Shown: positions 1-64,000, counted from the first letter of the stretch. The stretch is 64,000 bases of DNA from Thermoplasmata archaeon (GCA_021827405.1 JAKAVY010000002.1:12464-76463); one strand, 5' to 3'. A program made the numbers and translations. Notes: generated from the letters alone by a model not told the origin.

Positions 1-12
1 TACCTAAGGGAC

Positions 13-564
13 TTGGAGTTCGTCCGGTCCCCTCGGGGGGTCCCCCCCGGGTTCCTCACACTGGCGAACCCTCCGGCCTACCAGCCTCCCCCGGCCTACC
101 CTGCTGCCCCCCCCACCCGGGCCGCATCCCCCGGGGGGAACCCCGCCCCACCCCCCCCGGTCGGTTACCTGAACCTCCCCCCTCCTCCCTTCCCGCCGGT
201 CATGGCGCCCCCGGCCCGGGCGCCTCCGCCCTCCTCCGTCCCGCTGGCCTTCACCGCCTCCCCGGCGGGAGGGGTGGTCCCGGGACCGGAACCGGCCCGG
301 GCGGAACCCCCGGGCCCGTTCCCCCCCGCGACAGAGGAGCCGCCCGGTACCGGGCCCGGAACGAGTGTGGAGACCGAGTCCCCTCCCGGTGAGGGAGCGG
401 GCGCGACCGCTGTCGACGCTCCGGCGCCGGCGGCCGACCCGGAGGCATCCCCGATGCCGGGGCAGGACGGAACCCCCCCGAAGCGTCGTTCCGGCGGCCA
501 GGGCCGACGGAAGGGGGGTCGGTCGACCCCCAAGGGCAACGGCGACGAGGGCGGGTCTCCCTGA
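13..564 (+). CDS. Pro/Ala/Gly-rich low-complexity ORF with no stop in frame back to the window edge; possibly the C-terminal tail of a gene that starts upstream of the window, or spurious
   Basis: Open frame from position 1. Extreme PPPA/PGPG composition with no recognisable domain. Confidence 0.15.
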   Translation: MEFVRSPRGVPPGFLTLANPPAYQPPPAYPAAPPTRAASPGGNPAPPPPVGYLNLPPPPFPPVMAPPARAPPPSSVPLAFTASPAGGVVPGPEPARAEPPGPFPPATEEPPGTGPGTSVETESPPGEGAGATAVDAPAPAADPEASPMPGQDGTPPKRRSGGQGRRKGGRSTPKGNGDEGGSP

Positions 565-618
565 CCCCGGGTCCCGGATCGCCGCGGCCGGGGGTATCCC
601 CCGGCCCGCGGAAGGGGT

Positions 619-1158
619 TCAGGCGGCCGGGTAGACGAGCTCTCCGCCCGGCTTCTGGTGGGACGGGAGCTTCTTGGTCGCCACGTTCTTGGTCTTCCAG
701 AAGATCTCGGCGAACTCCTGGACGCTCGCGACCAGTTCCTGGGCAGCCAGGAGGTTGACCTCCTGCCGTGCCTTGGACGCTTGTTTGAGGATCTTGAAGA
801 CCAGTTCGTGGACCTGGGGGAAGGCCTTCACCATGTCCGGGGTGAAGTAGTCGCCCCAGATCACCCGGATCTCGTGCTTGACCTTCTCCGCATGCTGCTC
901 CTTGACCGCGGTGTAGCGGGCGGCCTTGGAAGCGAACGTGTGCCGCTCCTCCGGCTTGGCGTCCGGCCCCGGGGCCGGGAGCTCGTTCAGGAGTTGGACC
1001 ATTCGGACCACGGTCAACGCCCCGATCTGGGCCTCGTGGGGGTCGTAGATGCCACAGGGGATGTCGCAGTGGGCGTAGGCCGTTTCCGGAGGGGCGAGGG
1101 CGTCCAGGAGCCGGTAGGACCGGTCCTTCAGGGTCTGCCAGGGCTTCATATCGACCAC
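619..1158 (-). CDS. sodN: Nickel-containing superoxide dismutase (Ni-SOD) precursor
   Basis: Ni-hook motif HCDIPCGIYDP after a 29-aa propeptide. Downstream VIWGDYFTP and EIFWKTK match Streptomyces SodN signatures (HCDLPCGVYDP, VLWSDYFKP, IFWETK). Confidence 0.9.
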   Translation of the reverse strand: MVDMKPWQTLKDRSYRLLDALAPPETAYAHCDIPCGIYDPHEAQIGALTVVRMVQLLNELPAPGPDAKPEERHTFASKAARYTAVKEQHAEKVKHEIRVIWGDYFTPDMVKAFPQVHELVFKILKQASKARQEVNLLAAQELVASVQEFAEIFWKTKNVATKKLPSHQKPGGELVYPAA

Positions 1159-1202
1159 GAAGGGAGCGGGGTTTAAAGCCCTGCGCGGGCCCCCGAAAGG
1201 GC

Positions 1203-1634
1203 ATGGCGCTGGACCCGGAAGGAGGTTCCTGGCACAGCCGGCTTCGTCGTCGGCTCCGCGCCCGGCGCTTCATGGTAGCGGACGAGAGCCTCGTCCCCCT
1301 GCTGCACCCCGGGGACAAGGTCCTCATGGACCCGGGGGCTTACCGCCGACGTGCGCCGCGCCCCGGCGAGTTCGTGGTCCTGGTGGACCCTCAGGGGCGG
1401 GTGCCGTGGCTCATCAAGCAGGTGGTGGCAGTCCGCGGGTCTTCCAAGGAGGGGAGGGGGGACGGGCCGCAGGTGGAGGTCCAGGGCACGGACCCCAGCC
1501 GGAGCCGGGACAGCCGCACGTTCGGGCCCGTGCCCCTCTCCAGCGTTCTGGGGGAGGCCTACTTCCGTTACTTCCCCCCGGCCCGCCGGGGGCCACTCGG
1601 ACCGGGGTCGGGGGCACCGGACCGGGACCCGTAG
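1203..1634 (+). CDS. sodX: S26 signal-peptidase-like Ni-SOD maturation protease (SodX-like); start uncertain (possibly the internal Met near 1272)
   Basis: Divergently adjacent to sodN. ADESLVPLL...GDKVL resembles the S26 GDSM...GD catalytic region. Confidence 0.55.
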   Translation: MALDPEGGSWHSRLRRRLRARRFMVADESLVPLLHPGDKVLMDPGAYRRRAPRPGEFVVLVDPQGRVPWLIKQVVAVRGSSKEGRGDGPQVEVQGTDPSRSRDSRTFGPVPLSSVLGEAYFRYFPPARRGPLGPGSGAPDRDP

Positions 1635-1768
1635 GGGGGCGGGGGTCGGGGTGGCCCTTCGGTACCGGGTGGTGTCCAGGACGACAAGGCCCCCCGGGCG
1701 GGCCCCTGGGGGAGGTGTCGAGACCCAGAGCCCCGGGGCTGGACCCCCGGGAGACCCCTCCGCGTCCG

Positions 1769-2908
1769 CTAGCTCCTCTCCCGGCCCTCTGAGGGGGCAG
1801 ACCGCACGGACCCGGTCGACCGGATGGACTGGTTCAGCGCGACCTCTGCGATGGTCCCGCAGAGGTGTCGCGCCGTCCCCATCCCCCAGGCGAACATGGC
1901 GAGGGAGGCGGTCTGGCGACGGGGAAGTCGGGCCCTGGCGAGGGCCAACTCCGTCTGCCGGAGGGAGCGCTGCGCCTCCTCTTGCGAACGGAGGACCCGA
2001 TGGGCGAGAGCGCTGTCTTCCCGCAGCAGGGAGCGGGAGGCATCCGTCACCATGGCTCGCAACGCCTCCAGATGTGAGCAGAGGTCCCTACGGAGACGCG
2101 GCGGTATCTCCCGGCCCTCGAGCCCGTCCCCGAGCGCGGACCCGGCTCTGAAGAGCAGGTCCGCGATCTCCTCCAGGACCTTGCCGACGACCCGGCTACC
2201 GAGGAGGTCCGGGGGCTCGGAGACGTCGAGCAGGCCGGCAAGACCACTGTCCTGGTGGGCCAGCATCAACTGGCGAAGGGTAAGGGCGTAGAGCCGGTCT
2301 GCCTCCGACTCCATCTCCCTTAGTTCCTCCAGGGGGATCCGACCTTGGGTCTCCATGGCCCTGGACAGCAGTTGGGTCATCTCCGTCACCACCAGACCGG
2401 CCCGGGCAAGGATCTGGGGGATCGTGTGTCGCCGCGGGTCCACGAAGCTCTGGAGGGCGATGAGGTGCCGGTCCAGGTACACCACTTGGAGCCCAACGAG
2501 GGAGCGAGCCACCCGGGCCACCTCCTTCTGCCGGTCCCGGTCGAACCCCTTCCCGTCGGCCAGTTCGATCCGGTCGTATCCCACCACGTAGGCCCCGAAG
2601 ACGGTCCGGGCCAGGACCTCCGGCTCGGAGAAGTGGGCCTCCTCCACCCGCAATACGCGTTCCCGAAAACGAGGGGCCGGGCCGGAGCCGAACGGATCCA
2701 CCGCGAGGCGACCATCCTCCTGGCCGCAGAGCCAGACCACCGACCCCCGGGACAGGGCGTGGCGTTCCACCCAGTTCTTGGGCAAACTGACCGCGAGGGT
2801 GTGTGGCCCGGATCGGTGGAGGTGCCGGGGCGAAGGAGGGAGACCCGTCCAGGCGCGGGGGCCGGTGCGGGGGAAGGCCTTGCCCGAGGGTCTCTCCTCG
2901 ACCGGCAT
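1769..2908 (-). CDS. PhoU-domain regulator with N-terminal AbrB/SpoVT-like DNA-binding domain (archaeal phosphate-uptake-regulator-like)
   Basis: N-terminus SLPKNWVERHALSRGSVVWLCGQEDGRLAV (looped-hinge helix), followed by helical PhoU-like repeats. Start placed at the ATG near 2908; the 551-aa track ORF has an upstream low-complexity extension that was rejected. Confidence 0.55.
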   Translation of the reverse strand: MPVEERPSGKAFPRTGPRAWTGLPPSPRHLHRSGPHTLAVSLPKNWVERHALSRGSVVWLCGQEDGRLAVDPFGSGPAPRFRERVLRVEEAHFSEPEVLARTVFGAYVVGYDRIELADGKGFDRDRQKEVARVARSLVGLQVVYLDRHLIALQSFVDPRRHTIPQILARAGLVVTEMTQLLSRAMETQGRIPLEELREMESEADRLYALTLRQLMLAHQDSGLAGLLDVSEPPDLLGSRVVGKVLEEIADLLFRAGSALGDGLEGREIPPRLRRDLCSHLEALRAMVTDASRSLLREDSALAHRVLRSQEEAQRSLRQTELALARARLPRRQTASLAMFAWGMGTARHLCGTIAEVALNQSIRSTGSVRSAPSEGRERS

Positions 2909-3125
2909 GGGGGAGGAGGCTCCTTCGGCAGGCACGGTGGCCGGGGTTCCCCCGGGAGACCTTAACCCTAGCCCACGGAGGTCCTGACGGTCTTGGACCG
3001 TCTGGACCGCACGGGGAAGACCCCTCCCCCCCCTCGTCCCGGACGACCATGACGCCAGCGCGGGGATCCCCGCCCGGGACTTCCCCGGTCCCGGTGGGCG
3101 GAGGGACCTCCCTGCGGGGTCCCCC

Positions 3126-5192
3126 ATGATCCTGGCCGAGGCCCTTCTCCTGGGAGGGATGGTCCTCTTCGTAGGGGGCATGGTTGTCGCCTGGACCCGC
3201 CCGACCGCCGGTGGGGTACGCGGGTCGTTCCTCCTGGGCTCCCTTGGTTGTGCGGTCGCCGCCATCCAGGCCGTGGAGCTGCTCGTCACCGGGACGGCCC
3301 CCTCCCTGGCCATCGGGTTCCCGGGCACCACCACGGGCGTTCCCCTCCTGGCCCTCTCCATCCAGGAGGATCCCCTGTCCGCGTTCTTCCTGCTGGTGGT
3401 AGCGGTCAGCGGCGGCGCGGTCATGCTGGCCTCGGTGGGCTACGTCGACCGCTACGTCCACGAACGCCGGGGGAGGCTCGCCGGCTTGTGCAACCTGTTC
3501 CTCCTGAGCCTGGTGCTGGTCTGTACCGCCGGGACCGTCTTCCTCTTCCTGGTCGCCTGGGAGGGGATGACCCTGGTCTCCTTCCTCCTCGTGGTCCACG
3601 AGCACCACGAACCGGAGAACCGGCAGGCGGGTCTCCGGTACGTGATCATGAGCCACGCGGCCGCGACCGGTGTCATCGCCTCCCTCCTTCTCCTGGCCGT
3701 CGGGACCGGACAGGCCGGTTGGGGCGGCATCGCCCAGGGGACCGCCCGTCTGTCCCCCTGGGTACGGGACGGGGCCTTCCTCGCCGCCCTGGGAGGGTTC
3801 GGGACCAAGGCGGGGATGGTGCCGCTCCACGTCTGGCTGCCCGGCGCCCATCCGGCCGCTCCGAGCAACGTCTCGGCCCTCATGTCCGGCGTCATGGTCA
3901 AGATGGGGATCTTCGGCCTTCTCCGGGTGGTCCTGGACCTCCTGGGGGGTGGCCCCTCGTGGTGGGCCTATGCCCTCCTTGCCTTGGGGGCCCTTTCTGC
4001 CCTGGTGGGGGTCCTCTACGCCATCGTTCAGCACGACCTCAAACGCCTGCTGGCCTTCCATTCCATCGAGAACATCGGGATCATCCTGATGGGGATCGGA
4101 GCGGGGCTGCTCTTCCTGAACCTCGGGTATCCCGCCCTCGCTGCCTTGGCCTTGGCGGCCGCCCTGCTTCACACCTGGAACCACGCGTTGTTCAAGTCCC
4201 TCCTCTTCCTCGGGGCCGGGGCCGCCGTCGGCAGCACCGGGACGCGGGACCTGGAGCGGATGGGGGGGCTCATACGCCGGATGCCGGGGGTCGCCCTGGG
4301 TTTCTTGGTAGGCTCCCTGGCCATCTCGGCCCTCCCCCCGTTCAATGGCTTCGTGAGCGAATGGCTCCTCTTCCAGAGCTTCTTCGCGGCCTTCACCACA
4401 GGGTCCGCGGGGACCGAGATGACGTTCTCAGCCCTCGCCGCGGTGCTGGCCCTGACGAGTGGGCTCGCGGCCTACTGCTTCGTGAAGGCCTTCGGGATCA
4501 CCTTCCTGGCCCGTCCCCGCACTCCCGAGGCGGCGAAGGCGGCCCCCGCGCCCCGGACGCTCGTGGCCGGGATGGGGATCCTCGCGCTATTCTGCCTGGT
4601 GCTGGGAGTGGCGCCCATCCTCGCGTTGGACCTGGCGGGGGGCCCCCTCCGGGAGCTCACCGGGACCACGCTGGGTACGGGAGTCCCCTTTTCCGTGTTC
4701 TCGAGTCTGCCCGGCCCCGGTTCCGTATCCCTCCCCTTCGCCCCGGGCCTCCTCGCGCTCCTCTTGGCCGGTGTCCTCGTCGTGGCCTGGGCCTTCTGGC
4801 GTCTCCGGGGAGCACCGCAGGTCGCCCCGGGACCCACCTGGGATTGCGGGATGGATCGGCCGACCCCGCGCATGGAGTATACCGCGACCGGCTACGCCCA
4901 ACCGCTGACCAGGATCTTCCGGGATTTCTACCGTCCCCGTGACCATGAGGAACGGCGCCCGGCCCTCCAGCCGGGCTGGGGAGATCTCTCCCGGATCAAG
5001 CGCTGGGCCCGGGAGATCGAGGACCCGGTCTGGAGATGGTTCTACCTTCCCCTCTCGCAGGGGACCCTCCATCTGGCCCGAAGGACCAGCCGGCTCCAGT
5101 CGGGCCGGATCCACGCGTACCTGGCCTACATGTTCACCACTCTCGTCCTCTTGCTCCTGCTCGTCCGGGTCGTCTGGGGGGGTACCCCGTGA
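3126..5192 (+). CDS. Hydrogenase-4/complex-I antiporter-like membrane subunit (HyfB/NuoL/MrpA family)
   Basis: 688 aa, polytopic. Motifs WLPGAHPAAPSNVSALMSGVMVKMGIFGLLR and HDLKRLLAFHSIENIG are typical of NuoL/HyfB. Confidence 0.85.
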   Translation: MILAEALLLGGMVLFVGGMVVAWTRPTAGGVRGSFLLGSLGCAVAAIQAVELLVTGTAPSLAIGFPGTTTGVPLLALSIQEDPLSAFFLLVVAVSGGAVMLASVGYVDRYVHERRGRLAGLCNLFLLSLVLVCTAGTVFLFLVAWEGMTLVSFLLVVHEHHEPENRQAGLRYVIMSHAAATGVIASLLLLAVGTGQAGWGGIAQGTARLSPWVRDGAFLAALGGFGTKAGMVPLHVWLPGAHPAAPSNVSALMSGVMVKMGIFGLLRVVLDLLGGGPSWWAYALLALGALSALVGVLYAIVQHDLKRLLAFHSIENIGIILMGIGAGLLFLNLGYPALAALALAAALLHTWNHALFKSLLFLGAGAAVGSTGTRDLERMGGLIRRMPGVALGFLVGSLAISALPPFNGFVSEWLLFQSFFAAFTTGSAGTEMTFSALAAVLALTSGLAAYCFVKAFGITFLARPRTPEAAKAAPAPRTLVAGMGILALFCLVLGVAPILALDLAGGPLRELTGTTLGTGVPFSVFSSLPGPGSVSLPFAPGLLALLLAGVLVVAWAFWRLRGAPQVAPGPTWDCGMDRPTPRMEYTATGYAQPLTRIFRDFYRPRDHEERRPALQPGWGDLSRIKRWAREIEDPVWRWFYLPLSQGTLHLARRTSRLQSGRIHAYLAYMFTTLVLLLLLVRVVWGGTP

Positions 5193-6154
5193 GCCTGCGC
5201 GTGGTGGGGCCGATGGTCCTCCTCCTGCTGGAGTATGCGTTCGTTCTCGCCGTCGGCCCGCTGCTCCTTTCCCTCGGCCGCCGGGTGAAGGCCCGGAGCC
5301 AAGGCCGGACCGGCAGCCCCCTGCTTCAACCGTACCGGGACCTCTGGAAGCTCCTGGGAAAGGGCGCGATCTACTCTGACACCTCGTCCTGGTTGACGCG
5401 CTGGGCCCCCGCGGTCTCCTTCGCGGCCCTGCTGGCCGCGGTCCCGCTCATCCCCTGGCTCGTGCTTCCCGCCCCGTTGGGATACGTGGGGGACCTCATC
5501 GTCCTGGTCGGCCTCCTGGCCCTCTCCCGGTTCATCGTCGCCCTGGCCGCCTTGGATGCGGGGAGCACCTTCGGTGGAATGGGCTCGAGCCGGGACATGT
5601 GGATGGGGGCGCTGGCCGAGCCGGTCTTCCTCCTCGTGATCTTCGCTTTCGGGGGGCCCGCGGGATCCACCCAGGCTGACGTGATCGCCGCGCGCGGCGT
5701 GGCGCTCGGTCTCGGGTACCTGAGCCCTCCGCTCCTGCTCGCCGTGGTGGCCTACGTGCTCCTGCTGCTCGTGGAGACGGGTCGGCTGCCCGTGGACAAC
5801 CCTGCGACCCACTTGGAGCTCACCATGGTCCATGAGGCCCAGACCCTGGAATACACTGGGCGGGACCTCGCGTTGCTGGAGTGGGGTCAGGGCCTCAAGC
5901 TCGCCCTCATGCTCGGGTTGCTCGCCGCCCTGGCCGTTCCCTGGGGGCTCGCGACCACCTGGGGCCTCCTCTTCCTCCTGGCCGCGCTGGCCGTGACCAG
6001 TCTCAAGCTGCTCGGGGGTCATCTCTTCGTGAGCGGCCTGGAGACCCGACTGGCCAAGTGGCGGCTCTTTCGGGTCCCGGATCTCACGACCCTCGCCGTG
6101 GTCCTGGCCTTCGGGTCCCTGGCGCTGACCTACGTCGTGGGGGGGGGCGCGTGA
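5189..6154 (+). CDS. NuoH/HycD/HyfC-like membrane subunit
   Basis: PLLQPYRDLWKLLGK motif (NuoH/HycD signature). GTG start overlaps the upstream stop (GTGA at 5189-5192). Confidence 0.8.
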   Translation: MSLRVVGPMVLLLLEYAFVLAVGPLLLSLGRRVKARSQGRTGSPLLQPYRDLWKLLGKGAIYSDTSSWLTRWAPAVSFAALLAAVPLIPWLVLPAPLGYVGDLIVLVGLLALSRFIVALAALDAGSTFGGMGSSRDMWMGALAEPVFLLVIFAFGGPAGSTQADVIAARGVALGLGYLSPPLLLAVVAYVLLLLVETGRLPVDNPATHLELTMVHEAQTLEYTGRDLALLEWGQGLKLALMLGLLAALAVPWGLATTWGLLFLLAALAVTSLKLLGGHLFVSGLETRLAKWRLFRVPDLTTLAVVLAFGSLALTYVVGGGA

Positions 6155-6807
6155 CGTCGTTCGCGACCCTGGCGTTGGACCTCGCGGCGGCTTCCGCGCT
6201 GGTCACGGCCTGGATCTGCCTGGTCCACCGGAGGATCACGGCGCTCGTGGACACCTACGCCGTCCAGTCCGCCTCGCTGGCGGTCACCGAAGGCCTCATT
6301 GCCTACCTCTACTCCGCTCCGGACCTGTACCTCCTGGCGCTCCTTACCTTCGTCGTGAACGCCCTGGTCCTCCCCGGGGTCCTGCGCCGGGTGGTCCGGG
6401 CCCTGCGGGTGAACCGCATGGTGAACACCTATGCCTCCGTGCGCGTGAGCGCCCTCGCTGGCCTGGGCCTGCTTCTCTTGGCCATCCTGGTGGTCGGACC
6501 CGTCGTCCCGTATGCGGAGGTCTCCTCCGCCGGTCTCCTGCCCATCGCCACGGCCATCCTGCTCATCGGCTTCTTCCTGCTCATCAGCCGGGAGAAGGCG
6601 GTCACCCAGGTAGTGGGCCTCCTGGTGATGAACAACGGCATCCTCCTCGCCGGGATCGCGCTTACCTACGGACTCGGCCTCTTCGTGGAACTGGCCCTGG
6701 CGGCGAACCTCCTGGTGCTGGCCATCGTGGCGCGGATCTTCCTCGCACGCATGAAGGAGTCCTTCGACCACGTAGACGTCGACGCGCTGCGCTCGCTCGA
6801 GGGATGA
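6151..6807 (+). CDS. HyfE-like small membrane subunit (NuoK-related)
   Basis: 218 aa with about 6-7 TM helices, in the position and size of HyfE. GTGA overlap at 6151-6154. Confidence 0.65.
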   Translation: MTSFATLALDLAAASALVTAWICLVHRRITALVDTYAVQSASLAVTEGLIAYLYSAPDLYLLALLTFVVNALVLPGVLRRVVRALRVNRMVNTYASVRVSALAGLGLLLLAILVVGPVVPYAEVSSAGLLPIATAILLIGFFLLISREKAVTQVVGLLVMNNGILLAGIALTYGLGLFVELALAANLLVLAIVARIFLARMKESFDHVDVDALRSLEG

Positions 6808-8297
6808 TCCGGATGATCGAAGGCCCCTTCTGGATGCTGGCCCTGCTTCTGACCCCGCTGGTGGGAGGGGGACTGGTCTGGGTCTCCCGGACCCGGGCCC
6901 AGCTCAATGCCTCGGCGGCGGCCACGGGGGCGGCCTCCTTCGGGTTCCTGCTCTTTGTTTTGGACCAGGTCCTTGCCACTGGACCCACTTTCGCGGTCGG
7001 GGGTCTCCTTTACGTCGACGCCCTCTCGGGGCTGCTCCTGCTCGTCATCACGCTCGTGGGATTGGCGAGCCTGCTCTATTCCATCGACTACCTGGGCCGC
7101 AGCGGAAGCCCGCACGAGGCCTCCGTTCCTCGCCTTCGCCGATACTACGGACTGGTTCTTCTCTTCCTCTTCACCATGTACCTCGTTTCAGAGGCCAACA
7201 ACCTGGGGCTGCTGTGGACCGCCCTGGAGGGGACCACCCTTGTCTCCGCGCTCATGGTCGGCTATTACCAGACCCGCCGGGCCCTGGAGGCATCGTGGAA
7301 GTACCTCATCCTCTGCAGCGCCGGACTCGCCTTCGCCCTGTTCGGGACTCTCCTGCTCTACCTGGCGTCGATCCGGGCCCTGGGATCCGGGGCCTCCGGG
7401 CTCGATTGGACCACCCTCGTCCAGGCCGGCGGACATCTGGACCCGGGGCTGGTCCAACTGGCCTTGGTCTTCCTTTTCGTGGGCTACGGGACCAAGGCGG
7501 GGCTGGCCCCGCTCCACAACTGGCTCCCGGACGCCCACTCGGAGGCCCCCACCCCGGTCTCGGCCCTGCTCTCAGGCGCGCTCTTGAACTGCGCCATGTA
7601 CGCGTTGATCCGGGTAGACGCCATCACGTTAAGGATCCCGGGATTCACGTTGACCCATTGGCTCCTGCTGATCTTCGGTTTGAGCTCGGTCTTCGTCGCC
7701 GCCTTGTTCATCCTCGTCCAGCACGACCTCAAGCGTCTGCTCGCCTACCACTCCGTGGAGCACATGGGGATCATCACCCTAGGGCTCGCCTTTGGTGGGT
7801 TCCTGGGCGTCTTCGGCGCCCTGTATCACCTGCTCAACCATGCGGTCACCAAGGCCGCGCTCTTCCTCATTGGCGGAAACCTCGCCCTCCAGGCCCAGAC
7901 GAAGGACCTCGAACAGATCCAGGGTGCGCTCGCCGCCGTGCCCGCCACCGCGATCGCGCTCCTGCTCGGAGGCCTCGCCCTGGGGGGGGTCCCACCCTTC
8001 TCCGTCTTTGCCAGCGAGTTCGTCATCCTCACCGCGGGGTTCACCGATGGGAATGCCTGGGGGGCGATCCTCCTTCTCGTGGCCCTGGCCATCGTTTTCG
8101 CCGGGCTCATTGGCCATTTGGTCCACATGCTGTTCGGGGGGAACCCCTCCCGGCACTATCTCCCCGGACTGCGCCGTGCGGTGGGGGCTTCGATCGGCGT
8201 AGGGCTCCTTATGGCCCTGGCGCTTGGGCTGGGACTGTTCCTGCCCAACCCGCTCTCCCAGCTCTTGCACGGGGCCGTCCAGGCGGTGAACGGATGA
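6804..8297 (+). CDS. Antiporter-like membrane subunit (HyfF/NuoM/NuoN family)
   Basis: WLPDAHSEAPTPVSALLSGALLNCAMYALIR and HDLKRLLAYHSVEHMG motifs. ATGA overlap at 6804-6807. Confidence 0.85.
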   Translation: MIRMIEGPFWMLALLLTPLVGGGLVWVSRTRAQLNASAAATGAASFGFLLFVLDQVLATGPTFAVGGLLYVDALSGLLLLVITLVGLASLLYSIDYLGRSGSPHEASVPRLRRYYGLVLLFLFTMYLVSEANNLGLLWTALEGTTLVSALMVGYYQTRRALEASWKYLILCSAGLAFALFGTLLLYLASIRALGSGASGLDWTTLVQAGGHLDPGLVQLALVFLFVGYGTKAGLAPLHNWLPDAHSEAPTPVSALLSGALLNCAMYALIRVDAITLRIPGFTLTHWLLLIFGLSSVFVAALFILVQHDLKRLLAYHSVEHMGIITLGLAFGGFLGVFGALYHLLNHAVTKAALFLIGGNLALQAQTKDLEQIQGALAAVPATAIALLLGGLALGGVPPFSVFASEFVILTAGFTDGNAWGAILLLVALAIVFAGLIGHLVHMLFGGNPSRHYLPGLRRAVGASIGVGLLMALALGLGLFLPNPLSQLLHGAVQAVNG

Positions 8298-9940
8298 GCC
8301 CGCCTGCCCAGGAAGGAGAGGAGACCCCCCTTCCCCCTGTGGGGACCCGCCCCCCGCTCCCGGTGGACCGGAACCGTCCGGACCGGGTCGAGGAAGAGAG
8401 GACCCTGGGCGCGTTAGGAGCCGGCCCGGTGACCTGGTTGGAGGGCGAAGGCCTGTGGGCCCTGTCCGTAGACCCCGAGCGATGGCCGGCCATCTGCCGT
8501 TGCATATCCGAGGTGATGCACCACCCGCTCTCCACCCTCTTCGGCGAGGAGGCCCACGGGGGGATCCGGCTGCACGCGCTGTTCCTCGGCCACGACCCCA
8601 CTCCCGGGGTCCATGTCCGCTGTCCGCTGCACCCCGGCGTACTCTCAGCTCCTTCCCTCGCAGCCACCATCCCCTTCGTGGCCCCCTTCGAACGGGAGGT
8701 GGCGGAGATGTTCGGTGTCACCTTCCTAGGGGCCATGGACCGTCGACCGCTTCTCCTGCACGAGAGACACTCGGCCCCACCCCTGCGAAAAGGCCCTCCG
8801 GCCACCCCCACGGGTGAGCTGGAACCCTACGTCTTCCCGCCGGTGGAAGGGGAAGGGGTCTACGAGATCCCCGTGGGTCCGGTACATGCCGGCGTCATCG
8901 AGCCCGGCCACTTCCGTTTCCAGGCCGTGGGGGAGGAGATCCTCGATCTCGAGGTCCGCCTCGGGTACACCCACAAGGGCACGGAGCGCCTCTTCGAGGG
9001 GCAGCCGGTGGCCCGGGGCACCCTCTGGGCGGAGTCCATCTCCGGGGACATGTCCGTTGCGGGGGGAGTCGCCTACGCGCACGCGGCCGAACGGGCCCTG
9101 GACTCCCGGGTTCCGGCGGTCACGGAGGCCGCGCGCGGGCTCCTGCTGGAGCTGGAACGCATCGCGTTCCTCTGCGGAGACGTTGCGGGGATCTCCCTGG
9201 ATGTGGGCTACGCGGTGGGGGCGGCACGGGCCAACCGCCTCCGGGAACGGACCTACGCCGGGCTCCGGTCCCTCACCGGCTCCCGCCTGGGGCGCGCCAT
9301 CGTGGGAGTGGGCGGATTCCGCCGGCCACTCGTGCTGGGCGACCCGGCCGAACTGATCCTGACCCTTCGGGAGACCTCGGCCCGTATCCAGGCCCTCCGG
9401 GACCATCTTCTGGACAAGTCTTCGGTGGTGGACCGGCTCCAGGGAACCGGGATCATTCACCGGTGGACCGCCGAGCTGCTGCATTTCCTCGGACCTACCG
9501 CCCGGGCCTCCGGGCTCAGGATCGACCTCAGGGTGGACCGTCCGTACGGGCCGTACCGAGACGTGGAGGTCCATGTCCCGCGCGGTCTCCAGGGGGATGT
9601 GCAGGATCGCCTCACCGTCAAGGTCGACGAGGTGGTGGAGGCTTGCCGCCTTTCCGAGACCTTCCTAGGCCGCCTCGGGCAAGGGATCCCCCCGGCGCCT
9701 GCCACGCCTCCGCCCCCCGGGGAACCGCGCGAGGGACTCGGCTGGGTGGAATCCCCGCGCGGCGAGTTCCTCGTCTACCTCGCGCTCGCTCCTGACGGTA
9801 CCTTGGGACGGGTCCATGTCCGGGACCCCTCGTTCCTCACGTGGCCCGCCATCGAACAGGCCGTCCGAGGGAACATCGTCCCGGACTTTCCCCTGTGCAA
9901 CAAGAGCCTGAACCTCTCGTATTCGGGGTACGACCGATGA
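8294..9940 (+). CDS. NuoC-NuoD fusion / [NiFe]-hydrogenase large-subunit homolog (HycE/HyfG-like) lacking the NiFe-binding cysteines (Ehr-type)
   Basis: N-terminal NuoC-like domain (EREVAEMFGVTFLGAMDRRPLLL). NuoD/HycE-like core (PVGPVHAGVIEPGHFRF). The L1 motif RxCGxCxxxH is replaced by SISGDMSVAGG. The C-terminal DPCxxCxxR is replaced by DFPLCNKSLNLSYSGYDR. ATGA overlap at 8294-8297. The 908-aa track ORF is an upstream read-through. Confidence 0.85.
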   Translation: MSPPAQEGEETPLPPVGTRPPLPVDRNRPDRVEEERTLGALGAGPVTWLEGEGLWALSVDPERWPAICRCISEVMHHPLSTLFGEEAHGGIRLHALFLGHDPTPGVHVRCPLHPGVLSAPSLAATIPFVAPFEREVAEMFGVTFLGAMDRRPLLLHERHSAPPLRKGPPATPTGELEPYVFPPVEGEGVYEIPVGPVHAGVIEPGHFRFQAVGEEILDLEVRLGYTHKGTERLFEGQPVARGTLWAESISGDMSVAGGVAYAHAAERALDSRVPAVTEAARGLLLELERIAFLCGDVAGISLDVGYAVGAARANRLRERTYAGLRSLTGSRLGRAIVGVGGFRRPLVLGDPAELILTLRETSARIQALRDHLLDKSSVVDRLQGTGIIHRWTAELLHFLGPTARASGLRIDLRVDRPYGPYRDVEVHVPRGLQGDVQDRLTVKVDEVVEACRLSETFLGRLGQGIPPAPATPPPPGEPREGLGWVESPRGEFLVYLALAPDGTLGRVHVRDPSFLTWPAIEQAVRGNIVPDFPLCNKSLNLSYSGYDR

Positions 9941-10803
9941 CGTCCCGCCCGGACCTGCGTACGGTTGTCTCTGCGGCGGCTCCCGCCGGCCGTTCGGCAC
10001 GGGATGAGAGCCAGACCCTCCGCTACCCCCTCGGACCCCTACCGGTCCTGCCACGTCCTTGGCGGACCCCCCGACACGATGCGGGGCGCTGTGACGGCAC
10101 CGGGGCCTGCGCGACGGCATGCCCCACCGGGGCTCTCGAGGTCACCAGCACCGGTGGCCAGGACCGGGTGACGCTGGACTACGGGAAGTGCCTCTTCTGC
10201 TCACTCTGCGTGGATGCGTGTCCCTCCGGGGCCATGACCTCCACCCCGTTCGAGGAGCTCTCCGTCCGCCGACGGGGGGACCTGATCGCTGTCCACCCGT
10301 CCGTTGCGTCGCTCAACCCCTCCGACGAGCTCAGGCGCGAGGTGGCCACAAGTGTGGGCCGCCTCTTCGCGGGGTCCCTATCGATCCGGGCGGTGGACGC
10401 GGGCAGTTGCAATGGCTGTGAGGTCGAGGTGGGAGCGCTCCTTTGGCCCCGGTACGACCTGGAACGGCTGGGGATCCACCTGGTGGCTTCGCCGCGACAC
10501 GCGGATGCCCTCTTGGTCACGGGCCCGGTCACGCGCAACATGCGCCAGGCACTGGAGAAGACCTATCGTGCCGTCCCTCCTCCTCGATTTGTGCTGGCCG
10601 TCGGAGCGTGCGGGATCTCCGGCGGGCCCTTCGCCGGTTCGGCCGAGGTAGAGGGGGGGGTGGACCGGGTACTTCCCGTCGAGGTCTACATCCCGGGGTG
10701 CCCTCCCTCGCCGGTGGCTCTGCTCCACGGGTTGTGGCTCGCCCTCGGCAAGGTCGAACAACGGATGGTCCGGGGGGAGTTCTCCTCAGGGATCCCACCG
10801 TAA
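9937..10803 (+). CDS. Fusion of 2x[4Fe-4S] ferredoxin (NuoI/HycF-like) and NuoB/HycG-like small subunit
   Basis: KCLFCSLCVDACP (canonical) plus an atypical RCDGTGACATACP. Then the NuoB signatures SCNGCE, GACGISGGPF and YIPGCPP. ATGA overlap at 9937-9940. Confidence 0.85.
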   Translation: MTSRPDLRTVVSAAAPAGRSARDESQTLRYPLGPLPVLPRPWRTPRHDAGRCDGTGACATACPTGALEVTSTGGQDRVTLDYGKCLFCSLCVDACPSGAMTSTPFEELSVRRRGDLIAVHPSVASLNPSDELRREVATSVGRLFAGSLSIRAVDAGSCNGCEVEVGALLWPRYDLERLGIHLVASPRHADALLVTGPVTRNMRQALEKTYRAVPPPRFVLAVGACGISGGPFAGSAEVEGGVDRVLPVEVYIPGCPPSPVALLHGLWLALGKVEQRMVRGEFSSGIPP

Positions 10804-11033
10804 AGTGCGCCAGGGGCCGTCTGCCGGTCCCGACGAAGGGCGCGGGGGGGCCGGCGGTCCTATGGGCGGGGGTCGCCAACCCGTCCGGGAGGAGATCGGC
10901 CCGATCGGGGCTGCGCCGCCACCGGGTCGGTCCTCGTGGGCCGGGAGCGGTCCCCGCCTTCCGCGCGGGTATTCGAAGGAAGCCTTCGCCCGTCCCCGGG
11001 TTCCTCCCGGGGGCGTAGATATATCCCCAACCG

Positions 11034-12158
11034 GTGCGCCAACACGTGGAGGATGCGCTCCGGCGTCTCAGAGAGCAGGTCCGGAGGGTGGACACGGAGC
11101 TCCAACGGGCGATCCGCCGTCGTCTGAGGCTCGCCTTGGCGATCGGGAAGGCCAAGCGTTCCCGAGGGCAACCGCTACGGGATTATTCGATCGAGAGGGA
11201 GGTGGTCCGTCGATGGCGTTCGGGGCTTAAGACGGCCGGGGTCCAGGGGGACCGGGCGGAGGATCTGGCCCGGTGGATGGTCGAAGAGTCTGTCCGTGTC
11301 CAGGACTCCCTCGGGCCAATCCCGGAAGTGAGGACGGCGGGCACCGACGCCCTTGTCATCGGCGGAGCCGGAGGCATGGGGACCTGGTTGGCAAGCTTTC
11401 TTCACGCCGTCGGTCACCGGGTGGCGATCCTGGATCCCGCCGCCGACGGGCCCTCCCATGCGGGCTTCCCGGTCCGGACCGACCTGCCGGATGCGGCCGC
11501 GGAAGCCGGCTTGGTGGCCGTGACAACCCCCATGAGGGTCGCCCCGGCCGTCTACCGGGAGCTCTGGCGAACGGGAACCAAGGCCGTGGTCTTCGATGTG
11601 CTGTCGGTAAAGGCGCCCCTCATCCCGTGGATCCGACGCGGCGTGAGGGAAGGGTTCCAAGTGGGCAGCATCCATCCGCTCTTCGGCCCGGCGGTCCGAT
11701 CCCTGACCGGACGAAACCTGCTCGTGGTGGATTGCGGCGTCCCGGAGGCGAACCGACGTATCGAGGGACTCTTCTCCAAGAGTTCGGTGAAGGTCTCTAG
11801 GATCCCGCTGCGTTACCATGACCCGTGGATGGCGGACGCGCTTGCCCTCCCCCATGCGGTCAGCCTGGCCTTCGGGCTCGCCCTCGGGCCGGGGCTTGGC
11901 ACCCGCGGGCCACGGTCGGACCGGGTCCCCACGTCCTTCCTTCGGCAGGCGGAAGCGGCCCGGGTGGTCAGCCGTGAGAACCCGGAGCTATCCTTCGACA
12001 TCCAGAGCTTGAATCCCCACGTGGCCCCGATGTACGCCCGGCTCGAGAAGAGTCTCCGCCAGCTCCGACGGGCGGCGGAGAAGGAGGACCCGATCGAATA
12101 TCGTCGGCTGATGCGCCGGGTCAGGGCCCGCTTTCCGGGGGAGTCCAGGTCCTCCTAG
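11034..12158 (+). CDS. tyrA: Bifunctional chorismate mutase / prephenate dehydrogenase (T-protein-like)
   Basis: N-terminal AroQ chorismate mutase helix pattern (RLREQVRRVDTELQRAIRRRLRLALAIGKAK). Rossmann motif LVIGGAGGMGTWLA plus a prephenate dehydrogenase core. Confidence 0.8.
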   Translation: MRQHVEDALRRLREQVRRVDTELQRAIRRRLRLALAIGKAKRSRGQPLRDYSIEREVVRRWRSGLKTAGVQGDRAEDLARWMVEESVRVQDSLGPIPEVRTAGTDALVIGGAGGMGTWLASFLHAVGHRVAILDPAADGPSHAGFPVRTDLPDAAAEAGLVAVTTPMRVAPAVYRELWRTGTKAVVFDVLSVKAPLIPWIRRGVREGFQVGSIHPLFGPAVRSLTGRNLLVVDCGVPEANRRIEGLFSKSSVKVSRIPLRYHDPWMADALALPHAVSLAFGLALGPGLGTRGPRSDRVPTSFLRQAEAARVVSRENPELSFDIQSLNPHVAPMYARLEKSLRQLRRAAEKEDPIEYRRLMRRVRARFPGESRSS

Positions 12159-12355
12159 CATGGGCTCGCCCGGGGTGGGATGGCCCCGGTGGGACCGAAG
12201 GGACCCTAAATCCTCCGGTGGTGGGAGGGAGAGTCATCTGGGGGTCCGTGCCTGGAGAGCCCGGGCAAACCGGCGGGAAGGGAAGCCGGGGACCCCTCAG
12301 TCCTCTCGGGATGCGGCCCGGGTGAACCCCGGAGAACCGTCCTCTATCCCGCACC

Positions 12356-13492
12356 TCAGGACCGGGTCGGATTGGAAATGCTCACCGAATGGATCGCGGG
12401 GAACTGGAAGGGTAGCTTCCCCCAGGTCTTCCCGGCGTTCGGGCTGAAGAAGAGCTGGCCCGTGGTGGTCCCCACGTAGATCCCAGGGGGGTCGAGCGCG
12501 TCCGTGGCGATCCCTTCCCGCTGGACCCCGAAATGCCCGGGGAAGGCCTTCGGGGAGAGTAGCTTCCGCCACTGACGGGTCTCGTCGTTCCACTCCTGCA
12601 CTTGGAAGTGCCCCTCTCCCGTCACCCGGGCCCGGCCGCTGAGGCGGACGAAGTAGGCCCGGCCGGGAGCGGAGGGCGGGGACGCCACCGCGAAGCCGAA
12701 GTCGTCTCCCAGCGGCTTCCCGATCCGGGTCCACCGGGCCATCCGGTCGTGGGAGACGTACATCCCTCCGTGGTCCTGCCGGTAGAACGTGTCCGGATCC
12801 GCGGTATCGATAGCCACGTGGTGGACGCACTGGCCGGTCTCCGGATTCTTTTCGGGTAGGAACGGGGTCAGCACGCCCCGGTTGGTCGGTGTCCAAGAGG
12901 CCCCGGCGTCCTCGGACCGGAAGGTCCCGACCGCCGAGAGCCCGATGTAGAGCCGCCGGGGGTCGCGAGGGTCCACCAAGATGGTGTGCAGGCAGGCCCC
13001 GCCGAAGCCCGGTGCCCAGTCCTTCTTGGCCGGGTGTTGGTTGATGCTGTCGATGGGTTCCCAGCTACCTCCGAGATCGGGGGAACGGAACAGCAGGTGG
13101 GGGTCGGCGCCCAGGTAGAGGGTGTCCGGCTCGCTCGGATGCCCGGGCTCGATGTGCCAAAGATTGTTGATCACCCGAGGGACCGCCGTCGACGGATTCA
13201 CCGGGTCCATCTCGAACTTCCGTGCCTTGCGTTCCGGAAGGAGAGGAGTGGCTACCTCCTTCCAGGTCTTCCCCCCGTTCCGGGAACGTTGGACCGTCGG
13301 CCCGAAGAAGATGTCATTCACCGCCGCGTAGAGGTCCCCTGGGTGCCGGGGATCGGCCACCACATGGTAGACCTCGTTCCCGGCATGGGCCACTGGGGCT
13401 ACCTGCCAGGTCTTCCGTCGGGCATTCCCCTCGACGACGTACGTCCCCTTTCGCGTCCCGACCAAGATCCGCAGTTTCTGGTCTTTTGTCAT
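12356..13492 (-). CDS. BNR/Asp-box repeat beta-propeller protein (sialidase/xyloglucanase-like fold), no signal peptide
   Basis: Repeated S-x-D-x-G-x-(T/S)-W Asp-box motifs (SRNGGKTWKEV, SPDLGGSWEPI, SEDAGASWTPT, SPNAGKTWGKL). Confidence 0.6.
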   Translation of the reverse strand: MTKDQKLRILVGTRKGTYVVEGNARRKTWQVAPVAHAGNEVYHVVADPRHPGDLYAAVNDIFFGPTVQRSRNGGKTWKEVATPLLPERKARKFEMDPVNPSTAVPRVINNLWHIEPGHPSEPDTLYLGADPHLLFRSPDLGGSWEPIDSINQHPAKKDWAPGFGGACLHTILVDPRDPRRLYIGLSAVGTFRSEDAGASWTPTNRGVLTPFLPEKNPETGQCVHHVAIDTADPDTFYRQDHGGMYVSHDRMARWTRIGKPLGDDFGFAVASPPSAPGRAYFVRLSGRARVTGEGHFQVQEWNDETRQWRKLLSPKAFPGHFGVQREGIATDALDPPGIYVGTTTGQLFFSPNAGKTWGKLPFQFPAIHSVSISNPTRS

Positions 13493-13506
13493 TTGGTCCT
13501 CCCTCC

Positions 13507-13776
13507 TCAGCCACCGGCGATCGAGTGAAGGATATGGATGGTACGAGCGCCGGTCAACGGGGTGGAAAGACCAGAGGTGCGGCTCACGTCCTCCCCGTCG
13601 ACGAAGACCCGAACGTACCGCCGCAGGCTGCCGGCCTCGTCCCGGACCTTGAAGCGGAAGCGGGGATAGCGTTCCTCCAAGGTGTCAAGGAGCTGGTCGA
13701 TGGATTCCGCCCCCACCGTTTCCCGGGCCGGAGGGCCGAACTCCCGAAGCCAACTGTCGAAGTGAACCTCTACCAT
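13507..13776 (-). CDS. MoaD/ThiS-family ubiquitin-like small protein (SAMP-like) with C-terminal Gly-Gly
   Basis: 90 aa ending ...ILHSIAGG. Beta-grasp length and composition. The upstream in-frame extension in the track ORF is low-complexity and was rejected. Confidence 0.55.
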   Translation of the reverse strand: MVEVHFDSWLREFGPPARETVGAESIDQLLDTLEERYPRFRFKVRDEAGSLRRYVRVFVDGEDVSRTSGLSTPLTGARTIHILHSIAGG

Positions 13777-14132
13777 AAGGGAATCCCACCCTCCGCTTCC
13801 GCCCGGGTTCCCGCGACTCGCAGGGAGCGAGCCACCCGATCGTCCTCCCCCGGAGGATCCCTTCGGACTGCTTCCCGGGTCCCGGGCGCGATTGGGTACC
13901 GCGTATCCCGGCCCGACCCGCGGGCGGACCAAAGCGCCCTCCCTCTCGGGGAACCCCCATCCAGCTCTGAGCCCTTCAGGGGGTTCGCAGAGGTGGCCAT
14001 CGGGTCTGCCCGAGGGACTACGACCGCCATATCGCTGTGGCCGTCTCCGTGGGTCGGACCGGTTGCCCGAATATCTACCCTCCTACGGCCCCGACCGAAC
14101 ACTTTAGTATCCATCCGAACCCTCCGCCATAG

Positions 14133-14933
14133 GTGTCCGAGACGGGACTTCCGGCCTTCCTTTTCGAGATTGCCTCGCACGAGCGGCTCGGGATCCTTCA
14201 TGCTCTTTCCGCGAGCTCCTTGCGGCACACCGAACTGGCGCGGAAGCTCTCCCTCACGGGATCCGAGGCGACCAGGCACCTGAACCGGTTGATGGAGACG
14301 GGGCTCATCACCCGGGACCCCGGGGGGAGTTACGCACTGACCCCGCTGGCCGAAGCCCTCCGGACGGGACTACCGTTCTGGGAGTTCCTGCTGAGCCACC
14401 GTTCCTACCTCGAGAGCCACCGGGTCACCGGGCTGCCCTTGCCGTTCGTGGAACGGCTGGGAGAACTCACCCTGGGACGCTTCATCGAGGGGACCTACCC
14501 GGTCGTGGCGGTCCAGGAACAAGAGCTCCGCCGGGCGGAGAGGCAGATCTGGGTGGTCACCGAGCAACGATTCGAACAGGCCGTGCCGATCCTCCGGGAA
14601 AGGGCCTCCCGGGGAGCGGACGTACGAGTGGTCCGCTCCTGGCCCCTCCTGGAACAGGAACGACGGGAAGGACGGGACATCGAGAGGAACTTCCCCCTCC
14701 GTACGCTCCGCGAAGTGAAGGTCTTCCTCGCGGTGTTGGACAACCAGGCCGGGTTGTGCCTTCCCACCCTGGACGGGAAGGTCGACATGGCCTCGATGCT
14801 TCTGATGACCGACCCCACCGGCTACCAATGGGCCCGGGAGCTGTTCTTGAGCCTCTGGGAAAAGGGGGAGGACCTTCGGGCCCCCGGTTCGAGGCCCCTC
14901 CGAGGGGGGCGGCGGGTCGACGGACCGCCCTGA
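14133..14933 (+). CDS. Winged-helix (ArsR-type) transcriptional regulator with archaeal-type C-terminal domain
   Basis: HTH region LGILHALSASSLRHTELARKLSLTGSEATRHLNRLMETGLITR, followed by a roughly 180-aa domain. Confidence 0.55.
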   Translation: MSETGLPAFLFEIASHERLGILHALSASSLRHTELARKLSLTGSEATRHLNRLMETGLITRDPGGSYALTPLAEALRTGLPFWEFLLSHRSYLESHRVTGLPLPFVERLGELTLGRFIEGTYPVVAVQEQELRRAERQIWVVTEQRFEQAVPILRERASRGADVRVVRSWPLLEQERREGRDIERNFPLRTLREVKVFLAVLDNQAGLCLPTLDGKVDMASMLLMTDPTGYQWARELFLSLWEKGEDLRAPGSRPLRGGRRVDGPP

Positions 14934-15054
14934 CCCGCGAACGAAGGGGTCCCTTCCAGGGATTGGGAGGTTGAAGCCGGGAGATCTCGCAAGGGGATAT
15001 CGTATCCATCCCCTCCTCGCGGATCCAAGGGCGGGGCCTGCGATTGATACGTAC

Positions 15055-15070
15055 AGATACAGATTAAATA
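15055..15070 (+). promoter_or_regulatory. Candidate archaeal TATA box (ATTAAATA) upstream of the surface-protein gene
   Basis: The only AT-rich octamer in an otherwise GC-rich 200-nt intergenic region, about 80 nt upstream of the ATG at 15144. Confidence 0.3.
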
Positions 15071-15143
15071 TCGGAGGGAGCCATGTGTTCAGTCTCCGGA
15101 GCGCGACGGCCGGCTCCCCCCGGGGGTCGGAACCAGAGGGAAC

Positions 15144-17969
15144 ATGGGAGGGAGCCGGCGGGCATCCACGTCGAGACCCGGGGGTCCGCTTTGGAGGAGA
15201 GGGTTGTCGCCCCCACGTCGAGGCAAGCCCGCATTCGGCCGCGGATGCGGTGAGCCGGCCCCGGGCCCGAAACATGCGGTCGCCCTGCTCGGACTGATCG
15301 GCCTCCTCCTGGTTTCGGGATCGGCCCAGGGTCTGTTCGCGCCGGCGGAGCCCCTCTCGCGGGAGGCGGGGTCCGGTGCCCCCGGACATTCGGTCCTCCC
15401 TTCCCTGAGCGGCCGTCCCGCGCCCTCACGGCCGTCCGTCCCCGGGAAGGAGGCCACGACCAGACCCTTCGTCACCCCACCGACACCGATGTTCCGGGCC
15501 GGCCCTGAACCTCCCGTCTCCCCTCGGACGGGCATCGCGCATGCGAGCGGCACCGTCCTCTACGTGTCCCCCTCCGGCTCCAACGGGAACCCGTGTACCG
15601 CGACCGAGCCGTGCCGGCAGATCAACACCGCCGTAGACCGGGCCGCCCCGGGAGACACCGTGCTCGTGGCTAACGGGACGTACCTGGGCTTCGAACTGGA
15701 CGGGACTCACGGTGAGCCGGGCGCCCCGATCATCATCACCGACCCCGGCCACGACGCCGTGATCGAGACCAACGGGTCCTGCTGTAACTGGACCAGCCAG
15801 GGAGAGCAGGACCAGATGTACTTCAACCAGGTCTCCTGGGTGGTGGTCAACGGGCTCCGCAGCTACCAGATCCAATCCACCGTCCCTACCGCGAACCTCT
15901 GGGTGAGTCAGAGCAACAATCTCACGCTGAGCAATCTGACCTTCGAGAACGGCACCTACGTGAATGCCTCCACCGGGTGGCCGAGCAAGGCCAGCCTTTT
16001 CCTGGACCTCTCCACGAACATCACCATCGAGTATGACAACATCTCGGGGGCCAAGGGGTCCCATGGGATCTACTTCAACAACGACGGCCTGCCGTTGACC
16101 TACGGCGATGTGATCCGGAACAACATCCTCGACGATAACAATTGGACGGGGGTCCAACTGGTCTACGCCAGCCACTGCCAGGTGGAGGACAACGTGCTCG
16201 CCGGTAACGGGGCGGGGGGGGCCGCAGGGATCAGCCTTCGCGAAGTGGTGGACTCGGAGGTCCTGAACAATTTGGTCTATGACGAACTGGGGGCGGGCCT
16301 CAGCATCGTGGAGGATGCCTCCCCGGCGGGGGGAACGCAAACCTCGGGGAATCTCATCGCCTACAACACGGTGGTGGTGGGGGCAGCCGGGCGGGCCGCT
16401 CTCATTGTGGGGGCCGGATCCACGGGACCCGGGAATGTCCTGAGGGACAACATTCTCTACACGGAGGACAACGCCGTCTGGCCCTCTCTTGACTTCCAGG
16501 GCTCCAGCGGGACCGCAGACCTGGTGGGGGACCACAACGTGCTTCAATCTGTGGAAGACCCCAACGGAAGCTACTCCCTGGCCCAGTGGCAGTCCCTGGG
16601 CTACGAGAACGGTTCCCTCTCCGCCACCCCGTCGGAGCTCTTCGTCAACGCCACCCAGGGGGACTACCAGCTCGCTCCTCTATCCCCTGCGACGAACGCC
16701 GGCATCGCGATTCCCTCCGTGACCAGCGATATCCAGGGTGACCCACGTCCCGTCTCCGGGTCTTCGGACATCGGTTGCTATGAGAGCGCGAGTCCCTCGC
16801 TCCGGGCCGTGGCCTCGGCCTACCCGGGGAACGGGACCGCCCCTTTGACCGTGACCTTCACGGGCACCGGCTCCGGTGGGAGCGCTCCCTACCGCTACGA
16901 ATGGACCTACGGGGATGGGACCGCCCCCTCTCAGGCTGCCGACCCGCAGCACACGTACAACACCAGCGGCTCCTTTCCCGTGGAACTGACCATCGAGGAC
17001 GCCCGGGGGGGACTGGCCCACGCCTTCCTGAACGTCAGCGTGACGGCCCCCATCCCCTTCTCGGTCCAAATTCAAGCCAACCTCTCCGGTCCCACCGCGG
17101 GCGAGCCCGTGTTCTTCACCGGAGGGGCCTCGGGAGGGACTCCACCGTACTCCGGTTGGGATTGGACCTTTGGCGACGGCTCGACGGCCACGGGTCAGAA
17201 TGTCTCCCACGCGTTCACGAACCCCGGGAACTATAGCGTGGCTCTGAAGGCCACGGACTCACGGGATCGCACGGCCAACGCGTCCTTCCACCTCCAGGTT
17301 TGGGCTCAGCCAACCCTCGCCGTCTCCCTCCAGACCAATGTCACGAGCCTTCCGCTGGGGAGGGCGGTGGCGGTCTCGACCACGGTCAGCGGGGGGACCG
17401 GGCCGTACACGGTCCAGTACGCCGGCCTCCCCCCCGGTTGTGGCGGGGAGAGCGCCTTGGCCTTCTCCTGCGAGCCCGCACAGGCTGGCCATTACAACAT
17501 CACCGCGAAGGTGACGGACACGGTCGGCCGCGCTGGCCAGAGCCCTCCGGCCCCGCTATACGTCCAGGTTCCGTTGTTCCCCCTCTCCGTTCACCTGGAG
17601 ATCTCCTCCCCTTCGGTCCCGGCCGGCACCCTCGTGACGCTGACCTCGATCTCGTCGGGTGGGAGCGGGGGGCCCTTCTCTTACTCCTGGTCCGGACTCC
17701 CGGCGGGGTGCACGAACCTCGACGAGCCATCCCTGGACTGCGTTGTGTCGACCCCAGGGTCCTACCACATTTCCGTCCGGGTCACGGATGCCCAGGGGCA
17801 ATCCAACGCCAGCCAGCCGGTAGGTCTGGTGGTGGCGCCGTCCAAGGCACCTTCCCCGGGTGAGCCCTTCGGTCCCGAAGTGGTCTTCTCCATCACGGCC
17901 CTGATCGCAGGTGCGGTCGTGGTCGCCGGCGTGTATGTTCTACGCCGACGTGCGAGAGGGGCCCACTGA
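15144..17969 (+). CDS. Large secreted surface (S-layer-like) glycoprotein: parallel beta-helix (pectin-lyase fold) + PKD/Ig-like domains + C-terminal TM anchor
   Basis: Signal-peptide-like HAVALLGLIGLLLVSGSAQG. NGTY/NNLTLSNLTFENGTYVNAS beta-helix repeats. PKD motif (TAPLTVTFTGTGSGGSAPYRYEWTYGDGT). C-terminal VVFSITALIAGAVVVAGVYVLRRRAR. Very many N-x-S/T sequons. Start codon uncertain. Confidence 0.75.
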   Translation: MGGSRRASTSRPGGPLWRRGLSPPRRGKPAFGRGCGEPAPGPKHAVALLGLIGLLLVSGSAQGLFAPAEPLSREAGSGAPGHSVLPSLSGRPAPSRPSVPGKEATTRPFVTPPTPMFRAGPEPPVSPRTGIAHASGTVLYVSPSGSNGNPCTATEPCRQINTAVDRAAPGDTVLVANGTYLGFELDGTHGEPGAPIIITDPGHDAVIETNGSCCNWTSQGEQDQMYFNQVSWVVVNGLRSYQIQSTVPTANLWVSQSNNLTLSNLTFENGTYVNASTGWPSKASLFLDLSTNITIEYDNISGAKGSHGIYFNNDGLPLTYGDVIRNNILDDNNWTGVQLVYASHCQVEDNVLAGNGAGGAAGISLREVVDSEVLNNLVYDELGAGLSIVEDASPAGGTQTSGNLIAYNTVVVGAAGRAALIVGAGSTGPGNVLRDNILYTEDNAVWPSLDFQGSSGTADLVGDHNVLQSVEDPNGSYSLAQWQSLGYENGSLSATPSELFVNATQGDYQLAPLSPATNAGIAIPSVTSDIQGDPRPVSGSSDIGCYESASPSLRAVASAYPGNGTAPLTVTFTGTGSGGSAPYRYEWTYGDGTAPSQAADPQHTYNTSGSFPVELTIEDARGGLAHAFLNVSVTAPIPFSVQIQANLSGPTAGEPVFFTGGASGGTPPYSGWDWTFGDGSTATGQNVSHAFTNPGNYSVALKATDSRDRTANASFHLQVWAQPTLAVSLQTNVTSLPLGRAVAVSTTVSGGTGPYTVQYAGLPPGCGGESALAFSCEPAQAGHYNITAKVTDTVGRAGQSPPAPLYVQVPLFPLSVHLEISSPSVPAGTLVTLTSISSGGSGGPFSYSWSGLPAGCTNLDEPSLDCVVSTPGSYHISVRVTDAQGQSNASQPVGLVVAPSKAPSPGEPFGPEVVFSITALIAGAVVVAGVYVLRRRARGAH

Positions 17970-18311
17970 GTTCGCTCCATCCCGGAGGCGTTCACCGGAT
18001 ACACAAGGGCGCCGCAACGGTTAGGAGGGAGGGAGCCCGGGGCCGGGACGTTGCTAAGGAGCCGGCGGCAAAGCCATTCCCTGGCAACGTGGGAGACAGG
18101 GAAGGACTTCGGCGGCCCCGGCCCCGCCCTGAGCCTCTCGCGAAGGCCCAGGGGCCCAGTTCTCCCCCGGGCCGCGACTGGTGAATGGCCGACCCCGAAG
18201 GGCATGAACGAAGTGACTGCAGGGTCCCCCCGGTGAGGTATGGGCATTGCCCGATAGGGCAAGCCCGCTCTCCGTGCCCAGCTTAATGCTCTATCAAGAC
18301 CTCTCCGTCCC

Positions 18312-18701
18312 ATGACCGAACTGAGGAAGCTCTGGGTAGGGTCCATCGTGGTGGAATGCAAGAACTTCTCTGAGATGTTCACCTTCTGGAAAGCGGCCCT
18401 AGGGTACGAGGCCCGCGATCCGCCCTCGGAGGACTGGGTGGTGCTTCACGACCCCGAGGGGAAGGGGCCGAACATCTCCCTCCAGAAGGTCGGGGAGGGT
18501 CCAGGCCCCGACTACCGCTTCCACTTCGATCTGTATTCCTCCGCCCCGGAAGAGGAGGGCCAGAGGTTAGTGAGGCTCGGGGCCAGGATGCTGGAGCCTT
18601 TCCAGGAAGGACGCGACTTTGCGACCCTCCAGGACCCCGACGGGAACCCTTCCGATGTGATCGACACCCGGGGCTTCGCCTTCGGCCAGCGCGCAGCGTG
18701 A
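18312..18701 (+). CDS. VOC/glyoxalase-family protein
   Basis: 129 aa. Glyoxalase-like beta-alpha-beta-beta-beta pattern with conserved H/E positions (RFHFDLY, ATLQDPDGN). Confidence 0.65.
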   Translation: MTELRKLWVGSIVVECKNFSEMFTFWKAALGYEARDPPSEDWVVLHDPEGKGPNISLQKVGEGPGPDYRFHFDLYSSAPEEEGQRLVRLGARMLEPFQEGRDFATLQDPDGNPSDVIDTRGFAFGQRAA

Positions 18702-19099
18702 GCCCGGTTTGGGGGCTCTTGACCAAGGAGTCAGCCCCTCCGTTCTTCGGTCGGAAGCGCAACGACACGACCCGGTGGAAGTCCCGGAGGAGGAGGGTGA
18801 GGCACGCGAAGCGATGGGCCCGATGGGTGCCCCGCTCCTCCTTCGTCTTGACCGGCTGATTCCGCCTGGCGTCCGGGGTCTGACCATGGTAAGGCAGGTC
18901 GGGGTCGTCGATGGCGAAGTCGACCGGCTCGCCAGGAAGGATGGGTCAGACATGGCGGGGAAGGGCCAGGGTGATGGCGCGCTGGATCTTCCCGAGTGGA
19001 GGTGGCCGAGGACGTACGGGCGGTCCTGTCGGACCGACCACTCCGATACTGGGAGCGCGGGGCAAGGCCGGGGGAGCGCGTGGCGGACGCCCGGAGGAG

Positions 19100-19640
19100 A
19101 AGGTCCGCGTTGGCCACGCCTCCAAAGGAACTCGGAGGCGACGGGCGTTAGTCGTCTTCGTGGACGAGAGCGGTCTCTCGCCATCCCCTACCGTGCGAAG
19201 ACCTGGGTAACGGTGGGGAAGACCCCGGTGTTGGTGCATCAGGGGCGATGGCCGAAGGTCTCCGCGATCGGAGGGGGCACGTGTTCGCCTCCACCTGAAG
19301 GTGCGGAAGGGGTCCGTCCGCGGGTCTCAGGTGATCGCGTTCCTGAAGCGCCCCCTCCTGCACATCCGGAGGAAGCCGGTCATACTCCTCTGGGACAAGG
19401 GGCCGCACCCCGGTCCAAACTGGTGCGTGCCTTCCCGCGCCAGCCGCGTCCACTGGAGGTGCACCGACATCCCGGGCACAGCCCCGAACTGAACCCAGAG
19501 GAGTGGTTCTGGCCTCATCTCCAGACGCATGAACTGGCCAGCTACGTCCCCCATGCCCTGACAGAGTCGATGAAAGGGGTCTGGCTGGCGGTGATGAGAG
19601 CGCGGGACCACCCGCGTCTCTTGCGACCGTTCGCCCACGT
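19100..19640 (+). mobile_element. IS630/Tc1-mariner-family transposase gene remnant (pseudogene, at least 3 frameshifts, N-terminus missing)
   Basis: DDE motifs split over frames: ALVVFVDESGLSPSPTVRR, then (frame shift) VTVGKTPVLV, then KPVILLWDKGPHP (second D), then (frame shift) HSPELNPEEWFWPHLQ. No intact ORF. Confidence 0.7.
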
Positions 19641-19860
19641 CGGAGTCAGGGATCGCCGATGCGGATCGTCAAGGGACCTCATGTGAAGCCACAGCGGTGG
19701 GGTTCAAGGAAATTACTTGACGGTCAAGAATACCACTGTGCTTGCCTTACAAGCTTAACCCCACCCCTCGAGAGGTGCTTATCGCGGGGGAAGGACGGTT
19801 GGACGGACACGACCTGTGCCCAAAGACGGCTCCGGTGTCCAAACAGGGGGCAGACCTTCT

Positions 19861-20406
19861 TCAAGACCGAAATGTGAGGTAGGCTCCAGAAGGGAAGGAA
19901 ACAGACTCGGAATCAGAACTTGGGTTGAAGAGAATGAATACCCATTTTGAACTTCCACCGGCTATCCATGGAGTAGAATTGGCGAAAAATACGGCGCCAA
20001 GACTCCTATTAAAGTCACTAAGGTGGCTCAATGGTGACGAAATTATGGTCTGGTACTCCGACATTCTAAAAATCGCAAAGGAAATGTTCTGATATTGCCC
20101 TGGAAAGTCGACGGAAAGATTGAGCTGGCCTTGGGCGGAGGAGGGCGTGGTGAAGTTCACCGTCAGCAGCCCTCCCTGAGCGAGCGGCAGGGTGACTCCC
20201 GACGGCAGGAGACCTACCGTACACTCCGCAGCCGAAGAGACCGAATAGCACGTCCAGTCCTGAGATGGGGCGGTGGGCGGGGGCGGCCGGGTCAATTCGA
20301 AGATGAGGGTAGAGCCTGTGAACACTAGGGCAGCCACCAGGACGGCAATCACGACCCGCCCCCGGCCTAATCGCCTATCCTGCCGAACTGGGGGATCCAC
20401 TTCCAC
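19861..20406 (-). CDS. Hypothetical N-terminally anchored secreted protein in a low-GC segment
   Basis: N-terminal TM helix VVIAVLVAALVFTGSTLIF, then a Ser/Thr-rich ectodomain with N-x-S/T sequons. Local GC is about 50% against about 70% in the flanks. Confidence 0.4.
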   Translation of the reverse strand: MEVDPPVRQDRRLGRGRVVIAVLVAALVFTGSTLIFELTRPPPPTAPSQDWTCYSVSSAAECTVGLLPSGVTLPLAQGGLLTVNFTTPSSAQGQLNLSVDFPGQYQNISFAIFRMSEYQTIISSPLSHLSDFNRSLGAVFFANSTPWIAGGSSKWVFILFNPSSDSESVSFPSGAYLTFRS

Positions 20407-20822
20407 CCCTCCAAGGAAGCCTAAGGGTCAGGTCGACTGCGGGACCTGGGGCGATGAAACAACAAGGATCCTGATAAGAGCAGCGTTGGGTTCCTGACAG
20501 AAATAGAACAACTGCACTGATACCTGTCCGCCCCATACACGCCATATGTCCTTCGAACTTATACATCGGCCTGAGGCGAGTTAAGGAAGATACTAGACGG
20601 TTACTGTCGCTTCAGGCTTTGAGGCAAGACAACTACAGGCCCTCTCGCAGTCGGAGAAGCTGAGTCCGGGTCAGTGGGATGGGTCACCGCTCCACCTCGG
20701 ACGTCCCCGGGTGGATCTCCCGGATGACTTTTGCGAGTTCGCAAAACTCCGGACCCACTTTTGCGAACTCACATGGGAGACGGGGAAGAGGCTCTTATGT
20801 CCCCCCGGGGGTCTGCCTCATC

Positions 20823-21200
20823 ATGTTCCGAAAGGTGGACTGCGTGCGTCTCCACGTCGGGGACCTGGACTCTGCACTTGCGTTCTACTCCAGGAAGCTT
20901 GGGCACCCGCTCCTCTGGAAAGACGGCACCACAGCGGCGGGCCTCCAGATGGGAGGCTCCGGCTCCGAGCTCGTGCTCGTCTCTGGAGAGAGCCCACCGG
21001 AGACCGACCTCAAAGTAGACTCCGTGGAAAGGAGCATCCGGCAGTTCGTGGAGGCAGGCGGGAGGGTCGTGGAACCTCCCTTCGACATCAAGATCGGACG
21101 GTGCGCTGTGGTCCAAGACCCATGGGGGAATCGCCTGGTCCTCCTGGACTCGAGCAAGGGGCTCTTGAAGACCGATGCGGAAGGGAACGTTGTTGGATAG
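20823..21200 (+). CDS. VOC/glyoxalase-family protein
   Basis: MFRKVDCVRLHVGDLDSALAFY...VVQDPWGNRLVLLD is a classic glyoxalase/bleomycin-resistance fold signature. The upstream part of the track ORF was rejected. Confidence 0.7.
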   Translation: MFRKVDCVRLHVGDLDSALAFYSRKLGHPLLWKDGTTAAGLQMGGSGSELVLVSGESPPETDLKVDSVERSIRQFVEAGGRVVEPPFDIKIGRCAVVQDPWGNRLVLLDSSKGLLKTDAEGNVVG

Positions 21201-21747
21201 GCCATCGGCCAGGCGGCGAGGGCGGTCTAGGCCTCGAACCCCTCCAACTAACGGTCAGGGGACCCCTCACGTCAGCCATCGGACGAAGGGCTAGGGAACC
21301 TAGCCTCTCTCCGGTTGTCCCATAAGATTGGACCTCGCTCCTACGCTCGTATCCGAGTGCGGTCGTGAGACTCCCGCCGGGGGATCCCGGCACTTTTGGT
21401 GGCGGCCAATGGGTTGGCCTTCGAATACACCGTGCGGGAAGAGCTTGCGGCGGCCCCCTCCCCAAGTCACGGTAATGATCTCCGATGAGATCGCTGGAGC
21501 CGTTCGGGTGATCGGATGGCCCGAACGACATGCCAGATTCCACACGGCCAGGACCACCCCGGGGAGATTGGGAGCTTCCTGACACATCTGGACTTTCAGC
21601 CCGCGTCTGGCGGCTGAAAGACGCCCGGAGGGCGTTCGGAGAGAGCGGGGACCCTTGCGACCTCCGAGGGCAGGATGAGGAGGGGTCCACCACGACCTTC
21701 AAGCTCCCAAGCGCGCCTCTCCGATTGGGCTAACGGAGCGGTCTCCG

Positions 21748-22278
21748 ATGGTTCGAAATCAGGGTCGGGTCACACGGTTCGTCGTGATGGCCATGCTCCA
21801 GGCGGCCCGGGCGGAGAGGCTCGGGCTTACACGAGAGTCCGCCTACTCATGGGGGTTGAACCGAGCGATCTTCTATGCGGCGGCCAAGCGTGGGTTCAAG
21901 ACCGGGGAACCGGGAGAGGGGGGAGGCGACAAGAAGCCTCCCGGCCACATCTATCACCTGGGGGAGGATGAGGCGTTCCTAGACCCGGACGCCAAGGAGT
22001 TGCGGTTTACAATTGGGGGAGAGACGCAGACACCGGAACGTTTCGAGCAGCAAGTCATTGCCCGGTTCGTGACGAAGGAAAACTTCCACAAGGCGTGGGA
22101 GGAGGCCCAGCAGGTCGTGGCGAGGTTCGATGGTGCCACTCTCGGCTCACCCCACCGGTTTTACGCCGAGGTCTACCATCCCCGGCGGGACGAGCTCTCG
22201 GACCGGTGGACGAAGGCATACAACCCGGCCCCTCCGTCGAGAAGGGGTACCCGGGTAGAACCGGGGAGCGGAGCCTGA
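21748..22278 (+). CDS. Hypothetical protein
   Basis: 176-aa ORF with ordinary composition and no recognised motif. Confidence 0.35.
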   Translation: MVRNQGRVTRFVVMAMLQAARAERLGLTRESAYSWGLNRAIFYAAAKRGFKTGEPGEGGGDKKPPGHIYHLGEDEAFLDPDAKELRFTIGGETQTPERFEQQVIARFVTKENFHKAWEEAQQVVARFDGATLGSPHRFYAEVYHPRRDELSDRWTKAYNPAPPSRRGTRVEPGSGA

Positions 22279-22645
22279 GGCGACCGACCTCGACCCATGA
22301 ACGACCGGTCGAGGGGGCTCTCTTGGAAGCACCTGTTGTGGCGAGAATCTCCCTTCACGGGGCCGGCGAAGATGTTCCTGGTGCCCATCGAGAGCCAGTC
22401 CAGGGAGGGCCCCCGTCCGTTAAGGACCTCATTCGATCTTCCTCGACCCGGCAGGTCACGGCCGGGCTCGGCGCGGCCGCCTCCAAGGGTACCTCGCGAG
22501 AAGGAAGCATCGTGCTCCCCTCGCGAGGGTATCTCTGGAAGCAACCCTGAACCTGGCCTCTAGGCGTGGACCCAGGTTTCTCTCAGAAAGGTTCCGCTAC
22601 GTGGAGGACTACGGTAACGCTGGCGTCAGGGTGCAGGGAGGAAGT

Positions 22646-22719
22646 AGCGGGGCATGGATTTGAACCATGGATCTACGGGTTATGAGCCCGTCGGGATGAC
22701 CTGACTACCCTACCCCGCT
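22646..22719 (-). tRNA. Archaeal initiator tRNA-Met (anticodon CAU), no encoded CCA
   Basis: Reverse complement AGCGGGGTAGGGTAGTCAGGTCATCCCGACGGGCTCATAACCCGTAGATCCATGGTTCAAATCCATGCCCCGCT. A1:U72 pair. Anticodon stem ACGGG/CCCGT with 3 consecutive G:C pairs. CAT anticodon. T-arm CATGG-TTCAAAT-CCATG. Confidence 0.85.
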
Positions 22720-22928
22720 TCGGGGGCAATCACCACCCTTACGGTATTTGAAGCTGAGCGGACCCGAGGGCCCCGGCGCGGCCTTGGAGAGCGCGTCTGA
22801 GCAAGGGGACGGACCGCCGGGCCCAGACCTGCCGTCTGCCCCGGGATCGAGGCGGGACCTCCCAGGCGAGGACCCCCGATGCGAGGGAGCCGGTCCCCAC
22901 GCCGGGCCCCGCGAATCTTCAAGTACTC

Positions 22929-23312
22929 ATGTTGATTATCGTCGACATGATGTCGACCTCCGAGCTCGAGGCGCTGGGGCCACGTCTCGAGCGGCTCACC
23001 GGCGAGGAGACGACCTGCTGCCTTCCGGAATACCGCGCCCTCGCAGAGCGGATTGCCCGCTCCCAGCGCTTTCCTGAGCTTCTGCTTCAGGTCCGGGCGA
23101 TCGCAGACGAAAAGCGGCTTTTGGTCGTGCACCTGTTGAAGCGCCGCGGCGAGCTCTGCGCCTGCGAGGTCCAAGCGGCCATCGGCGTCGGTCACGCGAC
23201 AGTCAGCCATCACATGAGGGTGCTCACCGCCGCCGGGGTCGTGAGGGCCCGAAGGGAAGGGAAGTGGGCCTACTATCGCTTGACCCCCGCGGGACGGAGG
23301 CTTTTATCATGA
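22929..23312 (+). CDS. arsR: ArsR/SmtB-family metalloregulator
   Basis: ELCACEVQAAIGVGHATVSHHMRVLTAAGVV...EGKWAYYRL (metal-binding Cys pair plus wHTH). Confidence 0.8.
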   Translation: MLIIVDMMSTSELEALGPRLERLTGEETTCCLPEYRALAERIARSQRFPELLLQVRAIADEKRLLVVHLLKRRGELCACEVQAAIGVGHATVSHHMRVLTAAGVVRARREGKWAYYRLTPAGRRLLS

Positions 23313-24148
23313 CGCCACGTTCGATCGGGAACGTCGACCCCGATCGGGTCAGGGACCAGGTCCGGAAGCGCTACGCCCCGCTGGCCTCCGGGTCCGGCTG
23401 CTGCGGAAGCTCGTCCGACTCGACGGAGTGTTGCGGTGGCGACACCGCCTCCCTCGAACTGGGCTATTCCGCCGACGACCTCTCCGGTCTGCCCGAAGGT
23501 TCCCACCTCGGTCTTGGCTGCGGAAACCCGGTCTCTCTCGTCTCTCTCCGGCCCGGGGAGGTCGTCTTGGACCTGGGGAGCGGAGCCGGGGTCGACTGCT
23601 TCCTCGCTTCCCGGAAGGTGGGCCCCCGGGGCCATGTCATCGGTGTGGACATGACCCCCGAGATGCTGACGAAAGCACGGGCCAACGCTCGCCAGGGGGG
23701 GTTTGACAACGTGGAGTTTAGGCTTGGCGAGATCGAGCACCTCCCCGTGGCCGACCAGAGCATTGACGTGGTCCTGTCCAACTGCGTCATCAATCTCGCC
23801 CCGGACAAGGAGAGAGTGTACCACGAGGCCTTCCGGGTGCTGGCCCCGGGAGGCCGGCTCGCGGTGTCGGACGTGGTGGCGACCCGACGCATCGCTGCAA
23901 AGGAACGGGCCGATCCTTCCCTCTGGTCCTCCTGTTCCTCGGGTGCCATCGGAGTGGGCCGGCTGAGGAGCCTTTTGGGGCGGGTCGGGTTCCGCGACGT
24001 CCGGATCGACCTCGACCCCGGAGCCGGCTCAGCCTCCAGCCTCCAGGGACAGTCTTCCCTGGGGGTTGTGCCGGCCCGGATCTGCGGGTTGAAGCCCAAG
24101 GCCGGGCTTCCTCCCTCGCTCACAAGATCCCTGTCCCGCGCGGTCTGA
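23309..24148 (+). CDS. arsM: Arsenite S-adenosylmethionine methyltransferase
   Basis: Cys clusters (GCCGSSSDSTECCGG) plus SAM-MTase motif VLDLGSGAGVD. ATGA overlap with arsR at 23309-23312. Confidence 0.8.
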   Translation: MTPRSIGNVDPDRVRDQVRKRYAPLASGSGCCGSSSDSTECCGGDTASLELGYSADDLSGLPEGSHLGLGCGNPVSLVSLRPGEVVLDLGSGAGVDCFLASRKVGPRGHVIGVDMTPEMLTKARANARQGGFDNVEFRLGEIEHLPVADQSIDVVLSNCVINLAPDKERVYHEAFRVLAPGGRLAVSDVVATRRIAAKERADPSLWSSCSSGAIGVGRLRSLLGRVGFRDVRIDLDPGAGSASSLQGQSSLGVVPARICGLKPKAGLPPSLTRSLSRAV

Positions 24149-24288
24149 CGGCCGGTTCCGCGCCCGGTCGCCCGCCCGGGCCACCCTCCGCCCCGACCCC
24201 TTTGTCCCGAAAAGGGGGTTCCGAAAGATCCGGCGTCGCCTCGAGGGGCCCCGCCGAGTCTAAATCTCCCGGTCCATGGGTGGCGCCC

Positions 24289-25440
24289 ATGCTCGTGGAC
24301 GGGATCGCCGAATCCCCCATCCTCTCCCTCATCGACCAGATCTTCCGGCTCCAGCAGCGCGGGGAAGACATCCTGGGCCTGCACATCGGCGAGCCGGACT
24401 TCGAGACCCCGCTTGGCATTCGCCAGGCCGCGTGCCAAGCCTTGGAGGAAGGGCGGACCCACTACACGTCCGCCCAAGGGCTGCCCGAACTCCGACGCGC
24501 CCTCGCTTCCCGGCTGAAGACCCACTTCCGGATCCCATCGACGCCCGAGAGCCTCGTCATCTTGCCCGCCAAGTTCGCGATCTATGCCACGCTGCTGGCC
24601 TGTGTCAACCCCGGGGACGACGTCCTCCTCCCGGATCCCACGTATCTGTTCGAACAGCCCGTCCAGCTCGCGGGGGCGCGGCCGGTCTACTTCCCGCTAC
24701 GGGAGGATTTCTCCTTGGACCTCCGGTCGCTCGAAGCGCAAGTGACCCCCCGGAGCCGGGCCCTCTTCCTGGTCACTCCCGCGAACCCTACTGGACGCGT
24801 GCTCCGACGGGAGGAAGTGGAAGAGGCGCTGGCTCTCGCCCAACGGCACCACCTGACGGTGGTCAGCGATGAGACGTACGCTTCCCTCCTCTACGAGGGG
24901 TCGCTGGTCTCCCCGGCCAGCTTGGCCCCGGAAGAGGTGCCGGTGGCCACCATCGGGAGCTTCTCGAAGGAGTTCGCCATGACCGGTTGGAGGATCGGGT
25001 TCGTGAATTCTCCTCCCGCCATCACCCAGAGGTTGGTGAAGGTCGTAGAGCACACCCTCACCTGCCTTCCCCCGTTCATCCAGCGCGCCGCGCTTTGGGC
25101 GCTGGAGCATGGAGGGGAGGACGCCGCTCGCTTCCGCGAGGCCTTCCGTCATCGCCGGGACCTTATCTGTGGGCTCCTGAAAGGGGCCCCGGGTCTTTCC
25201 TGCCCCCGGCCGGAAGGGGCGTTCTACCTCTTCCCCCGCTTCCGCGCCCCCCTGACCTCCGTTAAGTTCTCCTACGCGCTTCTCAAGGAGGAACGGGTGG
25301 CGGTGGTCCCGGGGGTCGCCTTTGGGCCGCGCGGGGAGCATCACGTTCGGATCTCGTACACGGCTCCCGATGACGTCCTCCGGGAGGGCGCGGCCCGGAT
25401 CCGGCGGTTCCTGGCCGTTCACCCCGAAAGCCCTGGCTGA
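24289..25440 (+). CDS. Class I/II pyridoxal-phosphate aminotransferase (aspartate/aromatic aminotransferase-like)
   Basis: LHIGEPDF, SFSKEFAMTGWRIGF (PLP-Lys region), and the C-terminal fold. Confidence 0.8.
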   Translation: MLVDGIAESPILSLIDQIFRLQQRGEDILGLHIGEPDFETPLGIRQAACQALEEGRTHYTSAQGLPELRRALASRLKTHFRIPSTPESLVILPAKFAIYATLLACVNPGDDVLLPDPTYLFEQPVQLAGARPVYFPLREDFSLDLRSLEAQVTPRSRALFLVTPANPTGRVLRREEVEEALALAQRHHLTVVSDETYASLLYEGSLVSPASLAPEEVPVATIGSFSKEFAMTGWRIGFVNSPPAITQRLVKVVEHTLTCLPPFIQRAALWALEHGGEDAARFREAFRHRRDLICGLLKGAPGLSCPRPEGAFYLFPRFRAPLTSVKFSYALLKEERVAVVPGVAFGPRGEHHVRISYTAPDDVLREGAARIRRFLAVHPESPG

Positions 25441-25494
25441 GCCTCGTCCGGGACGGGGTTCGGCCCTTATGTACGGTCGGGCCGTCGCCCGGCC

Positions 25495-26154
25495 GTGGTC
25501 CCCCCGTCCCGCGTCTACGACCTCACCGCCCTCCTGGAGACCCACATGCCGGTGTGGCCGACCTCGCCTCTCCCCGTGTTCGAACCGACCGCGCTGGTGT
25601 CCCGGGACGGGTACTCCATCGAACGGATCGCCTGCATGAGCCACACGGGGACCCACATGGACGCCCCGTACCACTTCCTCGAGGAGGGTCTGACGGTGGA
25701 CCGGATCCCTCCCGAGAGGCTCATCGGCTCGGCCGCCGTTCTGGACCTGAGGGAGGCTTTGGAAGGGACCCGGATCGAGCGGGCGGCTCTCCAGGCCCGC
25801 TGGCCGCGGTCGTTCCAACCCGACATCGCGCTGCTCGAGACCGGCTGGAGCCGGGCCCGGGCCTCGACCCGAAAGTACCTGTACGATTTCCCTGGCCTGA
25901 CCCCAGAAGCGGCCGCCTGGGCCGCCGACCAGGGGATCCACGGGATCGGGACCGACACATTGGGCATCGATCCCTTCGAGAACGATCGGTATGAGGCCCA
26001 CAAGGTCCTGCTCCAACGCGGGATCTGGGTCCTGGAGGCGCTCGACCACCTGGACGAGCTCCATGAAGGAACGCGCTACACCCTCGTCGCCGCTCCCCTG
26101 AAGATCTCGGGGGGTAGTGGAGCCATGGCCCGGGTCCTCGCCTGGGAAGCGTAG
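25495..26154 (+). CDS. Cyclase-family protein (kynurenine formamidase/arylformamidase-like)
   Basis: HTGTHMDAPYHF metal-binding motif. Confidence 0.75.
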   Translation: MVPPSRVYDLTALLETHMPVWPTSPLPVFEPTALVSRDGYSIERIACMSHTGTHMDAPYHFLEEGLTVDRIPPERLIGSAAVLDLREALEGTRIERAALQARWPRSFQPDIALLETGWSRARASTRKYLYDFPGLTPEAAAWAADQGIHGIGTDTLGIDPFENDRYEAHKVLLQRGIWVLEALDHLDELHEGTRYTLVAAPLKISGGSGAMARVLAWEA

Positions 26155-26161
26155 GAACCGT

Positions 26162-26956
26162 ATGACCGTGACCACGGGCCTGAAGGGCGCCCGGGTCCTG
26201 ATCACCGCTGCGAGCCGAGGCATCGGCTTCGGGGCTGCCAGCGCATTCCTTCAGGAAGGGGCCCGGGTGGTCGTCAATTCCTCCCATGCCGACCGATTGA
26301 AGCAGGCCCTAGAGACCTTGCGCCCTTTCGGCGAGGTCTCGGGGGTCGTCGCCGACCTTTCCCGACAGGGGGATCTGGACCTCCTGGTGCGGGAGACCCG
26401 TGAGCGCCTTGGGGGCCTGGACACCCTCGTCTACGTCACCGGGTCTCCCCGGCCAGGGACCTTTCTCGAACAGGACTACTCCGACTGGAGCGCGGCGGCG
26501 AACCTCCTGGTGGTGAGTCCCGCCTACCTCGCCCGGCGCGCCGCGGAGCTGATGATCGAGACCTCCCCGGCGGCCCGGCAGGTCTTCCTGGCCTCGGTGG
26601 CCATCCGGGAACCTCTTCCGAACCTGGCCACCTCCAGTGTCTGTCGGATCGCGGTGGCCGGCCTGGTCCGGACCCTGGCCCGGGAGCTGGGCCCCCGCGG
26701 GGTCCGCGTGAACGGGATCCTTCCCGGGTACATCCGGACGGAAAGGATAGGCGAGGTGGCCCGGGACCAGGCGCGGCGGCACGGGACCCTTGTCGCCGAG
26801 GAGATCTCGTCGCTGGAAAGACAGATCCCCCTCGGGCGTCTGGGCACCCCGGACGAACTGGCCCGGACGATCCTCTTTCTGGGCAGCGACCTGTCCGCGT
26901 ACGTCACCGGGGCGATGGTGCCCGTCGACGGCGGGCTACTTCGGTCGGTCGGCTAG
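26162..26956 (+). CDS. SDR-family oxidoreductase
   Basis: TGASRGIG-type Rossmann motif (ITAASRGIGFGAA), plus Y-x3-K region. Confidence 0.8.
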   Translation: MTVTTGLKGARVLITAASRGIGFGAASAFLQEGARVVVNSSHADRLKQALETLRPFGEVSGVVADLSRQGDLDLLVRETRERLGGLDTLVYVTGSPRPGTFLEQDYSDWSAAANLLVVSPAYLARRAAELMIETSPAARQVFLASVAIREPLPNLATSSVCRIAVAGLVRTLARELGPRGVRVNGILPGYIRTERIGEVARDQARRHGTLVAEEISSLERQIPLGRLGTPDELARTILFLGSDLSAYVTGAMVPVDGGLLRSVG

Positions 26957-27321
26957 GGCCGGCGGGGGGGCGTCGCTTCCGGCAAGAAGTCTTCCCGCTC
27001 GGGCACGAAGACATCCAGGATGACGCTGGGGCCGGACGCGTCGGTCACCAGTTCATGAGGGACCCCTCCCGGGATCGAGTAGGCGGAGCCGGGGCGGAGG
27101 GTCCAAAGCTCACCGGCTACCCGAAACTCTCCCCCGCCCTCCAAGACCGTCCCCGCCTGCAAATGCGGGTGCGTGTGCATGGGGAACCGGGAGCTCGGGG
27201 CGATCCGGTAGAGCACCATCATCACACCCCCTCCATGCGTCAAGATCCGACGCTTAACCCCCGGAAGGACCTCATGCCAGGCGGAGGGGGAATCCTCCCA
27301 AAGGGGCATGTTCCCCGTCAC
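26953..27321 (-). CDS. Cupin-domain protein
   Basis: Cupin motifs HTHPHLQAGTVLEGGG...PGGVPHE. Confidence 0.6.
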   Translation of the reverse strand: MTGNMPLWEDSPSAWHEVLPGVKRRILTHGGGVMMVLYRIAPSSRFPMHTHPHLQAGTVLEGGGEFRVAGELWTLRPGSAYSIPGGVPHELVTDASGPSVILDVFVPEREDFLPEATPPRRP

Positions 27322-27661
27322 ACCCGTCCGTTATTTGAGCCTCTGCTCGGAGACCCGGTCGCGTCGGGCCCCTCCCAGCCGCGTTCCCGGTGAGAGCCAG
27401 CAGGGCGGGCTCCGCCATATGGCGAGGCGCTACAGCCGCCCGGCGGTCTTGGGTCTTCGGATGGGGGCCAGGGACGGACTCCTCCAACACCCGCATCCTT
27501 GACGGACCCTACCCCCGGACCCAACTCCGATGGCCAATCCGGCCCCTTGGTCCCTTCGGCCTCACCGAGGGGACAACCCCCCACGGGTCGGACACGATCG
27601 GCACCGCCACGCCAGGGTGCCAACGCTTTACTGGTGCCGGGGCTCTCGGGACTTGGAGCCC

Positions 27662-29044
27662 ATGGACCCTCTCCCCGCCAGACCCTACTTCCTTCCGGGG
27701 GGTTTCCCCTCCCCGGAGGAGGCCTTGTCCCCGGGAGCCGAGGAGGGAAACGACCCCCGGCCGGGCCCCCGCCTCCGGCCGCTGGACATCTCCGAGTTCG
27801 GGACCTTCAAGGACAGCAAGGCCGCTCCCATCCACGGCTGGTTCCAATATCCTGCCGGATTCAGCTACCGGGCGGTCGAGTTCGCCTTGGATTGGAACCG
27901 GCTCGGGAGGGGGGACCGGGTGCTCGACCCTTTCACCGGGACCGGGACGACTCAGGTGGTCTGCAAGGGGCGGGGGATCCCTAGCGCGGGGACGGAGGCG
28001 CATCCCTTCGTCGCCCGGATCGCCCGGACCAAAGTGTTCTGGGACTACGACTATGCGGAACTCCAGGAGGCCGTAGGGCGCTTCCAGGCCCACCTCCGCT
28101 CCAGCCGGGAGGAGGCCCGGCACGCCGCCGAGGAATCGGTCCCGCCCCTCCTGGGAAAGTGCTTCAGTCCCTCCAACCTCCGGGGACTCCTCTACGCCAA
28201 GCAGGAGATCCATCGCCGGGCGCCACCTCCGTTCCGGGACCTCTTTGAGGTCGCCCTCATCGGCGCCCTCCGGCAGGCGTCCGGGGCCGCTACGGGCTGG
28301 CCCTACATCTCCCCACGAAAGAGGATCACGGAGAAGGACGGGATCGACACCTTCCTCTCCCAGCTCGACCGATGCGTCCGAGACCTTGGGGGAACCCCCC
28401 CGCGCTTCCGACGGACCCCGGCGGAGGTCGTGGAGGGGGATTGCCGCCAGAGTCCCTTCCAAGACGCCTCCTTCACGTTCGCCTTCACCTCGCCCCCGTA
28501 CCTGAACAACTACGACTACGCGGACCGCACTCGGCTCGAGGGGTACTTCACCGGCTTCGCCCGGAGCTGGGGGGAGATCAGCCAGAAGGTCCGGGAGAAG
28601 CTGGTCATGTCCGCCACCACCCAGGTCCTGCGCTCTCGCTTCCGGACCACGGATATCCTGGAACCCGCGGTCTGGGACGCCTCCCCCGCGGTCGCTGAGG
28701 AGATCCAGCGGAAGGTCGACCTGCTCACCGAGCGACGTTGGGAGAAGGGCGGCAGGAAGAGCTACGACGTGCTCGTAGGGCAGTACTTCAATGACCTCAC
28801 CCGTTCGCTTAAGGAGGCGGCCCGTCTCCTGAGGCGGGGTTCCCGCTACATGCTCATCTTGGGGGATTCCGCTCCCTACGGGGTCCATGTCCCGACGGAA
28901 GCCTATCTGGGCAGGATCGCCTGCGGGCTGGGTTTCCAGAGCTATCGGTTGTTCCCGCTTCGTTCACGGGGAGACAAGTGGCGGTCGAACCCCCAGCGCC
29001 ACCAGGTCCCTCTGAAGGAGTCCCTGCTCGTTCTGGAACGCTGA
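27662..29044 (+). CDS. Amino-group (N4-cytosine/N6-adenine type) DNA methyltransferase, orphan
   Basis: Motif I VLDPFTGTGTT...GRGIPSAGTE, then about 230 aa later motif IV FTSPPYLNNYDY. Start chosen at the internal ATG (MDPLPARPYF). Confidence 0.5.
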   Translation: MDPLPARPYFLPGGFPSPEEALSPGAEEGNDPRPGPRLRPLDISEFGTFKDSKAAPIHGWFQYPAGFSYRAVEFALDWNRLGRGDRVLDPFTGTGTTQVVCKGRGIPSAGTEAHPFVARIARTKVFWDYDYAELQEAVGRFQAHLRSSREEARHAAEESVPPLLGKCFSPSNLRGLLYAKQEIHRRAPPPFRDLFEVALIGALRQASGAATGWPYISPRKRITEKDGIDTFLSQLDRCVRDLGGTPPRFRRTPAEVVEGDCRQSPFQDASFTFAFTSPPYLNNYDYADRTRLEGYFTGFARSWGEISQKVREKLVMSATTQVLRSRFRTTDILEPAVWDASPAVAEEIQRKVDLLTERRWEKGGRKSYDVLVGQYFNDLTRSLKEAARLLRRGSRYMLILGDSAPYGVHVPTEAYLGRIACGLGFQSYRLFPLRSRGDKWRSNPQRHQVPLKESLLVLER

Positions 29045-29078
29045 GACCGCGGAGACGCCTCCTCCTCTCCCTTGGCGG

Positions 29079-29540
29079 TCAGTCCTTCCCGCGGCCCCCT
29101 CTCAGGTCCTTCTCCAGGCGCCGGGCTTCGCGTTCCACGCGCTGCGCAGCCTCGTGCCAGGTCCGCGCCACGATCGGTCCCAGGGAGAAGACCACGGTGG
29201 TGATCACCGAACCGACCGAAACGAAGGCCATCACCGAGGCGTAGATCTTCGACGTGTCCGTGGTCAGCGGGAACGGCGGGCCCTGGCCGGTGGCCAACAT
29301 GCTCTCGAAGTAGAAGGCGTCCACCCAGTCGAGCCCGGCCGTCAAGCGAAACCCCACCGTCCCTACCACCAGAACGGCCGCGAGGAGGCTCAGGGCATAG
29401 ACCGCCCTCCGACGCGAGACCCGGGGAAGGTTGTCCAAAGGAACTCCCGGTGCGGGAGGGGTGGCTGGGGTCGCCGACCCGTTCACCCCGGGGAAGCCCG
29501 TGGACATGGGTCTCATGGGGGCACACCCCCCCTTCCCCAT
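29079..29540 (-). CDS. Small 2-TM pore-loop ion-channel-like protein with non-canonical filter
   Basis: TM1 AVYALSLLAAVLVVGTVGF, pore helix/filter DAFYFESMLATGQGPPFP (cf. K+ channel TxGYGD), TM2 IYASVMAFVSVGSVITTVVF. Confidence 0.5.
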   Translation of the reverse strand: MGKGGCAPMRPMSTGFPGVNGSATPATPPAPGVPLDNLPRVSRRRAVYALSLLAAVLVVGTVGFRLTAGLDWVDAFYFESMLATGQGPPFPLTTDTSKIYASVMAFVSVGSVITTVVFSLGPIVARTWHEAAQRVEREARRLEKDLRGGRGKD

Positions 29541-29705
29541 CTACCTTTGCGCGCGCCGCGGGCCTCCCGGACGGCCGGGCCGGACGGCCTCCTTGAAGGT
29601 CGCCCGCTCCCGAGGGACCCCCCGTGGACCCGGGGGGTCATCGGAATCGCGGACTTCCGCGACCCATGGTCAAGTCCCCGCGCCGGCGCGAATCCCCGGG
29701 GATCC

Positions 29706-30068
29706 TTACGGAGGGGGCCAAGAAGGGGAATCTGGCCGACCAGGACCCCCCCTCCGCCGTCGGCGCGGTGCGCTCCTCCGGGCAGGGACCCAGCCGTGGA
29801 GGTCCATGCGCACCCTTCCCCCGCGGAAAGTCACCCCTTCGATCTGAAGGCGGAGACGCTGCTCCAGCCCTTCTTCCCCTCGGAGCGAGATCCGACCTCC
29901 GGCCCCCACGACCCGGTGCCAGGGCAGTCCTCGCCCCTGGTGGAGCGCCCACACGGTCAAACGCGCGGCCCCCGGCAAACCTCCCGCCTCGGCGACCTGC
30001 CCGTAGGTGAGGACCTTCCCCCGCGGAATGCTCGAGATAACCTGTTGGAGCCTCCCCAACCGGGACAT
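29706..30068 (-). CDS. Alkyltransferase-like protein (ATL; MGMT-fold without the active-site Cys)
   Basis: YGQVAEAGGLPGAARLTVWALHQGRGLPWHRVV. The PCHRV active site of Ogt/MGMT is replaced by PWHRV, as in ATL proteins. Confidence 0.7.
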   Translation of the reverse strand: MSRLGRLQQVISSIPRGKVLTYGQVAEAGGLPGAARLTVWALHQGRGLPWHRVVGAGGRISLRGEEGLEQRLRLQIEGVTFRGGRVRMDLHGWVPARRSAPRRRRRGGPGRPDSPSWPPP

Positions 30069-30217
30069 GAACGCCCCCCGTCTCGGAGGGAGCCTCGAAG
30101 GTCTATGACGGTCGCCCTGGCGCTCCCGGCAGGGACCTCGCCGCCTCGCGCTCCTCCGGGAAGACGAGGCCGAGGACCTTGTCGTAAGGGATAGAACGCC
30201 GACCCCTGAAGAAAAGA

Positions 30218-30290
30218 AGCCGCGGGAGGGAATCGAACCCTCGACCTACTCCTTACCAAGGAGTCGCTCTACCGACTGAGCCACCGCGGC
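30218..30290 (-). tRNA. tRNA-Thr (anticodon GGU), no encoded CCA
   Basis: Reverse complement GCCGCGGTGGCTCAGTCGGTAGAGCGACTCCTTGGTAAGGAGTAGGTCGAGGGTTCGATTCCCTCCCGCGGCT. Cloverleaf with 7-bp acceptor stem, GGT anticodon in loop TTGGTAA, T-loop GGTTCGATTCC. Confidence 0.85.
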
Positions 30291-30403
30291 ACGCGTTCCG
30301 GGGGGCCGTACGGCGACGGGGTAATAGCCTTGCCTGAGACCCACCTCCGTTTCCCCCCGGTCCCCCCTCCTCGGGACGAGGACGACGGCGGTGGGTTTCT
30401 GGT

Positions 30404-31471
30404 TCAGGGTGGGGACCCGCGGGCGTCCCCTTCGGCGGTCCGCTTCCCTCGGTGGGCCAAACTGCCGCCCGGAGCTCCGGGGCCTCCATAGTAGTCTCCC
30501 CAGCGGGCCAGTGCCGGGTCGGGCCCGGACCCCCCTTCCTGGAGGTCCAACCGGGCGAGGTCCAGGGCCCGTTCGAGAGGGTTTCCCGGACGGACCCAGG
30601 GGAAGGCCGAGAGCGCGAAAAGGTCCCCGGCCCCGCGCGACAAGGGGCGAGGCTCCCGCTTCTCCAGGAAGGCCCCCATGCCCTCCCTCTGACCCTCCGA
30701 TTCGAACAGCATCCCCCAGAGGTCCCGTTCGTACTGCAATCCCTCCAGCCGGGCCTCGTCCGCCGCATGGCTCACCGCATACTTTGCCGCCGCCAAGGCC
30801 TCGGGGGGTTTGGCTGCCAAGGTCTGCGCCAAGGTGATGGCGGATTCCAGCAGTTGGTCCGGGGGGAGGAGCCGGGTGACCAACCCCGCCTCGAAAGCCT
30901 CCCGGGCCGTCTTCCGCGCCCCGGTGAGGATCCATTCCCTCGCCCGGGTCACCCCGAGGATCCGGGTCAGCCTCCGGGTCCCCCCCCACCCCGGGATGAT
31001 CCCGAGATTGATCTCCGGTTGCCCGAAGACCGCCTCCTCGCTCGCGAGGACGAAGTCACAGGCCTCGGCCAGTTCCGAGCCTCCGCCCAGGCAGGCCCCG
31101 TGAACCGCGGCGACGACCGGCAAGGGCATCCATTCGATCAAGTTCGTGACCGCTTGGCCCTTGAGCGAATGCAGTCGGGCCGTTTCGTGGGAAAGGGGGG
31201 CCATCTCCTTGATGTCGGCCCCGCCGGAAAAGGCTCGCTGTCCGACTCCGGTGAGGACCAACGCCCTCGCCGTGCCCTCCTCGAGGAGGTCCGCCAAGGC
31301 CTTGGCCAGGTCGCTCAGCAGGGCGCTGGAGAGGATGTTCAGCGGAGGATGGGAGAGGTAGACGACCGCCACCGGCCCTTGGCGCTGCACCCGGACCAGG
31401 GACTGGCGGCCGGCCGCTCCTCCCGACACAGGGGAAGGGCCGGGCGAAGGGGCGGAGCTGGGCCCCGGCAT
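30404..31471 (-). CDS. Enoyl-CoA hydratase/isomerase (crotonase) family protein with about 90-aa C-terminal extension
   Basis: ALVLTGVGQRAFSGGADIKE and GGGSELAEACDFVLASEEAVFGQPEINLGIIPGWGGT are crotonase signatures. Start chosen at the internal Met. Confidence 0.75.
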   Translation of the reverse strand: MPGPSSAPSPGPSPVSGGAAGRQSLVRVQRQGPVAVVYLSHPPLNILSSALLSDLAKALADLLEEGTARALVLTGVGQRAFSGGADIKEMAPLSHETARLHSLKGQAVTNLIEWMPLPVVAAVHGACLGGGSELAEACDFVLASEEAVFGQPEINLGIIPGWGGTRRLTRILGVTRAREWILTGARKTAREAFEAGLVTRLLPPDQLLESAITLAQTLAAKPPEALAAAKYAVSHAADEARLEGLQYERDLWGMLFESEGQREGMGAFLEKREPRPLSRGAGDLFALSAFPWVRPGNPLERALDLARLDLQEGGSGPDPALARWGDYYGGPGAPGGSLAHRGKRTAEGDARGSPP

Positions 31472-31733
31472 CCTCAGTCCCCCGGAGGGGATGGGAGCCC
31501 CCGGCCTGCGAGCTCCCCGACCCGTCGGCCGATGTTCCCTCGCTCTCCGTTGCCATACTCCCGGTCCCCGCCGTGCGCCATCCTGAATCCCGTTCGACTT
31601 CATCCTGCCCGGCTATTTCCCCCTTCTTTCCCGAGGGCGGGTCCGAGCGCCTTCCGGGAGGCTCGACCCCCGTCCCCAGGCACACGAATCCGAGGAAGGA
31701 TAGCCTGATAGGGGGCAGGGACCTCCTCCGATC

Positions 31734-32099
31734 ATGGCCGCGTCGCGGGAAGCCCAGACCTTGACCCGGCTGCTCGGCGGATTGAAAGGGGGTTCCCTCG
31801 CCATGGAGGTCTCCGGGGCCCCGCTTCTCATGCTCGACGCGAACGCAAGGGAGGTCCAGTTCGACCTGGACCCCCTTTTGCCCCGCCAGGGCGAGCTACG
31901 GGGCCTGCTCCACGAGGAGAAGGTGAGCCTGTGGAAGAACCTGGGGGTCCCGGGGGACCTCGCCAGGATGGGCTGGCGGGTCCGGCTGCGGCTCGAGCAG
32001 GAGGACGTGCTCGCTCTGGGCCGCGGGACGAACCCTCTCTTAGGGCACGTCCACCTTTCGCGAGGGAGCTTGAAGCTCCTGCGGAAGGAGCTTCACTGA
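31734..32099 (+). CDS. Hypothetical protein
   Basis: 121-aa ORF in a gap not explained by other genes. No motif. Confidence 0.3.
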   Translation: MAASREAQTLTRLLGGLKGGSLAMEVSGAPLLMLDANAREVQFDLDPLLPRQGELRGLLHEEKVSLWKNLGVPGDLARMGWRVRLRLEQEDVLALGRGTNPLLGHVHLSRGSLKLLRKELH

Positions 32100-32326
32100 C
32101 GGATCGCCGCGATATTGCTCGCCACGTGCGCTTCCTTCTCCGGGGCCGTGAGGTCGCGCATGTGGACGGCTATCGTGATCGTCCCGGATACCTTGACCCC
32201 CATGCGGGAGCCGCCCAGGTTCATCGTCAGGTCCTGGAGCCGGATGTCCACCTGGCTGTGCTTGTCCGATAGCGCCTCGATCAGTCCCTCGACCAGCCCC
32301 TTGCTCACGTCCTCGGATTCGTCCAT
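32093..32326 (-). CDS. Small hypothetical protein (possible amphi-Trp-like fold)
   Basis: 78 aa from the internal Met (MDESEDVSKGLVEGLIEAL...). The upstream part of the track ORF is Arg-rich junk. Confidence 0.3.
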   Translation of the reverse strand: MDESEDVSKGLVEGLIEALSDKHSQVDIRLQDLTMNLGGSRMGVKVSGTITIAVHMRDLTAPEKEAHVASNIAAIRQ

Positions 32327-32458
32327 GGGAATACCTCCCTCGGCACCGCGGCGCAGCGGATTAACCCTCGGGCGAACGTCCCTCTGCCCCGAACGCCGCT
32401 TTGGCTCGGCCCCTCGAGGCATTCCCAGAGGGGGTTGGCCAACGCGTCGCCTGACCGG

Positions 32459-32998
32459 TCAGGGCTTGTGCCCGCGGGCTCGCCGAACCGGTCGTGCCGG
32501 GGGACGGTTCAGGATCCAGACCATCTGGGGCGGCTTCCGGTCCATCTGCCAGAACAGGGCGATGATCTCCCCCAGGTGATGCGCCTCCTCAAAGGTCGTC
32601 TGCCAGAGGGCGTCCTCCACCGTGTAGTACCCCGGCATCCAGGGCGCTCGCACCCGGCGCTGAAGTTCCTCGTCGGTGAGGTCCCGGAGGGTCTTCGTCA
32701 CCATCTTCCAGACCCGGGCCGACTCCCGGCGGACGGCCGCATGGGTGTGAGGGGGAGGCTCCGCGCTCCGGGCCTGCCGGAGGGCCTGGAGCTCCCGAGC
32801 CCGGTCGTGGAGGATGTAGCCCAGCCACCCCTCGTACACCCCGAGGATGTGCAGCAAGGTCCCCGTCAAGGACTCGTGCCCCGCCCCCCGGGGCCGGGAC
32901 GCCTCCTCCCAGGGCAGTTCCCCCACCGCCTTCAGGAAACGCTCGAAGACCCGGTGATTGTAGGCGAAGAGCCTCCGGTAGTCCTCGACGTCGGCCAT
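32459..32998 (-). CDS. DinB/YfiT-family (DinB_2) metal-dependent four-helix-bundle protein
   Basis: HILGVYEGW ... EEAHHLGEI histidine triad pattern. Confidence 0.65.
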   Translation of the reverse strand: MADVEDYRRLFAYNHRVFERFLKAVGELPWEEASRPRGAGHESLTGTLLHILGVYEGWLGYILHDRARELQALRQARSAEPPPHTHAAVRRESARVWKMVTKTLRDLTDEELQRRVRAPWMPGYYTVEDALWQTTFEEAHHLGEIIALFWQMDRKPPQMVWILNRPPARPVRRARGHKP

Positions 32999-33818
32999 GT
33001 CGGAAAGTCACTCCGCCCGGGAGATAAGCGCTCCGGGCACCCTCAAGAGGGTGGCCGGGCTTCCGGGCCCCGTGAGCTCGGAGGTGACCCATTCCCTCAT
33101 CACCGGGGCCGGTAGCGGGATCGGGCTCGCCACGGCCCGACGGTTCTCCCAGCGGGGGGACGCCCTGGGGCTCCATGCCTTGTCCCACGCTTCCGAGGTC
33201 CAGGCGCTCGCCGAGGCCCATCGCCACGCGGGGGGCGAAGCGTGCACCTTCCGCGCGGACCTCTCCCGGCCCGCCGAGGTAGAGGCCTTCGCCGCAGGGG
33301 CCCTCCGTTCCTTTCCTTGCCTCGACGTCCTCGTCTTGAACGCCGGGGCGTACCCTCGCCGGAGGTTCCGGGAGATCTCCCGGGAGCAGTTCGAGGAGAC
33401 CCTGCGACTGAACCTCCTCGCACCCTTCCAGATCGTCCAACGCCTCTTGGAACCGCTCGAACGTAGCCCCTCCGGGGCCCGGATCGTGTTCGTCGCCAGC
33501 GTGCTCGCCTTCAACGGCTCCGATCACGGGGCGGACTACGCGGCGAGCAAGGCCGCCCTCCTGGGCCTCACCCGCTCCCTGGCCCGGGAGCTCGCTCCCC
33601 GGATCCGGGTGAACACCGTCGCCCCCGGGTCCATCGACACGGCCATCCTCGCCCAGGACACCCCCGAGCGGCGCTCCCGCCGCGAGGGTGCGATCCCCCT
33701 GCGCCGGGTCGGCCGACCCGAAGAGGTCGCGGCGGTGATCGACTTCCTCACCCGCGAGGACTCCAGCTATCTCACCGGGACCACCGTGCACGTCAACGGT
33801 GGCCTCAGGATGGACTGA
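32997..33818 (+). CDS. SDR-family oxidoreductase (FabG-like)
   Basis: ITGAGSGIGLATA Rossmann motif, NAG...YAASKAAL catalytic Y-x3-K, C-terminal GTTVHVNGG. Confidence 0.8.
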   Translation: MSESHSAREISAPGTLKRVAGLPGPVSSEVTHSLITGAGSGIGLATARRFSQRGDALGLHALSHASEVQALAEAHRHAGGEACTFRADLSRPAEVEAFAAGALRSFPCLDVLVLNAGAYPRRRFREISREQFEETLRLNLLAPFQIVQRLLEPLERSPSGARIVFVASVLAFNGSDHGADYAASKAALLGLTRSLARELAPRIRVNTVAPGSIDTAILAQDTPERRSRREGAIPLRRVGRPEEVAAVIDFLTREDSSYLTGTTVHVNGGLRMD

Positions 33819-33823
33819 TCCCC

Positions 33824-34858
33824 TTGGAGGTCGTCACCACCTGGTTCGGGGTCTTCCTGGTCCAGGAAGGGCGGATCCTCTCCGAGAAGCTCTTTCCCCG
33901 GGACCCTGAGGGGATCAAGGCCCGCTGGCGGCTCCGACGGGCCGGGGGCCTGGCCCCGGAGGAGCGGGAGCTCCTCTCGGAGCTCCCTCCGGAAGCGAAA
34001 GGCCATCTCACGTCCCGGGACCGCCGGCTCGCGGCCTGGGGAGCGGAGCCGGCCTTCGGTCCGCTCCCTCCGCTGGACGCGCTCCGCAAAGGTTTCCCGC
34101 CGGAGCTCCAACGACGCGTGACCCTGGAGATGGCGGAAGAGACCCTCCGGGAGGCCTGGGACCCCTCCGCCCATGTGGAGGAGGCGGTCCGGGCCATGAC
34201 CGACCTGGACGAGACCTCGAACCTACTGGGGGAACGCCTGGCCAACTGGCGCGCCCGGGAAGCCCCGGGCCTGCCGCTCTCCGATCTCTCCCCCGCCCTC
34301 AGCGCCTCCCACTTCGAGGCCGACCCTGGCGAGGGGCCCACCGCCCCTCCTCCTTCCGTGGCCGAGGCCCGTCGGGCCCTGGCCCGCACGTGGCGACAAG
34401 CCCAGCAGGCTCGCAGCGCCCTCGAGCAGGCCTTGCAGCAGGCCATGCCGGAACGCTACCCTAACCTCTGCGCGCTCCTGGGACCGCTTTTGACGGCCCG
34501 GCTCATCGCCCAGGCCGGTGGCCTCGACCGCCTCGCCCGGATGCCCGCCGGCACGGTGCAGGTCCTCGGCGCCGAGCGCGCCTTCTTCGAACACCTGCGG
34601 GGGCACGGCCCCTCCCCCCGACATGGCCTGCTCTTCCTGCACCCGCAGATCCACACGGCAAGCCAGGTGCGACGGGGAAGGCTCGCCCGGGCCCTGGCAG
34701 GCAAGGTGGCCATCGCGGCCCGGCTGGACGCCCAGGGTAGCCCCCTCAACCCGACGCTGCTGCGAGCCTTCGAGGCCCGGGCCCAGGAGGTCCTGCGTAG
34801 CCCCCCTCGGAGACCCGACCGGGCGGCTCGCCGGCCCGCCCCCTCCGACGGGGATTGA
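33824..34858 (+). CDS. nop5: Nop5/Nop56/Nop58 box C/D snoRNP core protein
   Basis: NOP domain LLGPLLTARLIAQAGGLDRLARMPAGTVQVLGAERAFFEHL...PRHGLLFLHPQI...RGRLARALAGKVAIAARLD. Confidence 0.85.
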   Translation: MEVVTTWFGVFLVQEGRILSEKLFPRDPEGIKARWRLRRAGGLAPEERELLSELPPEAKGHLTSRDRRLAAWGAEPAFGPLPPLDALRKGFPPELQRRVTLEMAEETLREAWDPSAHVEEAVRAMTDLDETSNLLGERLANWRAREAPGLPLSDLSPALSASHFEADPGEGPTAPPPSVAEARRALARTWRQAQQARSALEQALQQAMPERYPNLCALLGPLLTARLIAQAGGLDRLARMPAGTVQVLGAERAFFEHLRGHGPSPRHGLLFLHPQIHTASQVRRGRLARALAGKVAIAARLDAQGSPLNPTLLRAFEARAQEVLRSPPRRPDRAARRPAPSDGD

Positions 34859-34898
34859 GTCCTCCGCCAGAACGGGCCCCTCCCGGCGGCCGGGCGGC

Positions 34899-35450
34899 TC
34901 ACTCCCGCCACTTGATACTGCAGCCCAGGACGGAAGTGGTCTCAGGCTCGATAGGTCGGCCGTCCAGGGCGGCCTGGATCGCATGGCGGAGGTACGGATG
35001 ATGGACCTGGGCCGGGTCGTCGTGCCGGTCGTCGACGCGCCCTTGGAAGAGCAGGCGTTGCCGGGCGTCGAACAGGTAGGCGTGCGGGGTCACCAAGGCC
35101 CCGTAGGCCCGAGCCACCTGCTGCGTATCGTCCCTAAGATACGGGAACGGGTAACCCTTCTGCCGGGCGCGCTCGACCATCCGCTCCATCCGATCGTCCG
35201 GGTAGTGTTCGGTCTCGTTCGGATTGATCATCACCGTTGCCATCCCCCGGGGCGCGAACTCCTGGGCCAGGGCGATCAGCCGGCCCTCCCAGGCCTGGGC
35301 ATAGGGGCAATGGTTGCACGAGAAGACCACCAAGAGCAGCGGAGAGGACCGGAGGTCCTCGAGCCGGTGGACCTTCCCGTCGGTCCCCGGCAACGAATAG
35401 GGGGGCGCCGGGTCCCCGATCCGCATCTTCAGGTCGCTGAGCTCGGCCAT
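34899..35450 (-). CDS. Thioredoxin-fold thiol-disulfide oxidoreductase (AhpC/TSA/TlpA-like)
   Basis: CNHCPY (CxxC) in a thioredoxin-like beta-alpha pattern. Start placed at the internal Met. Confidence 0.6.
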   Translation of the reverse strand: MAELSDLKMRIGDPAPPYSLPGTDGKVHRLEDLRSSPLLLVVFSCNHCPYAQAWEGRLIALAQEFAPRGMATVMINPNETEHYPDDRMERMVERARQKGYPFPYLRDDTQQVARAYGALVTPHAYLFDARQRLLFQGRVDDRHDDPAQVHHPYLRHAIQAALDGRPIEPETTSVLGCSIKWRE

Positions 35451-35561
35451 GCCCCCCGGGTGGGGGAATGGCCTCAAGAGGATTGAGGTCCCTTGCGCCC
35501 CCGCCGTGCCCGAAGGGTCCTCCCGCTCCCCCGGGGCCTGGGGCCCGGACAGCCGTCCCTC

Positions 35562-36221
35562 ATGAGGCTCCTCGTCCATCCCCATCCGCAGGACGCCCGG
35601 GAGGTCCTCGCGCAGGACCTTAAACTACTGCGCTCCGGGGAGGAAGCGGTCGCGGTCGGCCAATTCTCCGAGGTGGCCGTGACCCTGGGGGTCTCCCAAC
35701 GGGGCACCTTCCCCGGCCTCCCTCTCGCCCTGGCGAGGGACCTCCCGGTCCTGTCGCGTCCCTCCGGCGGTGTGGGCCTCCTGCATCGGCCGGGGGACGT
35801 CCACTTTGCCCGGGTGATCCCCCGGGACTCTCCCCATTTCCCTCCCCGATTCCCCGATGCCTACACCCTCCTGGGAGCGGGAGTGGTCTCCTGGCTGAGG
35901 GGTCAAGGGCTTCAGACGCGGTGGGACCCGGCCCCGGGGAGCTATCCCGGCTACTGCCTGACGTCGGCCCGGGGCAAGGTCCTCACCGCGGCGGGGCGCG
36001 TCCTTGGCGGGGCCAGTCAGTACGTCACCCACCATGCCCTCCTCCACCACGGTGTGATCGCAACTTCCCTGGACCCCCCCCTCCTCGAGAGCCTCTTCGG
36101 CCTGCCCCGGGACCTGGCGGACCGCCAGCTCACGAGCCTCGAGCGGGAAGGCCTCCGGAGGCCCGGGACGGAAGCCCTGGAAGAGCTGGCCCGAGAGATC
36201 TCCCTCACGACCGGCCCCTGA
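35562..36221 (+). CDS. Lipoate-protein ligase catalytic domain (LplA-N type, stand-alone)
   Basis: ARGKVLTAAGRVLGGASQYVTHHALLHHGV matches LplA RKISGSAQ...HHGTLL around the catalytic Lys. The roughly 220-aa size suggests a split ligase as in Thermoplasma. Confidence 0.55.
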   Translation: MRLLVHPHPQDAREVLAQDLKLLRSGEEAVAVGQFSEVAVTLGVSQRGTFPGLPLALARDLPVLSRPSGGVGLLHRPGDVHFARVIPRDSPHFPPRFPDAYTLLGAGVVSWLRGQGLQTRWDPAPGSYPGYCLTSARGKVLTAAGRVLGGASQYVTHHALLHHGVIATSLDPPLLESLFGLPRDLADRQLTSLEREGLRRPGTEALEELAREISLTTGP

Positions 36222-36295
36222 TCCCGCTCGGGGCGGACCCCTTCCCCAGGGCCCGGCCCCCGTGCCTCCGTTGGGCCCCCGTCCGCCTCAAGCCC

Positions 36296-37612
36296 CTAGG
36301 GGCCGCCCTGGAGCATCAGGGACCGGGACGCGGCCTCGATCTCCCCCTGGACCTTCGCCCAGGGAAGCCGGACCAGCGCGCGGTCCCGGACCACCGCCTC
36401 CCCGTCCACGAACACCGTGTGGACCGCTCCCTCCGGCGCCCCGTAGACCAGGGAAGAGACCGCCTGGTCCAGACGGGTCGTCGCCAGGCTGGGGTGGGAG
36501 AGGTCGTAGAGCACCAGGTCCGCGCGGAAGCCGGGCGCCAGTTGCCCCAACTCATTCTCCCGGCCCAGGGCCCGGGCCCCCTCCCGGGTCGCCAGGTCCA
36601 GGGTCTCCTGGGCCGGGAGGACCGTGGGGTCATGCCGCGCGTGCTTCTGCAGAAGCGTCGCCAGATGCATCTCCCGCAGCAAGGAGAGGCCGTTGTTGGT
36701 GGTGGAGGAATCGGTCCCCAGGGCCACGGGGGAACCGGCGGCCCTGAGCTCGGGGACCGGACAGACCCCTCCCCCTCCCGAGGCCAGCTTGGTGTTCGAC
36801 CCGGGGCAGTGCGCGATGGCAACCTTCGATTCCCCGAGCGCCCGTATCTCCTCGGTAGTGAGCCAGACCCCGTGGGCGGCCACCTGGCGGGGCCCCAGGA
36901 GCCCCTTTTCGCGTAGCCAGAGCGCCGGGCGCAGCCCGGTGCGCTTCTCGTGCTCCACCACCTCGCCGCGGGTCTCCGAGAGATGATAATGGAGGAGGGT
37001 GCCCTCCCGAAGGGCGAGCTCCCGGGCCTTTCGCCAGGTCTCCTCCCCGCAGACGTAGACGCCCTGCGGCGCCACCAGAGGGCTGACCCAGCGATGTGCC
37101 TTCCAACGACCGAGGAAGCCCCGTGCGTTCTCCACCGGTACCCCCTTCTGCGTGGTCTTGTCCGGGTCCAGGACCGCCCAGCCGAGGAATCCCCGGATCC
37201 CCAGGCGGTCACAGGCCCGGGCCACGGCGTCCTGTCCATAATAGAGGTCCAGGAAGCTGGTGGTCCCGGAGAGGAGCATCTCGGCCCCTCCCAGGAGCGC
37301 CCCTAGCTCGATGTCCTTCTCGTCCCGGCGGGCATCCACCGCGAACATGCGCTCCAGGAAACGGGGGAAGTCCAGGTCGTCGGCGAGGCCGCGGAGGAGC
37401 GCGTTGGCCACATGGGTGTGGGCATTGATGAGACCGGGGGCCAGCAGGAACCCCCGGGCATCCACCTCCTCGTCGGCCCCCTCCCGCAAGCGGGGTCCCA
37501 CCGCCTCCACGCGGGGGCCCCGCAGGAGGAGGTCGCCTCTCAAAACGCGACGTCCCTCGTCCTGGGTGACGAGGAGCGCCTGGCGGAAGGCGACCGTACG
37601 TTCCTGGGCCAT
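36296..37612 (-). CDS. Amidohydrolase (MtaD-like 5-methylthioadenosine/S-adenosylhomocysteine deaminase, or related TRZ/ATZ family)
   Basis: LINAHTHV metal-binding HxH, HLSE, and ALGTDS motifs of the cytosine/guanine/MTA deaminase superfamily. Confidence 0.75.
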   Translation of the reverse strand: MAQERTVAFRQALLVTQDEGRRVLRGDLLLRGPRVEAVGPRLREGADEEVDARGFLLAPGLINAHTHVANALLRGLADDLDFPRFLERMFAVDARRDEKDIELGALLGGAEMLLSGTTSFLDLYYGQDAVARACDRLGIRGFLGWAVLDPDKTTQKGVPVENARGFLGRWKAHRWVSPLVAPQGVYVCGEETWRKARELALREGTLLHYHLSETRGEVVEHEKRTGLRPALWLREKGLLGPRQVAAHGVWLTTEEIRALGESKVAIAHCPGSNTKLASGGGGVCPVPELRAAGSPVALGTDSSTTNNGLSLLREMHLATLLQKHARHDPTVLPAQETLDLATREGARALGRENELGQLAPGFRADLVLYDLSHPSLATTRLDQAVSSLVYGAPEGAVHTVFVDGEAVVRDRALVRLPWAKVQGEIEAASRSLMLQGGP

Positions 37613-37685
37613 GGGTCTCCCCAGCCCCTTCGGGGTATGGACCTTTCTCCCGAGGCCGCCCCCCGGAAGGGCCGGACCGGGGAGG

Positions 37686-38123
37686 CTACGGCTTCAGCAG
37701 GATACCGGGCTGGCCCCAGAGCTTCAACCAGACCCGCTGGCCCACGAAGACCGTGGGGGAGAGCGACTCCCAGTACCGCACCTCCCACTTCCGGGCCCAC
37801 AGGACCACCTCCTTCACCGGAGCGTCAGGCCCCTTGGCCGGATGCAGGAAGTCCGAGACCGTCTTCAGGGTCGACCCGACGGATCCCTGGTCCCCGACCG
37901 CGGAGACGAGCAACGGTGCCGGATCCGGTAGCGGGATCGGAGGGTAGTCCGGGAGGGTCACCAGCCCCACCGGCGCCAGAGACCCCTGGCCCCGCTTAAG
38001 GGACTGGACCATGGCCTCGGCCGTCACCGGGGTCCCCCCCACGGAGGGGAAGGAGGCTTCGACCTCCGCGAACTGGCGAGCGAGGGGAAAGTCCTCCCAC
38101 CGGGGGACGACCGGGCTGGTCAT
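37686..38123 (-). CDS. Hypothetical protein
   Basis: 145-aa ORF filling a gap. No motif. Confidence 0.35.
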   Translation of the reverse strand: MTSPVVPRWEDFPLARQFAEVEASFPSVGGTPVTAEAMVQSLKRGQGSLAPVGLVTLPDYPPIPLPDPAPLLVSAVGDQGSVGSTLKTVSDFLHPAKGPDAPVKEVVLWARKWEVRYWESLSPTVFVGQRVWLKLWGQPGILLKP

Positions 38124-38178
38124 ATCAACGGCCGGAACCGTCTGCCCTATTTGGTCGTTCTCGGGCCCCGGGATCCCG

Positions 38179-39231
38179 TCAGCGCGCCCGGCCGGGCAGT
38201 TCGGGCAGCAACAGGTGGCTGTCCCCGAACTCGTGCCAGAGGAGCCCGGACCGCACCGCCACCCGGTAGGCCTCCCGGATCCACGGGGGAGCTCCTAGGG
38301 CGAAGAGCAGGGCGAGGTGGCTGGTGAGCGGGTCGTGCAGACCGGTGAGCAGCCCTTGGACGGCCCGCAGCGGGCCGGGGGGATGCACATAGAGCCGGGT
38401 GAAGCCTTCCCGGGGCTGGACCTGGCCGTCCTCCCAGCTGGACTCCAGGGCCCGGACCACGGTGGTGCCCACCGCCACCACCCGGTGTCCCCGACGCCGG
38501 GTCTCGTTCACCGCCCGGGCGGTGGCTTCCGGGACCCGGAACGGCTCGGGGTACAGCACCTGCGACTCCACCCGGTCCGACTCCACCTCGAGGCTGGAGA
38601 CCCCGCAGTGAAGGACCACCGTGGCGAGACCCACCCCCCGGCACGAGAGCGCGTCCATCACCCGGGGGGTGAACGGGCGGCCCGCGGAAGGCATCTCCAT
38701 GCTCCCCGGGACCCGGCCGAAGAGGGTCTGGTAGGCGGAAAGGGGCCAGGGCCTCCCGACGTAACCGTAACGGATGGGGACGCCCCGCTCCGGGAGCCTC
38801 GGGAAGAGGTCGTCCTCGGTGGAGACGAACCAGAGACGGGGGATCCCGGGGAAGGGCCCCAGGAGCCGGGCCGGGACGCCGGAGACCCGGGCCGGGGACC
38901 CGGGGGCGAACGGCAACGGTCCGGGCGTCTCGAAGGACCTCCGGGGCTCGCCCAGGTAGAGGGTGGGCCCGAACCGGGTGCAGAGGTTCAGCAGGAACGG
39001 GCCTGAGCCCCCCTCGGACGGCAGGCTCGCCGGAAGGGTCGCGCTCTCGTTCACCACGAGGAGGTCGCCGGGCTCGAGGAACCGCGGCAGGTCATGGAAC
39101 CCGGCCACCCGATGGTCCTCCGGCCTCGAGACGAGGAGCCGGACCGCGTCCCGGGAGCCCCGGGAGACCTCGGGGGGCTCTCGGGCCACCCGGTCGGGGG
39201 GGCGGGGGAACCGGAGCTCCTCCCGCCTCAT
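38179..39231 (-). CDS. queA: S-adenosylmethionine:tRNA ribosyltransferase-isomerase homolog
   Basis: Colinear with E. coli QueA: FHDLPRFLEPGDLLVVNESATLPASL, YQTLFGRVPGSMEMPSAG, HRVVAVGTTVVRALES, GLLTGLHDPLTSHLALLFALGA. The ATG at 39231 overlaps the upstream stop (ATGA). Confidence 0.8.
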   Translation of the reverse strand: MRREELRFPRPPDRVAREPPEVSRGSRDAVRLLVSRPEDHRVAGFHDLPRFLEPGDLLVVNESATLPASLPSEGGSGPFLLNLCTRFGPTLYLGEPRRSFETPGPLPFAPGSPARVSGVPARLLGPFPGIPRLWFVSTEDDLFPRLPERGVPIRYGYVGRPWPLSAYQTLFGRVPGSMEMPSAGRPFTPRVMDALSCRGVGLATVVLHCGVSSLEVESDRVESQVLYPEPFRVPEATARAVNETRRRGHRVVAVGTTVVRALESSWEDGQVQPREGFTRLYVHPPGPLRAVQGLLTGLHDPLTSHLALLFALGAPPWIREAYRVAVRSGLLWHEFGDSHLLLPELPGRAR

Positions 39232-39947
39232 GGCCCACGACCCCAGATGTCCGCCTGCGCCCGGAAGCGATGCCCCGTCACCTGGTCCCCCGGCTGGTTC
39301 AGTAGCCAGGCGAAGAACGGCACAGTGACCTCCGGCAGGGGCCGGTCCGAGATGTCCTCGCCGGGAAAGGCCGCCTGGTGCATGGCGGTCCTCAGGTCCC
39401 CCGGGTCCACGTTCACCACCGTGATCCCCTCCTCCCGGAGCTCGTGGGCGAGGGTCTTCCCCACCAGGTCCAACGCCGCTTTGCTCGCTCCGTACCCCCC
39501 CCATCCGGGATATCCTCCCACCGCCGCGTCGCTGGTGACGTTCACCACCCACCCCCGGTTCCGGCGGAGCTGGGGGTAGGCCTCCTGGACGAGCGCCATC
39601 GGGCTCTCCAGATTCGTCCGCAGGACGGAGCGGAACGCCTCCAAGGGGTAGTCCACCAACCGGGGCAGAGGGCTCGGGCCCAGGTCGGAAGCGTTGTTCA
39701 CCAGGAGCCCGAGGCCTCCCCGGCGCTCTGCCGCGGAGACGAGGGCCCGGCGGTGGTCGGGATCGTTCACGTCCCCCGGGAGGGCCAGCACCGGCGCTCC
39801 GAGGGCCTCCAGCGCCTCGGCCCGGGTCTGCAACGCCTCCGCCCCCCGGGCCGTGAGGAGAAGGGACCACCCCTGCCCGGCCAGGAGACCCGCGAGCGTC
39901 GCCCCCAGGCCCCGGCTGGCCCCGGTGACGAGCGCGACCCGGGTCAT
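39228..39947 (-). CDS. SDR-family oxidoreductase
   Basis: VTGASRGLGATLA, NNAS...YGASKAAL. Translationally coupled on both sides (ATGA at 39944-39947 and 39228-39231). Confidence 0.8.
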   Translation of the reverse strand: MTRVALVTGASRGLGATLAGLLAGQGWSLLLTARGAEALQTRAEALEALGAPVLALPGDVNDPDHRRALVSAAERRGGLGLLVNNASDLGPSPLPRLVDYPLEAFRSVLRTNLESPMALVQEAYPQLRRNRGWVVNVTSDAAVGGYPGWGGYGASKAALDLVGKTLAHELREEGITVVNVDPGDLRTAMHQAAFPGEDISDRPLPEVTVPFFAWLLNQPGDQVTGHRFRAQADIWGRGP

Positions 39948-40597
39948 GTCCACCCCCGGGGATGCACCACGAAACGGCAGACCGGGTCCCCGGCCACCAC
40001 CCGGTGCTGCGCTTCCACCCGGGCGCCGAGGAGGTTCTCGAAGAGCTCGCGCTCGACGTCGCAGGCCTCCCCATACTCCCGGGCCAGGGCGAGGATGGGG
40101 CAGTTGTGCTCGACGAACGTCAGAGGGGCCCCCGGGCGGCGCGCCCCAGGCTCCGCCATGTAGCCCATCTCCTCCCGGAGCTGGACCAGGGCGCGGGCCC
40201 GCTCTGGCAGGTCCTTCCCCTCGAACCGGTGCCGTTCGCGCCGGGCCACCTCCCGTGCCCGCTCCCGAAGGAGCTCCACCACCGCTTCCCGGCCCAGGCG
40301 TTGCTGCACGAACCGCAGCGCGCATCCGGCCATTTCGCTGTACGCCTGCGGGAAGAGGGTGGCCGAGGCCACCTTGAGGCGGAAGCGGGCCCGGGGCCGG
40401 CCGCGACCCCCGGTCTCCAGGGTCCGGGAGACCAGGGCCCGCTCCTCCAGACGGTTCAAGTGTCGGAGGGTGGCCACCTTGCTGATGCCCAGGTCCTGGG
40501 CGATCTCCCCCAGGGAGCGGTCCGGCCGCCGCTTGAGGATCTCCAGGATGTCCCGTTGCCGTCGCGGGAAGCCCAGCAGCGCGTCCGGTCCGGTCAT
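39944..40597 (-). CDS. wHTH transcriptional regulator with Cys-containing C-terminal sensor domain
   Basis: ILEILKRRPDRSLGEIAQDLGISKVATLRHLNRLEERALV HTH, with C-terminal HNCPILALAREYGEAC. Confidence 0.55.
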   Translation of the reverse strand: MTGPDALLGFPRRQRDILEILKRRPDRSLGEIAQDLGISKVATLRHLNRLEERALVSRTLETGGRGRPRARFRLKVASATLFPQAYSEMAGCALRFVQQRLGREAVVELLRERAREVARRERHRFEGKDLPERARALVQLREEMGYMAEPGARRPGAPLTFVEHNCPILALAREYGEACDVERELFENLLGARVEAQHRVVAGDPVCRFVVHPRGWT

Positions 40598-40655
40598 CCC
40601 TGTCCCTCGCCGCGGCGAGGGAGGGACCCTTCTTAAACCGTATTGTTAACAAAAG

Positions 40656-41105
40656 TCACGGGGAGGCCCCTTCCTTCGGGCTCTCCCAGGAGACGGTGAC
40701 CGGGGTCCCCCCCCGGACGCTCTGCGTCACCACACAGAAGTCCTCGAAGATCTCCCGGCAATGGGCCAGCCGCGGTGCGTCGGCCGGGTCGGAGAAGACC
40801 GGAGTGATGCGGACGGAGATCCCTCCGATCCTCAACCGTCCCTTCTCGTTCCGCACCAGGGTGGCCTCCGACCGGACCCGGATCTCCTTGAGCGGCACCC
40901 GGGACTTCTGCGCGCAGAGGTACAGGCTGGAGGCCAGGCAGTGCCCCACCGAGGCCGCCAGGAGGCGGGAAGGGTTCGGGCCGGCCCCGCCCCCCAGGGG
41001 GACCGCCTCGTCGAGCACGAGCGCGGGGAACCTCTCGCCGGGGAAGTTCGCCTCGAACCGGTACGCCTCTTGCTGTCGGAGCTCCACCGAGACCTGGTCC
41101 ACCAT
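40656..41105 (-). CDS. OsmC/Ohr-family peroxiredoxin-like protein
   Basis: GAGPNPSRLLAASVGHCLASSLYLCAQ has the two OsmC Cys in conserved context. Confidence 0.7.
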   Translation of the reverse strand: MVDQVSVELRQQEAYRFEANFPGERFPALVLDEAVPLGGGAGPNPSRLLAASVGHCLASSLYLCAQKSRVPLKEIRVRSEATLVRNEKGRLRIGGISVRITPVFSDPADAPRLAHCREIFEDFCVVTQSVRGGTPVTVSWESPKEGASP

Positions 41106-41171
41106 CGCCGATCCCTCCGCCGGAGGATACCGCCTCTCGCCTTTAGGCCTCAGGTCCGCCGGGGACCCCGC

Positions 41172-43088
<1,917 letters not shown>

Positions 43089-43447
43089 TCACTCTCGGGA
43101 AATCGGCCCTAAAGTGACCAGGGACCCCACCGCTTAAGGCTATCCCGCACACCGGAAAGAGGCCTCCTAAGCGCCCCGCCGGGAAGGGGGGCGCAGGAGG
43201 GTCAAAACCGCCTTCCTCCCACCCCAAAATGCCTTATCTTCCGGCGAGAAGGAGGGGGTCTCCCGCGGCCGGAGGAGCAGATGAGGCGAACGTTCTCCCG
43301 ACGGACCCGGGCGTTCGGGGCAAGACCGCGCGGAGGGAGGTCCTCGGCCCGCCCGAGCCCCCCCGGGCATGGGGCCCTCCCTCCCGGGGCCGCCCCGACC
43401 CGGGCCCCGCGCCTTTCCCCGGAGCGAAGGGGAGGGGGCCCCGACCC

Positions 43448-44038
43448 ATGACCCCCGACGAGCGGGAGGGGGGTGCCCCCCAGGCGAAGGGGGGGGAGCC
43501 CTCCGAGGACGCCTCCCCGGAGAGCGAGGACTGGAAGACCCGGTATCAATACCTCCTCGCCGAGTTCGAGAACTACCGGAAGCGGACCCAGCGGGAGATC
43601 AAGGCGGCCGCCTACGCGGCCCGCGCCGAGCTGCTGCTCCGGGTGATCTCCCTCCACGACGGGATCGAGCGGGCCCGTGACCACCTCCCGGCGGAGGCGG
43701 CCGATCTCCGGCGGGGATTGGACCGGGTCCTCGAGAACTTCCGCTCGCTCCTCGACGAGGAGCAGCTGCACACCGTGGCCCGGGTGGGCGATCCCTTCCG
43801 GCCCGAGGACCACGAGGCCGTCGGGAGCGTCCCTCCCACGCCCGAGGCCCCGGCCGGTACCGTGGCCGCGGTCGTCCAGGAAGGGTACCGCGGCCCGAAC
43901 GGGCTGTTGCGCCCGGCGAAGGTCCTGGTCTCCGCCTCCCCCTCGAGCGCGCCTCCGACGCCGGAAGAGGGCGCCCCCGGGGAGGAAGAGAAGGTTCAAG
44001 CCCCGGGGTCATCCCCCCCGGTCGGAGAGGGGAAGTGA
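43448..44038 (+). CDS. grpE: Nucleotide exchange factor GrpE
   Basis: YQYLLAEFENYRKRTQRE signature. Start at the internal ATG of the track ORF. Confidence 0.8.
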   Translation: MTPDEREGGAPQAKGGEPSEDASPESEDWKTRYQYLLAEFENYRKRTQREIKAAAYAARAELLLRVISLHDGIERARDHLPAEAADLRRGLDRVLENFRSLLDEEQLHTVARVGDPFRPEDHEAVGSVPPTPEAPAGTVAAVVQEGYRGPNGLLRPAKVLVSASPSSAPPTPEEGAPGEEEKVQAPGSSPPVGEGK

Positions 44039-45348
44039 GCCCGTCGTCCAGCGAAGTGAAGGGGTTCTACCGACGCAGCGCGGACGAGCGGCGGGAGGTC
44101 CTACGACAAGCCTCCGGGCTGGACCCCGCCGACCTCGCCCCATGGCAACCGGGACCCGGCATCCCCCCCGGCCTCCTGGAGCGGATGATCGAGAACGTGG
44201 TGGGGGCCTTTTCCCTGCCCTTGGGCTTCGCCACCCACTTCCGCGTGAACGGGGTGGACCGGTTCGTCCCCATGGCCCTGGAGGAGCCGAGCGTGGTGGC
44301 CGCGGCGAGCAACGCGGCCCGGATCGCCCGGCTCCGGGGAGGGTTCTCCGCCCAGGTGACCCCCCCGGTGATGATCGGTCAGGTCTCCCTGGTGGGCGTC
44401 CCCGACCCCCACGCGGCCCGGCTGAGGATCCTGGCCGCCCGGGAGGAGCTGCTCAAGCTCGCCAATGAGAAGGACCCGCTGCTAAACCGGGTGGGAGGCG
44501 GGGCCCGGGACCTGGAGGTGCATCTCCGGAGCACGGCCCGCGGCCCCCTGGTCGTCGTCCACCTCCTCGTGGACGTCCGGGACGCCATGGGAGCGAACGC
44601 GGTGAACACCATGGCCGAGGCCTTGGCCGGGGAGCTTGCCCGGCTCTCCGGGGGGCGCGTGAACCTCCGCATCATTTCGAACCTGGCCATCCACCGCCTC
44701 GCCCGGGTCTCGGCGGTCTTTCCCCGGGAGGCGCTGGAAGGGGAGGGGAGGTCGGGAGCGGAGGTGGTGGAGGGGATCCTGGACGCCTTCGAGTTCGCCC
44801 GCAACGACCCCTTCCGTTGCTCCACCCATAACAAGGGCATCATGAACGGCATCTCGGCCGTGGCCATCGCCACCGGGAACGATTTCCGGGCCCTGGAGGC
44901 GGGGGCGCACAGCTACGCGGCGTTCCGGGCCGCCCCGGGGGGCATCCTCTCTCCCCTCAGTACCTACGAGCTCACCCCCCAGGGGGACCTGGAGGGGACG
45001 CTCGAACTTCCCCTGGCCGTGGGGACGATCGGGGGGGCCGCGGCGGTGCACCCGGCGGCGAAGCTCAACTTGAAGGTCCTGGGGGTGAGCGGGGCCCGGG
45101 AGCTCGCCGAGGTCATGGCGGCGGTGGGGCTCGCTCAGAACTTCGCGGCCTTGCGCGCCCTCGCCAACGAGGGGATCCAGAAGGGGCACATGGCCCTCCA
45201 CGCCCGGAACGTAGCGGTGACCGCCGGGGCACGCCCGGAAGAGGTGGACCGGGTGGCCGAGCGCCTGGTCCGGGACCACGCCATCCGTCAGGACCGGGCC
45301 CGGGAGGTCCTGGAGGAGCTTAGACGGGCCGGGCCCGGCTCCCCGTGA
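44035..45348 (+). CDS. hmgA: Hydroxymethylglutaryl-CoA reductase, class II
   Basis: VRDAMGANAVNTMAE (class II DAMGAN motif), HNKGIMNGISAVAIATGND, ALAxEGIQKGHM. GTGA overlap with grpE. Confidence 0.85.
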   Translation: MSPSSSEVKGFYRRSADERREVLRQASGLDPADLAPWQPGPGIPPGLLERMIENVVGAFSLPLGFATHFRVNGVDRFVPMALEEPSVVAAASNAARIARLRGGFSAQVTPPVMIGQVSLVGVPDPHAARLRILAAREELLKLANEKDPLLNRVGGGARDLEVHLRSTARGPLVVVHLLVDVRDAMGANAVNTMAEALAGELARLSGGRVNLRIISNLAIHRLARVSAVFPREALEGEGRSGAEVVEGILDAFEFARNDPFRCSTHNKGIMNGISAVAIATGNDFRALEAGAHSYAAFRAAPGGILSPLSTYELTPQGDLEGTLELPLAVGTIGGAAAVHPAAKLNLKVLGVSGARELAEVMAAVGLAQNFAALRALANEGIQKGHMALHARNVAVTAGARPEEVDRVAERLVRDHAIRQDRAREVLEELRRAGPGSP

Positions 45349-45959
45349 CCGGGGCCGAGGCGGCCCCCGTCGGGGTGCTGGCCCTCCAGGGCGACGCCCC
45401 CGAGCACGCCGCGGCGGCCGCGGCCCTGGTCGGACCGAAGAGGGTCCGGCTCGTGCTGGAGCCCGCCGATCTCTCCGGCCTCGGGGCCCTGCTCCTGCCC
45501 GGAGGGGAGAGCACCACGCTCTCCCGGCTCCTGGACGAGAGCGGGCTCCGGGCCCCGCTGACCGCCGCCGGGAGATCCGGGCTTCCCATCCTCGGGACGT
45601 GTGCCGGGCTCATCCTCCTGGCCCGGGAGCTGGAACCGTCTCCCGGAGGCAAGGACCCCGTGCCCCTGGGGCTCCTCGGCGTGCGGGTCCGCCGGAACGA
45701 CTACGGCCGGCAGGCGGAGTCCTTCGAGGCCCCGATCCCCTTCCCAGACCTCCCGGGAGGTCCCTTCCCGGGAGCGTTCATCCGGGCCCCCCGGATCCTT
45801 GCCGTCATTCCCCCCACCCGGACCCTGGCGCAACTGGCCGGACATCCGGTGGCGGTCCGGGAGGGGACGCTCTGGGGGCTCACCTTCCATCCCGAGCTCT
45901 CCGGGGACCTCCGGCTCCACCGGCTCTTCCTGTCGAGCGCGGGACTCCTGGGCGGATAA
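45345..45959 (+). CDS. pdxT: Pyridoxal 5'-phosphate synthase glutaminase subunit
   Basis: VGVLALQGD...LLPGGESTT...GTCAGLILLA (Cys nucleophile)...HPE. GTGA overlap with hmgA. Confidence 0.85.
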   Translation: MTGAEAAPVGVLALQGDAPEHAAAAAALVGPKRVRLVLEPADLSGLGALLLPGGESTTLSRLLDESGLRAPLTAAGRSGLPILGTCAGLILLARELEPSPGGKDPVPLGLLGVRVRRNDYGRQAESFEAPIPFPDLPGGPFPGAFIRAPRILAVIPPTRTLAQLAGHPVAVREGTLWGLTFHPELSGDLRLHRLFLSSAGLLGG

Positions 45960-45962
45960 GGC

Positions 45963-46367
45963 TCAACCCGGCCGGGAGAGGAAGAGCGCGGTCAGGACCA
46001 CCGCGAGCAGGGTCGCTACCGCGAGCGGGACCAGATAGGGCCACATCTCCCGGCGGTTGCCGAAGACGATGGGGACCGGCCCCAAGAGGAGGAACCCGCC
46101 CACCTGGGGGGACCCGGCCCCCGGGGAGGGACCGGGAGTCTCCCGCCCTGCCGGCGAGGTCCCGAAGGAGAGGGTCAGGAAGAGGAGCACGAAGGTGAGG
46201 AGGAGGAAGCCCACGCCCAGGGCGAAGAGCGTGGAGGTCCCGTACAGGACCGGGACGAACAGGATGAAAGCGCCCTGGGCCCCCCCTTCCAGGAGCGCGA
46301 GGGTGAGCGTCGCGAGGGCCGCGCCCAGGCAGATCCCGGTGAGCAGCGCCAGGGGCCGCACCCGCAT
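45963..46367 (-). CDS. Hypothetical membrane protein
   Basis: 134 aa with 3-4 hydrophobic helices. Confidence 0.35.
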   Translation of the reverse strand: MRVRPLALLTGICLGAALATLTLALLEGGAQGAFILFVPVLYGTSTLFALGVGFLLLTFVLLFLTLSFGTSPAGRETPGPSPGAGSPQVGGFLLLGPVPIVFGNRREMWPYLVPLAVATLLAVVLTALFLSRPG

Positions 46368-46379
46368 CGCCGGTCCCCC

Positions 46380-47465
46380 TTACGGGTAGGTGTCGAAGCG
46401 ATAGGGAAGGAGGGGACGGTCCCCCAGCGCCGCCAGGAACTCCGGGGGGGTGAGGATGGGTCGGGGGAACTGCTCCCCATCGTCCAGGGCGATCCGGGGG
46501 CAGGCCACGGAGACGTAAGCCTCGAGGGCCCTCCCCACCAGGTCCCGGGGGTCCAGGCGGTCGAAGACGAGGATGTCCGCCTCCCGGCCCCGGGCCTCTG
46601 CCCGGGCCTTGAGAGCGAAGGCCATCCCCTGGCGGTTCTGGCCGTCGAAGGAGCTCGCGAGGATCCCCCATCGACGGGCCCCTGTGACCTGAGCGATGGT
46701 GAGCAGGCGTCGCCGGATCATTCCCTCCCGGTCCAGGGGCTCGGAAAGCTCCCCCGACAGGGGGTCCAGGGCCCAGACCGGCCGTTCCACCGCGTAGGCC
46801 AGCCCCAGGGGATGGAAGCGTCCCGTTCCCAGGAAGAGATAGCCGTCCACCTCCGGGAGGACCTGCTCCGCCCCGGTGTAGTTGCACCCCAGCGCCTGCC
46901 CGGCGTAGGCCAGGCGTGGTCCCCCGCGGCCGATCCGGGGGGAGAAGCCCCGCGCCTCAAGCTCCCGCGCGAGCGGCGGCAGAAGGTCCATGTGCTGGAT
47001 GGAACCCACCAGGCCCAAGCGCCGGGGAAGGGAACTGCGCTGAAGCTCCGCGGCCAGTTCGTCCGCCGGCCTTCCCTCCTGCCGCATCTCCACGAAGAAG
47101 GTGGGGAGCCTCAGCGGCATGTTCGGGATGGGAGCGTGCCCGAGAGTGACGATGGCCTCCGCCCCCGGGGCCTCCTCGGGGGAGGGGGGGTCGCAGGCCC
47201 CGAAGCAGGCCCGCACCAAGGTGAGGACGGCAAGTCCCGTCCCCTCCCGGAGCTGGGAGGACAGGGTGCTGGCGTCCCTCACCAGCCCGGCGGGGGTCTG
47301 GAGCACCACTTTCCGGTATCCTCCCGCCCGGAGGTCCCGCAAGAGCTCCGGTCCCAGGGTGGGGTAGACCCGCGCCCGGGGGGAGCCCCCAGGGACGGGG
47401 GTCGGACCCGCGGAGGCCCCCGTCTGTTCGGCGTCCATGACCTTCTCAGTGGGGGGGGAGCGCAT
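46380..47465 (-). CDS. dph2: 2-(3-amino-3-carboxypropyl)histidine synthase (diphthamide biosynthesis)
   Basis: Colinear with Pyrococcus Dph2: ACFGACDP, GRGGPRLAYAGQALGCNYTG, LFLGTGRFHPLGLA, VACPRIALDD (three Cys ligands). Confidence 0.85.
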   Translation of the reverse strand: MRSPPTEKVMDAEQTGASAGPTPVPGGSPRARVYPTLGPELLRDLRAGGYRKVVLQTPAGLVRDASTLSSQLREGTGLAVLTLVRACFGACDPPSPEEAPGAEAIVTLGHAPIPNMPLRLPTFFVEMRQEGRPADELAAELQRSSLPRRLGLVGSIQHMDLLPPLARELEARGFSPRIGRGGPRLAYAGQALGCNYTGAEQVLPEVDGYLFLGTGRFHPLGLAYAVERPVWALDPLSGELSEPLDREGMIRRRLLTIAQVTGARRWGILASSFDGQNRQGMAFALKARAEARGREADILVFDRLDPRDLVGRALEAYVSVACPRIALDDGEQFPRPILTPPEFLAALGDRPLLPYRFDTYP

Positions 47466-47484
47466 GAGGTTTCCCCGCCCCGGG

Positions 47485-48000
47485 TCAAGGGGTCGCCGGG
47501 ACTCCCCTCGCCGGGCCGCTTGCCCCCGGGGTGGGCCCGGGCGAGGGCCGGACGGGGAGGGCTCCGGGGACCAACCAATCCACCCGGCGGAGGGCCTCCC
47601 GGTTGTCCTCGAAGGCCAGGTAGAGTGCGGCCGGTCCCGGGGGGAGCCATTGGAACGCCGTGTGCTCGTCGCTCAGCCGGGGAGGCAGGGGCCGGGGCAG
47701 GCCTACCCCGTAGGCGTGCACGCGCCAGGTACGGCCGTCCCGCCCCGGGAAGGAGAAGGTCCAGTTCAGGTCCACCGGCGCCCCCTCGACCGGGAACCCG
47801 GTCTCCTCCAGGACCTCGCGCCGGACGGCGGCCGGGGGGTCCGGGTCCGTGGGCTCGATCCGGCCGCTCACCGGCTGCCAGAAACCGCCGCGCGCCTCGG
47901 TCCGCTTGAGCAGGAGGACCTGCCGGGGCTCCCCGGCCACCAGGTAGGCTTCTATGCACTCCTGGATCGGAAAGATCACCTTAGGCGGCGAAGCGGTCAC
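47485..48000 (-). CDS. NUDIX hydrolase
   Basis: Nudix box GGFWQPVSGRIEPTDPDPPAAVRREVLEETG. Confidence 0.75.
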   Translation of the reverse strand: MTASPPKVIFPIQECIEAYLVAGEPRQVLLLKRTEARGGFWQPVSGRIEPTDPDPPAAVRREVLEETGFPVEGAPVDLNWTFSFPGRDGRTWRVHAYGVGLPRPLPPRLSDEHTAFQWLPPGPAALYLAFEDNREALRRVDWLVPGALPVRPSPGPTPGASGPARGVPATP

Positions 48001-48036
48001 GGGCTCCGGAACTCCCCCCCGGCCCCCACCGGGGCG

Positions 48037-48432
48037 TCAGGCCTTGCGGCGGGAGAGCAGTCGGAGGATGGCCTCGGCCGGTTCCCCGGAGGTCTCCCGG
48101 AGCGCGGCCTCGGCCGTAGGGCGGTCCACCTGCGCCTGGCCCATGACCAGGGCGATGTCCTCCTCCGGCAGGGCCGCCGCGGCGGCCGGGGCGGTGGGGG
48201 GGGAGGGCGCCGGGGACGATCCCCGCGGACGGACCACCGGTTCGCCGGCGATCTGGTAGGTCTTCACGCCCTGGACGGTGACCACGGTGACGCTGGGGTT
48301 CCCCAGCACGACCTCTTCTGAGCGGCGGCGGATGATGACCTCCTCCACGTCGTCGAGCTCCTCCGTGGTCATCCCCATCCGCTTCATCATCATGCGGACG
48401 TTGCGGTCGTTCATCCGGCCCCCGGGCATCAT
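48037..48432 (-). CDS. nac: Nascent polypeptide-associated complex alpha subunit (archaeal NAC, NAC + UBA domains)
   Basis: MMMKRMGM...EEVVLGNPSVTVVTVQGVKTYQIAGEP NAC domain, with C-terminal UBA EEDIALVMGQAQVDRPTAEAALRETSGEPAEAI. Confidence 0.85.
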   Translation of the reverse strand: MMPGGRMNDRNVRMMMKRMGMTTEELDDVEEVIIRRRSEEVVLGNPSVTVVTVQGVKTYQIAGEPVVRPRGSSPAPSPPTAPAAAAALPEEDIALVMGQAQVDRPTAEAALRETSGEPAEAILRLLSRRKA

Positions 48433-48457
48433 GTTCGGTCCCCTCCCGTGCGTTGCC

Positions 48458-49741
48458 TCAGCGGCCCTTCCGGCGCGACGGAGGGAGGAGCGACCGGGAA
48501 AGACGCTCCTCCAGGCCCGGCTGGCCGGAGAGCTCCACGGCGTCCTCCGGCAGACCCTTGAGACTGGATAGTCGTTTCCCTCCCATCCTCTCCTCCTTCT
48601 CCTTGCGGACCTGCTCGGTGAGCTCTTCCAGCCCCCGGGCGGCCGCCGTGAGCACGCTCCAGTCGGTCCTCTCGGACGCGAAGGTCTCCCGGTCGGTGTG
48701 CATCCTTAGCGTCACCGTGGCCTGGCCGGTGCGCCGCTGGTCCTGGGGGACCACATGGACGGAGAGGGTGCGCGGCTCGGTCAGGCGGGCCAGCCGCTTG
48801 AGCCCCCGCGCCAGGGCCTGGTCCAGTTCCGAGAGCAGCCGGGGGTCGCTCCCGGGGGAGAAGCCCGTGATCTCCACGAACGCTTGCTCCCGGGGCCGGG
48901 TGCGGACCGCCAGGCGCAGGACGTCCCCCTGGGAGAAGAGGGCCAGCGGGCGGCCCTCCTCCTCCACGAAGACCGCGCTCAGCGCGCTCCGGGTCATCCG
49001 TCGGCACGCGTCGCCCACCGTGGCGTCGCTGGGGACCGTGATCGCGGGGGAGGTCATGACGCTGGAGACCGGCGGATTGGGGGGTTGTTCCCGGGTCCCC
49101 CGGTCACGTTTCCCGGGACTGGAGGCCCGCCAAAAGGCCTCGGCGAGGTCCTTCAGGGCGACCGCCCCCACCAGCCGCTCGCTCGCGTCCACCACGGGAA
49201 GGGCGAACTCCTCCAGGGTACGAAGGTCCGAGAGGAGGGTCCTCGCGCTCTCGTTCTCCCGGAGGACCCGCGGGGGGACCTGGGCGGCGGGAAGGACCGG
49301 CTGCCCGGCGAGCGACGGGATCGTGGCGGCGACCCGGGTGATATCGCTCCGGGAGACGATGCCCAGCAGCCGCCCGCTCCGGGGGTCCACGACGCACCCG
49401 GCGCGGCGGCCCGTCTCCAGCAGACGCTCGGCCACCTCCGGGAAGGTCGCCCGGGGAGGGAAGGTGGGGGGGACCACCATGACGTGCTCCGCCTTCGAGG
49501 TCATGGAGAGGCTGTGCCGGCGGGCCATGGCCTCGTAGAGGACCAGCCCGACGAGGCGCCCGGACTGGAGGACCGGGACCTCGTGGATCCCCTTCGCGCG
49601 CATCAGTCCGACCACGGAGGACAGGGGAGTGGAGGTCTCCACCGTGATCGGCTTACCGCTCATCATCTCGGAGGCCCGGGGCCACTCTGGAGCCATGATC
49701 GACCTGTTCGACTGGCCACCTTCCGGGGTAGAAATACCCAC
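48458..49741 (-). CDS. Multi-CBS-domain protein (four CBS repeats)
   Basis: Repeated CBS patterns (HEVPVLQSGRLVGLV, LLGIVSRSDI, LVGAVALKDL, PLALFSQGDVLR). Start may be the internal MMSGKP. Confidence 0.65.
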   Translation of the reverse strand: MGISTPEGGQSNRSIMAPEWPRASEMMSGKPITVETSTPLSSVVGLMRAKGIHEVPVLQSGRLVGLVLYEAMARRHSLSMTSKAEHVMVVPPTFPPRATFPEVAERLLETGRRAGCVVDPRSGRLLGIVSRSDITRVAATIPSLAGQPVLPAAQVPPRVLRENESARTLLSDLRTLEEFALPVVDASERLVGAVALKDLAEAFWRASSPGKRDRGTREQPPNPPVSSVMTSPAITVPSDATVGDACRRMTRSALSAVFVEEEGRPLALFSQGDVLRLAVRTRPREQAFVEITGFSPGSDPRLLSELDQALARGLKRLARLTEPRTLSVHVVPQDQRRTGQATVTLRMHTDRETFASERTDWSVLTAAARGLEELTEQVRKEKEERMGGKRLSSLKGLPEDAVELSGQPGLEERLSRSLLPPSRRKGR

Positions 49742-49772
49742 CGTGAGCGGGGATGGAGGAGGGACCCCTCGC

Positions 49773-50282
49773 TCAGAGCGGAAGGGCCATCTGGTAACCG
49801 CTCTCCCCGTCCGAGTAGTATCCCCGGAGCAGGTCGGTCACGGAGAAGCCGAAACGGGTGTAGAAGCGCAACGCGGTCTGGTTCCCCACCCGGACCTCCA
49901 GGGTCACCCGGACGAGCCCCCGGGCGCGCGACCGCCGGAGGAACTCCTCCATCAGGGCCCGGCCGATGGACCGGTCGCGCCAGCGGGCGTCGACCGCGAA
50001 CATGAGGATCCGGGCCTCCCCCGGGGTCTGGTTGACCCCCAGGAGGAACCCCTGGGGGACGGCGTCCCGGTCCTGGGCCACCAGGAAGCCCTGGGGCCAT
50101 TGCTGGGAGAGGGAGAGGTAGAGGGAGGCCTCGTAGTGCTCCCGCAGGGCGTCAGAGACGATCTCGGCGATCCGGGGGACGTCCCGGGGGTGGAAGTTCC
50201 TCAGGAACACGTCGCGCTCGGTGGCCCGGCGCCCCGGGACGACCGGGCCCGGCGTGGGGGCGGTCTCAGCGATACATCTCAC
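49773..50282 (-). CDS. GNAT-family N-acetyltransferase (RimI-like)
   Basis: Acetyl-CoA motif A region RDRSIGRALMEEF...GLVRVTLEVRVGNQTALRFYTRFGF. Confidence 0.75.
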   Translation of the reverse strand: MRCIAETAPTPGPVVPGRRATERDVFLRNFHPRDVPRIAEIVSDALREHYEASLYLSLSQQWPQGFLVAQDRDAVPQGFLLGVNQTPGEARILMFAVDARWRDRSIGRALMEEFLRRSRARGLVRVTLEVRVGNQTALRFYTRFGFSVTDLLRGYYSDGESGYQMALPL

Positions 50283-51039
50283 CCGCCCCGGGCTCGGAGA
50301 GCTCTTTCATGGACGCGCGCTGCTGGACGATGTTCCGCCGAAGCTCCCCCTCGATCTCCTCCGCCTTGCGACGCAGCGGCCGCGTATCGATCGCCAGGCG
50401 AGGGACCATGGGCCGGAGGATCTCGAGCACGCGCGCCGCGGCCCGGGCGTCCGGGTGGCCCTTGTGGGCCTGGGCCACCAGGCAGAGGACCGGCAGCTCC
50501 CTTCCCACGCTGGCCGAGAGGAGCGCCCCCGCGAAACCGGTGACGAGGCCGGTGGCCGGGGGGAACCGGTACTCTTCCCGGATCCTCGTGGCTGAACGGT
50601 TGCTCATGGCCACCACCCGCACGTCGCCCGGGGGCGTCTCCTCCACCGGCTGGCCCTCCAGGGCCACCACCAGCTTGACCCCCTTCGTCTCGGCGTAATC
50701 GAGCAGGCGCTTCCCGATCCCATTGAGCAGTTCCGGCGGGGGCTGGATGTCCGAGAGGACCGCCACCAGGGGGCTTCCCTTGCGCTCCGTCCCGGGGAAC
50801 TCCCGGCTGGAATAGAGCCGGACCGGGGGTTGGACCTCCCCGGCCTCCATGACCACCGTCGGGGGCAGGCGGTCGCTCTGGAGGTACCCGAGGGGGGTCA
50901 TCCCGAGGGAGTGGACCAGGTAGCTCACGGCCACCGAACCGACCAACCCGTGGGTGGGGAAGCCCACCACCAACGTGGAGCCCCGGAGGCTCTCGGGCCG
51001 GGTCTCCACGATCCGGGGGTCGGACCTCGGCCCAGCCAT
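50266..51039 (-). CDS. Proteasome assembly chaperone (PAC2) family protein
   Basis: LVVGFPTHGLVGSVAVSYLV N-terminal PAC2 signature, 257 aa. Confidence 0.7.
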   Translation of the reverse strand: MAGPRSDPRIVETRPESLRGSTLVVGFPTHGLVGSVAVSYLVHSLGMTPLGYLQSDRLPPTVVMEAGEVQPPVRLYSSREFPGTERKGSPLVAVLSDIQPPPELLNGIGKRLLDYAETKGVKLVVALEGQPVEETPPGDVRVVAMSNRSATRIREEYRFPPATGLVTGFAGALLSASVGRELPVLCLVAQAHKGHPDARAAARVLEILRPMVPRLAIDTRPLRRKAEEIEGELRRNIVQQRASMKELSEPGAGEMYR

Positions 51040-51102
51040 GGCGATAGGCGGGGAGAGGGCGGGGCCTACATAAGGGCCCGGCGGGGGCCCACCGACCGGA
51101 GG

Positions 51103-52125
51103 CTACCCTTCCGACGAGGCCGGGGGGTCCGGCGGGTCGGTCCGGGGCGTCGAGCTTTCGAGCCGGGCCCGGTCCTCCGGGGAGAGGCGGAGAAAGAGCA
51201 CCGAAGAGGGGAGCATCTCGAATCCCCGTTCCGTCAGGCCCCCCTTCACCCTCACGCTCAGGTTGGGGGGAAGGCCGGTCACCTCCAGCCCGAGGCCCCC
51301 GGCCTGCCAGTCCTCGAGGAGCCGTCCCAACCAGGGCCCCACTCCGGTCTTCGGGTCCAGGGGAAGCCAGCGGACCGAGTCCACCACGGAGTCCTCGGCC
51401 CGGAAGACCACCACCGGGATGCCGGCCGGCACGTTCCCCCGCTCCGCGTGGACCCGGGTGATCTCCTCCGCGAGCTGGGTCCGCTCCTCCTCCGCCCGCT
51501 GGGCGAGCTGCCGGAGCTGCGCGATCTCGTCATCCTTCTCCTCCAAGCTCTGGCGGAGGTTCGCCAGGGTCACCTTGAGCTGGGAGAGGTCGGACTCCTG
51601 GCTCTCCAGCTGGTCCCGGTACGGTTCGTGCTCGTGGGCGGGGAGTTCGTGCTCGTGGACCGGGAGCTCGTGGTCGTGGGAGGGGAAGGGATGGTCGTGG
51701 TCGGGGAGATCGTGTTCGTGGGGAGGGATGGCGAGGAAGGCTCCCGGCTCCTCCGCGCCGGGGAGGAGCCCCTCCGGTCCCGGTCCCCCGGTCTCCGGAC
51801 CCTCCGGGGCCCCCTCCCCGGTCTCCGGGGCTGGGAGGGCGTCCGTCTGGGCCTCGAGCTCCGGGGCGCTTTGGGGACCGGGGGGTTCCTCGCCGACCCC
51901 CTCGGAAGGGGCCGGGGCAGGGGCCACCCAGGGGGGGACGGTGGCATCGGGCGCCCCGGGAGGGGGGGGAGGGGGGACCGGAAGGGGGATCCCATGGACC
52001 CGGTTGCGGTGGACGGCCATCATCCGGGCGGGGAGTTCCCGGCCGCACTCCGGGCAGGTGTGGACCTCGGTCCCCGGGGAGGCCTCAGGCACCTCGCCCG
52101 GGGCGGGAGCTCCTTCCTCCGGCAC
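51103..52125 (-). CDS. Hypothetical Zn-ribbon/C2H2-like protein with Pro-rich linker, His-rich HEHELP-type tandem repeats and coiled-coil
   Basis: HTCPECGRELPARMMAVHRNRVHG. Repeat tract HEHDLPDHDHPFPSHDHELPVHEHELPAHEHEP. Heptad-like DLSQLKVTLANLRQSLEEKDDEIAQLRQLAQRAEE. Confidence 0.5.
   Translation of the reverse strand: MPEEGAPAPGEVPEASPGTEVHTCPECGRELPARMMAVHRNRVHGIPLPVPPPPPPGAPDATVPPWVAPAPAPSEGVGEEPPGPQSAPELEAQTDALPAPETGEGAPEGPETGGPGPEGLLPGAEEPGAFLAIPPHEHDLPDHDHPFPSHDHELPVHEHELPAHEHEPYRDQLESQESDLSQLKVTLANLRQSLEEKDDEIAQLRQLAQRAEEERTQLAEEITRVHAERGNVPAGIPVVVFRAEDSVVDSVRWLPLDPKTGVGPWLGRLLEDWQAGGLGLEVTGLPPNLSVRVKGGLTERGFEMLPSSVLFLRLSPEDRARLESSTPRTDPPDPPASSEG
51630..51735. repeat. Imperfect tandem repeat of about 18-nt units (gtgctcgtgg/gtggtcgtgg...) encoding the His-rich H(E/D)H(E/D)LP repeats
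   Basis: Visible periodicity gtgctcgtgggcggggagttc / gtgctcgtggaccgggagctc / gtggtcgtgggaggggaaggg / atggtcgtggtcggggagatc / gtgttcgtggggagg. Confidence 0.5.
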
Positions 52126-52252
52126 GAGGATACCAGGGACTCAAGGGGGGAAAAGTGTTCGCCCTCCCCCGGGGTACCCCGCCGAGGGGGGAGGGGGGGC
52201 ATCCTCGGGAGGGAGCAGGCTTTTACCGTCCCTGCGTCGTCCGTCTCCACCG

Positions 52253-53479
52253 ATGCGCATCCTCATCACCGGGATCGACGGCTACTCGGGTTGGGCGCTC
52301 GCCCTCCACCTGCTGAAGCGTGGTCATACCGTCAGCGGCCTGGACAACTTCGTCACCCGCCAGCGGGTGGCGGAAGTGGGCGGTTGGTCCGCCACCCCCA
52401 TCCCCACGTTCCGGGAGCGGCAGGCCGCCTTAGGGGACCTGGGGATCGGGACGATCTCCTTCCACGAGGTGGACCTGGGGGACTATGCGGCGACCCGACG
52501 GGTGCTCAGGGAGGAGCGGCCGGAGGCGGTGGTCCACCTGGGGGAACAGCGCTCCGCGCCCTACTCCATGATCGACGTCCATCACGCAGTGGCCACCCAG
52601 ACCCAGAACGTCACCTCCACCCTTCACCTGCTCTATGCCCTGCACGAGACCCTCCCCGACGCCCACCTGGTGAAGATGGGGACCATGGGGGAGTACGGCA
52701 CCCCGAACGTGGACATCCCTGAGGGGTTCTTCGAGGTGGAGTTCCGGGGCCGCCGGGACCGGATGCCCTTTCCCCGCCAGGCGAGCAGCTGGTACCACTG
52801 GAGCAAAGTGTTCGACTCCGGGGACGTGATGCTGGCGAACCGTCTCTGGGGGCTCCGGGCCACGGATGTGATGCAGGGGGTCATCTACGGGACCCGGACC
52901 CCCGAGATCACCGACGACCGCCTCCTGACCCGCTTCGACTTCGATGAGGTCTGGGGCACCGCGCTCAACCGCTTCTGCGTGCAGGCCGTGCTGGGGCTGC
53001 CGATCACCCCGTACGGGAAGGGAGGGCAGAAGCGGGGCTTCCTCGCCCTGGAGGACTCCGTCCAGAGCCTGACCCTCGCCCTGGAGAACCCCCCCGAGCC
53101 CGGGGAGTATCGCGTCTTCAACCAGTTCGATGAGGCCTACAGCGTACGGCAACTCGCGGACCTGGTGGTGGCCGAGGCCTGCGCCCGGGGCCTGGACTGC
53201 CACGTGGAGGCCTCCTACAACCCCCGGGTGGAGGCGGAGGAGCATTACTACCACCCGCTGCACGAGCGGCTCCCGGCGCTGGGATACCGTCCGCTCCGGA
53301 CGCTGAAGGACTCGCTGGGAGAGATGCTCACGGACCTCACCCGGTTCAAGGCCCGCCTGGAGGCCCGGCGGCACGTCGTCCAGCCCCGGATGGACTTCCG
53401 TTTGTCGGACAACAAGGCGAGACTGTCTGCGCCCCCCGGTGCCCGGGAGGTCCCGGCCGCGCCCTCGGGACACCGGTGA
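52253..53479 (+). CDS. agl3: UDP-sulfoquinovose synthase (SQD1/Agl3 family NAD-dependent sugar-nucleotide enzyme)
   Basis: MRILITGIDGYSGWALALHL (SQD1 GGDGYCGWATALHL motif), EQRSAPYSMID, HLVKMGTMGEYGTPNVDIPEGFFEV. The track ORF starting at 51263 is an upstream read-through. Confidence 0.8.
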   Translation: MRILITGIDGYSGWALALHLLKRGHTVSGLDNFVTRQRVAEVGGWSATPIPTFRERQAALGDLGIGTISFHEVDLGDYAATRRVLREERPEAVVHLGEQRSAPYSMIDVHHAVATQTQNVTSTLHLLYALHETLPDAHLVKMGTMGEYGTPNVDIPEGFFEVEFRGRRDRMPFPRQASSWYHWSKVFDSGDVMLANRLWGLRATDVMQGVIYGTRTPEITDDRLLTRFDFDEVWGTALNRFCVQAVLGLPITPYGKGGQKRGFLALEDSVQSLTLALENPPEPGEYRVFNQFDEAYSVRQLADLVVAEACARGLDCHVEASYNPRVEAEEHYYHPLHERLPALGYRPLRTLKDSLGEMLTDLTRFKARLEARRHVVQPRMDFRLSDNKARLSAPPGAREVPAAPSGHR

Positions 53480-53558
53480 AGGGCCGCTCCGGGCCCCGGC
53501 CGTTCCTTCAAGAAGGGGGACGCTCCTTCCCTTGCCCCGGGGGCGGGAGGCGAGGTCC

Positions 53559-54434
53559 GTGAAGGCCGTCATCACCCTCGCCGGCGAGGGGACCCGACTG
53601 TTGCCCGCGACCCGGGGCCTCCGCAAGGAGATGCTCCCGTTGTTCTACCGGGGAGTGCAGGGCACGGCGGTCCTGGCCCCGGTGGTCCATCATGTGGTCC
53701 GGACCCTGGTGGGGGCCGGCGCCAGGGAGATGGCGCTGGTGGTGGGGCCGGACCAGGGATGGGTCCGTCGCTACTTCGAGCCGGACGAGGCGTTCCTGAG
53801 GCGGCACCGCTCCCACCCCGAGCGCCTCCGGGAGACCCTCGCCCTGGAGCGCATGCTACGGGGGGTCCGCTTCCACTGGGTCGTCCAGCGTCGCCCCCGG
53901 GGCTTCGGGGATGCCCTGTTACGGGCGAGGGGCGTCATGGGAAAGGCCCCGTTCCTGCTGCACGCGGCTGATGCCGTCCTCCGGGAGCCTCACGAAGGAG
54001 AGCTCCCTCGGAGGATGGAAGAGCTCCGGGAGCGGGAGGGGGCTTCGGCGGTGCTGCTGGTCCGTCGGGTGAGGGACCCGCGGCGCTACGGGGTGGTGGA
54101 AGGGCGCCTGACGCGCGCCGGTGGGGGCCTCTCGTTCCTCGAGGTCCGGGGGATGGAGGAGAAGCCGACCCGGCCGAAGAGCCCGTGGGCGGCCACCGCG
54201 GTCTACGCCCTCTCCCCGGAGATCTTCCCGCTCCTCCGGCGGGAGGCCCGAGCCGGGAAGGAACTGGAGGTCACCCAAGGGCTCCGTGCCCTGCTGTCGG
54301 AAGGGCACCGGGTGCTCGCGGTGCGTCTGCCGGGGCCCGGTCACGCCTGGCTCTCGGTGGGATCGCCGGAGGGGTACTATCGGGCGCTCCAGCGGACCTT
54401 TCGGGAGGCCTCCCGGGGGCCCGCAGCTCCCTGA
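53559..54434 (+). CDS. Sugar-1-phosphate nucleotidylyltransferase (UDP-glucose pyrophosphorylase/Agl4-like)
   Basis: KAVITLAGEGTRLLPATRGLRKEMLPL nucleotidyltransferase G-x-G-T-R motif. GTG start preceded by GGGAGG. Confidence 0.75.
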   Translation: MKAVITLAGEGTRLLPATRGLRKEMLPLFYRGVQGTAVLAPVVHHVVRTLVGAGAREMALVVGPDQGWVRRYFEPDEAFLRRHRSHPERLRETLALERMLRGVRFHWVVQRRPRGFGDALLRARGVMGKAPFLLHAADAVLREPHEGELPRRMEELREREGASAVLLVRRVRDPRRYGVVEGRLTRAGGGLSFLEVRGMEEKPTRPKSPWAATAVYALSPEIFPLLRREARAGKELEVTQGLRALLSEGHRVLAVRLPGPGHAWLSVGSPEGYYRALQRTFREASRGPAAP

Positions 54435-54502
54435 CCGGCCGGAAGAGGGGGGCCCCCGGGCCCCCGGTCAACCTATATCATTCCAACGACTAGGCGACGG
54501 CC

Positions 54503-55654
54503 GTGTTCTCCTCCCGCGCGCGCGAACTGGAGATCTCCGGGATCCGCCGGATGTTCGAGGCGGCCCCTCCCGGGACGATCAACCTGGGGCTGGGGGAACC
54601 GGACTTCTCCCCCCCGAAGGCGGTCCAAGAGGCGCTCTTCGACGCGGTCCGCAAGGGCTACAACAAGTACGGCCCCTCGGCGGGCATCCTCCCGCTTCGG
54701 GACGCGCTGGCCCAACGCTATCGGCGCTGGGACGGCCGGACGGCCCGCGAGAGCGTGGTGGTCACCGAAGGGGGGACCGAGGCCCTCGCCGCTTGCGCTC
54801 TGACCCTCTATGAGGTGGGCGATGAGGTCCTGGTCCCGAACCCCGGGTTCGTCCTCTACGCCCCGCATGCCCGGATGGCGGGGGCCGTCCCCGTCCCCTA
54901 TCCCCTCGATGAGGCCAAGGGCTACCAGCCGGACCTGGACGTCCTGGAGTCCCGCATCACTCCCCGGACGCGGGCCCTGGTGGTGAACTCCCCCTCCAAC
55001 CCCACGGGCTCGGTCTACTCCCCAAGGGTGGTGGACCGCCTGGTGGACCTGGCCAGGGACCACGACCTGACCATCGTCTCCGACGAGGTCTACGACGAGA
55101 TCCTCTACGTCCCCCAGGGGCACCGGAGCTTCTGGGGCCGGTACGAGCATGTGGTGGTGGTCAACTCGTTCTCCAAGCTCTTCGCCATGACCGGATGGCG
55201 CCTCGGCTACCTGGTGGCCCCTCCCGCGGTGGCCCAGCAGGTGAACAAGGTCCACTACCATCTGGTGGCCTGCCCCTCCACTCCCGTACAGATGGCGGCC
55301 CTGGCGGGGCTTTCCGCCCCTCCGCGGGAGACCGCGGAGATGGTCCGCGAGTTCCGGGCGCGCCGGGACCTCTTCCTGAGGGGCCTCAAGGAGGTCCGGG
55401 GCCTACGGTGCGTGACCCCGGAAGGGGCGTTCTATGCCTTTCCCCGTATCGACTGGGGGATGACCCCCTTGGAGGCGGCCCAGGCGCTCCTCCAGCGGGG
55501 GCTGCTCTGCACCCCGGGGGACTCGTTCGGCTCCCTGGGGGAAGGGCACCTGCGGATGTCCTTCGCCACCTCACAGGAGAACCTCCGCCGGGCGCTACGT
55601 ATCCTGGAGGAGTTCGGGGAGGAGCGGGCCTCCCGGGGCCGGGACAGGCCGTGA
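54503..55654 (+). CDS. Class I/II PLP-dependent aminotransferase
   Basis: LGLGEPDF, SFSKLFAMTGWRLGY (PLP-Lys), and the C-terminal fold. Confidence 0.8.
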   Translation: MFSSRARELEISGIRRMFEAAPPGTINLGLGEPDFSPPKAVQEALFDAVRKGYNKYGPSAGILPLRDALAQRYRRWDGRTARESVVVTEGGTEALAACALTLYEVGDEVLVPNPGFVLYAPHARMAGAVPVPYPLDEAKGYQPDLDVLESRITPRTRALVVNSPSNPTGSVYSPRVVDRLVDLARDHDLTIVSDEVYDEILYVPQGHRSFWGRYEHVVVVNSFSKLFAMTGWRLGYLVAPPAVAQQVNKVHYHLVACPSTPVQMAALAGLSAPPRETAEMVREFRARRDLFLRGLKEVRGLRCVTPEGAFYAFPRIDWGMTPLEAAQALLQRGLLCTPGDSFGSLGEGHLRMSFATSQENLRRALRILEEFGEERASRGRDRP

Positions 55655-55781
55655 GGCACCGGCTCGCCTCTCTTCTACTGCGAGCCGTCGCGCCCTTTCA
55701 GCGGGACCCCGAGAGCCGGGAAGGGCTCCTTGCCCTTGCCCGTGAGGTCCGGGAGCTCTCCTCCCGGGTGCCTCGCCGGGT

Positions 55782-56930
55782 TCAAAGGGAGCGATAGAGG
55801 GTCTGGAAGGCCTCGCCGGTGCGCTCCCAACGGAAGGCCTGGACCCGCTCGCGTCCGCGGTCCGAGAGGTCCCGCCTCCGCCGGGGGTCTCCCAAGAGAC
55901 TGGCAAGGGCGGAGGCCAGGGCCTCGGCGTCCGAGTACGGGACCAGAAGGGCGTCGTCCCCCACCGCCTCCGGCACCCCCCCGACCCGGGTGGCCACGAT
56001 GGGGAGCCCCGCCGCCATGGCCTCGAGGAGGACCAGTCCGAACGCCTCGTATTCCGAGGGGAGGACGAAGGCCTCGGCGCCGGCGAAGGTCGCCCGGTAG
56101 TCTTCCGGGTCCGGTCGTTCTCCCAGGAAGATCACCTCCTTCTCCAGACCGCGTCTTTGGGCCTCCTCCCGGAGCGCGGGTCCCATCCCCCAGTCCCTCC
56201 CCATCAGCACGAGCGGGACGCGTCGGGAGGGGGGGACCCGGGAGAAGGCCTCCAGCAGGAACGGAAGGCCCTTGTTCCGGGCCAGGCGGCCGCTGAACAG
56301 GAGATAGCGCGAGGGGAGCCCGGTCCGTTTCCTGGCGGCCTCGGGCGAAGGGAGGCGCCCCCAGGGGCCGAGGTCGAGCCCGGGGGGGATGACCCGGATC
56401 TTGCTGCCCGGGGCGAACTCGGAGACCTGCCGGGCCTCGAACGCGCTCTCCACCACCAAGGCGGCGGCCGCCCGGTAGGCGGTCATCCCGAAGAGATGGT
56501 CCTGCACCCGGAGCAAGCCCCGCTTGAGGGGCGGCTCCGCCCGGTCGGCGGGATGGTAGTGCGTGGAGACGACCAGGGGGACTTCCTGGGACTCCGCCAC
56601 GGCGGCGGCCTGGATCACATGGCCGTAGCGGTGGGAATGCGCATGGATAAGGTCCGGGGCATCCTGTCGGAGCCGGTCCATCAGGCCGGGAAGTAGGGGA
56701 AGGGTGAGCCCCGGGATGAGGCGCCGGTAGACGGGGAAGCGTTCCACCGGGACCCCGTCGACCTCGGTGGATGGGTCCTTACGGCGGACCCATCGCCCCT
56801 CGTCATACAGGTCGCTCGCATAGATACGGACCGTCTCCCCCCGGGCCACGAGGACCCGGGTGAGCTCGCGGACCATGGTCTCCACCCCTCCGGGCGCGTC
56901 GTAGCGCAGGAGCACCTGGGCGATCCTCAC
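55782..56930 (-). CDS. GT4-family glycosyltransferase
   Basis: EYEAFGLVLLEAMAAGLPIVATRVGG (GT4 E-x7-E region). GTG start overlapping the upstream stop (GTGA at 56927-56930). The N-terminal 400 codons of the 780-aa track ORF were rejected. Confidence 0.8.
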   Translation of the reverse strand: MRIAQVLLRYDAPGGVETMVRELTRVLVARGETVRIYASDLYDEGRWVRRKDPSTEVDGVPVERFPVYRRLIPGLTLPLLPGLMDRLRQDAPDLIHAHSHRYGHVIQAAAVAESQEVPLVVSTHYHPADRAEPPLKRGLLRVQDHLFGMTAYRAAAALVVESAFEARQVSEFAPGSKIRVIPPGLDLGPWGRLPSPEAARKRTGLPSRYLLFSGRLARNKGLPFLLEAFSRVPPSRRVPLVLMGRDWGMGPALREEAQRRGLEKEVIFLGERPDPEDYRATFAGAEAFVLPSEYEAFGLVLLEAMAAGLPIVATRVGGVPEAVGDDALLVPYSDAEALASALASLLGDPRRRRDLSDRGRERVQAFRWERTGEAFQTLYRSL

Positions 56931-58159
56931 CGGGACCCCTTCCCCTCCGCGAGGACCTGGCGGTAGACCTCCTCCAGCCCATCGGCCACCCGGTCCCACG
57001 TGAACCGGGGCACGGTTTGGGTCCGGCCCAGATCCCCCATCGCCCGGGCCCGGGCCGGATCCGAGAGGAGGTCCTGGAGCGCCTGGGCGAGGGCAGAGGC
57101 ATCCCCGGGTGGGACCAGGAGGCCGTTTCGTCCATCCTCCACGATCCCCGGGATCCCCCCGACCCGGCTCGCCACGACCGGGGTGCCTTGGGCCAGGGCT
57201 TCCAACAGGACCAGGCCGAAGGCCTCGTACTCCGACGGGAGCACGAGGGCCGTGGCCTCCGCGTACGCCGAGGCCAACAGGGATTCCTCCGGGACGAACC
57301 CCACCCAACGGGCCCGGCTCTCGAGACCACGGCCTCGGAGGGCCTCTTGGAGCGCCGCCGCGTCCCCTCCGTCCTCTCCTACGAGGACGAGGGAGAGGTC
57401 CGGGTGGTCTTCCGTGATCCGGGAGAAGGCCTCGACCAGGGTCTTGAGGCCCTTGTTGGAGGCGAGGCGTCCGACGAAGAGCAGGAAGGGCCCGGGGACC
57501 CCGTAGCGCGCCCGGAACCCCCCGCTCCCCTGGGGGGGAGGAGGCAGCGGGCTGTAGCCGGGGGGGATCTCGACCACGTGATCGGGCTCGACCACCTCCC
57601 GCAGCAGGCGGCCTTCCTCGGGGGTCTGTACCACGACCCGGGAGGCGGAGCGGACCACGGGACCGGCGAGGTAGCGGTCGTAGAGGCGGCGCAGGCTCTT
57701 TCGCCGTTCTCCCCCCCAGATGGACCAGGTGGGGTGGAAATGCGCGGTGAGGACCCAGGGGGTCCGGTTCAGCCGGCGGGAGGCCAGGGCCGAGAAGCCC
57801 TGGTAGGTGCCGTAGGTGTGCACATGGAGGAGGTCCGGGTGTTCTCGGCGAAGCCTGGAGTAGAGGCCGGGGAGGAACGGGTAATGCAACTCCCCCGGTA
57901 AGCTCCAGGCGCGGTGGCGGAGGACGGGCACCCCCTCCTCCAGGGCCCAGGCATCCCGGGGGCCCGGGGGGAGCCGGACCCAGGGGATCTCGGTGTAGAG
58001 GTCGCTGGTGACGACCCGGGCGTCGAACCCTCGCGCCCGTTGCCGACGGACCAGCTCCCTCACATGGCGTTCCACGCCGCCGGGACCCGGGGGGTAGCGG
58101 GTGGTCAGGTGGAGCACCCGACATTCCCGTCCCGGGACCCCCTGCCCCGGTGCGGTCAA
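56927..58159 (-). CDS. GT4-family glycosyltransferase
   Basis: EYEAFGLVLLEALAQGTPVVASRVGG. GT-B fold with N-terminal HLTTRYPPGPGGVE. Confidence 0.8.
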   Translation of the reverse strand: MTAPGQGVPGRECRVLHLTTRYPPGPGGVERHVRELVRRQRARGFDARVVTSDLYTEIPWVRLPPGPRDAWALEEGVPVLRHRAWSLPGELHYPFLPGLYSRLRREHPDLLHVHTYGTYQGFSALASRRLNRTPWVLTAHFHPTWSIWGGERRKSLRRLYDRYLAGPVVRSASRVVVQTPEEGRLLREVVEPDHVVEIPPGYSPLPPPPQGSGGFRARYGVPGPFLLFVGRLASNKGLKTLVEAFSRITEDHPDLSLVLVGEDGGDAAALQEALRGRGLESRARWVGFVPEESLLASAYAEATALVLPSEYEAFGLVLLEALAQGTPVVASRVGGIPGIVEDGRNGLLVPPGDASALAQALQDLLSDPARARAMGDLGRTQTVPRFTWDRVADGLEEVYRQVLAEGKGSR

Positions 58160-58193
58160 GACCCCTCCGCTGCGGGACGGGCGGGACGCGCCT

Positions 58194-59270
58194 TCAGGAC
58201 CCCCGGGGGGAGCTCATGCGCATGGCGAACTTCTTGTACGTCTCGCTGGCCCTCACCACCGCCTCCATCTTCACGTACTCGTTGGCCTGGTGGGAAAGGT
58301 CCTCGTCCCCGGCCCCGTAGATCACCACCCGGGGGTTCACGGTGATGTAGTGCACGGCCTCCGAGGCGTGGACCAGGACCGCGAGCTCGGAGCCAGCGAC
58401 CTCCTTGAAGACGCGGATGTGCTCGGCGTTGGGATCCATCTGCAAAGAGGGGAAGGTGACGAGCCGCCGCAGGGTGAACGGCGTCTTGATCCGGCGCAGA
58501 TGCTCGTCCACCTCCCGGTACAGCTCCTCGATGGTGTAGGGCGGGGGGAAGCGGATGTCGACCTCCGCCACCGCCCGGGAGGGGACCACGTTCACCCGGC
58601 TGCCCCCGCTCAAGGTCCCCACGTTGATGGTGACGCTCCCGAGCTCGGGGTGGGCCACCCGGCCCCGGAAGGTCTCCAGGGCGCGGAGGATCCGCATCAT
58701 CTTCACCAGCGCGTTCTCCCCGAGCTGGGGCATGGCCCCGTGGGCCGCGCGGCCCCGGGTCTCGATGGCCAGGTCCAGCACGCCCTTCTCCGCGTAGCCC
58801 ACCCTCAGGCCGGTGGGCTCGCCCACCACGATGGCCTTGGCGCGGCGCAGCGGAAGGGTCTTGGAGAGGGCCACGGCCCCGGCCATGGTGGTCTCCTCGT
58901 CCGTGGTCAAGGCGAGGACGACCGGGATCTTGCGTGCGACCAGGTCCTGGGCGGCCTGGAGCATGGCCACCACGGTCCCTTTCATGTCGGCGCTCCCGCG
59001 ACCATACATCCGACCCCCGGTGAACTGGCTCTGGGAGAAGCTCCAATTGTCCCCCACCGAAGGGGTGTCCAGGTGTCCGGCGAAGACCACCCCACCCTGT
59101 CCGTACTCGGCCAGGAGGGCCGGGACGTGGGAGTCCCCGTGCAGGGAGTTGCGCATCCGGGCCTGTTCGGTGAAGGACTGGACGTAGTCCAGGATCTCGT
59201 GCCTGTCCGAAGGGGGGTCCGAGGAGATCTTGATCAAGTCCGCCAGAGTGTCCACCATCTGGCGCTTCAA
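58194..59270 (-). CDS. M20-family metallopeptidase/deacylase (ArgE/DapE/LysK-like)
   Basis: GHLDTPSVGD, GRGSADMKG, and the Glu-rich TDEETT metal-site motifs. Confidence 0.75.
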   Translation of the reverse strand: MKRQMVDTLADLIKISSDPPSDRHEILDYVQSFTEQARMRNSLHGDSHVPALLAEYGQGGVVFAGHLDTPSVGDNWSFSQSQFTGGRMYGRGSADMKGTVVAMLQAAQDLVARKIPVVLALTTDEETTMAGAVALSKTLPLRRAKAIVVGEPTGLRVGYAEKGVLDLAIETRGRAAHGAMPQLGENALVKMMRILRALETFRGRVAHPELGSVTINVGTLSGGSRVNVVPSRAVAEVDIRFPPPYTIEELYREVDEHLRRIKTPFTLRRLVTFPSLQMDPNAEHIRVFKEVAGSELAVLVHASEAVHYITVNPRVVIYGAGDEDLSHQANEYVKMEAVVRASETYKKFAMRMSSPRGS

Positions 59271-59490
59271 CGAGAGATTCCCCCCTGGTTCCCGGGTCGC
59301 ACGGGCCCCACGGACCGGAGGGGGGGTAGGCCGGGGGGTCTCTTAACTCCTCGCGAACGGACGAGGGGGGAAGACGGCGTCGTTCAACGGCAATTGTCGT
59401 AGAGGGACCTGGCTGGGCTGCCGGACGGGCGCCCCGGCCCCCGCCGTGCGGGGTCCCGGACGAGAGGTCCGACCTCCGCGGAAGGGGCGC

Positions 59491-60297
59491 CTAGAGGTGC
59501 GGGGCGAGCTCCGGCCGCCCCTCGGGGCCGAAGAGGGTCTTCTGCCGGGGGGTGGGGAGGGCCGAGCGCTCCCGGAACAGGCTCCGGAGCTTCTCCCCGG
59601 GGCTCGCCGAGACGGGGCGCCCGTGCCCCGGGAGGAGAAGCCGCACCTCCAGGTGCGTTAATCGCTCGAGCGACGAGATGGACCGATCCAGGTCGAAGGT
59701 GCTGCTCCGGGAGGGGAGGGTCAGCCGGCCCCCGGGGGCCACCACGGCATCCCCTGTGAAGAGGAACTTGCGCCCGGCATGGTAGAACGCCACGCTCCCG
59801 GGTGTGTGACCCGGCACGTGGAGGGCGGTGAAAGGGCCGAGGGTCTCCCCATCCTTCAACGGACGGTCGACCGAGACCGGGGGGCGTCGGACCAGCAGCC
59901 GGACCCAGAGAGGCGCGGTCCGGGGCCCCTGACCCTCGATCGCGGCCTGCTCGGAGACGTGGCAGGCGACCTTGGTCCCCCAGGCCCAACGGAGGTAGGC
60001 GGCGCCCCCCATGTGATCCGGGTGCTGGTGGGTGAGAAGGGAATAGCTCAGGTCGCGGGGGGTGAGCCCCACCCTTCCCAAGGCGGAGACGATGGGGTCC
60101 GCCCGCTCCGGGTAGCCCGCGTCGATCAGGTAGAGGGAAGAGCCCTCCCGTAAAACGAAGGAGTTGGCGATGGGTCCCTTGATCCAGCCCAAACCGCGGG
60201 CGAGGGGAAGGCCGGGAATGGTTCGGTCGGGTTCCGGGTCCACGGGGTCCGGGAGAGGGAGAGGGTCATAACCTTGCGGGAGACCCCCCTCCGGCAC
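59491..60297 (-). CDS. Metallo-beta-lactamase-fold hydrolase
   Basis: LTHQHPDHMGG (HxHxDH) and HVPGHTPGS. Confidence 0.75.
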   Translation of the reverse strand: MPEGGLPQGYDPLPLPDPVDPEPDRTIPGLPLARGLGWIKGPIANSFVLREGSSLYLIDAGYPERADPIVSALGRVGLTPRDLSYSLLTHQHPDHMGGAAYLRWAWGTKVACHVSEQAAIEGQGPRTAPLWVRLLVRRPPVSVDRPLKDGETLGPFTALHVPGHTPGSVAFYHAGRKFLFTGDAVVAPGGRLTLPSRSSTFDLDRSISSLERLTHLEVRLLLPGHGRPVSASPGEKLRSLFRERSALPTPRQKTLFGPEGRPELAPHL

Positions 60298-60371
60298 CCC
60301 CCTTCCCGGGGGTTCCCCCGGGGGGGGCCTGGACCTACCTTTATAGCCTGACCCCGCGAATCTTAGCCTTC

Positions 60372-62924
60372 GTGAACGCCCGCACGCTTGCCCTCGCGGC
60401 CCTGGTCGCTGGTCTGGCCCTTTCGTCGATCCTCCCGGGAGCCTTCGCCCAGGCCGCTCCCGGGAGTGCCCCGTCGCCCTTGACGACGGCCCGGAGCGCC
60501 GCCGCCTGCAACGTGAGCCCGAACCCGACCCTTCAGGTGTACTCCGGCCTGGACGCCGGTGGGGGGTTCGTGTCCCACTGCACGTTCAACCCAGGTGCCT
60601 GGACGGGGGAGAACGCGGTCTACTTCGAGATCTTCGACGGGGCGAAGGACCGCCAGGCGAACGTCACCCTGTTGGACCCTAATGCCACGGCCGACGGGTT
60701 GACCAACCCCGTGGCGCGCGCGACGGTGCCCCTGAGCCCCGCGGGGCCGGTGACGACCTTCGATAGCACCCAGAGCCTGCCGCCCCTCGGGCTGGCCATC
60801 CCGGCCTCGGTCCCCCAGTCCGGGACCTGGTGGCTCAACGTGACCACCGGGCCGGGCGCGAACCATACCACGCAGGTGCCCATCTCGGTGGACACGTTCT
60901 ACGTGGACCTGCAGGTCTCCGTCCCGGCCCCCCTGCCGGGAGCCACCGTGAGCGCGAACTTCCAGGTCCTCTCCTATGCCAGCGGGGGACCGGTCTCGCC
61001 GGCTCCCGCCCTGCGTCTCAAGGGCTGTGCCTACGAGAACGGGAACGCCACCTGCCAGCCGCTGCAGGACCTTCCCGTCCTCTCGGCGGAGAGCCAGGGG
61101 GCGTTCTCCTTCCTCCTGCCGGTGAACGCCACCAACTTCACCTCCCCCCGGATCACGCTCACGGCGAACCTGACCGCGGCGGGCCGGAGCTTCAGCGCGA
61201 CGGGCAGCGCTTCCTTCACCGTGCTCGCCCTAGACCCGCCGATCCTCTGTGCCTCGGACTCCCTGACCTATCTTCCGCTCACCTTCCCCGGATACTGTTA
61301 CCAACCGACGAGCACTTACACCGTGGGACAGCCGGTCTTCTTCGGGGTGCTGGCCGCGCTGGGGGACCCCTCGCTGGGGTACGTGGACACCCCCCTGGCC
61401 GGGGCCCCGGTGGACTTGAGCTACTCCCTGAACGGGCAACCGGTCGCCTCTCCGGCGCTTCCCCAGAACCTCACCACGGACTCCTCCGGGGCCGGGCTCC
61501 TGGTCCTTCCCACCGGCGGCCTCTCTCCCGGGGTGTTCTCCCTCCATGTGGAGGTCCAGACGCCCGGGGCCCCGGTCTTCAGCCAGAGCCGGGTCCTCAA
61601 CGTGACCCTGGTCTCCCCGATCGCCCCCGTCTCCCTGGTCCTCACCTTCAACCAGACGGTCTACGCTCCGGGGAGCACGGTCACCGGCCGGTTCTCCATC
61701 GTCAACGAGACCACAGGAGGGGCGCCGCCAGCCGGCTGGACCGCGTTCTACTACCAGGTCTACAGCTTTCCGAGCACGTCGTACTGCTCCGGGACCCCGC
61801 TCGTGGTATTGAGCGCGGGGAACCTCACCGGGGCTTCCGGGGCCCTCCCCCCCGTGTCTCTGGCCCCGTCGCTCCGGGGGAGCCTCTTGGTCCTGGTGGA
61901 GGCCCATAATGGGACCTTCCTGGCGCCCCCCGGGGCGGAGAGCTCCAGTTGTCTAGTGGTGCGTGCCCCGGGGATCAACCTTCTGGTGAGCGATGCCTCC
62001 TACGGGCCAGGCTCCACCGTCCAAGTGGTCCTTGCCCCGGTAGGCAGCCCCTTCTCCGGGGATACCTACCAGATCACGGTGGAGGCCTCGCCCGGGTCCG
62101 CTCCCGCTCCTCTCCCGGTGATCTACCAGGCGAACTCCACGACCCCCTGGTTCAGCTTTGTCATCCCCCGGGCGGGCACCGCGTCGAGCTACCAGATCAA
62201 CGCCGTGGTCCTAGGCCCCGGCCGGACGGTCCTGGCAGTCTCCTCCACCACGATCTACGAGTACGTGGGGATCAACCTGGTCCTGGGCGTCACCACCCTT
62301 TCCCACTACAGCGACGGTTCGTTCCAACCGGGAGAGACGATCACGGTGAGCTACCAGCTGGTGTCCGAGGGTGGGTACGTCCTGCAGGGGCCCTACCTGT
62401 TGGAGTATGGCTTCTACGACCAGGTGAACTACCAATCCGCCGTCGTCTCGGCGCCCTCGGGGACCTTTAGCGTGACGATCCCGGGGAGCGCCGGCAACGG
62501 GCTCTTGTTCTTGCAGGTCTACGGGTCGGGGCCGGCGCTGGTGGGCAGCGCGAGCTTCTCGGCGACTTCCGGGGTACTGGTGAACGGGCAGCCCTCCAGC
62601 CTCGCCTACGAGATCGTCCCCGGCAGCGGGTTCACCGCCGGACTGCTCTTGCTCCTCGTGCTCCTGGTGGTGGTGGGCCTCATGGCCTACGTACTTTACC
62701 GCCGGGCCACCTACGGCCGGCGACGGGGAGGCGGGGGGCACTTCGAGACGGAGCATGGACCGAAAGGAGAGGTGCTCCCGCCGGCGCCCTCCTCCGGGGG
62801 GGCCCCTCGGGACCCCTCCCCGGTCCAGGGCCCGGCCCCTGCGCCCGGCCCTTCCGCGCCCGAGGACTCCCCGGTGGAACCCCCGGTCTCCGCGAGCCCC
62901 TCCCCGCAGGACTATGTAGAGTGA
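60372..62924 (+). CDS. Large secreted surface (S-layer-like) glycoprotein with C-terminal TM anchor
   Basis: Signal peptide MNARTLALAALVAGLALSSILPGAFAQA. More than 25 N-x-S/T sequons (NVS, NAT, NHT, NGT, NFT, NLT...). C-terminal LLLLLVLLVVVGLMAYVLYRR followed by a Pro/Ser-rich cytoplasmic tail. Confidence 0.7.
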   Translation: MNARTLALAALVAGLALSSILPGAFAQAAPGSAPSPLTTARSAAACNVSPNPTLQVYSGLDAGGGFVSHCTFNPGAWTGENAVYFEIFDGAKDRQANVTLLDPNATADGLTNPVARATVPLSPAGPVTTFDSTQSLPPLGLAIPASVPQSGTWWLNVTTGPGANHTTQVPISVDTFYVDLQVSVPAPLPGATVSANFQVLSYASGGPVSPAPALRLKGCAYENGNATCQPLQDLPVLSAESQGAFSFLLPVNATNFTSPRITLTANLTAAGRSFSATGSASFTVLALDPPILCASDSLTYLPLTFPGYCYQPTSTYTVGQPVFFGVLAALGDPSLGYVDTPLAGAPVDLSYSLNGQPVASPALPQNLTTDSSGAGLLVLPTGGLSPGVFSLHVEVQTPGAPVFSQSRVLNVTLVSPIAPVSLVLTFNQTVYAPGSTVTGRFSIVNETTGGAPPAGWTAFYYQVYSFPSTSYCSGTPLVVLSAGNLTGASGALPPVSLAPSLRGSLLVLVEAHNGTFLAPPGAESSSCLVVRAPGINLLVSDASYGPGSTVQVVLAPVGSPFSGDTYQITVEASPGSAPAPLPVIYQANSTTPWFSFVIPRAGTASSYQINAVVLGPGRTVLAVSSTTIYEYVGINLVLGVTTLSHYSDGSFQPGETITVSYQLVSEGGYVLQGPYLLEYGFYDQVNYQSAVVSAPSGTFSVTIPGSAGNGLLFLQVYGSGPALVGSASFSATSGVLVNGQPSSLAYEIVPGSGFTAGLLLLLVLLVVVGLMAYVLYRRATYGRRRGGGGHFETEHGPKGEVLPPAPSSGGAPRDPSPVQGPAPAPGPSAPEDSPVEPPVSASPSPQDYVE

Positions 62925-62955
62925 CGCCTGGGGAGGTACCGGGGGACAGGGACCG

Positions 62956-64000
62956 GTGACCGTAACCGTCGTGGTGGGGGCCCAGTTCGGGGACGAGGCG
63001 AAGGGCAAGGTCGTCGACTATCTCTCCGGTGAAGCGGACTACGTGGTCCGCTATCAGGGGGGTCCCAACGCCGGCCACACCATCCGGCCCGCCGGCCGTA
63101 CGCTTGCGCTCCATCAATTGCCCGTGGGGATCGTCCGGGAGAACTGCACGGCCGTCTGTGGGGCGGGGATGGTCCTGGACCCGTTCGAGCTCGTCCGGGA
63201 GATGCGAGCCCTTCGGGACGAGGGGCTCTTTAGCGGGAAGCTCCTGATCAGCGATCGGGCGCATCTCATCCTGCCCTGGCATCGGCTCCAGGACGCCTGG
63301 GAAGAGGAGACCCGGGGGTCGGAAGCCGGGGGAACCACGGGTCGGGGGATCGGGCCGGCCTACATGGACCGCGCCGGCCGCTGGGGGATCCGGGTCGCCG
63401 AACTGTCCCGCCCGGAGATCCTTCGCAAGCGCCTCGCGTTGTTGCGCAAGACCAAGGGGTTCTTGGAGGGGCGGGAGGGCGTCCCGAGCCCCGAACAGGT
63501 GGAGGCGGACCTTCTCGCGGTGGCCCCGGAGATCCGGCCGTACGTGGTCTCCACCGAGCCGGTGCTCTGGACGGCGGTCCGGGAGGGGCGCCCAATCCTC
63601 TTGGAAGGGGCCCAGAGCGGGTTGCTGGACGTGGACTTCGGGACCTATCCGTTCGTGACCTCGTCCCACCCCACCACCGCCGGAGCGGCCCTCGGTAGCG
63701 GGATACCCCCCCGGGCCATCGATGAGGTCCTGGGGATCTCCAAGGCCTACGCCACCCGGGTCGGAGCGGGGCCGTTCCCCACCGAAGCCCGGGGGGCCGA
63801 CGGGGACCGGCTTAGAGAGCGCGGAGGGGAGCGTGGGGCCACCACCGGCCGTCCGCGCCGGTGCGGGTGGCTCGATCTGGTGCTCTTGCGGTATGTGGCC
63901 CGACTGAATGGCCTGACCGCTCTGGCCCTGACGAAAGTGGATGTACTGGGGGGAGAACCCCAGGTCCCGGTGGCGGTGGGATACCGGACGGTGGACGGGG
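62956..64000 (+). CDS. purA: Adenylosuccinate synthetase (3'-truncated by the window edge)
   Basis: VVVGAQFGDEAKGKVVDYL P-loop, GPNAGHT, TTGRGIGPAY, TKVDVL. GTG start. No stop before position 64000. Confidence 0.85.
   Translation, partial: MTVTVVVGAQFGDEAKGKVVDYLSGEADYVVRYQGGPNAGHTIRPAGRTLALHQLPVGIVRENCTAVCGAGMVLDPFELVREMRALRDEGLFSGKLLISDRAHLILPWHRLQDAWEEETRGSEAGGTTGRGIGPAYMDRAGRWGIRVAELSRPEILRKRLALLRKTKGFLEGREGVPSPEQVEADLLAVAPEIRPYVVSTEPVLWTAVREGRPILLEGAQSGLLDVDFGTYPFVTSSHPTTAGAALGSGIPPRAIDEVLGISKAYATRVGAGPFPTEARGADGDRLRERGGERGATTGRPRRCGWLDLVLLRYVARLNGLTALALTKVDVLGGEPQVPVAVGYRTVDG

Follow-up and report, generated by a model that had tools for sequence, protein, structure and literature searches.

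Does a gene cluster in an uncultured Thermoplasmata archaeon make a sulfonated sugar, and where would that sugar end up? The question is raised by positions 51103-60297 of a 64,000-nucleotide stretch of Thermoplasmata archaeon DNA (GCA_021827405.1 JAKAVY010000002.1:12464-76463; the whole stretch is called the window here). Surface sulfonated sugars are known in archaea from only two cultured species, and the experimentally established archaeal fates of this sugar class are N-glycans only (Sulfolobus acidocaldarius sulfoquinovose and Thermoplasma acidophilum 6-C-sulfofucose; PMC4388408, PMC12421959). Here, we report that the locus may be read, at slightly better than even odds (probability about 0.55, judged from sequence and analogy), as a Thermoplasmata module that supplies a sulfo-sugar and is coupled to enzymes of glycan assembly, with the sugar passing into an N-glycan. 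The locus was compared across 58 related species-level Thermoplasmata genomes or loci, and 80 species-level genomes were kept from a genome scan.

Sulfo-sugar supply genes

The gene at 52253-53479 (+) encodes a 408-aa protein that aligned with profile positions 1-383 of 384 of NCBIfam NF041015 (UDP-sulfoquinovose synthase), and thus at full length, with 572 bits (E=5.6e-172), 3 short of the cut-off of 575. A PDB search matched the SQD1 structures 1QRR and 1I24 at E~2e-108 (Arabidopsis thaliana 1QRR, E=1.9e-108; query 2-373 to chain 3-375), with 47% identity to plant SQD1. The window protein and 120/120 homologs all share the GxxGxxG motif and H96, R101, T145, M146, S180, Y182, H183, S185, K186, and Q209 (numbered as in SQD1). 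They cover the NAD+ site along with the Thr145/Tyr182/Lys186 catalytic triad (YxxxK; window G7/G10/G13, T144, Y181, and K185), as well as the counterparts of the Agl3-essential His95, Arg101, and Met145 and of SQD1 His183 and Gln209 (window H95, R100, M145, H182, and Q208). Alanine substitution of conserved active-site residues (His95, Arg101, Met145) inactivates Sulfolobus Agl3 (PMC4388408). Sequence strongly supports an intact SQD1/Agl3-type UDP-sulfoquinovose synthase of the extended SDR type; Thermoplasmata MAG homologs are often annotated with that name. The initial annotation had called an agl3-like gene of the SQD1 family here, which the full-length SQD1 match bears out, and had held that loss of the sulfite-site residues would make it a generic epimerase or dehydratase; with all catalytic and sulfite-site residues present in the alignment, that reading is not upheld.

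A GalU-like sugar-1-phosphate nucleotidyltransferase gene (NT; 53559-54434 [+], 291 aa; Pfam NTP_transferase, E=7.6e-22) follows on the same strand after 79 nt, confirming the NDP-sugar pyrophosphorylase claimed beside the synthase. Its best NCBIfam match was galU (108.6 bits, below the galU cut-off), and its best PDB matches were full-length GalU structures (3JUJ, E=8e-22). A GGAGG-like motif precedes the gene, and no TATA element was seen there. In 51/58 related species-level loci, NT follows the synthase gene directly and in the same orientation; it is a probable UDP-glucose pyrophosphorylase, the counterpart of Sulfolobus Agl2. The claimed likeness to a Sulfolobus agl3/agl4 pair therefore stands as a synthase/pyrophosphorylase pairing but not in its gene name, since the Sulfolobus pyrophosphorylase is agl2 and agl4 is a glucokinase (PMC4388408). 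Every one of the 80 species-level genomes retained from the scan encodes an SQD1 homolog, and the SQD1-NT module and its neighbors are strongly conserved among them. These uncultured Thermoplasmata come from soil, peat, and hot springs.

Glycosyltransferases and gene order

Two GT4 glycosyltransferase genes lie on the opposite strand and converge on the SQD1-NT-aminotransferase unit. GT4A (56927-58159 [-], 410 aa; Pfam Glycos_transf_1, E=4.7e-42, and Glyco_trans_4_4) is a retaining GT-B enzyme, and GT4B (55782-56930 [-], 382 aa) is its paralog (41.5% identity). The EX7E motif is kept in both (EAFGLVLLE in GT4A), and hydropathy revealed no TM segment in either (GT4A maximum, 1.42). Stop and start overlap by 4 nt (GTGA), which points to translational coupling; the 4-nt overlap recurs in loci L001, L002, and L004. 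The initial annotation was right about two GT4 genes and their GTGA overlap but not about divergent transcription, as both run in the same direction on the minus strand. The best PDB matches of GT4A were sucrose-phosphate synthase (6KIH, 128 bits), GlgM, MshA, and BshA; the pair matches these small-molecule-acceptor enzymes better than GT4s of lipid-linked glycans.

For comparison with SqdX, we used the GT4s of nine metagenome contigs in which the GT4 gene immediately follows sqdB (sqdB product, 70-73% identical to A. thaliana SQD1); these GT4s are SqdX by inference and probably cyanobacterial. BLASTP of GT4A and GT4B against these nine gave 61-103 bits and 26-39% identity, mostly over the C-terminal half. 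Orthology of GT4A/B with SqdX/SQD2 was rejected, as 103 bits at most compares with 128 bits to the unrelated PDB GT4 6KIH.

The genes SQD1-NT-M20-GT4A-GT4B share one strand in 44/58 species-level loci; in the window and its closest relatives, the block MBL-M20-GT4A-GT4B-AT (AT, aminotransferase) is inverted relative to this common order. The interval holds four genes that the initial annotation had not listed. The class I/II PLP aminotransferase (54503-55654 [+], 383 aa; aspartate-aminotransferase-like; Pfam Aminotran_1_2, E=5e-71) reached no NCBIfam equivalog cut-off; a TATA-like tatat at 54474-54478 suggests that it has its own promoter, and most relatives have it at the other extreme of the block, in the reverse orientation. 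The M20 ArgE/DapE-like metallohydrolase (58194-59270 [-], 358 aa; Pfam Peptidase_M20 and M20_dimer; PDB ArgE 7RSF, E=3e-31) fell below all NCBIfam cut-offs. It is the upstream gene of the GT4A-GT4B unit in the window, yet in two SQD1-bearing sister-clade assemblies (SQD1 loci L020 and L012) its orthologs (66-68% identity) lie apart from both SQD1 and the GT4s, and it is probably functionally unrelated. The MBL-fold hydrolase (59491-60297 [-], 268 aa; Pfam Lactamase_B, E=6.8e-30) is lineage specific and was found in only 7/58 related loci. Aminotransferase, M20, and MBL look like syntenic passengers. The fourth gene, a 340-aa open reading frame divergent from SQD1 (51103-52125 [-]; zinc-finger-like CPECG...HRNRVHG, His-rich repeat, coiled coil), matched no Pfam family beyond coiled-coil noise and has homologs only in L001, L006, and L008; it is inside the interval and outside the pathway.

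Surface proteins

Downstream of the cluster, 60372-62924 (+) encodes an 850-aa type I anchored protein with a signal-like helix (residues 4-18), an all-beta ectodomain of ~700 aa, a TM helix (753-781), and a Pro-rich tail. The sequence tttata at 60340-60345, which precedes the GTG start by 27-32 nt, appears to be a TATA box of its own. The protein carries 16 N-x-S/T sequons, compared with 5.2±2.0 expected from composition shuffles (0/2,000 reached 16), and 12/16 are retained in at least 5/7 homologs, the only seven found. The initial annotation had described an anchored protein saturated with sequons; anchoring and enrichment hold, but saturation does not at 1.9 sequons per 100 aa, although 53% of Asn residues lie in sequons. 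For the S-layer-like character that the initial annotation had claimed, no Pfam or NCBIfam family matched; an AF2 model (pLDDT, 61.7) is all-beta, and Foldseek returned generic macroglobulin-type beta-sandwich arrays (TM-score, ≤0.21). From sequence and model, the product is best described as a secreted, membrane-anchored, sequon-rich surface protein with a predicted all-beta fold. A homolog adjoins the cluster in only 5/58 species-level loci; together with the apparent TATA box, this makes a tie between cluster and surface protein no more than putative.

The second such protein claimed for the window is indeed there. A 941-aa reading frame at 15144-17969 (+) has a right-handed beta-helix/NosD-like region and PKD domains (Pfam PKD, Beta_helix, NosD), a C-terminal TM segment, and 23 sequons against 8.1±2.6 expected from composition shuffles. 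In the sister clade (L012, L016, L017, L020), SQD1 begins 7-12 nt after the gene of a 1,262- to 1,426-aa signal-peptide/TM protein with 35-41 sequons.

Proposed pathway and alternatives

By family, the GalU-like nucleotidyltransferase would make UDP-glucose from glucose-1-phosphate and UTP. The SQD1/Agl3-type enzyme, a step for which the support is strong, is predicted to oxidize C4 with bound NAD+, eliminate water to give a 4-keto-5,6-ene, add sulfite at C6, and re-reduce C4 to yield UDP-6-sulfoquinovose. With less assurance, the coupled soluble retaining GT4 paralogs may elongate a glycan on its lipid carrier at the cytoplasmic side of the membrane, and one of them may attach the sulfo-sugar in alpha linkage. 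By analogy, the finished glycan would then be flipped across the membrane, and an AglB whose gene lies elsewhere would transfer it to N-x-S/T sites of surface proteins, among them the 850-aa and 941-aa proteins. An N-glycan is the most likely destination of the sulfo-sugar on the precedent of Sulfolobus sulfoquinovose and Thermoplasma sulfofucose; the enriched, position-conserved sequons of the 850-aa protein and the sequon-rich protein gene just ahead of SQD1 in the sister clade lend this indirect support. The sulfated N-glycan predicted by the initial annotation is not borne out, because the sugar carries a C-S sulfonate; the predicted glycan would be sulfonated.

The combination typical of agl clusters, several glycosyltransferases with nucleotide-sugar genes, is present (two GT4s, SQD1, and NT). 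Six-frame searches of the 64-kb window and of 1.5 Mb of flanking Thermoplasmata sequence found no AglB WWDxG motif, and no AglB, flippase, or dolichol-phosphate genes were found in the window or, in >80 relatives, in the ±10 kb around the locus. Archaeal AglB genes frequently lie elsewhere in the genome, and the local absence, though it counts against an N-glycosylation cluster, is compatible with one. Sulfoquinovose is beta-linked in Sulfolobus and alpha-linked outside it; retaining GT4s cannot form the beta linkage of the Sulfolobus sugar, which counts against the N-glycan reading.

How far the cluster extends beyond SQD1-NT depends on what adjacency is worth. The GT4s, M20, aminotransferase, and MBL could be mere neighbors in a slowly rearranging region, with the GT4s making some unrelated product, for example a sugar-derived solute (sucrose-phosphate, MshA, or BshA type), a lipoglycan, or a neutral glycolipid, and transferases elsewhere using the sulfo-sugar. 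The small-molecule-acceptor matches of the GT4s fit this, as does the window inversion, which splits units without apparent harm. Unrelated upstream genes (PAC2, GNAT, CBS, NAC, NUDIX, and diphthamide synthase) are equally well conserved in order, PAC2 adjoining SQD1 in 67/80 loci, as faithfully as the GT4s do, and in the sister clade SQD1 is retained although the 10 kb around it contain no GT4 gene. Given such sticky synteny and the unlinked M20 of the sister clade, adjacency alone is weak evidence that the GT4s use UDP-sulfoquinovose. We nonetheless consider a chance neighborhood improbable, since in L002-type genomes SQD1, NT, MBL, M20, GT4A, GT4B, aminotransferase, and surface protein stay together despite an entirely different upstream context, and further glycosyltransferases have been recruited to exactly the same site (three GT2s in L041; a third GT4 in L043 and L065), which fits oligosaccharide assembly.

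A lipid acceptor would also suit retaining GT4s that are soluble or peripheral: SqdX and SQD2 are themselves retaining GT4s, and the alpha linkage agrees. On this account, an SqdX/SQD2-like GT4 puts alpha-sulfoquinovose on archaeol or tetraether lipid, giving an anionic phosphate-sparing glycolipid, and the surface protein is an unrelated neighbor. Archaeal MAG papers treat the gene as a sulfolipid marker (PMC10640624), and wall-less Thermoplasmatales depend on glycolipids and lipoglycans (PMC12448462). This is unlikely, because the inferred SqdX proteins match GT4A/B no better than unrelated PDB GT4s do, and the coupling of two GT4s, with further glycosyltransferases added in certain lineages, points to a longer glycan. 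We know of no archaeal sulfoquinovosyl lipid, and a literature search turned up none. The remaining variant refines the N-glycan reading: the product may be 6-C-sulfofucose, formed either because this enzyme has a changed stereochemistry or because a 4-epimerase distinct from it converts UDP-sulfoquinovose. T. acidophilum, of the same class, pairs an SQD1 homolog with a sulfofucose N-glycan whose biosynthetic pathway has not been identified in the literature (PMC12421959, PMC4388408), but Pfam and NCBIfam searches found no epimerase gene at the locus and the active site has exactly the residues of gluco-configured SQD1, so that we rate this as distinctly unlikely.

For the GT4 pair, we put forward, as a possible but doubtful assignment, an archaeal sulfo-sugar transferase system that adds alpha-sulfoquinovose (or sulfofucose after epimerization) to the lipid-linked N-glycan precursor of non-Thermoplasmatales Thermoplasmata or, with lower likelihood, to an ether lipid; the latter product would be a sulfonolipid, the first from an archaeon. 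The sulfo-sugar transferase has so far only been predicted (agl1, Sulfolobus), and we know of no demonstration. GT4A and GT4B are two conserved, testable candidates, and, if the assignment holds, the conserved locus offers a genetic handle on a class-wide sulfofucose/sulfoquinovose glycan pathway. Among uncultured Thermoplasmata of soil, peat, and hot springs, the synthase/pyrophosphorylase module has a wide distribution. An SQD1 homolog in an archaeal MAG should not by default be read as a marker of sulfolipid, nor membership of a gene in a conserved block as membership in one pathway.

Comparison with known systems

The cyanobacterial and plant sqdB-sqdX (SQD1-SQD2) system resembles the locus in its synthase (47% identity to the plant enzyme) and nearby GT4s, but the locus has two paralogs in place of one GT4, neither an SqdX ortholog (≤103 bits), and the diacylglycerol acceptor is absent from archaea. 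T. acidophilum reportedly has general N-glycosylation with 6-C-sulfofucose (described by Vinogradov et al. in 2012). It shares with the window organism its class, an SQD1 homolog (PMC4388408), and several membrane-anchored, N-x-S/T-rich glycoproteins; its sugar, though, is the galacto epimer, for which no genes have been defined, and the window organism comes from a non-Thermoplasmatales lineage that is uncultured and has a high GC content (about 70%). In S. acidocaldarius agl1-agl4, likewise, the gene of an SQD1-family synthase that shares the catalytic residues (Agl3) lies directly beside that of a glucose-1-phosphate nucleotidyltransferase (the NDP-glucose pyrophosphorylase Agl2), there feeding an N-glycan, in an acid- or heat-associated host with sequon-rich surface proteins. 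The Thermoplasmata locus differs in having no glucokinase (agl4) and no kinase among its nine genes, in its interleaved, unrelated M20 and aminotransferase genes, and in two soluble retaining GT4 paralogs, restricted to alpha linkage and set apart by description from the membrane-bound agl1 product. The locus is a further example of a known archaeal theme and not a new kind of system.

Gene calls and enzyme assignment

The window has a G+C content of ~70%, and its raw ORF list was therefore crowded with spurious overlapping frames; gene calls were set by domain matches, orthologs, and GC3. A 340-aa ORF (51103-52125, minus strand) is divergent from the gene for an SQD1-like protein (408 aa; 52253-53479, plus; SQD1 hereafter), which is followed by a nucleotidyltransferase (NT; 291 aa; 53559-54434, plus) and a class I/II aminotransferase (AT; 54503-55654, plus). 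On the minus strand lie two paired glycosyltransferases, GT4B (55782-56930) and GT4A (56927-58159), an M20 ArgE/DapE-like hydrolase (M20; 58194-59270), and an MBL-fold hydrolase (MBL; 59491-60297), and beyond them an 850-aa surface protein (60372-62924, plus). Inspected by eye, SQD1, AT, and the surface-protein gene each show a TATA-like motif 27 to 30 nt 5′ of the start codon, and GGAGG-like motifs take its place at NT and GT4B; we infer the transcription units SQD1-NT, AT (which seems to have its own promoter), M20-GT4A-GT4B, MBL, and surface protein. The 340-aa ORF has a zinc-finger-like N terminus (CPECG...HRNRVHG), a His-rich HxHxL repeat (HEHDLPDHDHPFPSHDHELPVHEHELPAHEHE), and a coiled coil; it gave no family match, and its homologs are limited to the closest relatives.

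NCBIfam model NF041015 (UDP-sulfoquinovose synthase) matches SQD1 end to end at 572 bits (cut-off, 575), and the A. thaliana SQD1 crystal-structure sequence matches it with 47% identity (E = 1.9e-108). In an alignment of the window protein, A. thaliana SQD1, and 120 homologs, the GxxGxxG motif and H96, R101, T145, M146, S180, Y182, H183, S185, K186, and Q209 (A. thaliana numbering) are identical throughout; in Sulfolobus, Agl3 is inactivated by Ala at His95, Arg101, Met145, Tyr182, or Lys186 (PMC4388408). All catalytic residues are thus kept, and the active-site loss that the initial annotation had named as fatal to its proposal is not what the alignment contains. Judged by family and sequence, SQD1 is a genuine UDP-sulfoquinovose synthase, and the enzyme assignment is solid. 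An exact-sequence look-up returned no identical protein on record. The best full-length matches of NT are GalU UDP-glucose pyrophosphorylases, with scores under curated cut-offs. The proposed parallel with a Sulfolobus agl3/agl4 pair holds for a synthase beside a pyrophosphorylase and fails in the gene name, a naming slip: the pyrophosphorylase adjoining agl3 is agl2, and the annotations of agl4 and agl1 are glucokinase and membrane-bound transferase, respectively (PMC4388408).

Conservation of the cluster

All homologs of SQD1 at 65 to 92% identity belong to MAGs of uncultured Thermoplasmata, where many of them already bear the name UDP-sulfoquinovose synthase. When genomes were scanned at one per species, 80 Thermoplasmata loci were recovered; their sources are soil, peat, permafrost, and hot springs, and the Lutacidiplasmatales genome UBA184 is among them (PMC9287336). 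One 4.5-kb contig (JAKBKR010000210.1), which carries the label “MAG: bacterium” and was probably mis-binned, encodes an SQD1 sharing 71% identity with the archaeal protein of the window. Each window protein was searched (tblastn) against the 80 loci, and genes were tabulated for the 58 in which the sequence 3′ of SQD1 extends for 6.5 kb or more. NT was present in 51/58 loci (on SQD1's strand in all 51), M20 in 52 (50 on that strand), GT4A in 51 (49), GT4B in 49 (47), and AT in 50 (on the opposite strand in 48), while MBL occurred in 7/58. The order SQD1, NT, M20, GT4A, GT4B, all on one strand, was found in 44/58 loci.

The window's gene order is common only to its closest relatives (L001, L006, and L007), in all of which the MBL-M20-GT4A-GT4B-AT block (54435-60371) is cleanly inverted relative to L002-type genomes; the window's block is likewise inverted relative to the common order (compared with L002, L010, and L014). 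A search for inverted repeats at the breakpoints returned none, only GC-rich noise. Conservation extends upstream, where 67/80 loci have the unrelated gene PAC2 and a run of GNAT, CBS, NAC, NUDIX, diphthamide synthase, PdxT, HMG-CoA reductase, GrpE, and GyrB genes is also kept. Synteny by itself is weak evidence of shared function at this locus.

M20 shows the highest conservation in the block (73 to 98% identity, above SQD1). The M20 orthogroup does not extend beyond this Thermoplasmata group, identity falling steeply from ~63% to ~40%, and the protein scores below every NCBIfam cut-off. Its position between NT and the GT4 genes in 50 loci suggested a pathway deacetylase by analogy with MshB/BshB. 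This was rejected as the main reading, since in two sister-clade assemblies that carry SQD1 (GCA_021823345.1 and GCA_021790425.1) the orthologs, 66 to 68% identical, have another conserved setting, with a CN-hydrolase gene on one side, a large surface-protein gene on the other, and ribosomal genes nearby, distant from both SQD1 and GT4 genes; M20 was therefore treated as a passenger. Aconitase is also found in the sister-clade context (L088, L089, L171, and L172). The same caution was applied to AT and MBL. AT was not accepted as a sugar aminotransferase, given its class I/II, AspAT-like character with only a weak DegT signal, its apparent own promoter, and its convergent orientation relative to the block in most of the genomes.

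Glycosyltransferases and surface proteins

The GT4 genes had initially been described as divergently transcribed; they are in fact co-directional, the GTG start of GT4B overlapping the TGA stop of GT4A (GTGA), and are translationally coupled. The two proteins are paralogs (41.5% identical full-length), each keeping the EX7E motif intact and lacking any TM segment. Their closest structural relatives are sucrose-phosphate synthase (6KIH), GlgM, MshA, and BshA, followed by PimA/PimB and PglA-type enzymes. In L005 (13360-15699, on a long contig) GT4A and GT4B were called as a single 779-aa product, which may be a true fusion or may come from a frameshift or an assembly error.

The 850-aa protein downstream of the cluster is, as first proposed, rich in N-x-S/T, with 16 sequons against 5.2 ± 2.0 in composition-preserving shuffles (0/2,000 reached 16); these hold 53% of its Asn, and its eight cytoplasmic neighbors have 0 to 1 sequons each. 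Only seven homologs were found among 5.8 billion clustered proteins. Twelve of the 16 sequons are conserved in at least five of the seven, four of them even at 30% identity, and this positional conservation argues that the sites are probably used. In the AlphaFold model (pLDDT, 61.7) a signal-like helix precedes an all-beta ectodomain, which is followed by the TM helix (753-781) and a disordered tail rich in Pro. Foldseek matched it only to macroglobulin-type beta-sandwich arrays (alpha2-macroglobulin/complement MG domains) at TM-scores of ≤0.21, a result informative only to the level of predicted tandem Ig/MG-like domains; the modelled ectodomain resembles such arrays without a thioester domain, and the description “S-layer-like” is possible for it. 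The second sequon-rich surface protein (15144-17969) was also borne out (23 sequons; 8.1 ± 2.6 expected) and has beta-helix and PKD domains.

A homolog of the 850-aa protein flanks the cluster in only 5/58 loci. In a sister clade, SQD1 lacks NT or GT4 neighbors and starts 7 to 12 nt past a gene for a 1,262- to 1,426-aa protein (L012, 2203-6306; L016, 4366-8448; L017, 5713-9993; L020, 6205-9993), with which it is likely co-transcribed. Along with a signal peptide and a TM segment, that protein has double zinc ribbons at its cytoplasmic C terminus and 35 to 41 sequons, >2-fold the expectation. At L081 and L029, genes for a Kelch-repeat protein and a secreted protein with a thermopsin domain adjoin SQD1. 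These recurring neighbors tie the sulfo-sugar to surface glycoproteins circumstantially.

Fate of the sugar

The most likely fate of the sulfo-sugar is an N-glycan (probability, roughly 0.55). Documented archaeal uses of this sugar class are N-glycans only, with sulfoquinovose in S. acidocaldarius and 6-C-sulfofucose in T. acidophilum (PMC4388408, PMC12421959, PMC11407970); the latter belongs to the window organism's class and has an SQD1 homolog (PMC4388408), and no biosynthetic pathway has been identified for sulfofucose (PMC12421959). Oligosaccharide assembly is favored because some species add glycosyltransferases at the same site: three GT2 genes between NT and M20 (L041, 12191-15568) or a third, longer GT4 3′ of GT4B (L043, 14968-16374; L065, 16046-17533). 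It is improbable that the GT4 enzymes are unrelated to the sulfo-sugar.

GT4 enzymes are configuration retaining, so GT4A and GT4B could only yield an alpha linkage. Such a linkage fits sulfolipids and is at odds with the Sulfolobus N-glycan, in which sulfoquinovose is beta-linked (PMC11407970), and a Thaumarchaeota MAG paper takes the synthase gene as a sulfolipid marker (PMC10640624). Comparators were sought with A. thaliana SQD1 as the query of a metagenome scan, and in nine loci a 373- to 378-aa GT4 directly 3′ of sqdB was taken to be SqdX; a plasmid search of sqdB neighbors gave loci of alpha-proteobacteria, actinobacteria, and haloarchaea only, none of them with a GT4 partner. The putative SqdX proteins match GT4A and GT4B at 61 to 103 bits, mostly in the C-terminal domain, which rules the pair out as SqdX orthologs and speaks against a sulfonolipid, an unlikely destination on balance.

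No AglB motif was present in the window or in 1.5 Mb of relatives' flanks, and a scan of 20 other ORFs from the window's first 31.6 kb added no glycosylation genes. Elsewhere in the window are a nickel superoxide dismutase gene (619-1158, minus), also listed for Lutacidiplasmatales (PMC9287336), a complex-I/Mrp-like module of membrane subunits with a NuoB/ferredoxin-type subunit (3126-10803), chorismate mutase, and other housekeeping genes. The stretch at 18000-23000 (G+C, 61 to 64% versus ~70% elsewhere), with small glyoxalase-family ORFs and a tRNA (22645-22719, minus), may be an insertion or integrated element; a second tRNA lies at 30218-30290 (minus).

The observation in the initial annotation is thus largely real, and its interpretation is plausible but over-specified, with errors of detail. 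In our literature search, no paper connected UDP-sulfoquinovose synthase with Lutacidiplasmatales or with any other Thermoplasmata outside the Thermoplasmatales. The locus is of moderate value as a source of candidate sulfo-sugar transferases; the synthase gene is already called by public annotation pipelines, and the biology parallels that of Sulfolobus and Thermoplasma.

Follow-up and report, generated by a model that had tools for sequence, protein, structure and literature searches.

Histidine-rich repeat proteins are a known kind of molecule. The octarepeats of the prion protein and the GHHPH repeats of histidine-rich glycoprotein bind Cu or Zn, with the number of repeats setting their capacity, and both are disordered without metal. 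Histidine-rich Ni/Zn tails and storage proteins (Hpn, and the stretches found in HypB, SlyD, UreE and CooJ) are low in complexity, rich in histidine and acidic residues, disordered, and variable in length from species to species. Metal ligands can also be carried on coiled coils, as in the Rad50 zinc hook, where the apex of the antiparallel coiled coil bears one CxxC. A recurrent metal-ligand pair is His-x-His, whose two imidazoles point to the same side of an extended strand.

Here, we describe a histidine-repeat protein encoded in a 64,000-nt window (the whole stretch of DNA analysed) from a Thermoplasmata archaeon. It is a soluble, acidic, cytoplasmic protein of modular construction, confined to a clade of Thermoplasmata archaea. 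Its conserved heptad array and unclassified C-terminal domain mark a lineage-restricted family. The positions of its modules, and of the neighbouring features that bear on its function, are collected in Table 1.

Table 1. Features of the histidine-repeat gene and its surroundings, in window coordinates.
Feature	Position	Strand	Details
Histidine-repeat protein ORF	51103..52125	-	340 aa, complete; GTG start; stop at 51103-51105
TATA-like box AACACTTTTCC	52148..52157	-	AT-rich; ~23-33 nt upstream of the GTG start
C2H2-type zinc finger	51991..52065	-	residues 21-45; ligands C24, C27, H39, H44 (C-x2-C-x11-H-x4-H)
Pro-rich motif	51922..51990	-	residues 46-68; VPLP..PP.PPGxPDPxxPPW[VI]
Acidic Pro/Glu/Gly-rich disordered linker	51727..51921	-	residues 69-133
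Five tandem 21-nt (7-aa) units	51616-51720	-	residues 136-170; HEHDLPD, HDHPFPS, HDHELPV, HEHELPA, HEHEPYR
Coiled-coil helix	51436..51627	-	residues 167-230; ~9 unbroken heptads
C-terminal alpha/beta domain	51151..51423	-	residues 235-325; order beta-beta-alpha-beta-beta-beta-beta-alpha
PAC2-family proteasome-assembly-chaperone homolog	50266..51039	-	Pfam PAC2, E 5.9e-38; ends ...EMYR (HbYX-like)
Ni-SOD gene sodN	619..1158	-	151.5 bits against a cut-off of 90

A genuine gene in a small archaeal family

At a GC content of 69.5%, the window carries long ORFs that overlap in several frames, and the gene might on that account be an antisense shadow of a long plus-strand ORF, either 50830..52722 or 51263..53479. 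Its codon-position GC is 0.81/0.51/0.89, compared with 0.70-0.78/0.46-0.55/0.87-0.94 in neighbouring genes of known family, and the pattern in the competing frames does not fit. Nucleotide differences from one ortholog (L010) fall 43/34/96 across the three codon positions, thus piling up at the third. By region, synonymous and non-synonymous changes number 14 and 0 in the coiled coil, 9 and 2 around the zinc finger, 9 and 38 in the linker, and 7 and 5 in the histidine region. Orthologs are kept down to ~35% identity. Because codon-position GC and substitution pattern both fit this frame, the ORF is a real gene, and it is under purifying selection. The preliminary description had likewise held it to be no antisense artefact, and these same two measures bear it out. 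The antisense reading, now with a negligible chance of being right, is rejected; the 738-aa plus-strand ORF merely extends, on its upstream side, a UDP-sulfoquinovose-synthase-like gene with its start at 52253.

The encoded protein has a pI of 4.55, is 16% proline, contains only two cysteines (0.6%), and has no hydrophobic run of membrane-segment length. A word-indexed search returned nine clusters, and one with the alignment of the C-terminal domain returned two proteins. The exhaustive HMM search of that domain against 1.84 billion representatives found 31 proteins, 27 of them with a full-length domain match. The family is tiny, and every locus that carries an organism name belongs to a Thermoplasmata metagenome-assembled genome (MAG), including all six taken from species-representative genomes, which are labelled 'Thermoplasmata archaeon'. 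Family members lie in archaeal gene contexts that include genes for NAC, diphthamide synthase, HMG-CoA reductase and the A/V-ATPase.

The family falls into two tiers. Orthologs, at 84% to ~35% identity to the window protein, share the finger, the Pro-rich motif, the histidine tract, the coiled coil and the C-terminal domain; one published gene call (P0009) is truncated, and the full ORF at that locus (L009, 4537..5733) includes the finger. Remote paralogs, about 20 proteins (P0018-P0038) at E 1e-7 to 1e-4 against the domain profile, combine a disordered N-terminus with a coiled coil and the shared domain but lack the His-x-His tract. The window protein belongs to this Thermoplasmata family through a C-terminal domain of ~90 residues that follows a coiled coil. 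However, most of the paralogs have a terminal LPPLV motif, lost from the window clade, and their gene neighbourhoods are unlike that of the window gene, the type represented by P0033 and P0036 lying inside an A/V-ATPase cluster. Two paralogs (P0022 and P0033) share a contig, so a single genome can carry several; the window itself holds no second copy of the domain, as judged by a domain profile search. Searching with another paralog (P0025) as query matched only unnamed hypothetical proteins. A separate observation concerns P0022, for which a longer, TTG-initiated ORF would add CPVC-x11-H-x4-H upstream in the same frame, with the spacing of the finger described below, and which may therefore carry a finger motif.

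The C-terminal domain is unclassified, with no convincing fold match. Pfam and NCBIfam searches with the whole protein, its N-terminus, 28 C-terminal domains and ten relatives gave nothing above cut-offs, returning coiled-coil and zinc-knuckle noise. This noise included Rad50/SMC models of NCBIfam, far under their cut-offs, and nickel_Mua (E 0.022; 14.8 bits against a cut-off of 75), which matched the helix only. The domain profile reached a best E of 0.34 in a PDB sequence search, Foldseek found no PDB match at E<=0.001, and a suggested 'subunit E' identity was ruled out by hhalign. Across an alignment of 28 sequences, only P, W and R are invariant; none is of a catalytic type, and the domain is predicted to be non-enzymatic. 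A literature search for the repeat string found nothing relevant.

Upstream of the gene, a C/T-TTTTCC box (ACxCTTTTCC) recurs at equal distance in eight of nine orthologous loci, which suggests a leaderless transcript with this box as its putative promoter. Across the divergent promoter region lies the glycosylation cluster that had been reported beside the gene, comprising the UDP-sulfoquinovose-synthase-like gene (572 bits against a cut-off of 575), a GalU-like nucleotidyltransferase, a DegT-type aminotransferase and two GT4 glycosyltransferases. On the gene's own strand, the PAC2 homolog is followed by genes for a RimI-like acetyltransferase, a CBS-domain protein, NAC, a NUDIX protein and diphthamide synthase. 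The Ni-SOD gene, by contrast, is not next door, contrary to what had been stated; sodN lies ~50 kb away, and a link between the two is rejected on that distance.

Modular plan and the histidine array

From N- to C-terminus, the protein consists of a zinc finger, a conserved Pro-rich motif, an acidic disordered linker, five heptads, a coiled coil of 64 residues and the alpha/beta domain, which, the acidic linker apart, is the order given in the preliminary description. Its N-terminal motif and poly-Pro stretch are also present as described, with HTCPECGRELPARMMAVHRNRVHG at residues 22-45 and seven consecutive prolines after it. We modelled the full-length protein with AlphaFold2 (AF2) on an alignment of nine sequences. 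The model places the finger in a beta-beta-alpha arrangement (strands 21-23 and 30-32, helix 33-44; pLDDT ~90). The Pro-rich segment, to about residue 68, is predicted at moderate confidence (pLDDT 57-87), and the linker is disordered (pLDDT 33-40). The coiled coil forms a single long helix (pLDDT 94-98), and the C-terminal domain reaches a pLDDT of ~80-86, or 83.6 with a pTM of 0.73 when modelled alone on 28 sequences.

The four finger ligands are invariant in all eight full-length orthologs, as is the HRNR(V/L)H helix. They follow the C2H2 pattern (Cys-x2-4-Cys ... His-x3-5-His), with 11 residues between the second cysteine and the first histidine in place of the canonical 12. The label of Zn ribbon formerly given to this module is thus wrong, since its second pair of ligands consists of two histidines on a helix; a C4 zinc ribbon needs two CxxC knuckles on a beta-ribbon, and the whole protein has two cysteines in all. 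Zn_ribbon_9 matched the first knuckle only (15.7-17.6 bits against a cut-off of 29.1). Pfam zf-C2H2 gave no match, and zf_UBZ, Sgf11 and Znf_XAF1_N came in under their cut-offs at E 0.02-0.1. Against the PDB, the N-terminal profile gave weak matches to Aart (1.9e-4 summed over six fingers, with single fingers at E of at least 0.1) and to the Sgf11 finger (E 0.05), which has the same 11-residue spacing. The zf-C2H2, Sgf11 and UBZ fingers share with the window protein the C-x2-C ... H-x4-H ligand order and the beta-beta-alpha fold, predicted in our case. Unlike classical C2H2 fingers, this one occurs singly, at the very N-terminus of a long archaeal protein.

The Pro-rich motif keeps P47, P49, P53, P56, D60, P64 and W66 invariant, and is a candidate short linear interaction motif. 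The linker evolves fast, as its excess of non-synonymous over synonymous differences from L010 indicates, and it varies greatly in length among orthologs. The coiled coil holds a single register, with 'a' positions H166, L, L, L, L, I, A, R, I, R and 'd' positions Y169, Q, L, L, K, L, A, L, V, V. Its first 'a' position, H166, is also the second histidine of the last repeat unit.

The histidine tract matches exactly the sequence quoted for it in the preliminary description, although the DNA repeat has a period of 21 nt (7 aa) and not the ~18 nt given there. Tandem Repeats Finder (TRF) places it at 51624-51722 with 4.7 copies, 73% matches and a score of 100. Across the family, the unit consensus is H-[EDQ]-H-[ED]-[LVFM]-P-x, where x is mostly [EAD]. 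Both histidines are kept in every unit of 17 orthologs, ~100 units in all, and the seven-residue register is unbroken in all orthologs examined. In a tally of 86 non-terminal units, E, D, Q or S occupies position 2, and positions 4-7 are variable. The terminal unit, H[ED]HE-x-[YI], adjoins the helix in every case. Between the window protein and L010, none of the five non-synonymous changes in the histidine region falls at a histidine. In the metal-free AF2 model, the tract is disordered, with a pLDDT of ~50-57.

The length of the array differs widely between lineages. Counting units chained at exact seven-residue spacing, we found one in P0013 and L015 (the latter with a second, separated His-x-His upstream), two in L009, P0008 and P0014, four in L008, and five in the window, L010, P0002 and P0004. 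Longer arrays have six units (P0003, P0005), seven (P0011), twelve (P0010, L014) or fourteen (P0007/L005, L013). Repeat copy number thus evolves between lineages, from 1 to 14. The variation between strains that had been anticipated is, however, unsupported by the eight alleles available: all eight members of the window's 90%-identity cluster are 340 aa long, with an identical tract of five units. Collapse of the repeat during assembly is also unsupported, given these identical alleles and the occurrence of the identical protein on 24 contigs from independent assemblies. The window repeats are old and maintained rather than products of fresh slippage, because their DNA units have diverged, matching one another at 73-78%. 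In the long arrays, units are near-identical (81% matches), which suggests recent expansion.

Possible roles of the array and its scaffold

The reading we consider most likely, with a probability of about 0.4, is that the protein is an oligomeric scaffold in which aligned His-x-His units would bind divalent metal. The helix would pair or triple the chains in parallel, bringing their His-x-His arrays into register just N-terminal to the coiled coil. Each unit would offer two imidazoles and flanking carboxylates, so that the aligned units of two or three chains could chelate Zn, Ni, Co or Cu, with one site per heptad level. The outcome would be a multivalent metal-binding strip, tunable by copy number and disordered when no metal is bound. 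As interaction modules, the zinc finger, the Pro-rich motif and the C-terminal domain would tether this strip to partners, and the protein would act as a metal-buffering or metal-responsive scaffold, not an enzyme.

Metal binding by the tract is the most economical reading of its sequence, because both histidines of every heptad are kept while other positions drift. The invariance of the last unit, anchored directly to the coiled coil, also counts in favour of the scaffold. Against it counts the lack of homology to any known metal-handling family in Pfam, NCBIfam or the PDB. Of the metal-responsive factor or metallochaperone proposed earlier, the metal-binding part may thus be retained, whereas no homology ties the protein to a known metallochaperone or metal-responsive regulator. 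The surroundings are equally reticent: no hydrogenase, urease or Ni-SOD maturation genes lie within ~8 kb, and the loci examined have no conserved metal-transport or metalloenzyme-maturation neighbours. Further, the array as such is dispensable, given that certain orthologs carry just one or two units, and the core function may reside elsewhere.

Alternatively, the protein may be purely a scaffold or adaptor. Its finger, Pro-rich motif and C-terminal domain would bind partners and its coiled coil would multimerise, leaving the His/Glu heptads as a spacer tunable by pH or charge, with no specific metal role. The heptads would be near neutral with protonated histidines and strongly negative otherwise, and their copy number ranges as that of a spacer would. 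The long, disordered and fast-evolving linker is in keeping with such a design, and the His-free paralogs, which share the coiled coil and C-terminal domain, imply that this module works without histidine. A non-homologous archaeal precedent for the layout is CdpC of Haloferax volcanii, an adaptor in which a disordered linker lies between a zinc finger and a binding domain (bioRxiv 10.64898/2026.07.16.738847). However, a spacer has no need of exact His-x-His geometry, yet no unit has lost a histidine and the register is never broken. We therefore regard a spacer without a metal role as rather unlikely.

It is improbable that the protein is instead a metal- or stress-responsive regulator that binds nucleic acids, in which the basic helix of the finger (R34, R40, N41, R42) would contact DNA or RNA, the coiled coil dimerise and the histidine tract sense metal. 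The invariance of the finger ligands and of the HRNR(V/L)H helix would suit this role, as would the confidently predicted beta-beta-alpha fold. Small zinc-finger proteins do control transcription in archaea, an example being Brz (PMC2253796). But a single finger is seldom sequence-specific, the protein is strongly acidic, and it contains no Pfam DNA-binding domain.

Another proposal takes its cue from the neighbouring gene. The histidine-repeat gene is followed on the same strand by the PAC2 homolog at eight loci (the window, L010, L008, L011, L009, L015, L013 and L014), down to ~35% identity, and the protein could be a partner of this PbaA-like chaperone, for instance an adaptor or regulator of proteasome assembly or substrate delivery. 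The HbYX-like C-terminus of the chaperone homolog speaks for such a connection, as does a further locus (L018), where a proteasome-activating-nucleotidase-like AAA gene lies two genes away from the ortholog. However, the PAC2 gene has its own TATA-like box at all loci (TTATGTA, TTATAAT or TATAAC, ~27-35 nt upstream of its ATG). An operon is consequently unsupported, and the data fit separate leaderless transcripts. The pair is also broken in the P0007 and P0014 lineages. Because each gene has an AT-rich box of its own ~25-35 nt ahead of its start codon and the upstream epimerase gene is syntenic too, adjacency is weak evidence of a functional link, and may be plain synteny within a narrow clade. 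We consider a partnership with the chaperone quite improbable.

Returning to the metal-binding scaffold, a more elaborate version would have Zn, Ni or Cu bridge the parallel tracts and so extend the coiled coil N-terminally, in the manner of a zipper. The length and rigidity of the rod would then depend on cellular metal status or pH, and would in turn govern the presentation of the finger and Pro-rich head to partners, among them the PbaA-like chaperone, with repeat number tuning the range by lineage. This elaboration is a long shot; if true, archaea would possess a metal-gated structural switch of a new kind.

Comparison with known metal-binding systems

For the present, the protein and its orthologs represent a well-delimited hypothetical family, which helps annotation and would not surprise a specialist. 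The gene, its modular plan, the selective upkeep of both histidines in each unit and the lineage-level change in copy number are demonstrated, and the functional readings built upon them are inferred. The preliminary description was largely right in what it observed, and its interpretation is plausible, though unproven. The unclassified C-terminal domain, which occurs in several coiled-coil paralogs, could be catalogued as a domain family in its own right. Should the His-x-His array indeed bind metal, poorly known and uncultured Thermoplasmata would possess a new metal-handling architecture: a chelating strip tunable by copy number, anchored on a coiled coil and borne by a zinc-finger scaffold.

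How such an architecture would relate to known systems depends on which of their features are compared. With histidine-rich Ni/Zn tails and storage proteins, the tract shares all the traits listed at the outset, and metal chelation is probable in it as well. However, it has no sequence or domain homology to Hpn, HypB, SlyD, UreE, CooJ or Mua, and is without a GTPase, FKBP or UreE-type folded domain. Where classical storage tails have dense poly-His runs, it has a strict heptad with two histidines per seven residues, and so a lower histidine density. Unlike histidine-rich metallochaperones, it shares its chain with a zinc finger, a coiled coil and an unclassified domain, and its gene does not lie beside hydrogenase, urease or CODH maturation genes.

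Prion octarepeats and GHHPH repeats resemble the array in supplying histidine ligands from short tandem units. They are, however, eukaryotic, extracellular or membrane-associated, and unrelated in sequence, whereas the archaeal array provides a His-x-His pair per unit and is anchored to a coiled coil. The Rad50 zinc hook offers a functional analogy only, without homology, in that a metal-ligand motif on a coiled coil lets two chains share an ion. In place of the single motif at the apex of the Rad50 coiled coil, the Thermoplasmata protein and its orthologs carry between 1 and 14 His-x-His units at the helix N-terminus.

Promoter-like boxes and translation starts

Short AT-rich boxes precede X (the gene for the zinc-finger protein with His-x-His heptads), its downstream PAC2-family neighbour and the divergent sulfoquinovose-synthase-like gene, in surroundings that are otherwise 70% GC. 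These boxes are kept across the orthologous loci (L008-L015), and their sequence and placement point to archaeal TATA boxes serving leaderless mRNAs. A 738-aa ORF (51263..53479) was rejected as a gene of its own, being a spurious upstream extension of the synthase-like gene.

The public gene call for the X ortholog P0009 (279 aa, start 4894 in L009) is truncated; the full ORF takes in the Pro-rich motif as well as the zinc finger. For the His-free remote paralog P0022, a longer TTG-initiated ORF would add an N-terminal CPVC-x11-H-x4-H, with spacing identical to that of the X finger. If translation does begin at that TTG, the wider family of Thermoplasmata coiled-coil proteins sharing X's C-terminal domain may have inherited the zinc finger from its common ancestor.

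Features of the window and of related loci
Feature	Location	Strand	Details
Nickel superoxide dismutase (sodN)	window 619..1158	(-)	TIGR02753 151.5 bits, cut-off 90; Pfam Sod_Ni E 1.2e-43
PAC2-family protein	window 50266..51039	(-)	C-terminus ...GEMYR
AT-rich box, PAC2	window about 51068-51074		~25-35 nt 5' of start codon
AT-rich box, X	window 52148-52157		~25-35 nt 5' of start codon
AT-rich box, sulfoquinovose-synthase-like gene	window about 52221-52226		~25-35 nt 5' of start codon
UDP-sulfoquinovose synthase-like gene	window 52253..53479	(+)	divergent from X; NF041015 572 bits, just below cut-off 575
Glycosylation-type cluster	window 52253 to about 58100	(+) start	synthase-like gene, then further genes
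Full P0009 ORF	L009 4537..5733		398 aa
Longer P0022 ORF	L017 5758..7089		TTG-initiated
His-free paralog, P0033/P0036 type	L020 6001..6903; L016 1340..1849		flanked by A/V-ATPase subunit genes

Paralogs at A/V-ATPase genes

The gene for subunit I lies to one side of the P0033/P0036-type paralogs; to the other lie an MFS transporter gene and those for subunits C (AC39), E and K, an arrangement seen in L016 and L020-L022. P0022 and P0033 lie on one 97-kb contig. Separately, an intein interrupts the gene for DNA gyrase B in a related Thermoplasmata MAG (L008 9843..10047), with a Pfam Intein_splicing match between the GyrB domains; the gene extends past the locus edge.

Neighbouring genes and known systems

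The sodN product, noteworthy for a Thermoplasmata archaeon, retains the N-terminal hook HCDIPCGIYDP. Its gene lies ~50 kb from X, and its presence implies that the host cell requires nickel trafficking.

Closer to X, the synthase-like gene is followed by a GalU-like nucleotidyltransferase gene; locus L001, which is identical, continues with genes for a DegT aminotransferase and two GT4 glycosyltransferases. The whole looks like a sulfoquinovose-type glycosylation cluster, a resemblance for which we take Sulfolobus Agl3 as the point of comparison. On the other side of X, the C-terminus of the PAC2 protein and that of its L009 ortholog (...SEMYR) are, by sequence, HbYX-like, resembling those of the archaeal proteasome-binding chaperones PbaA/PbaB.
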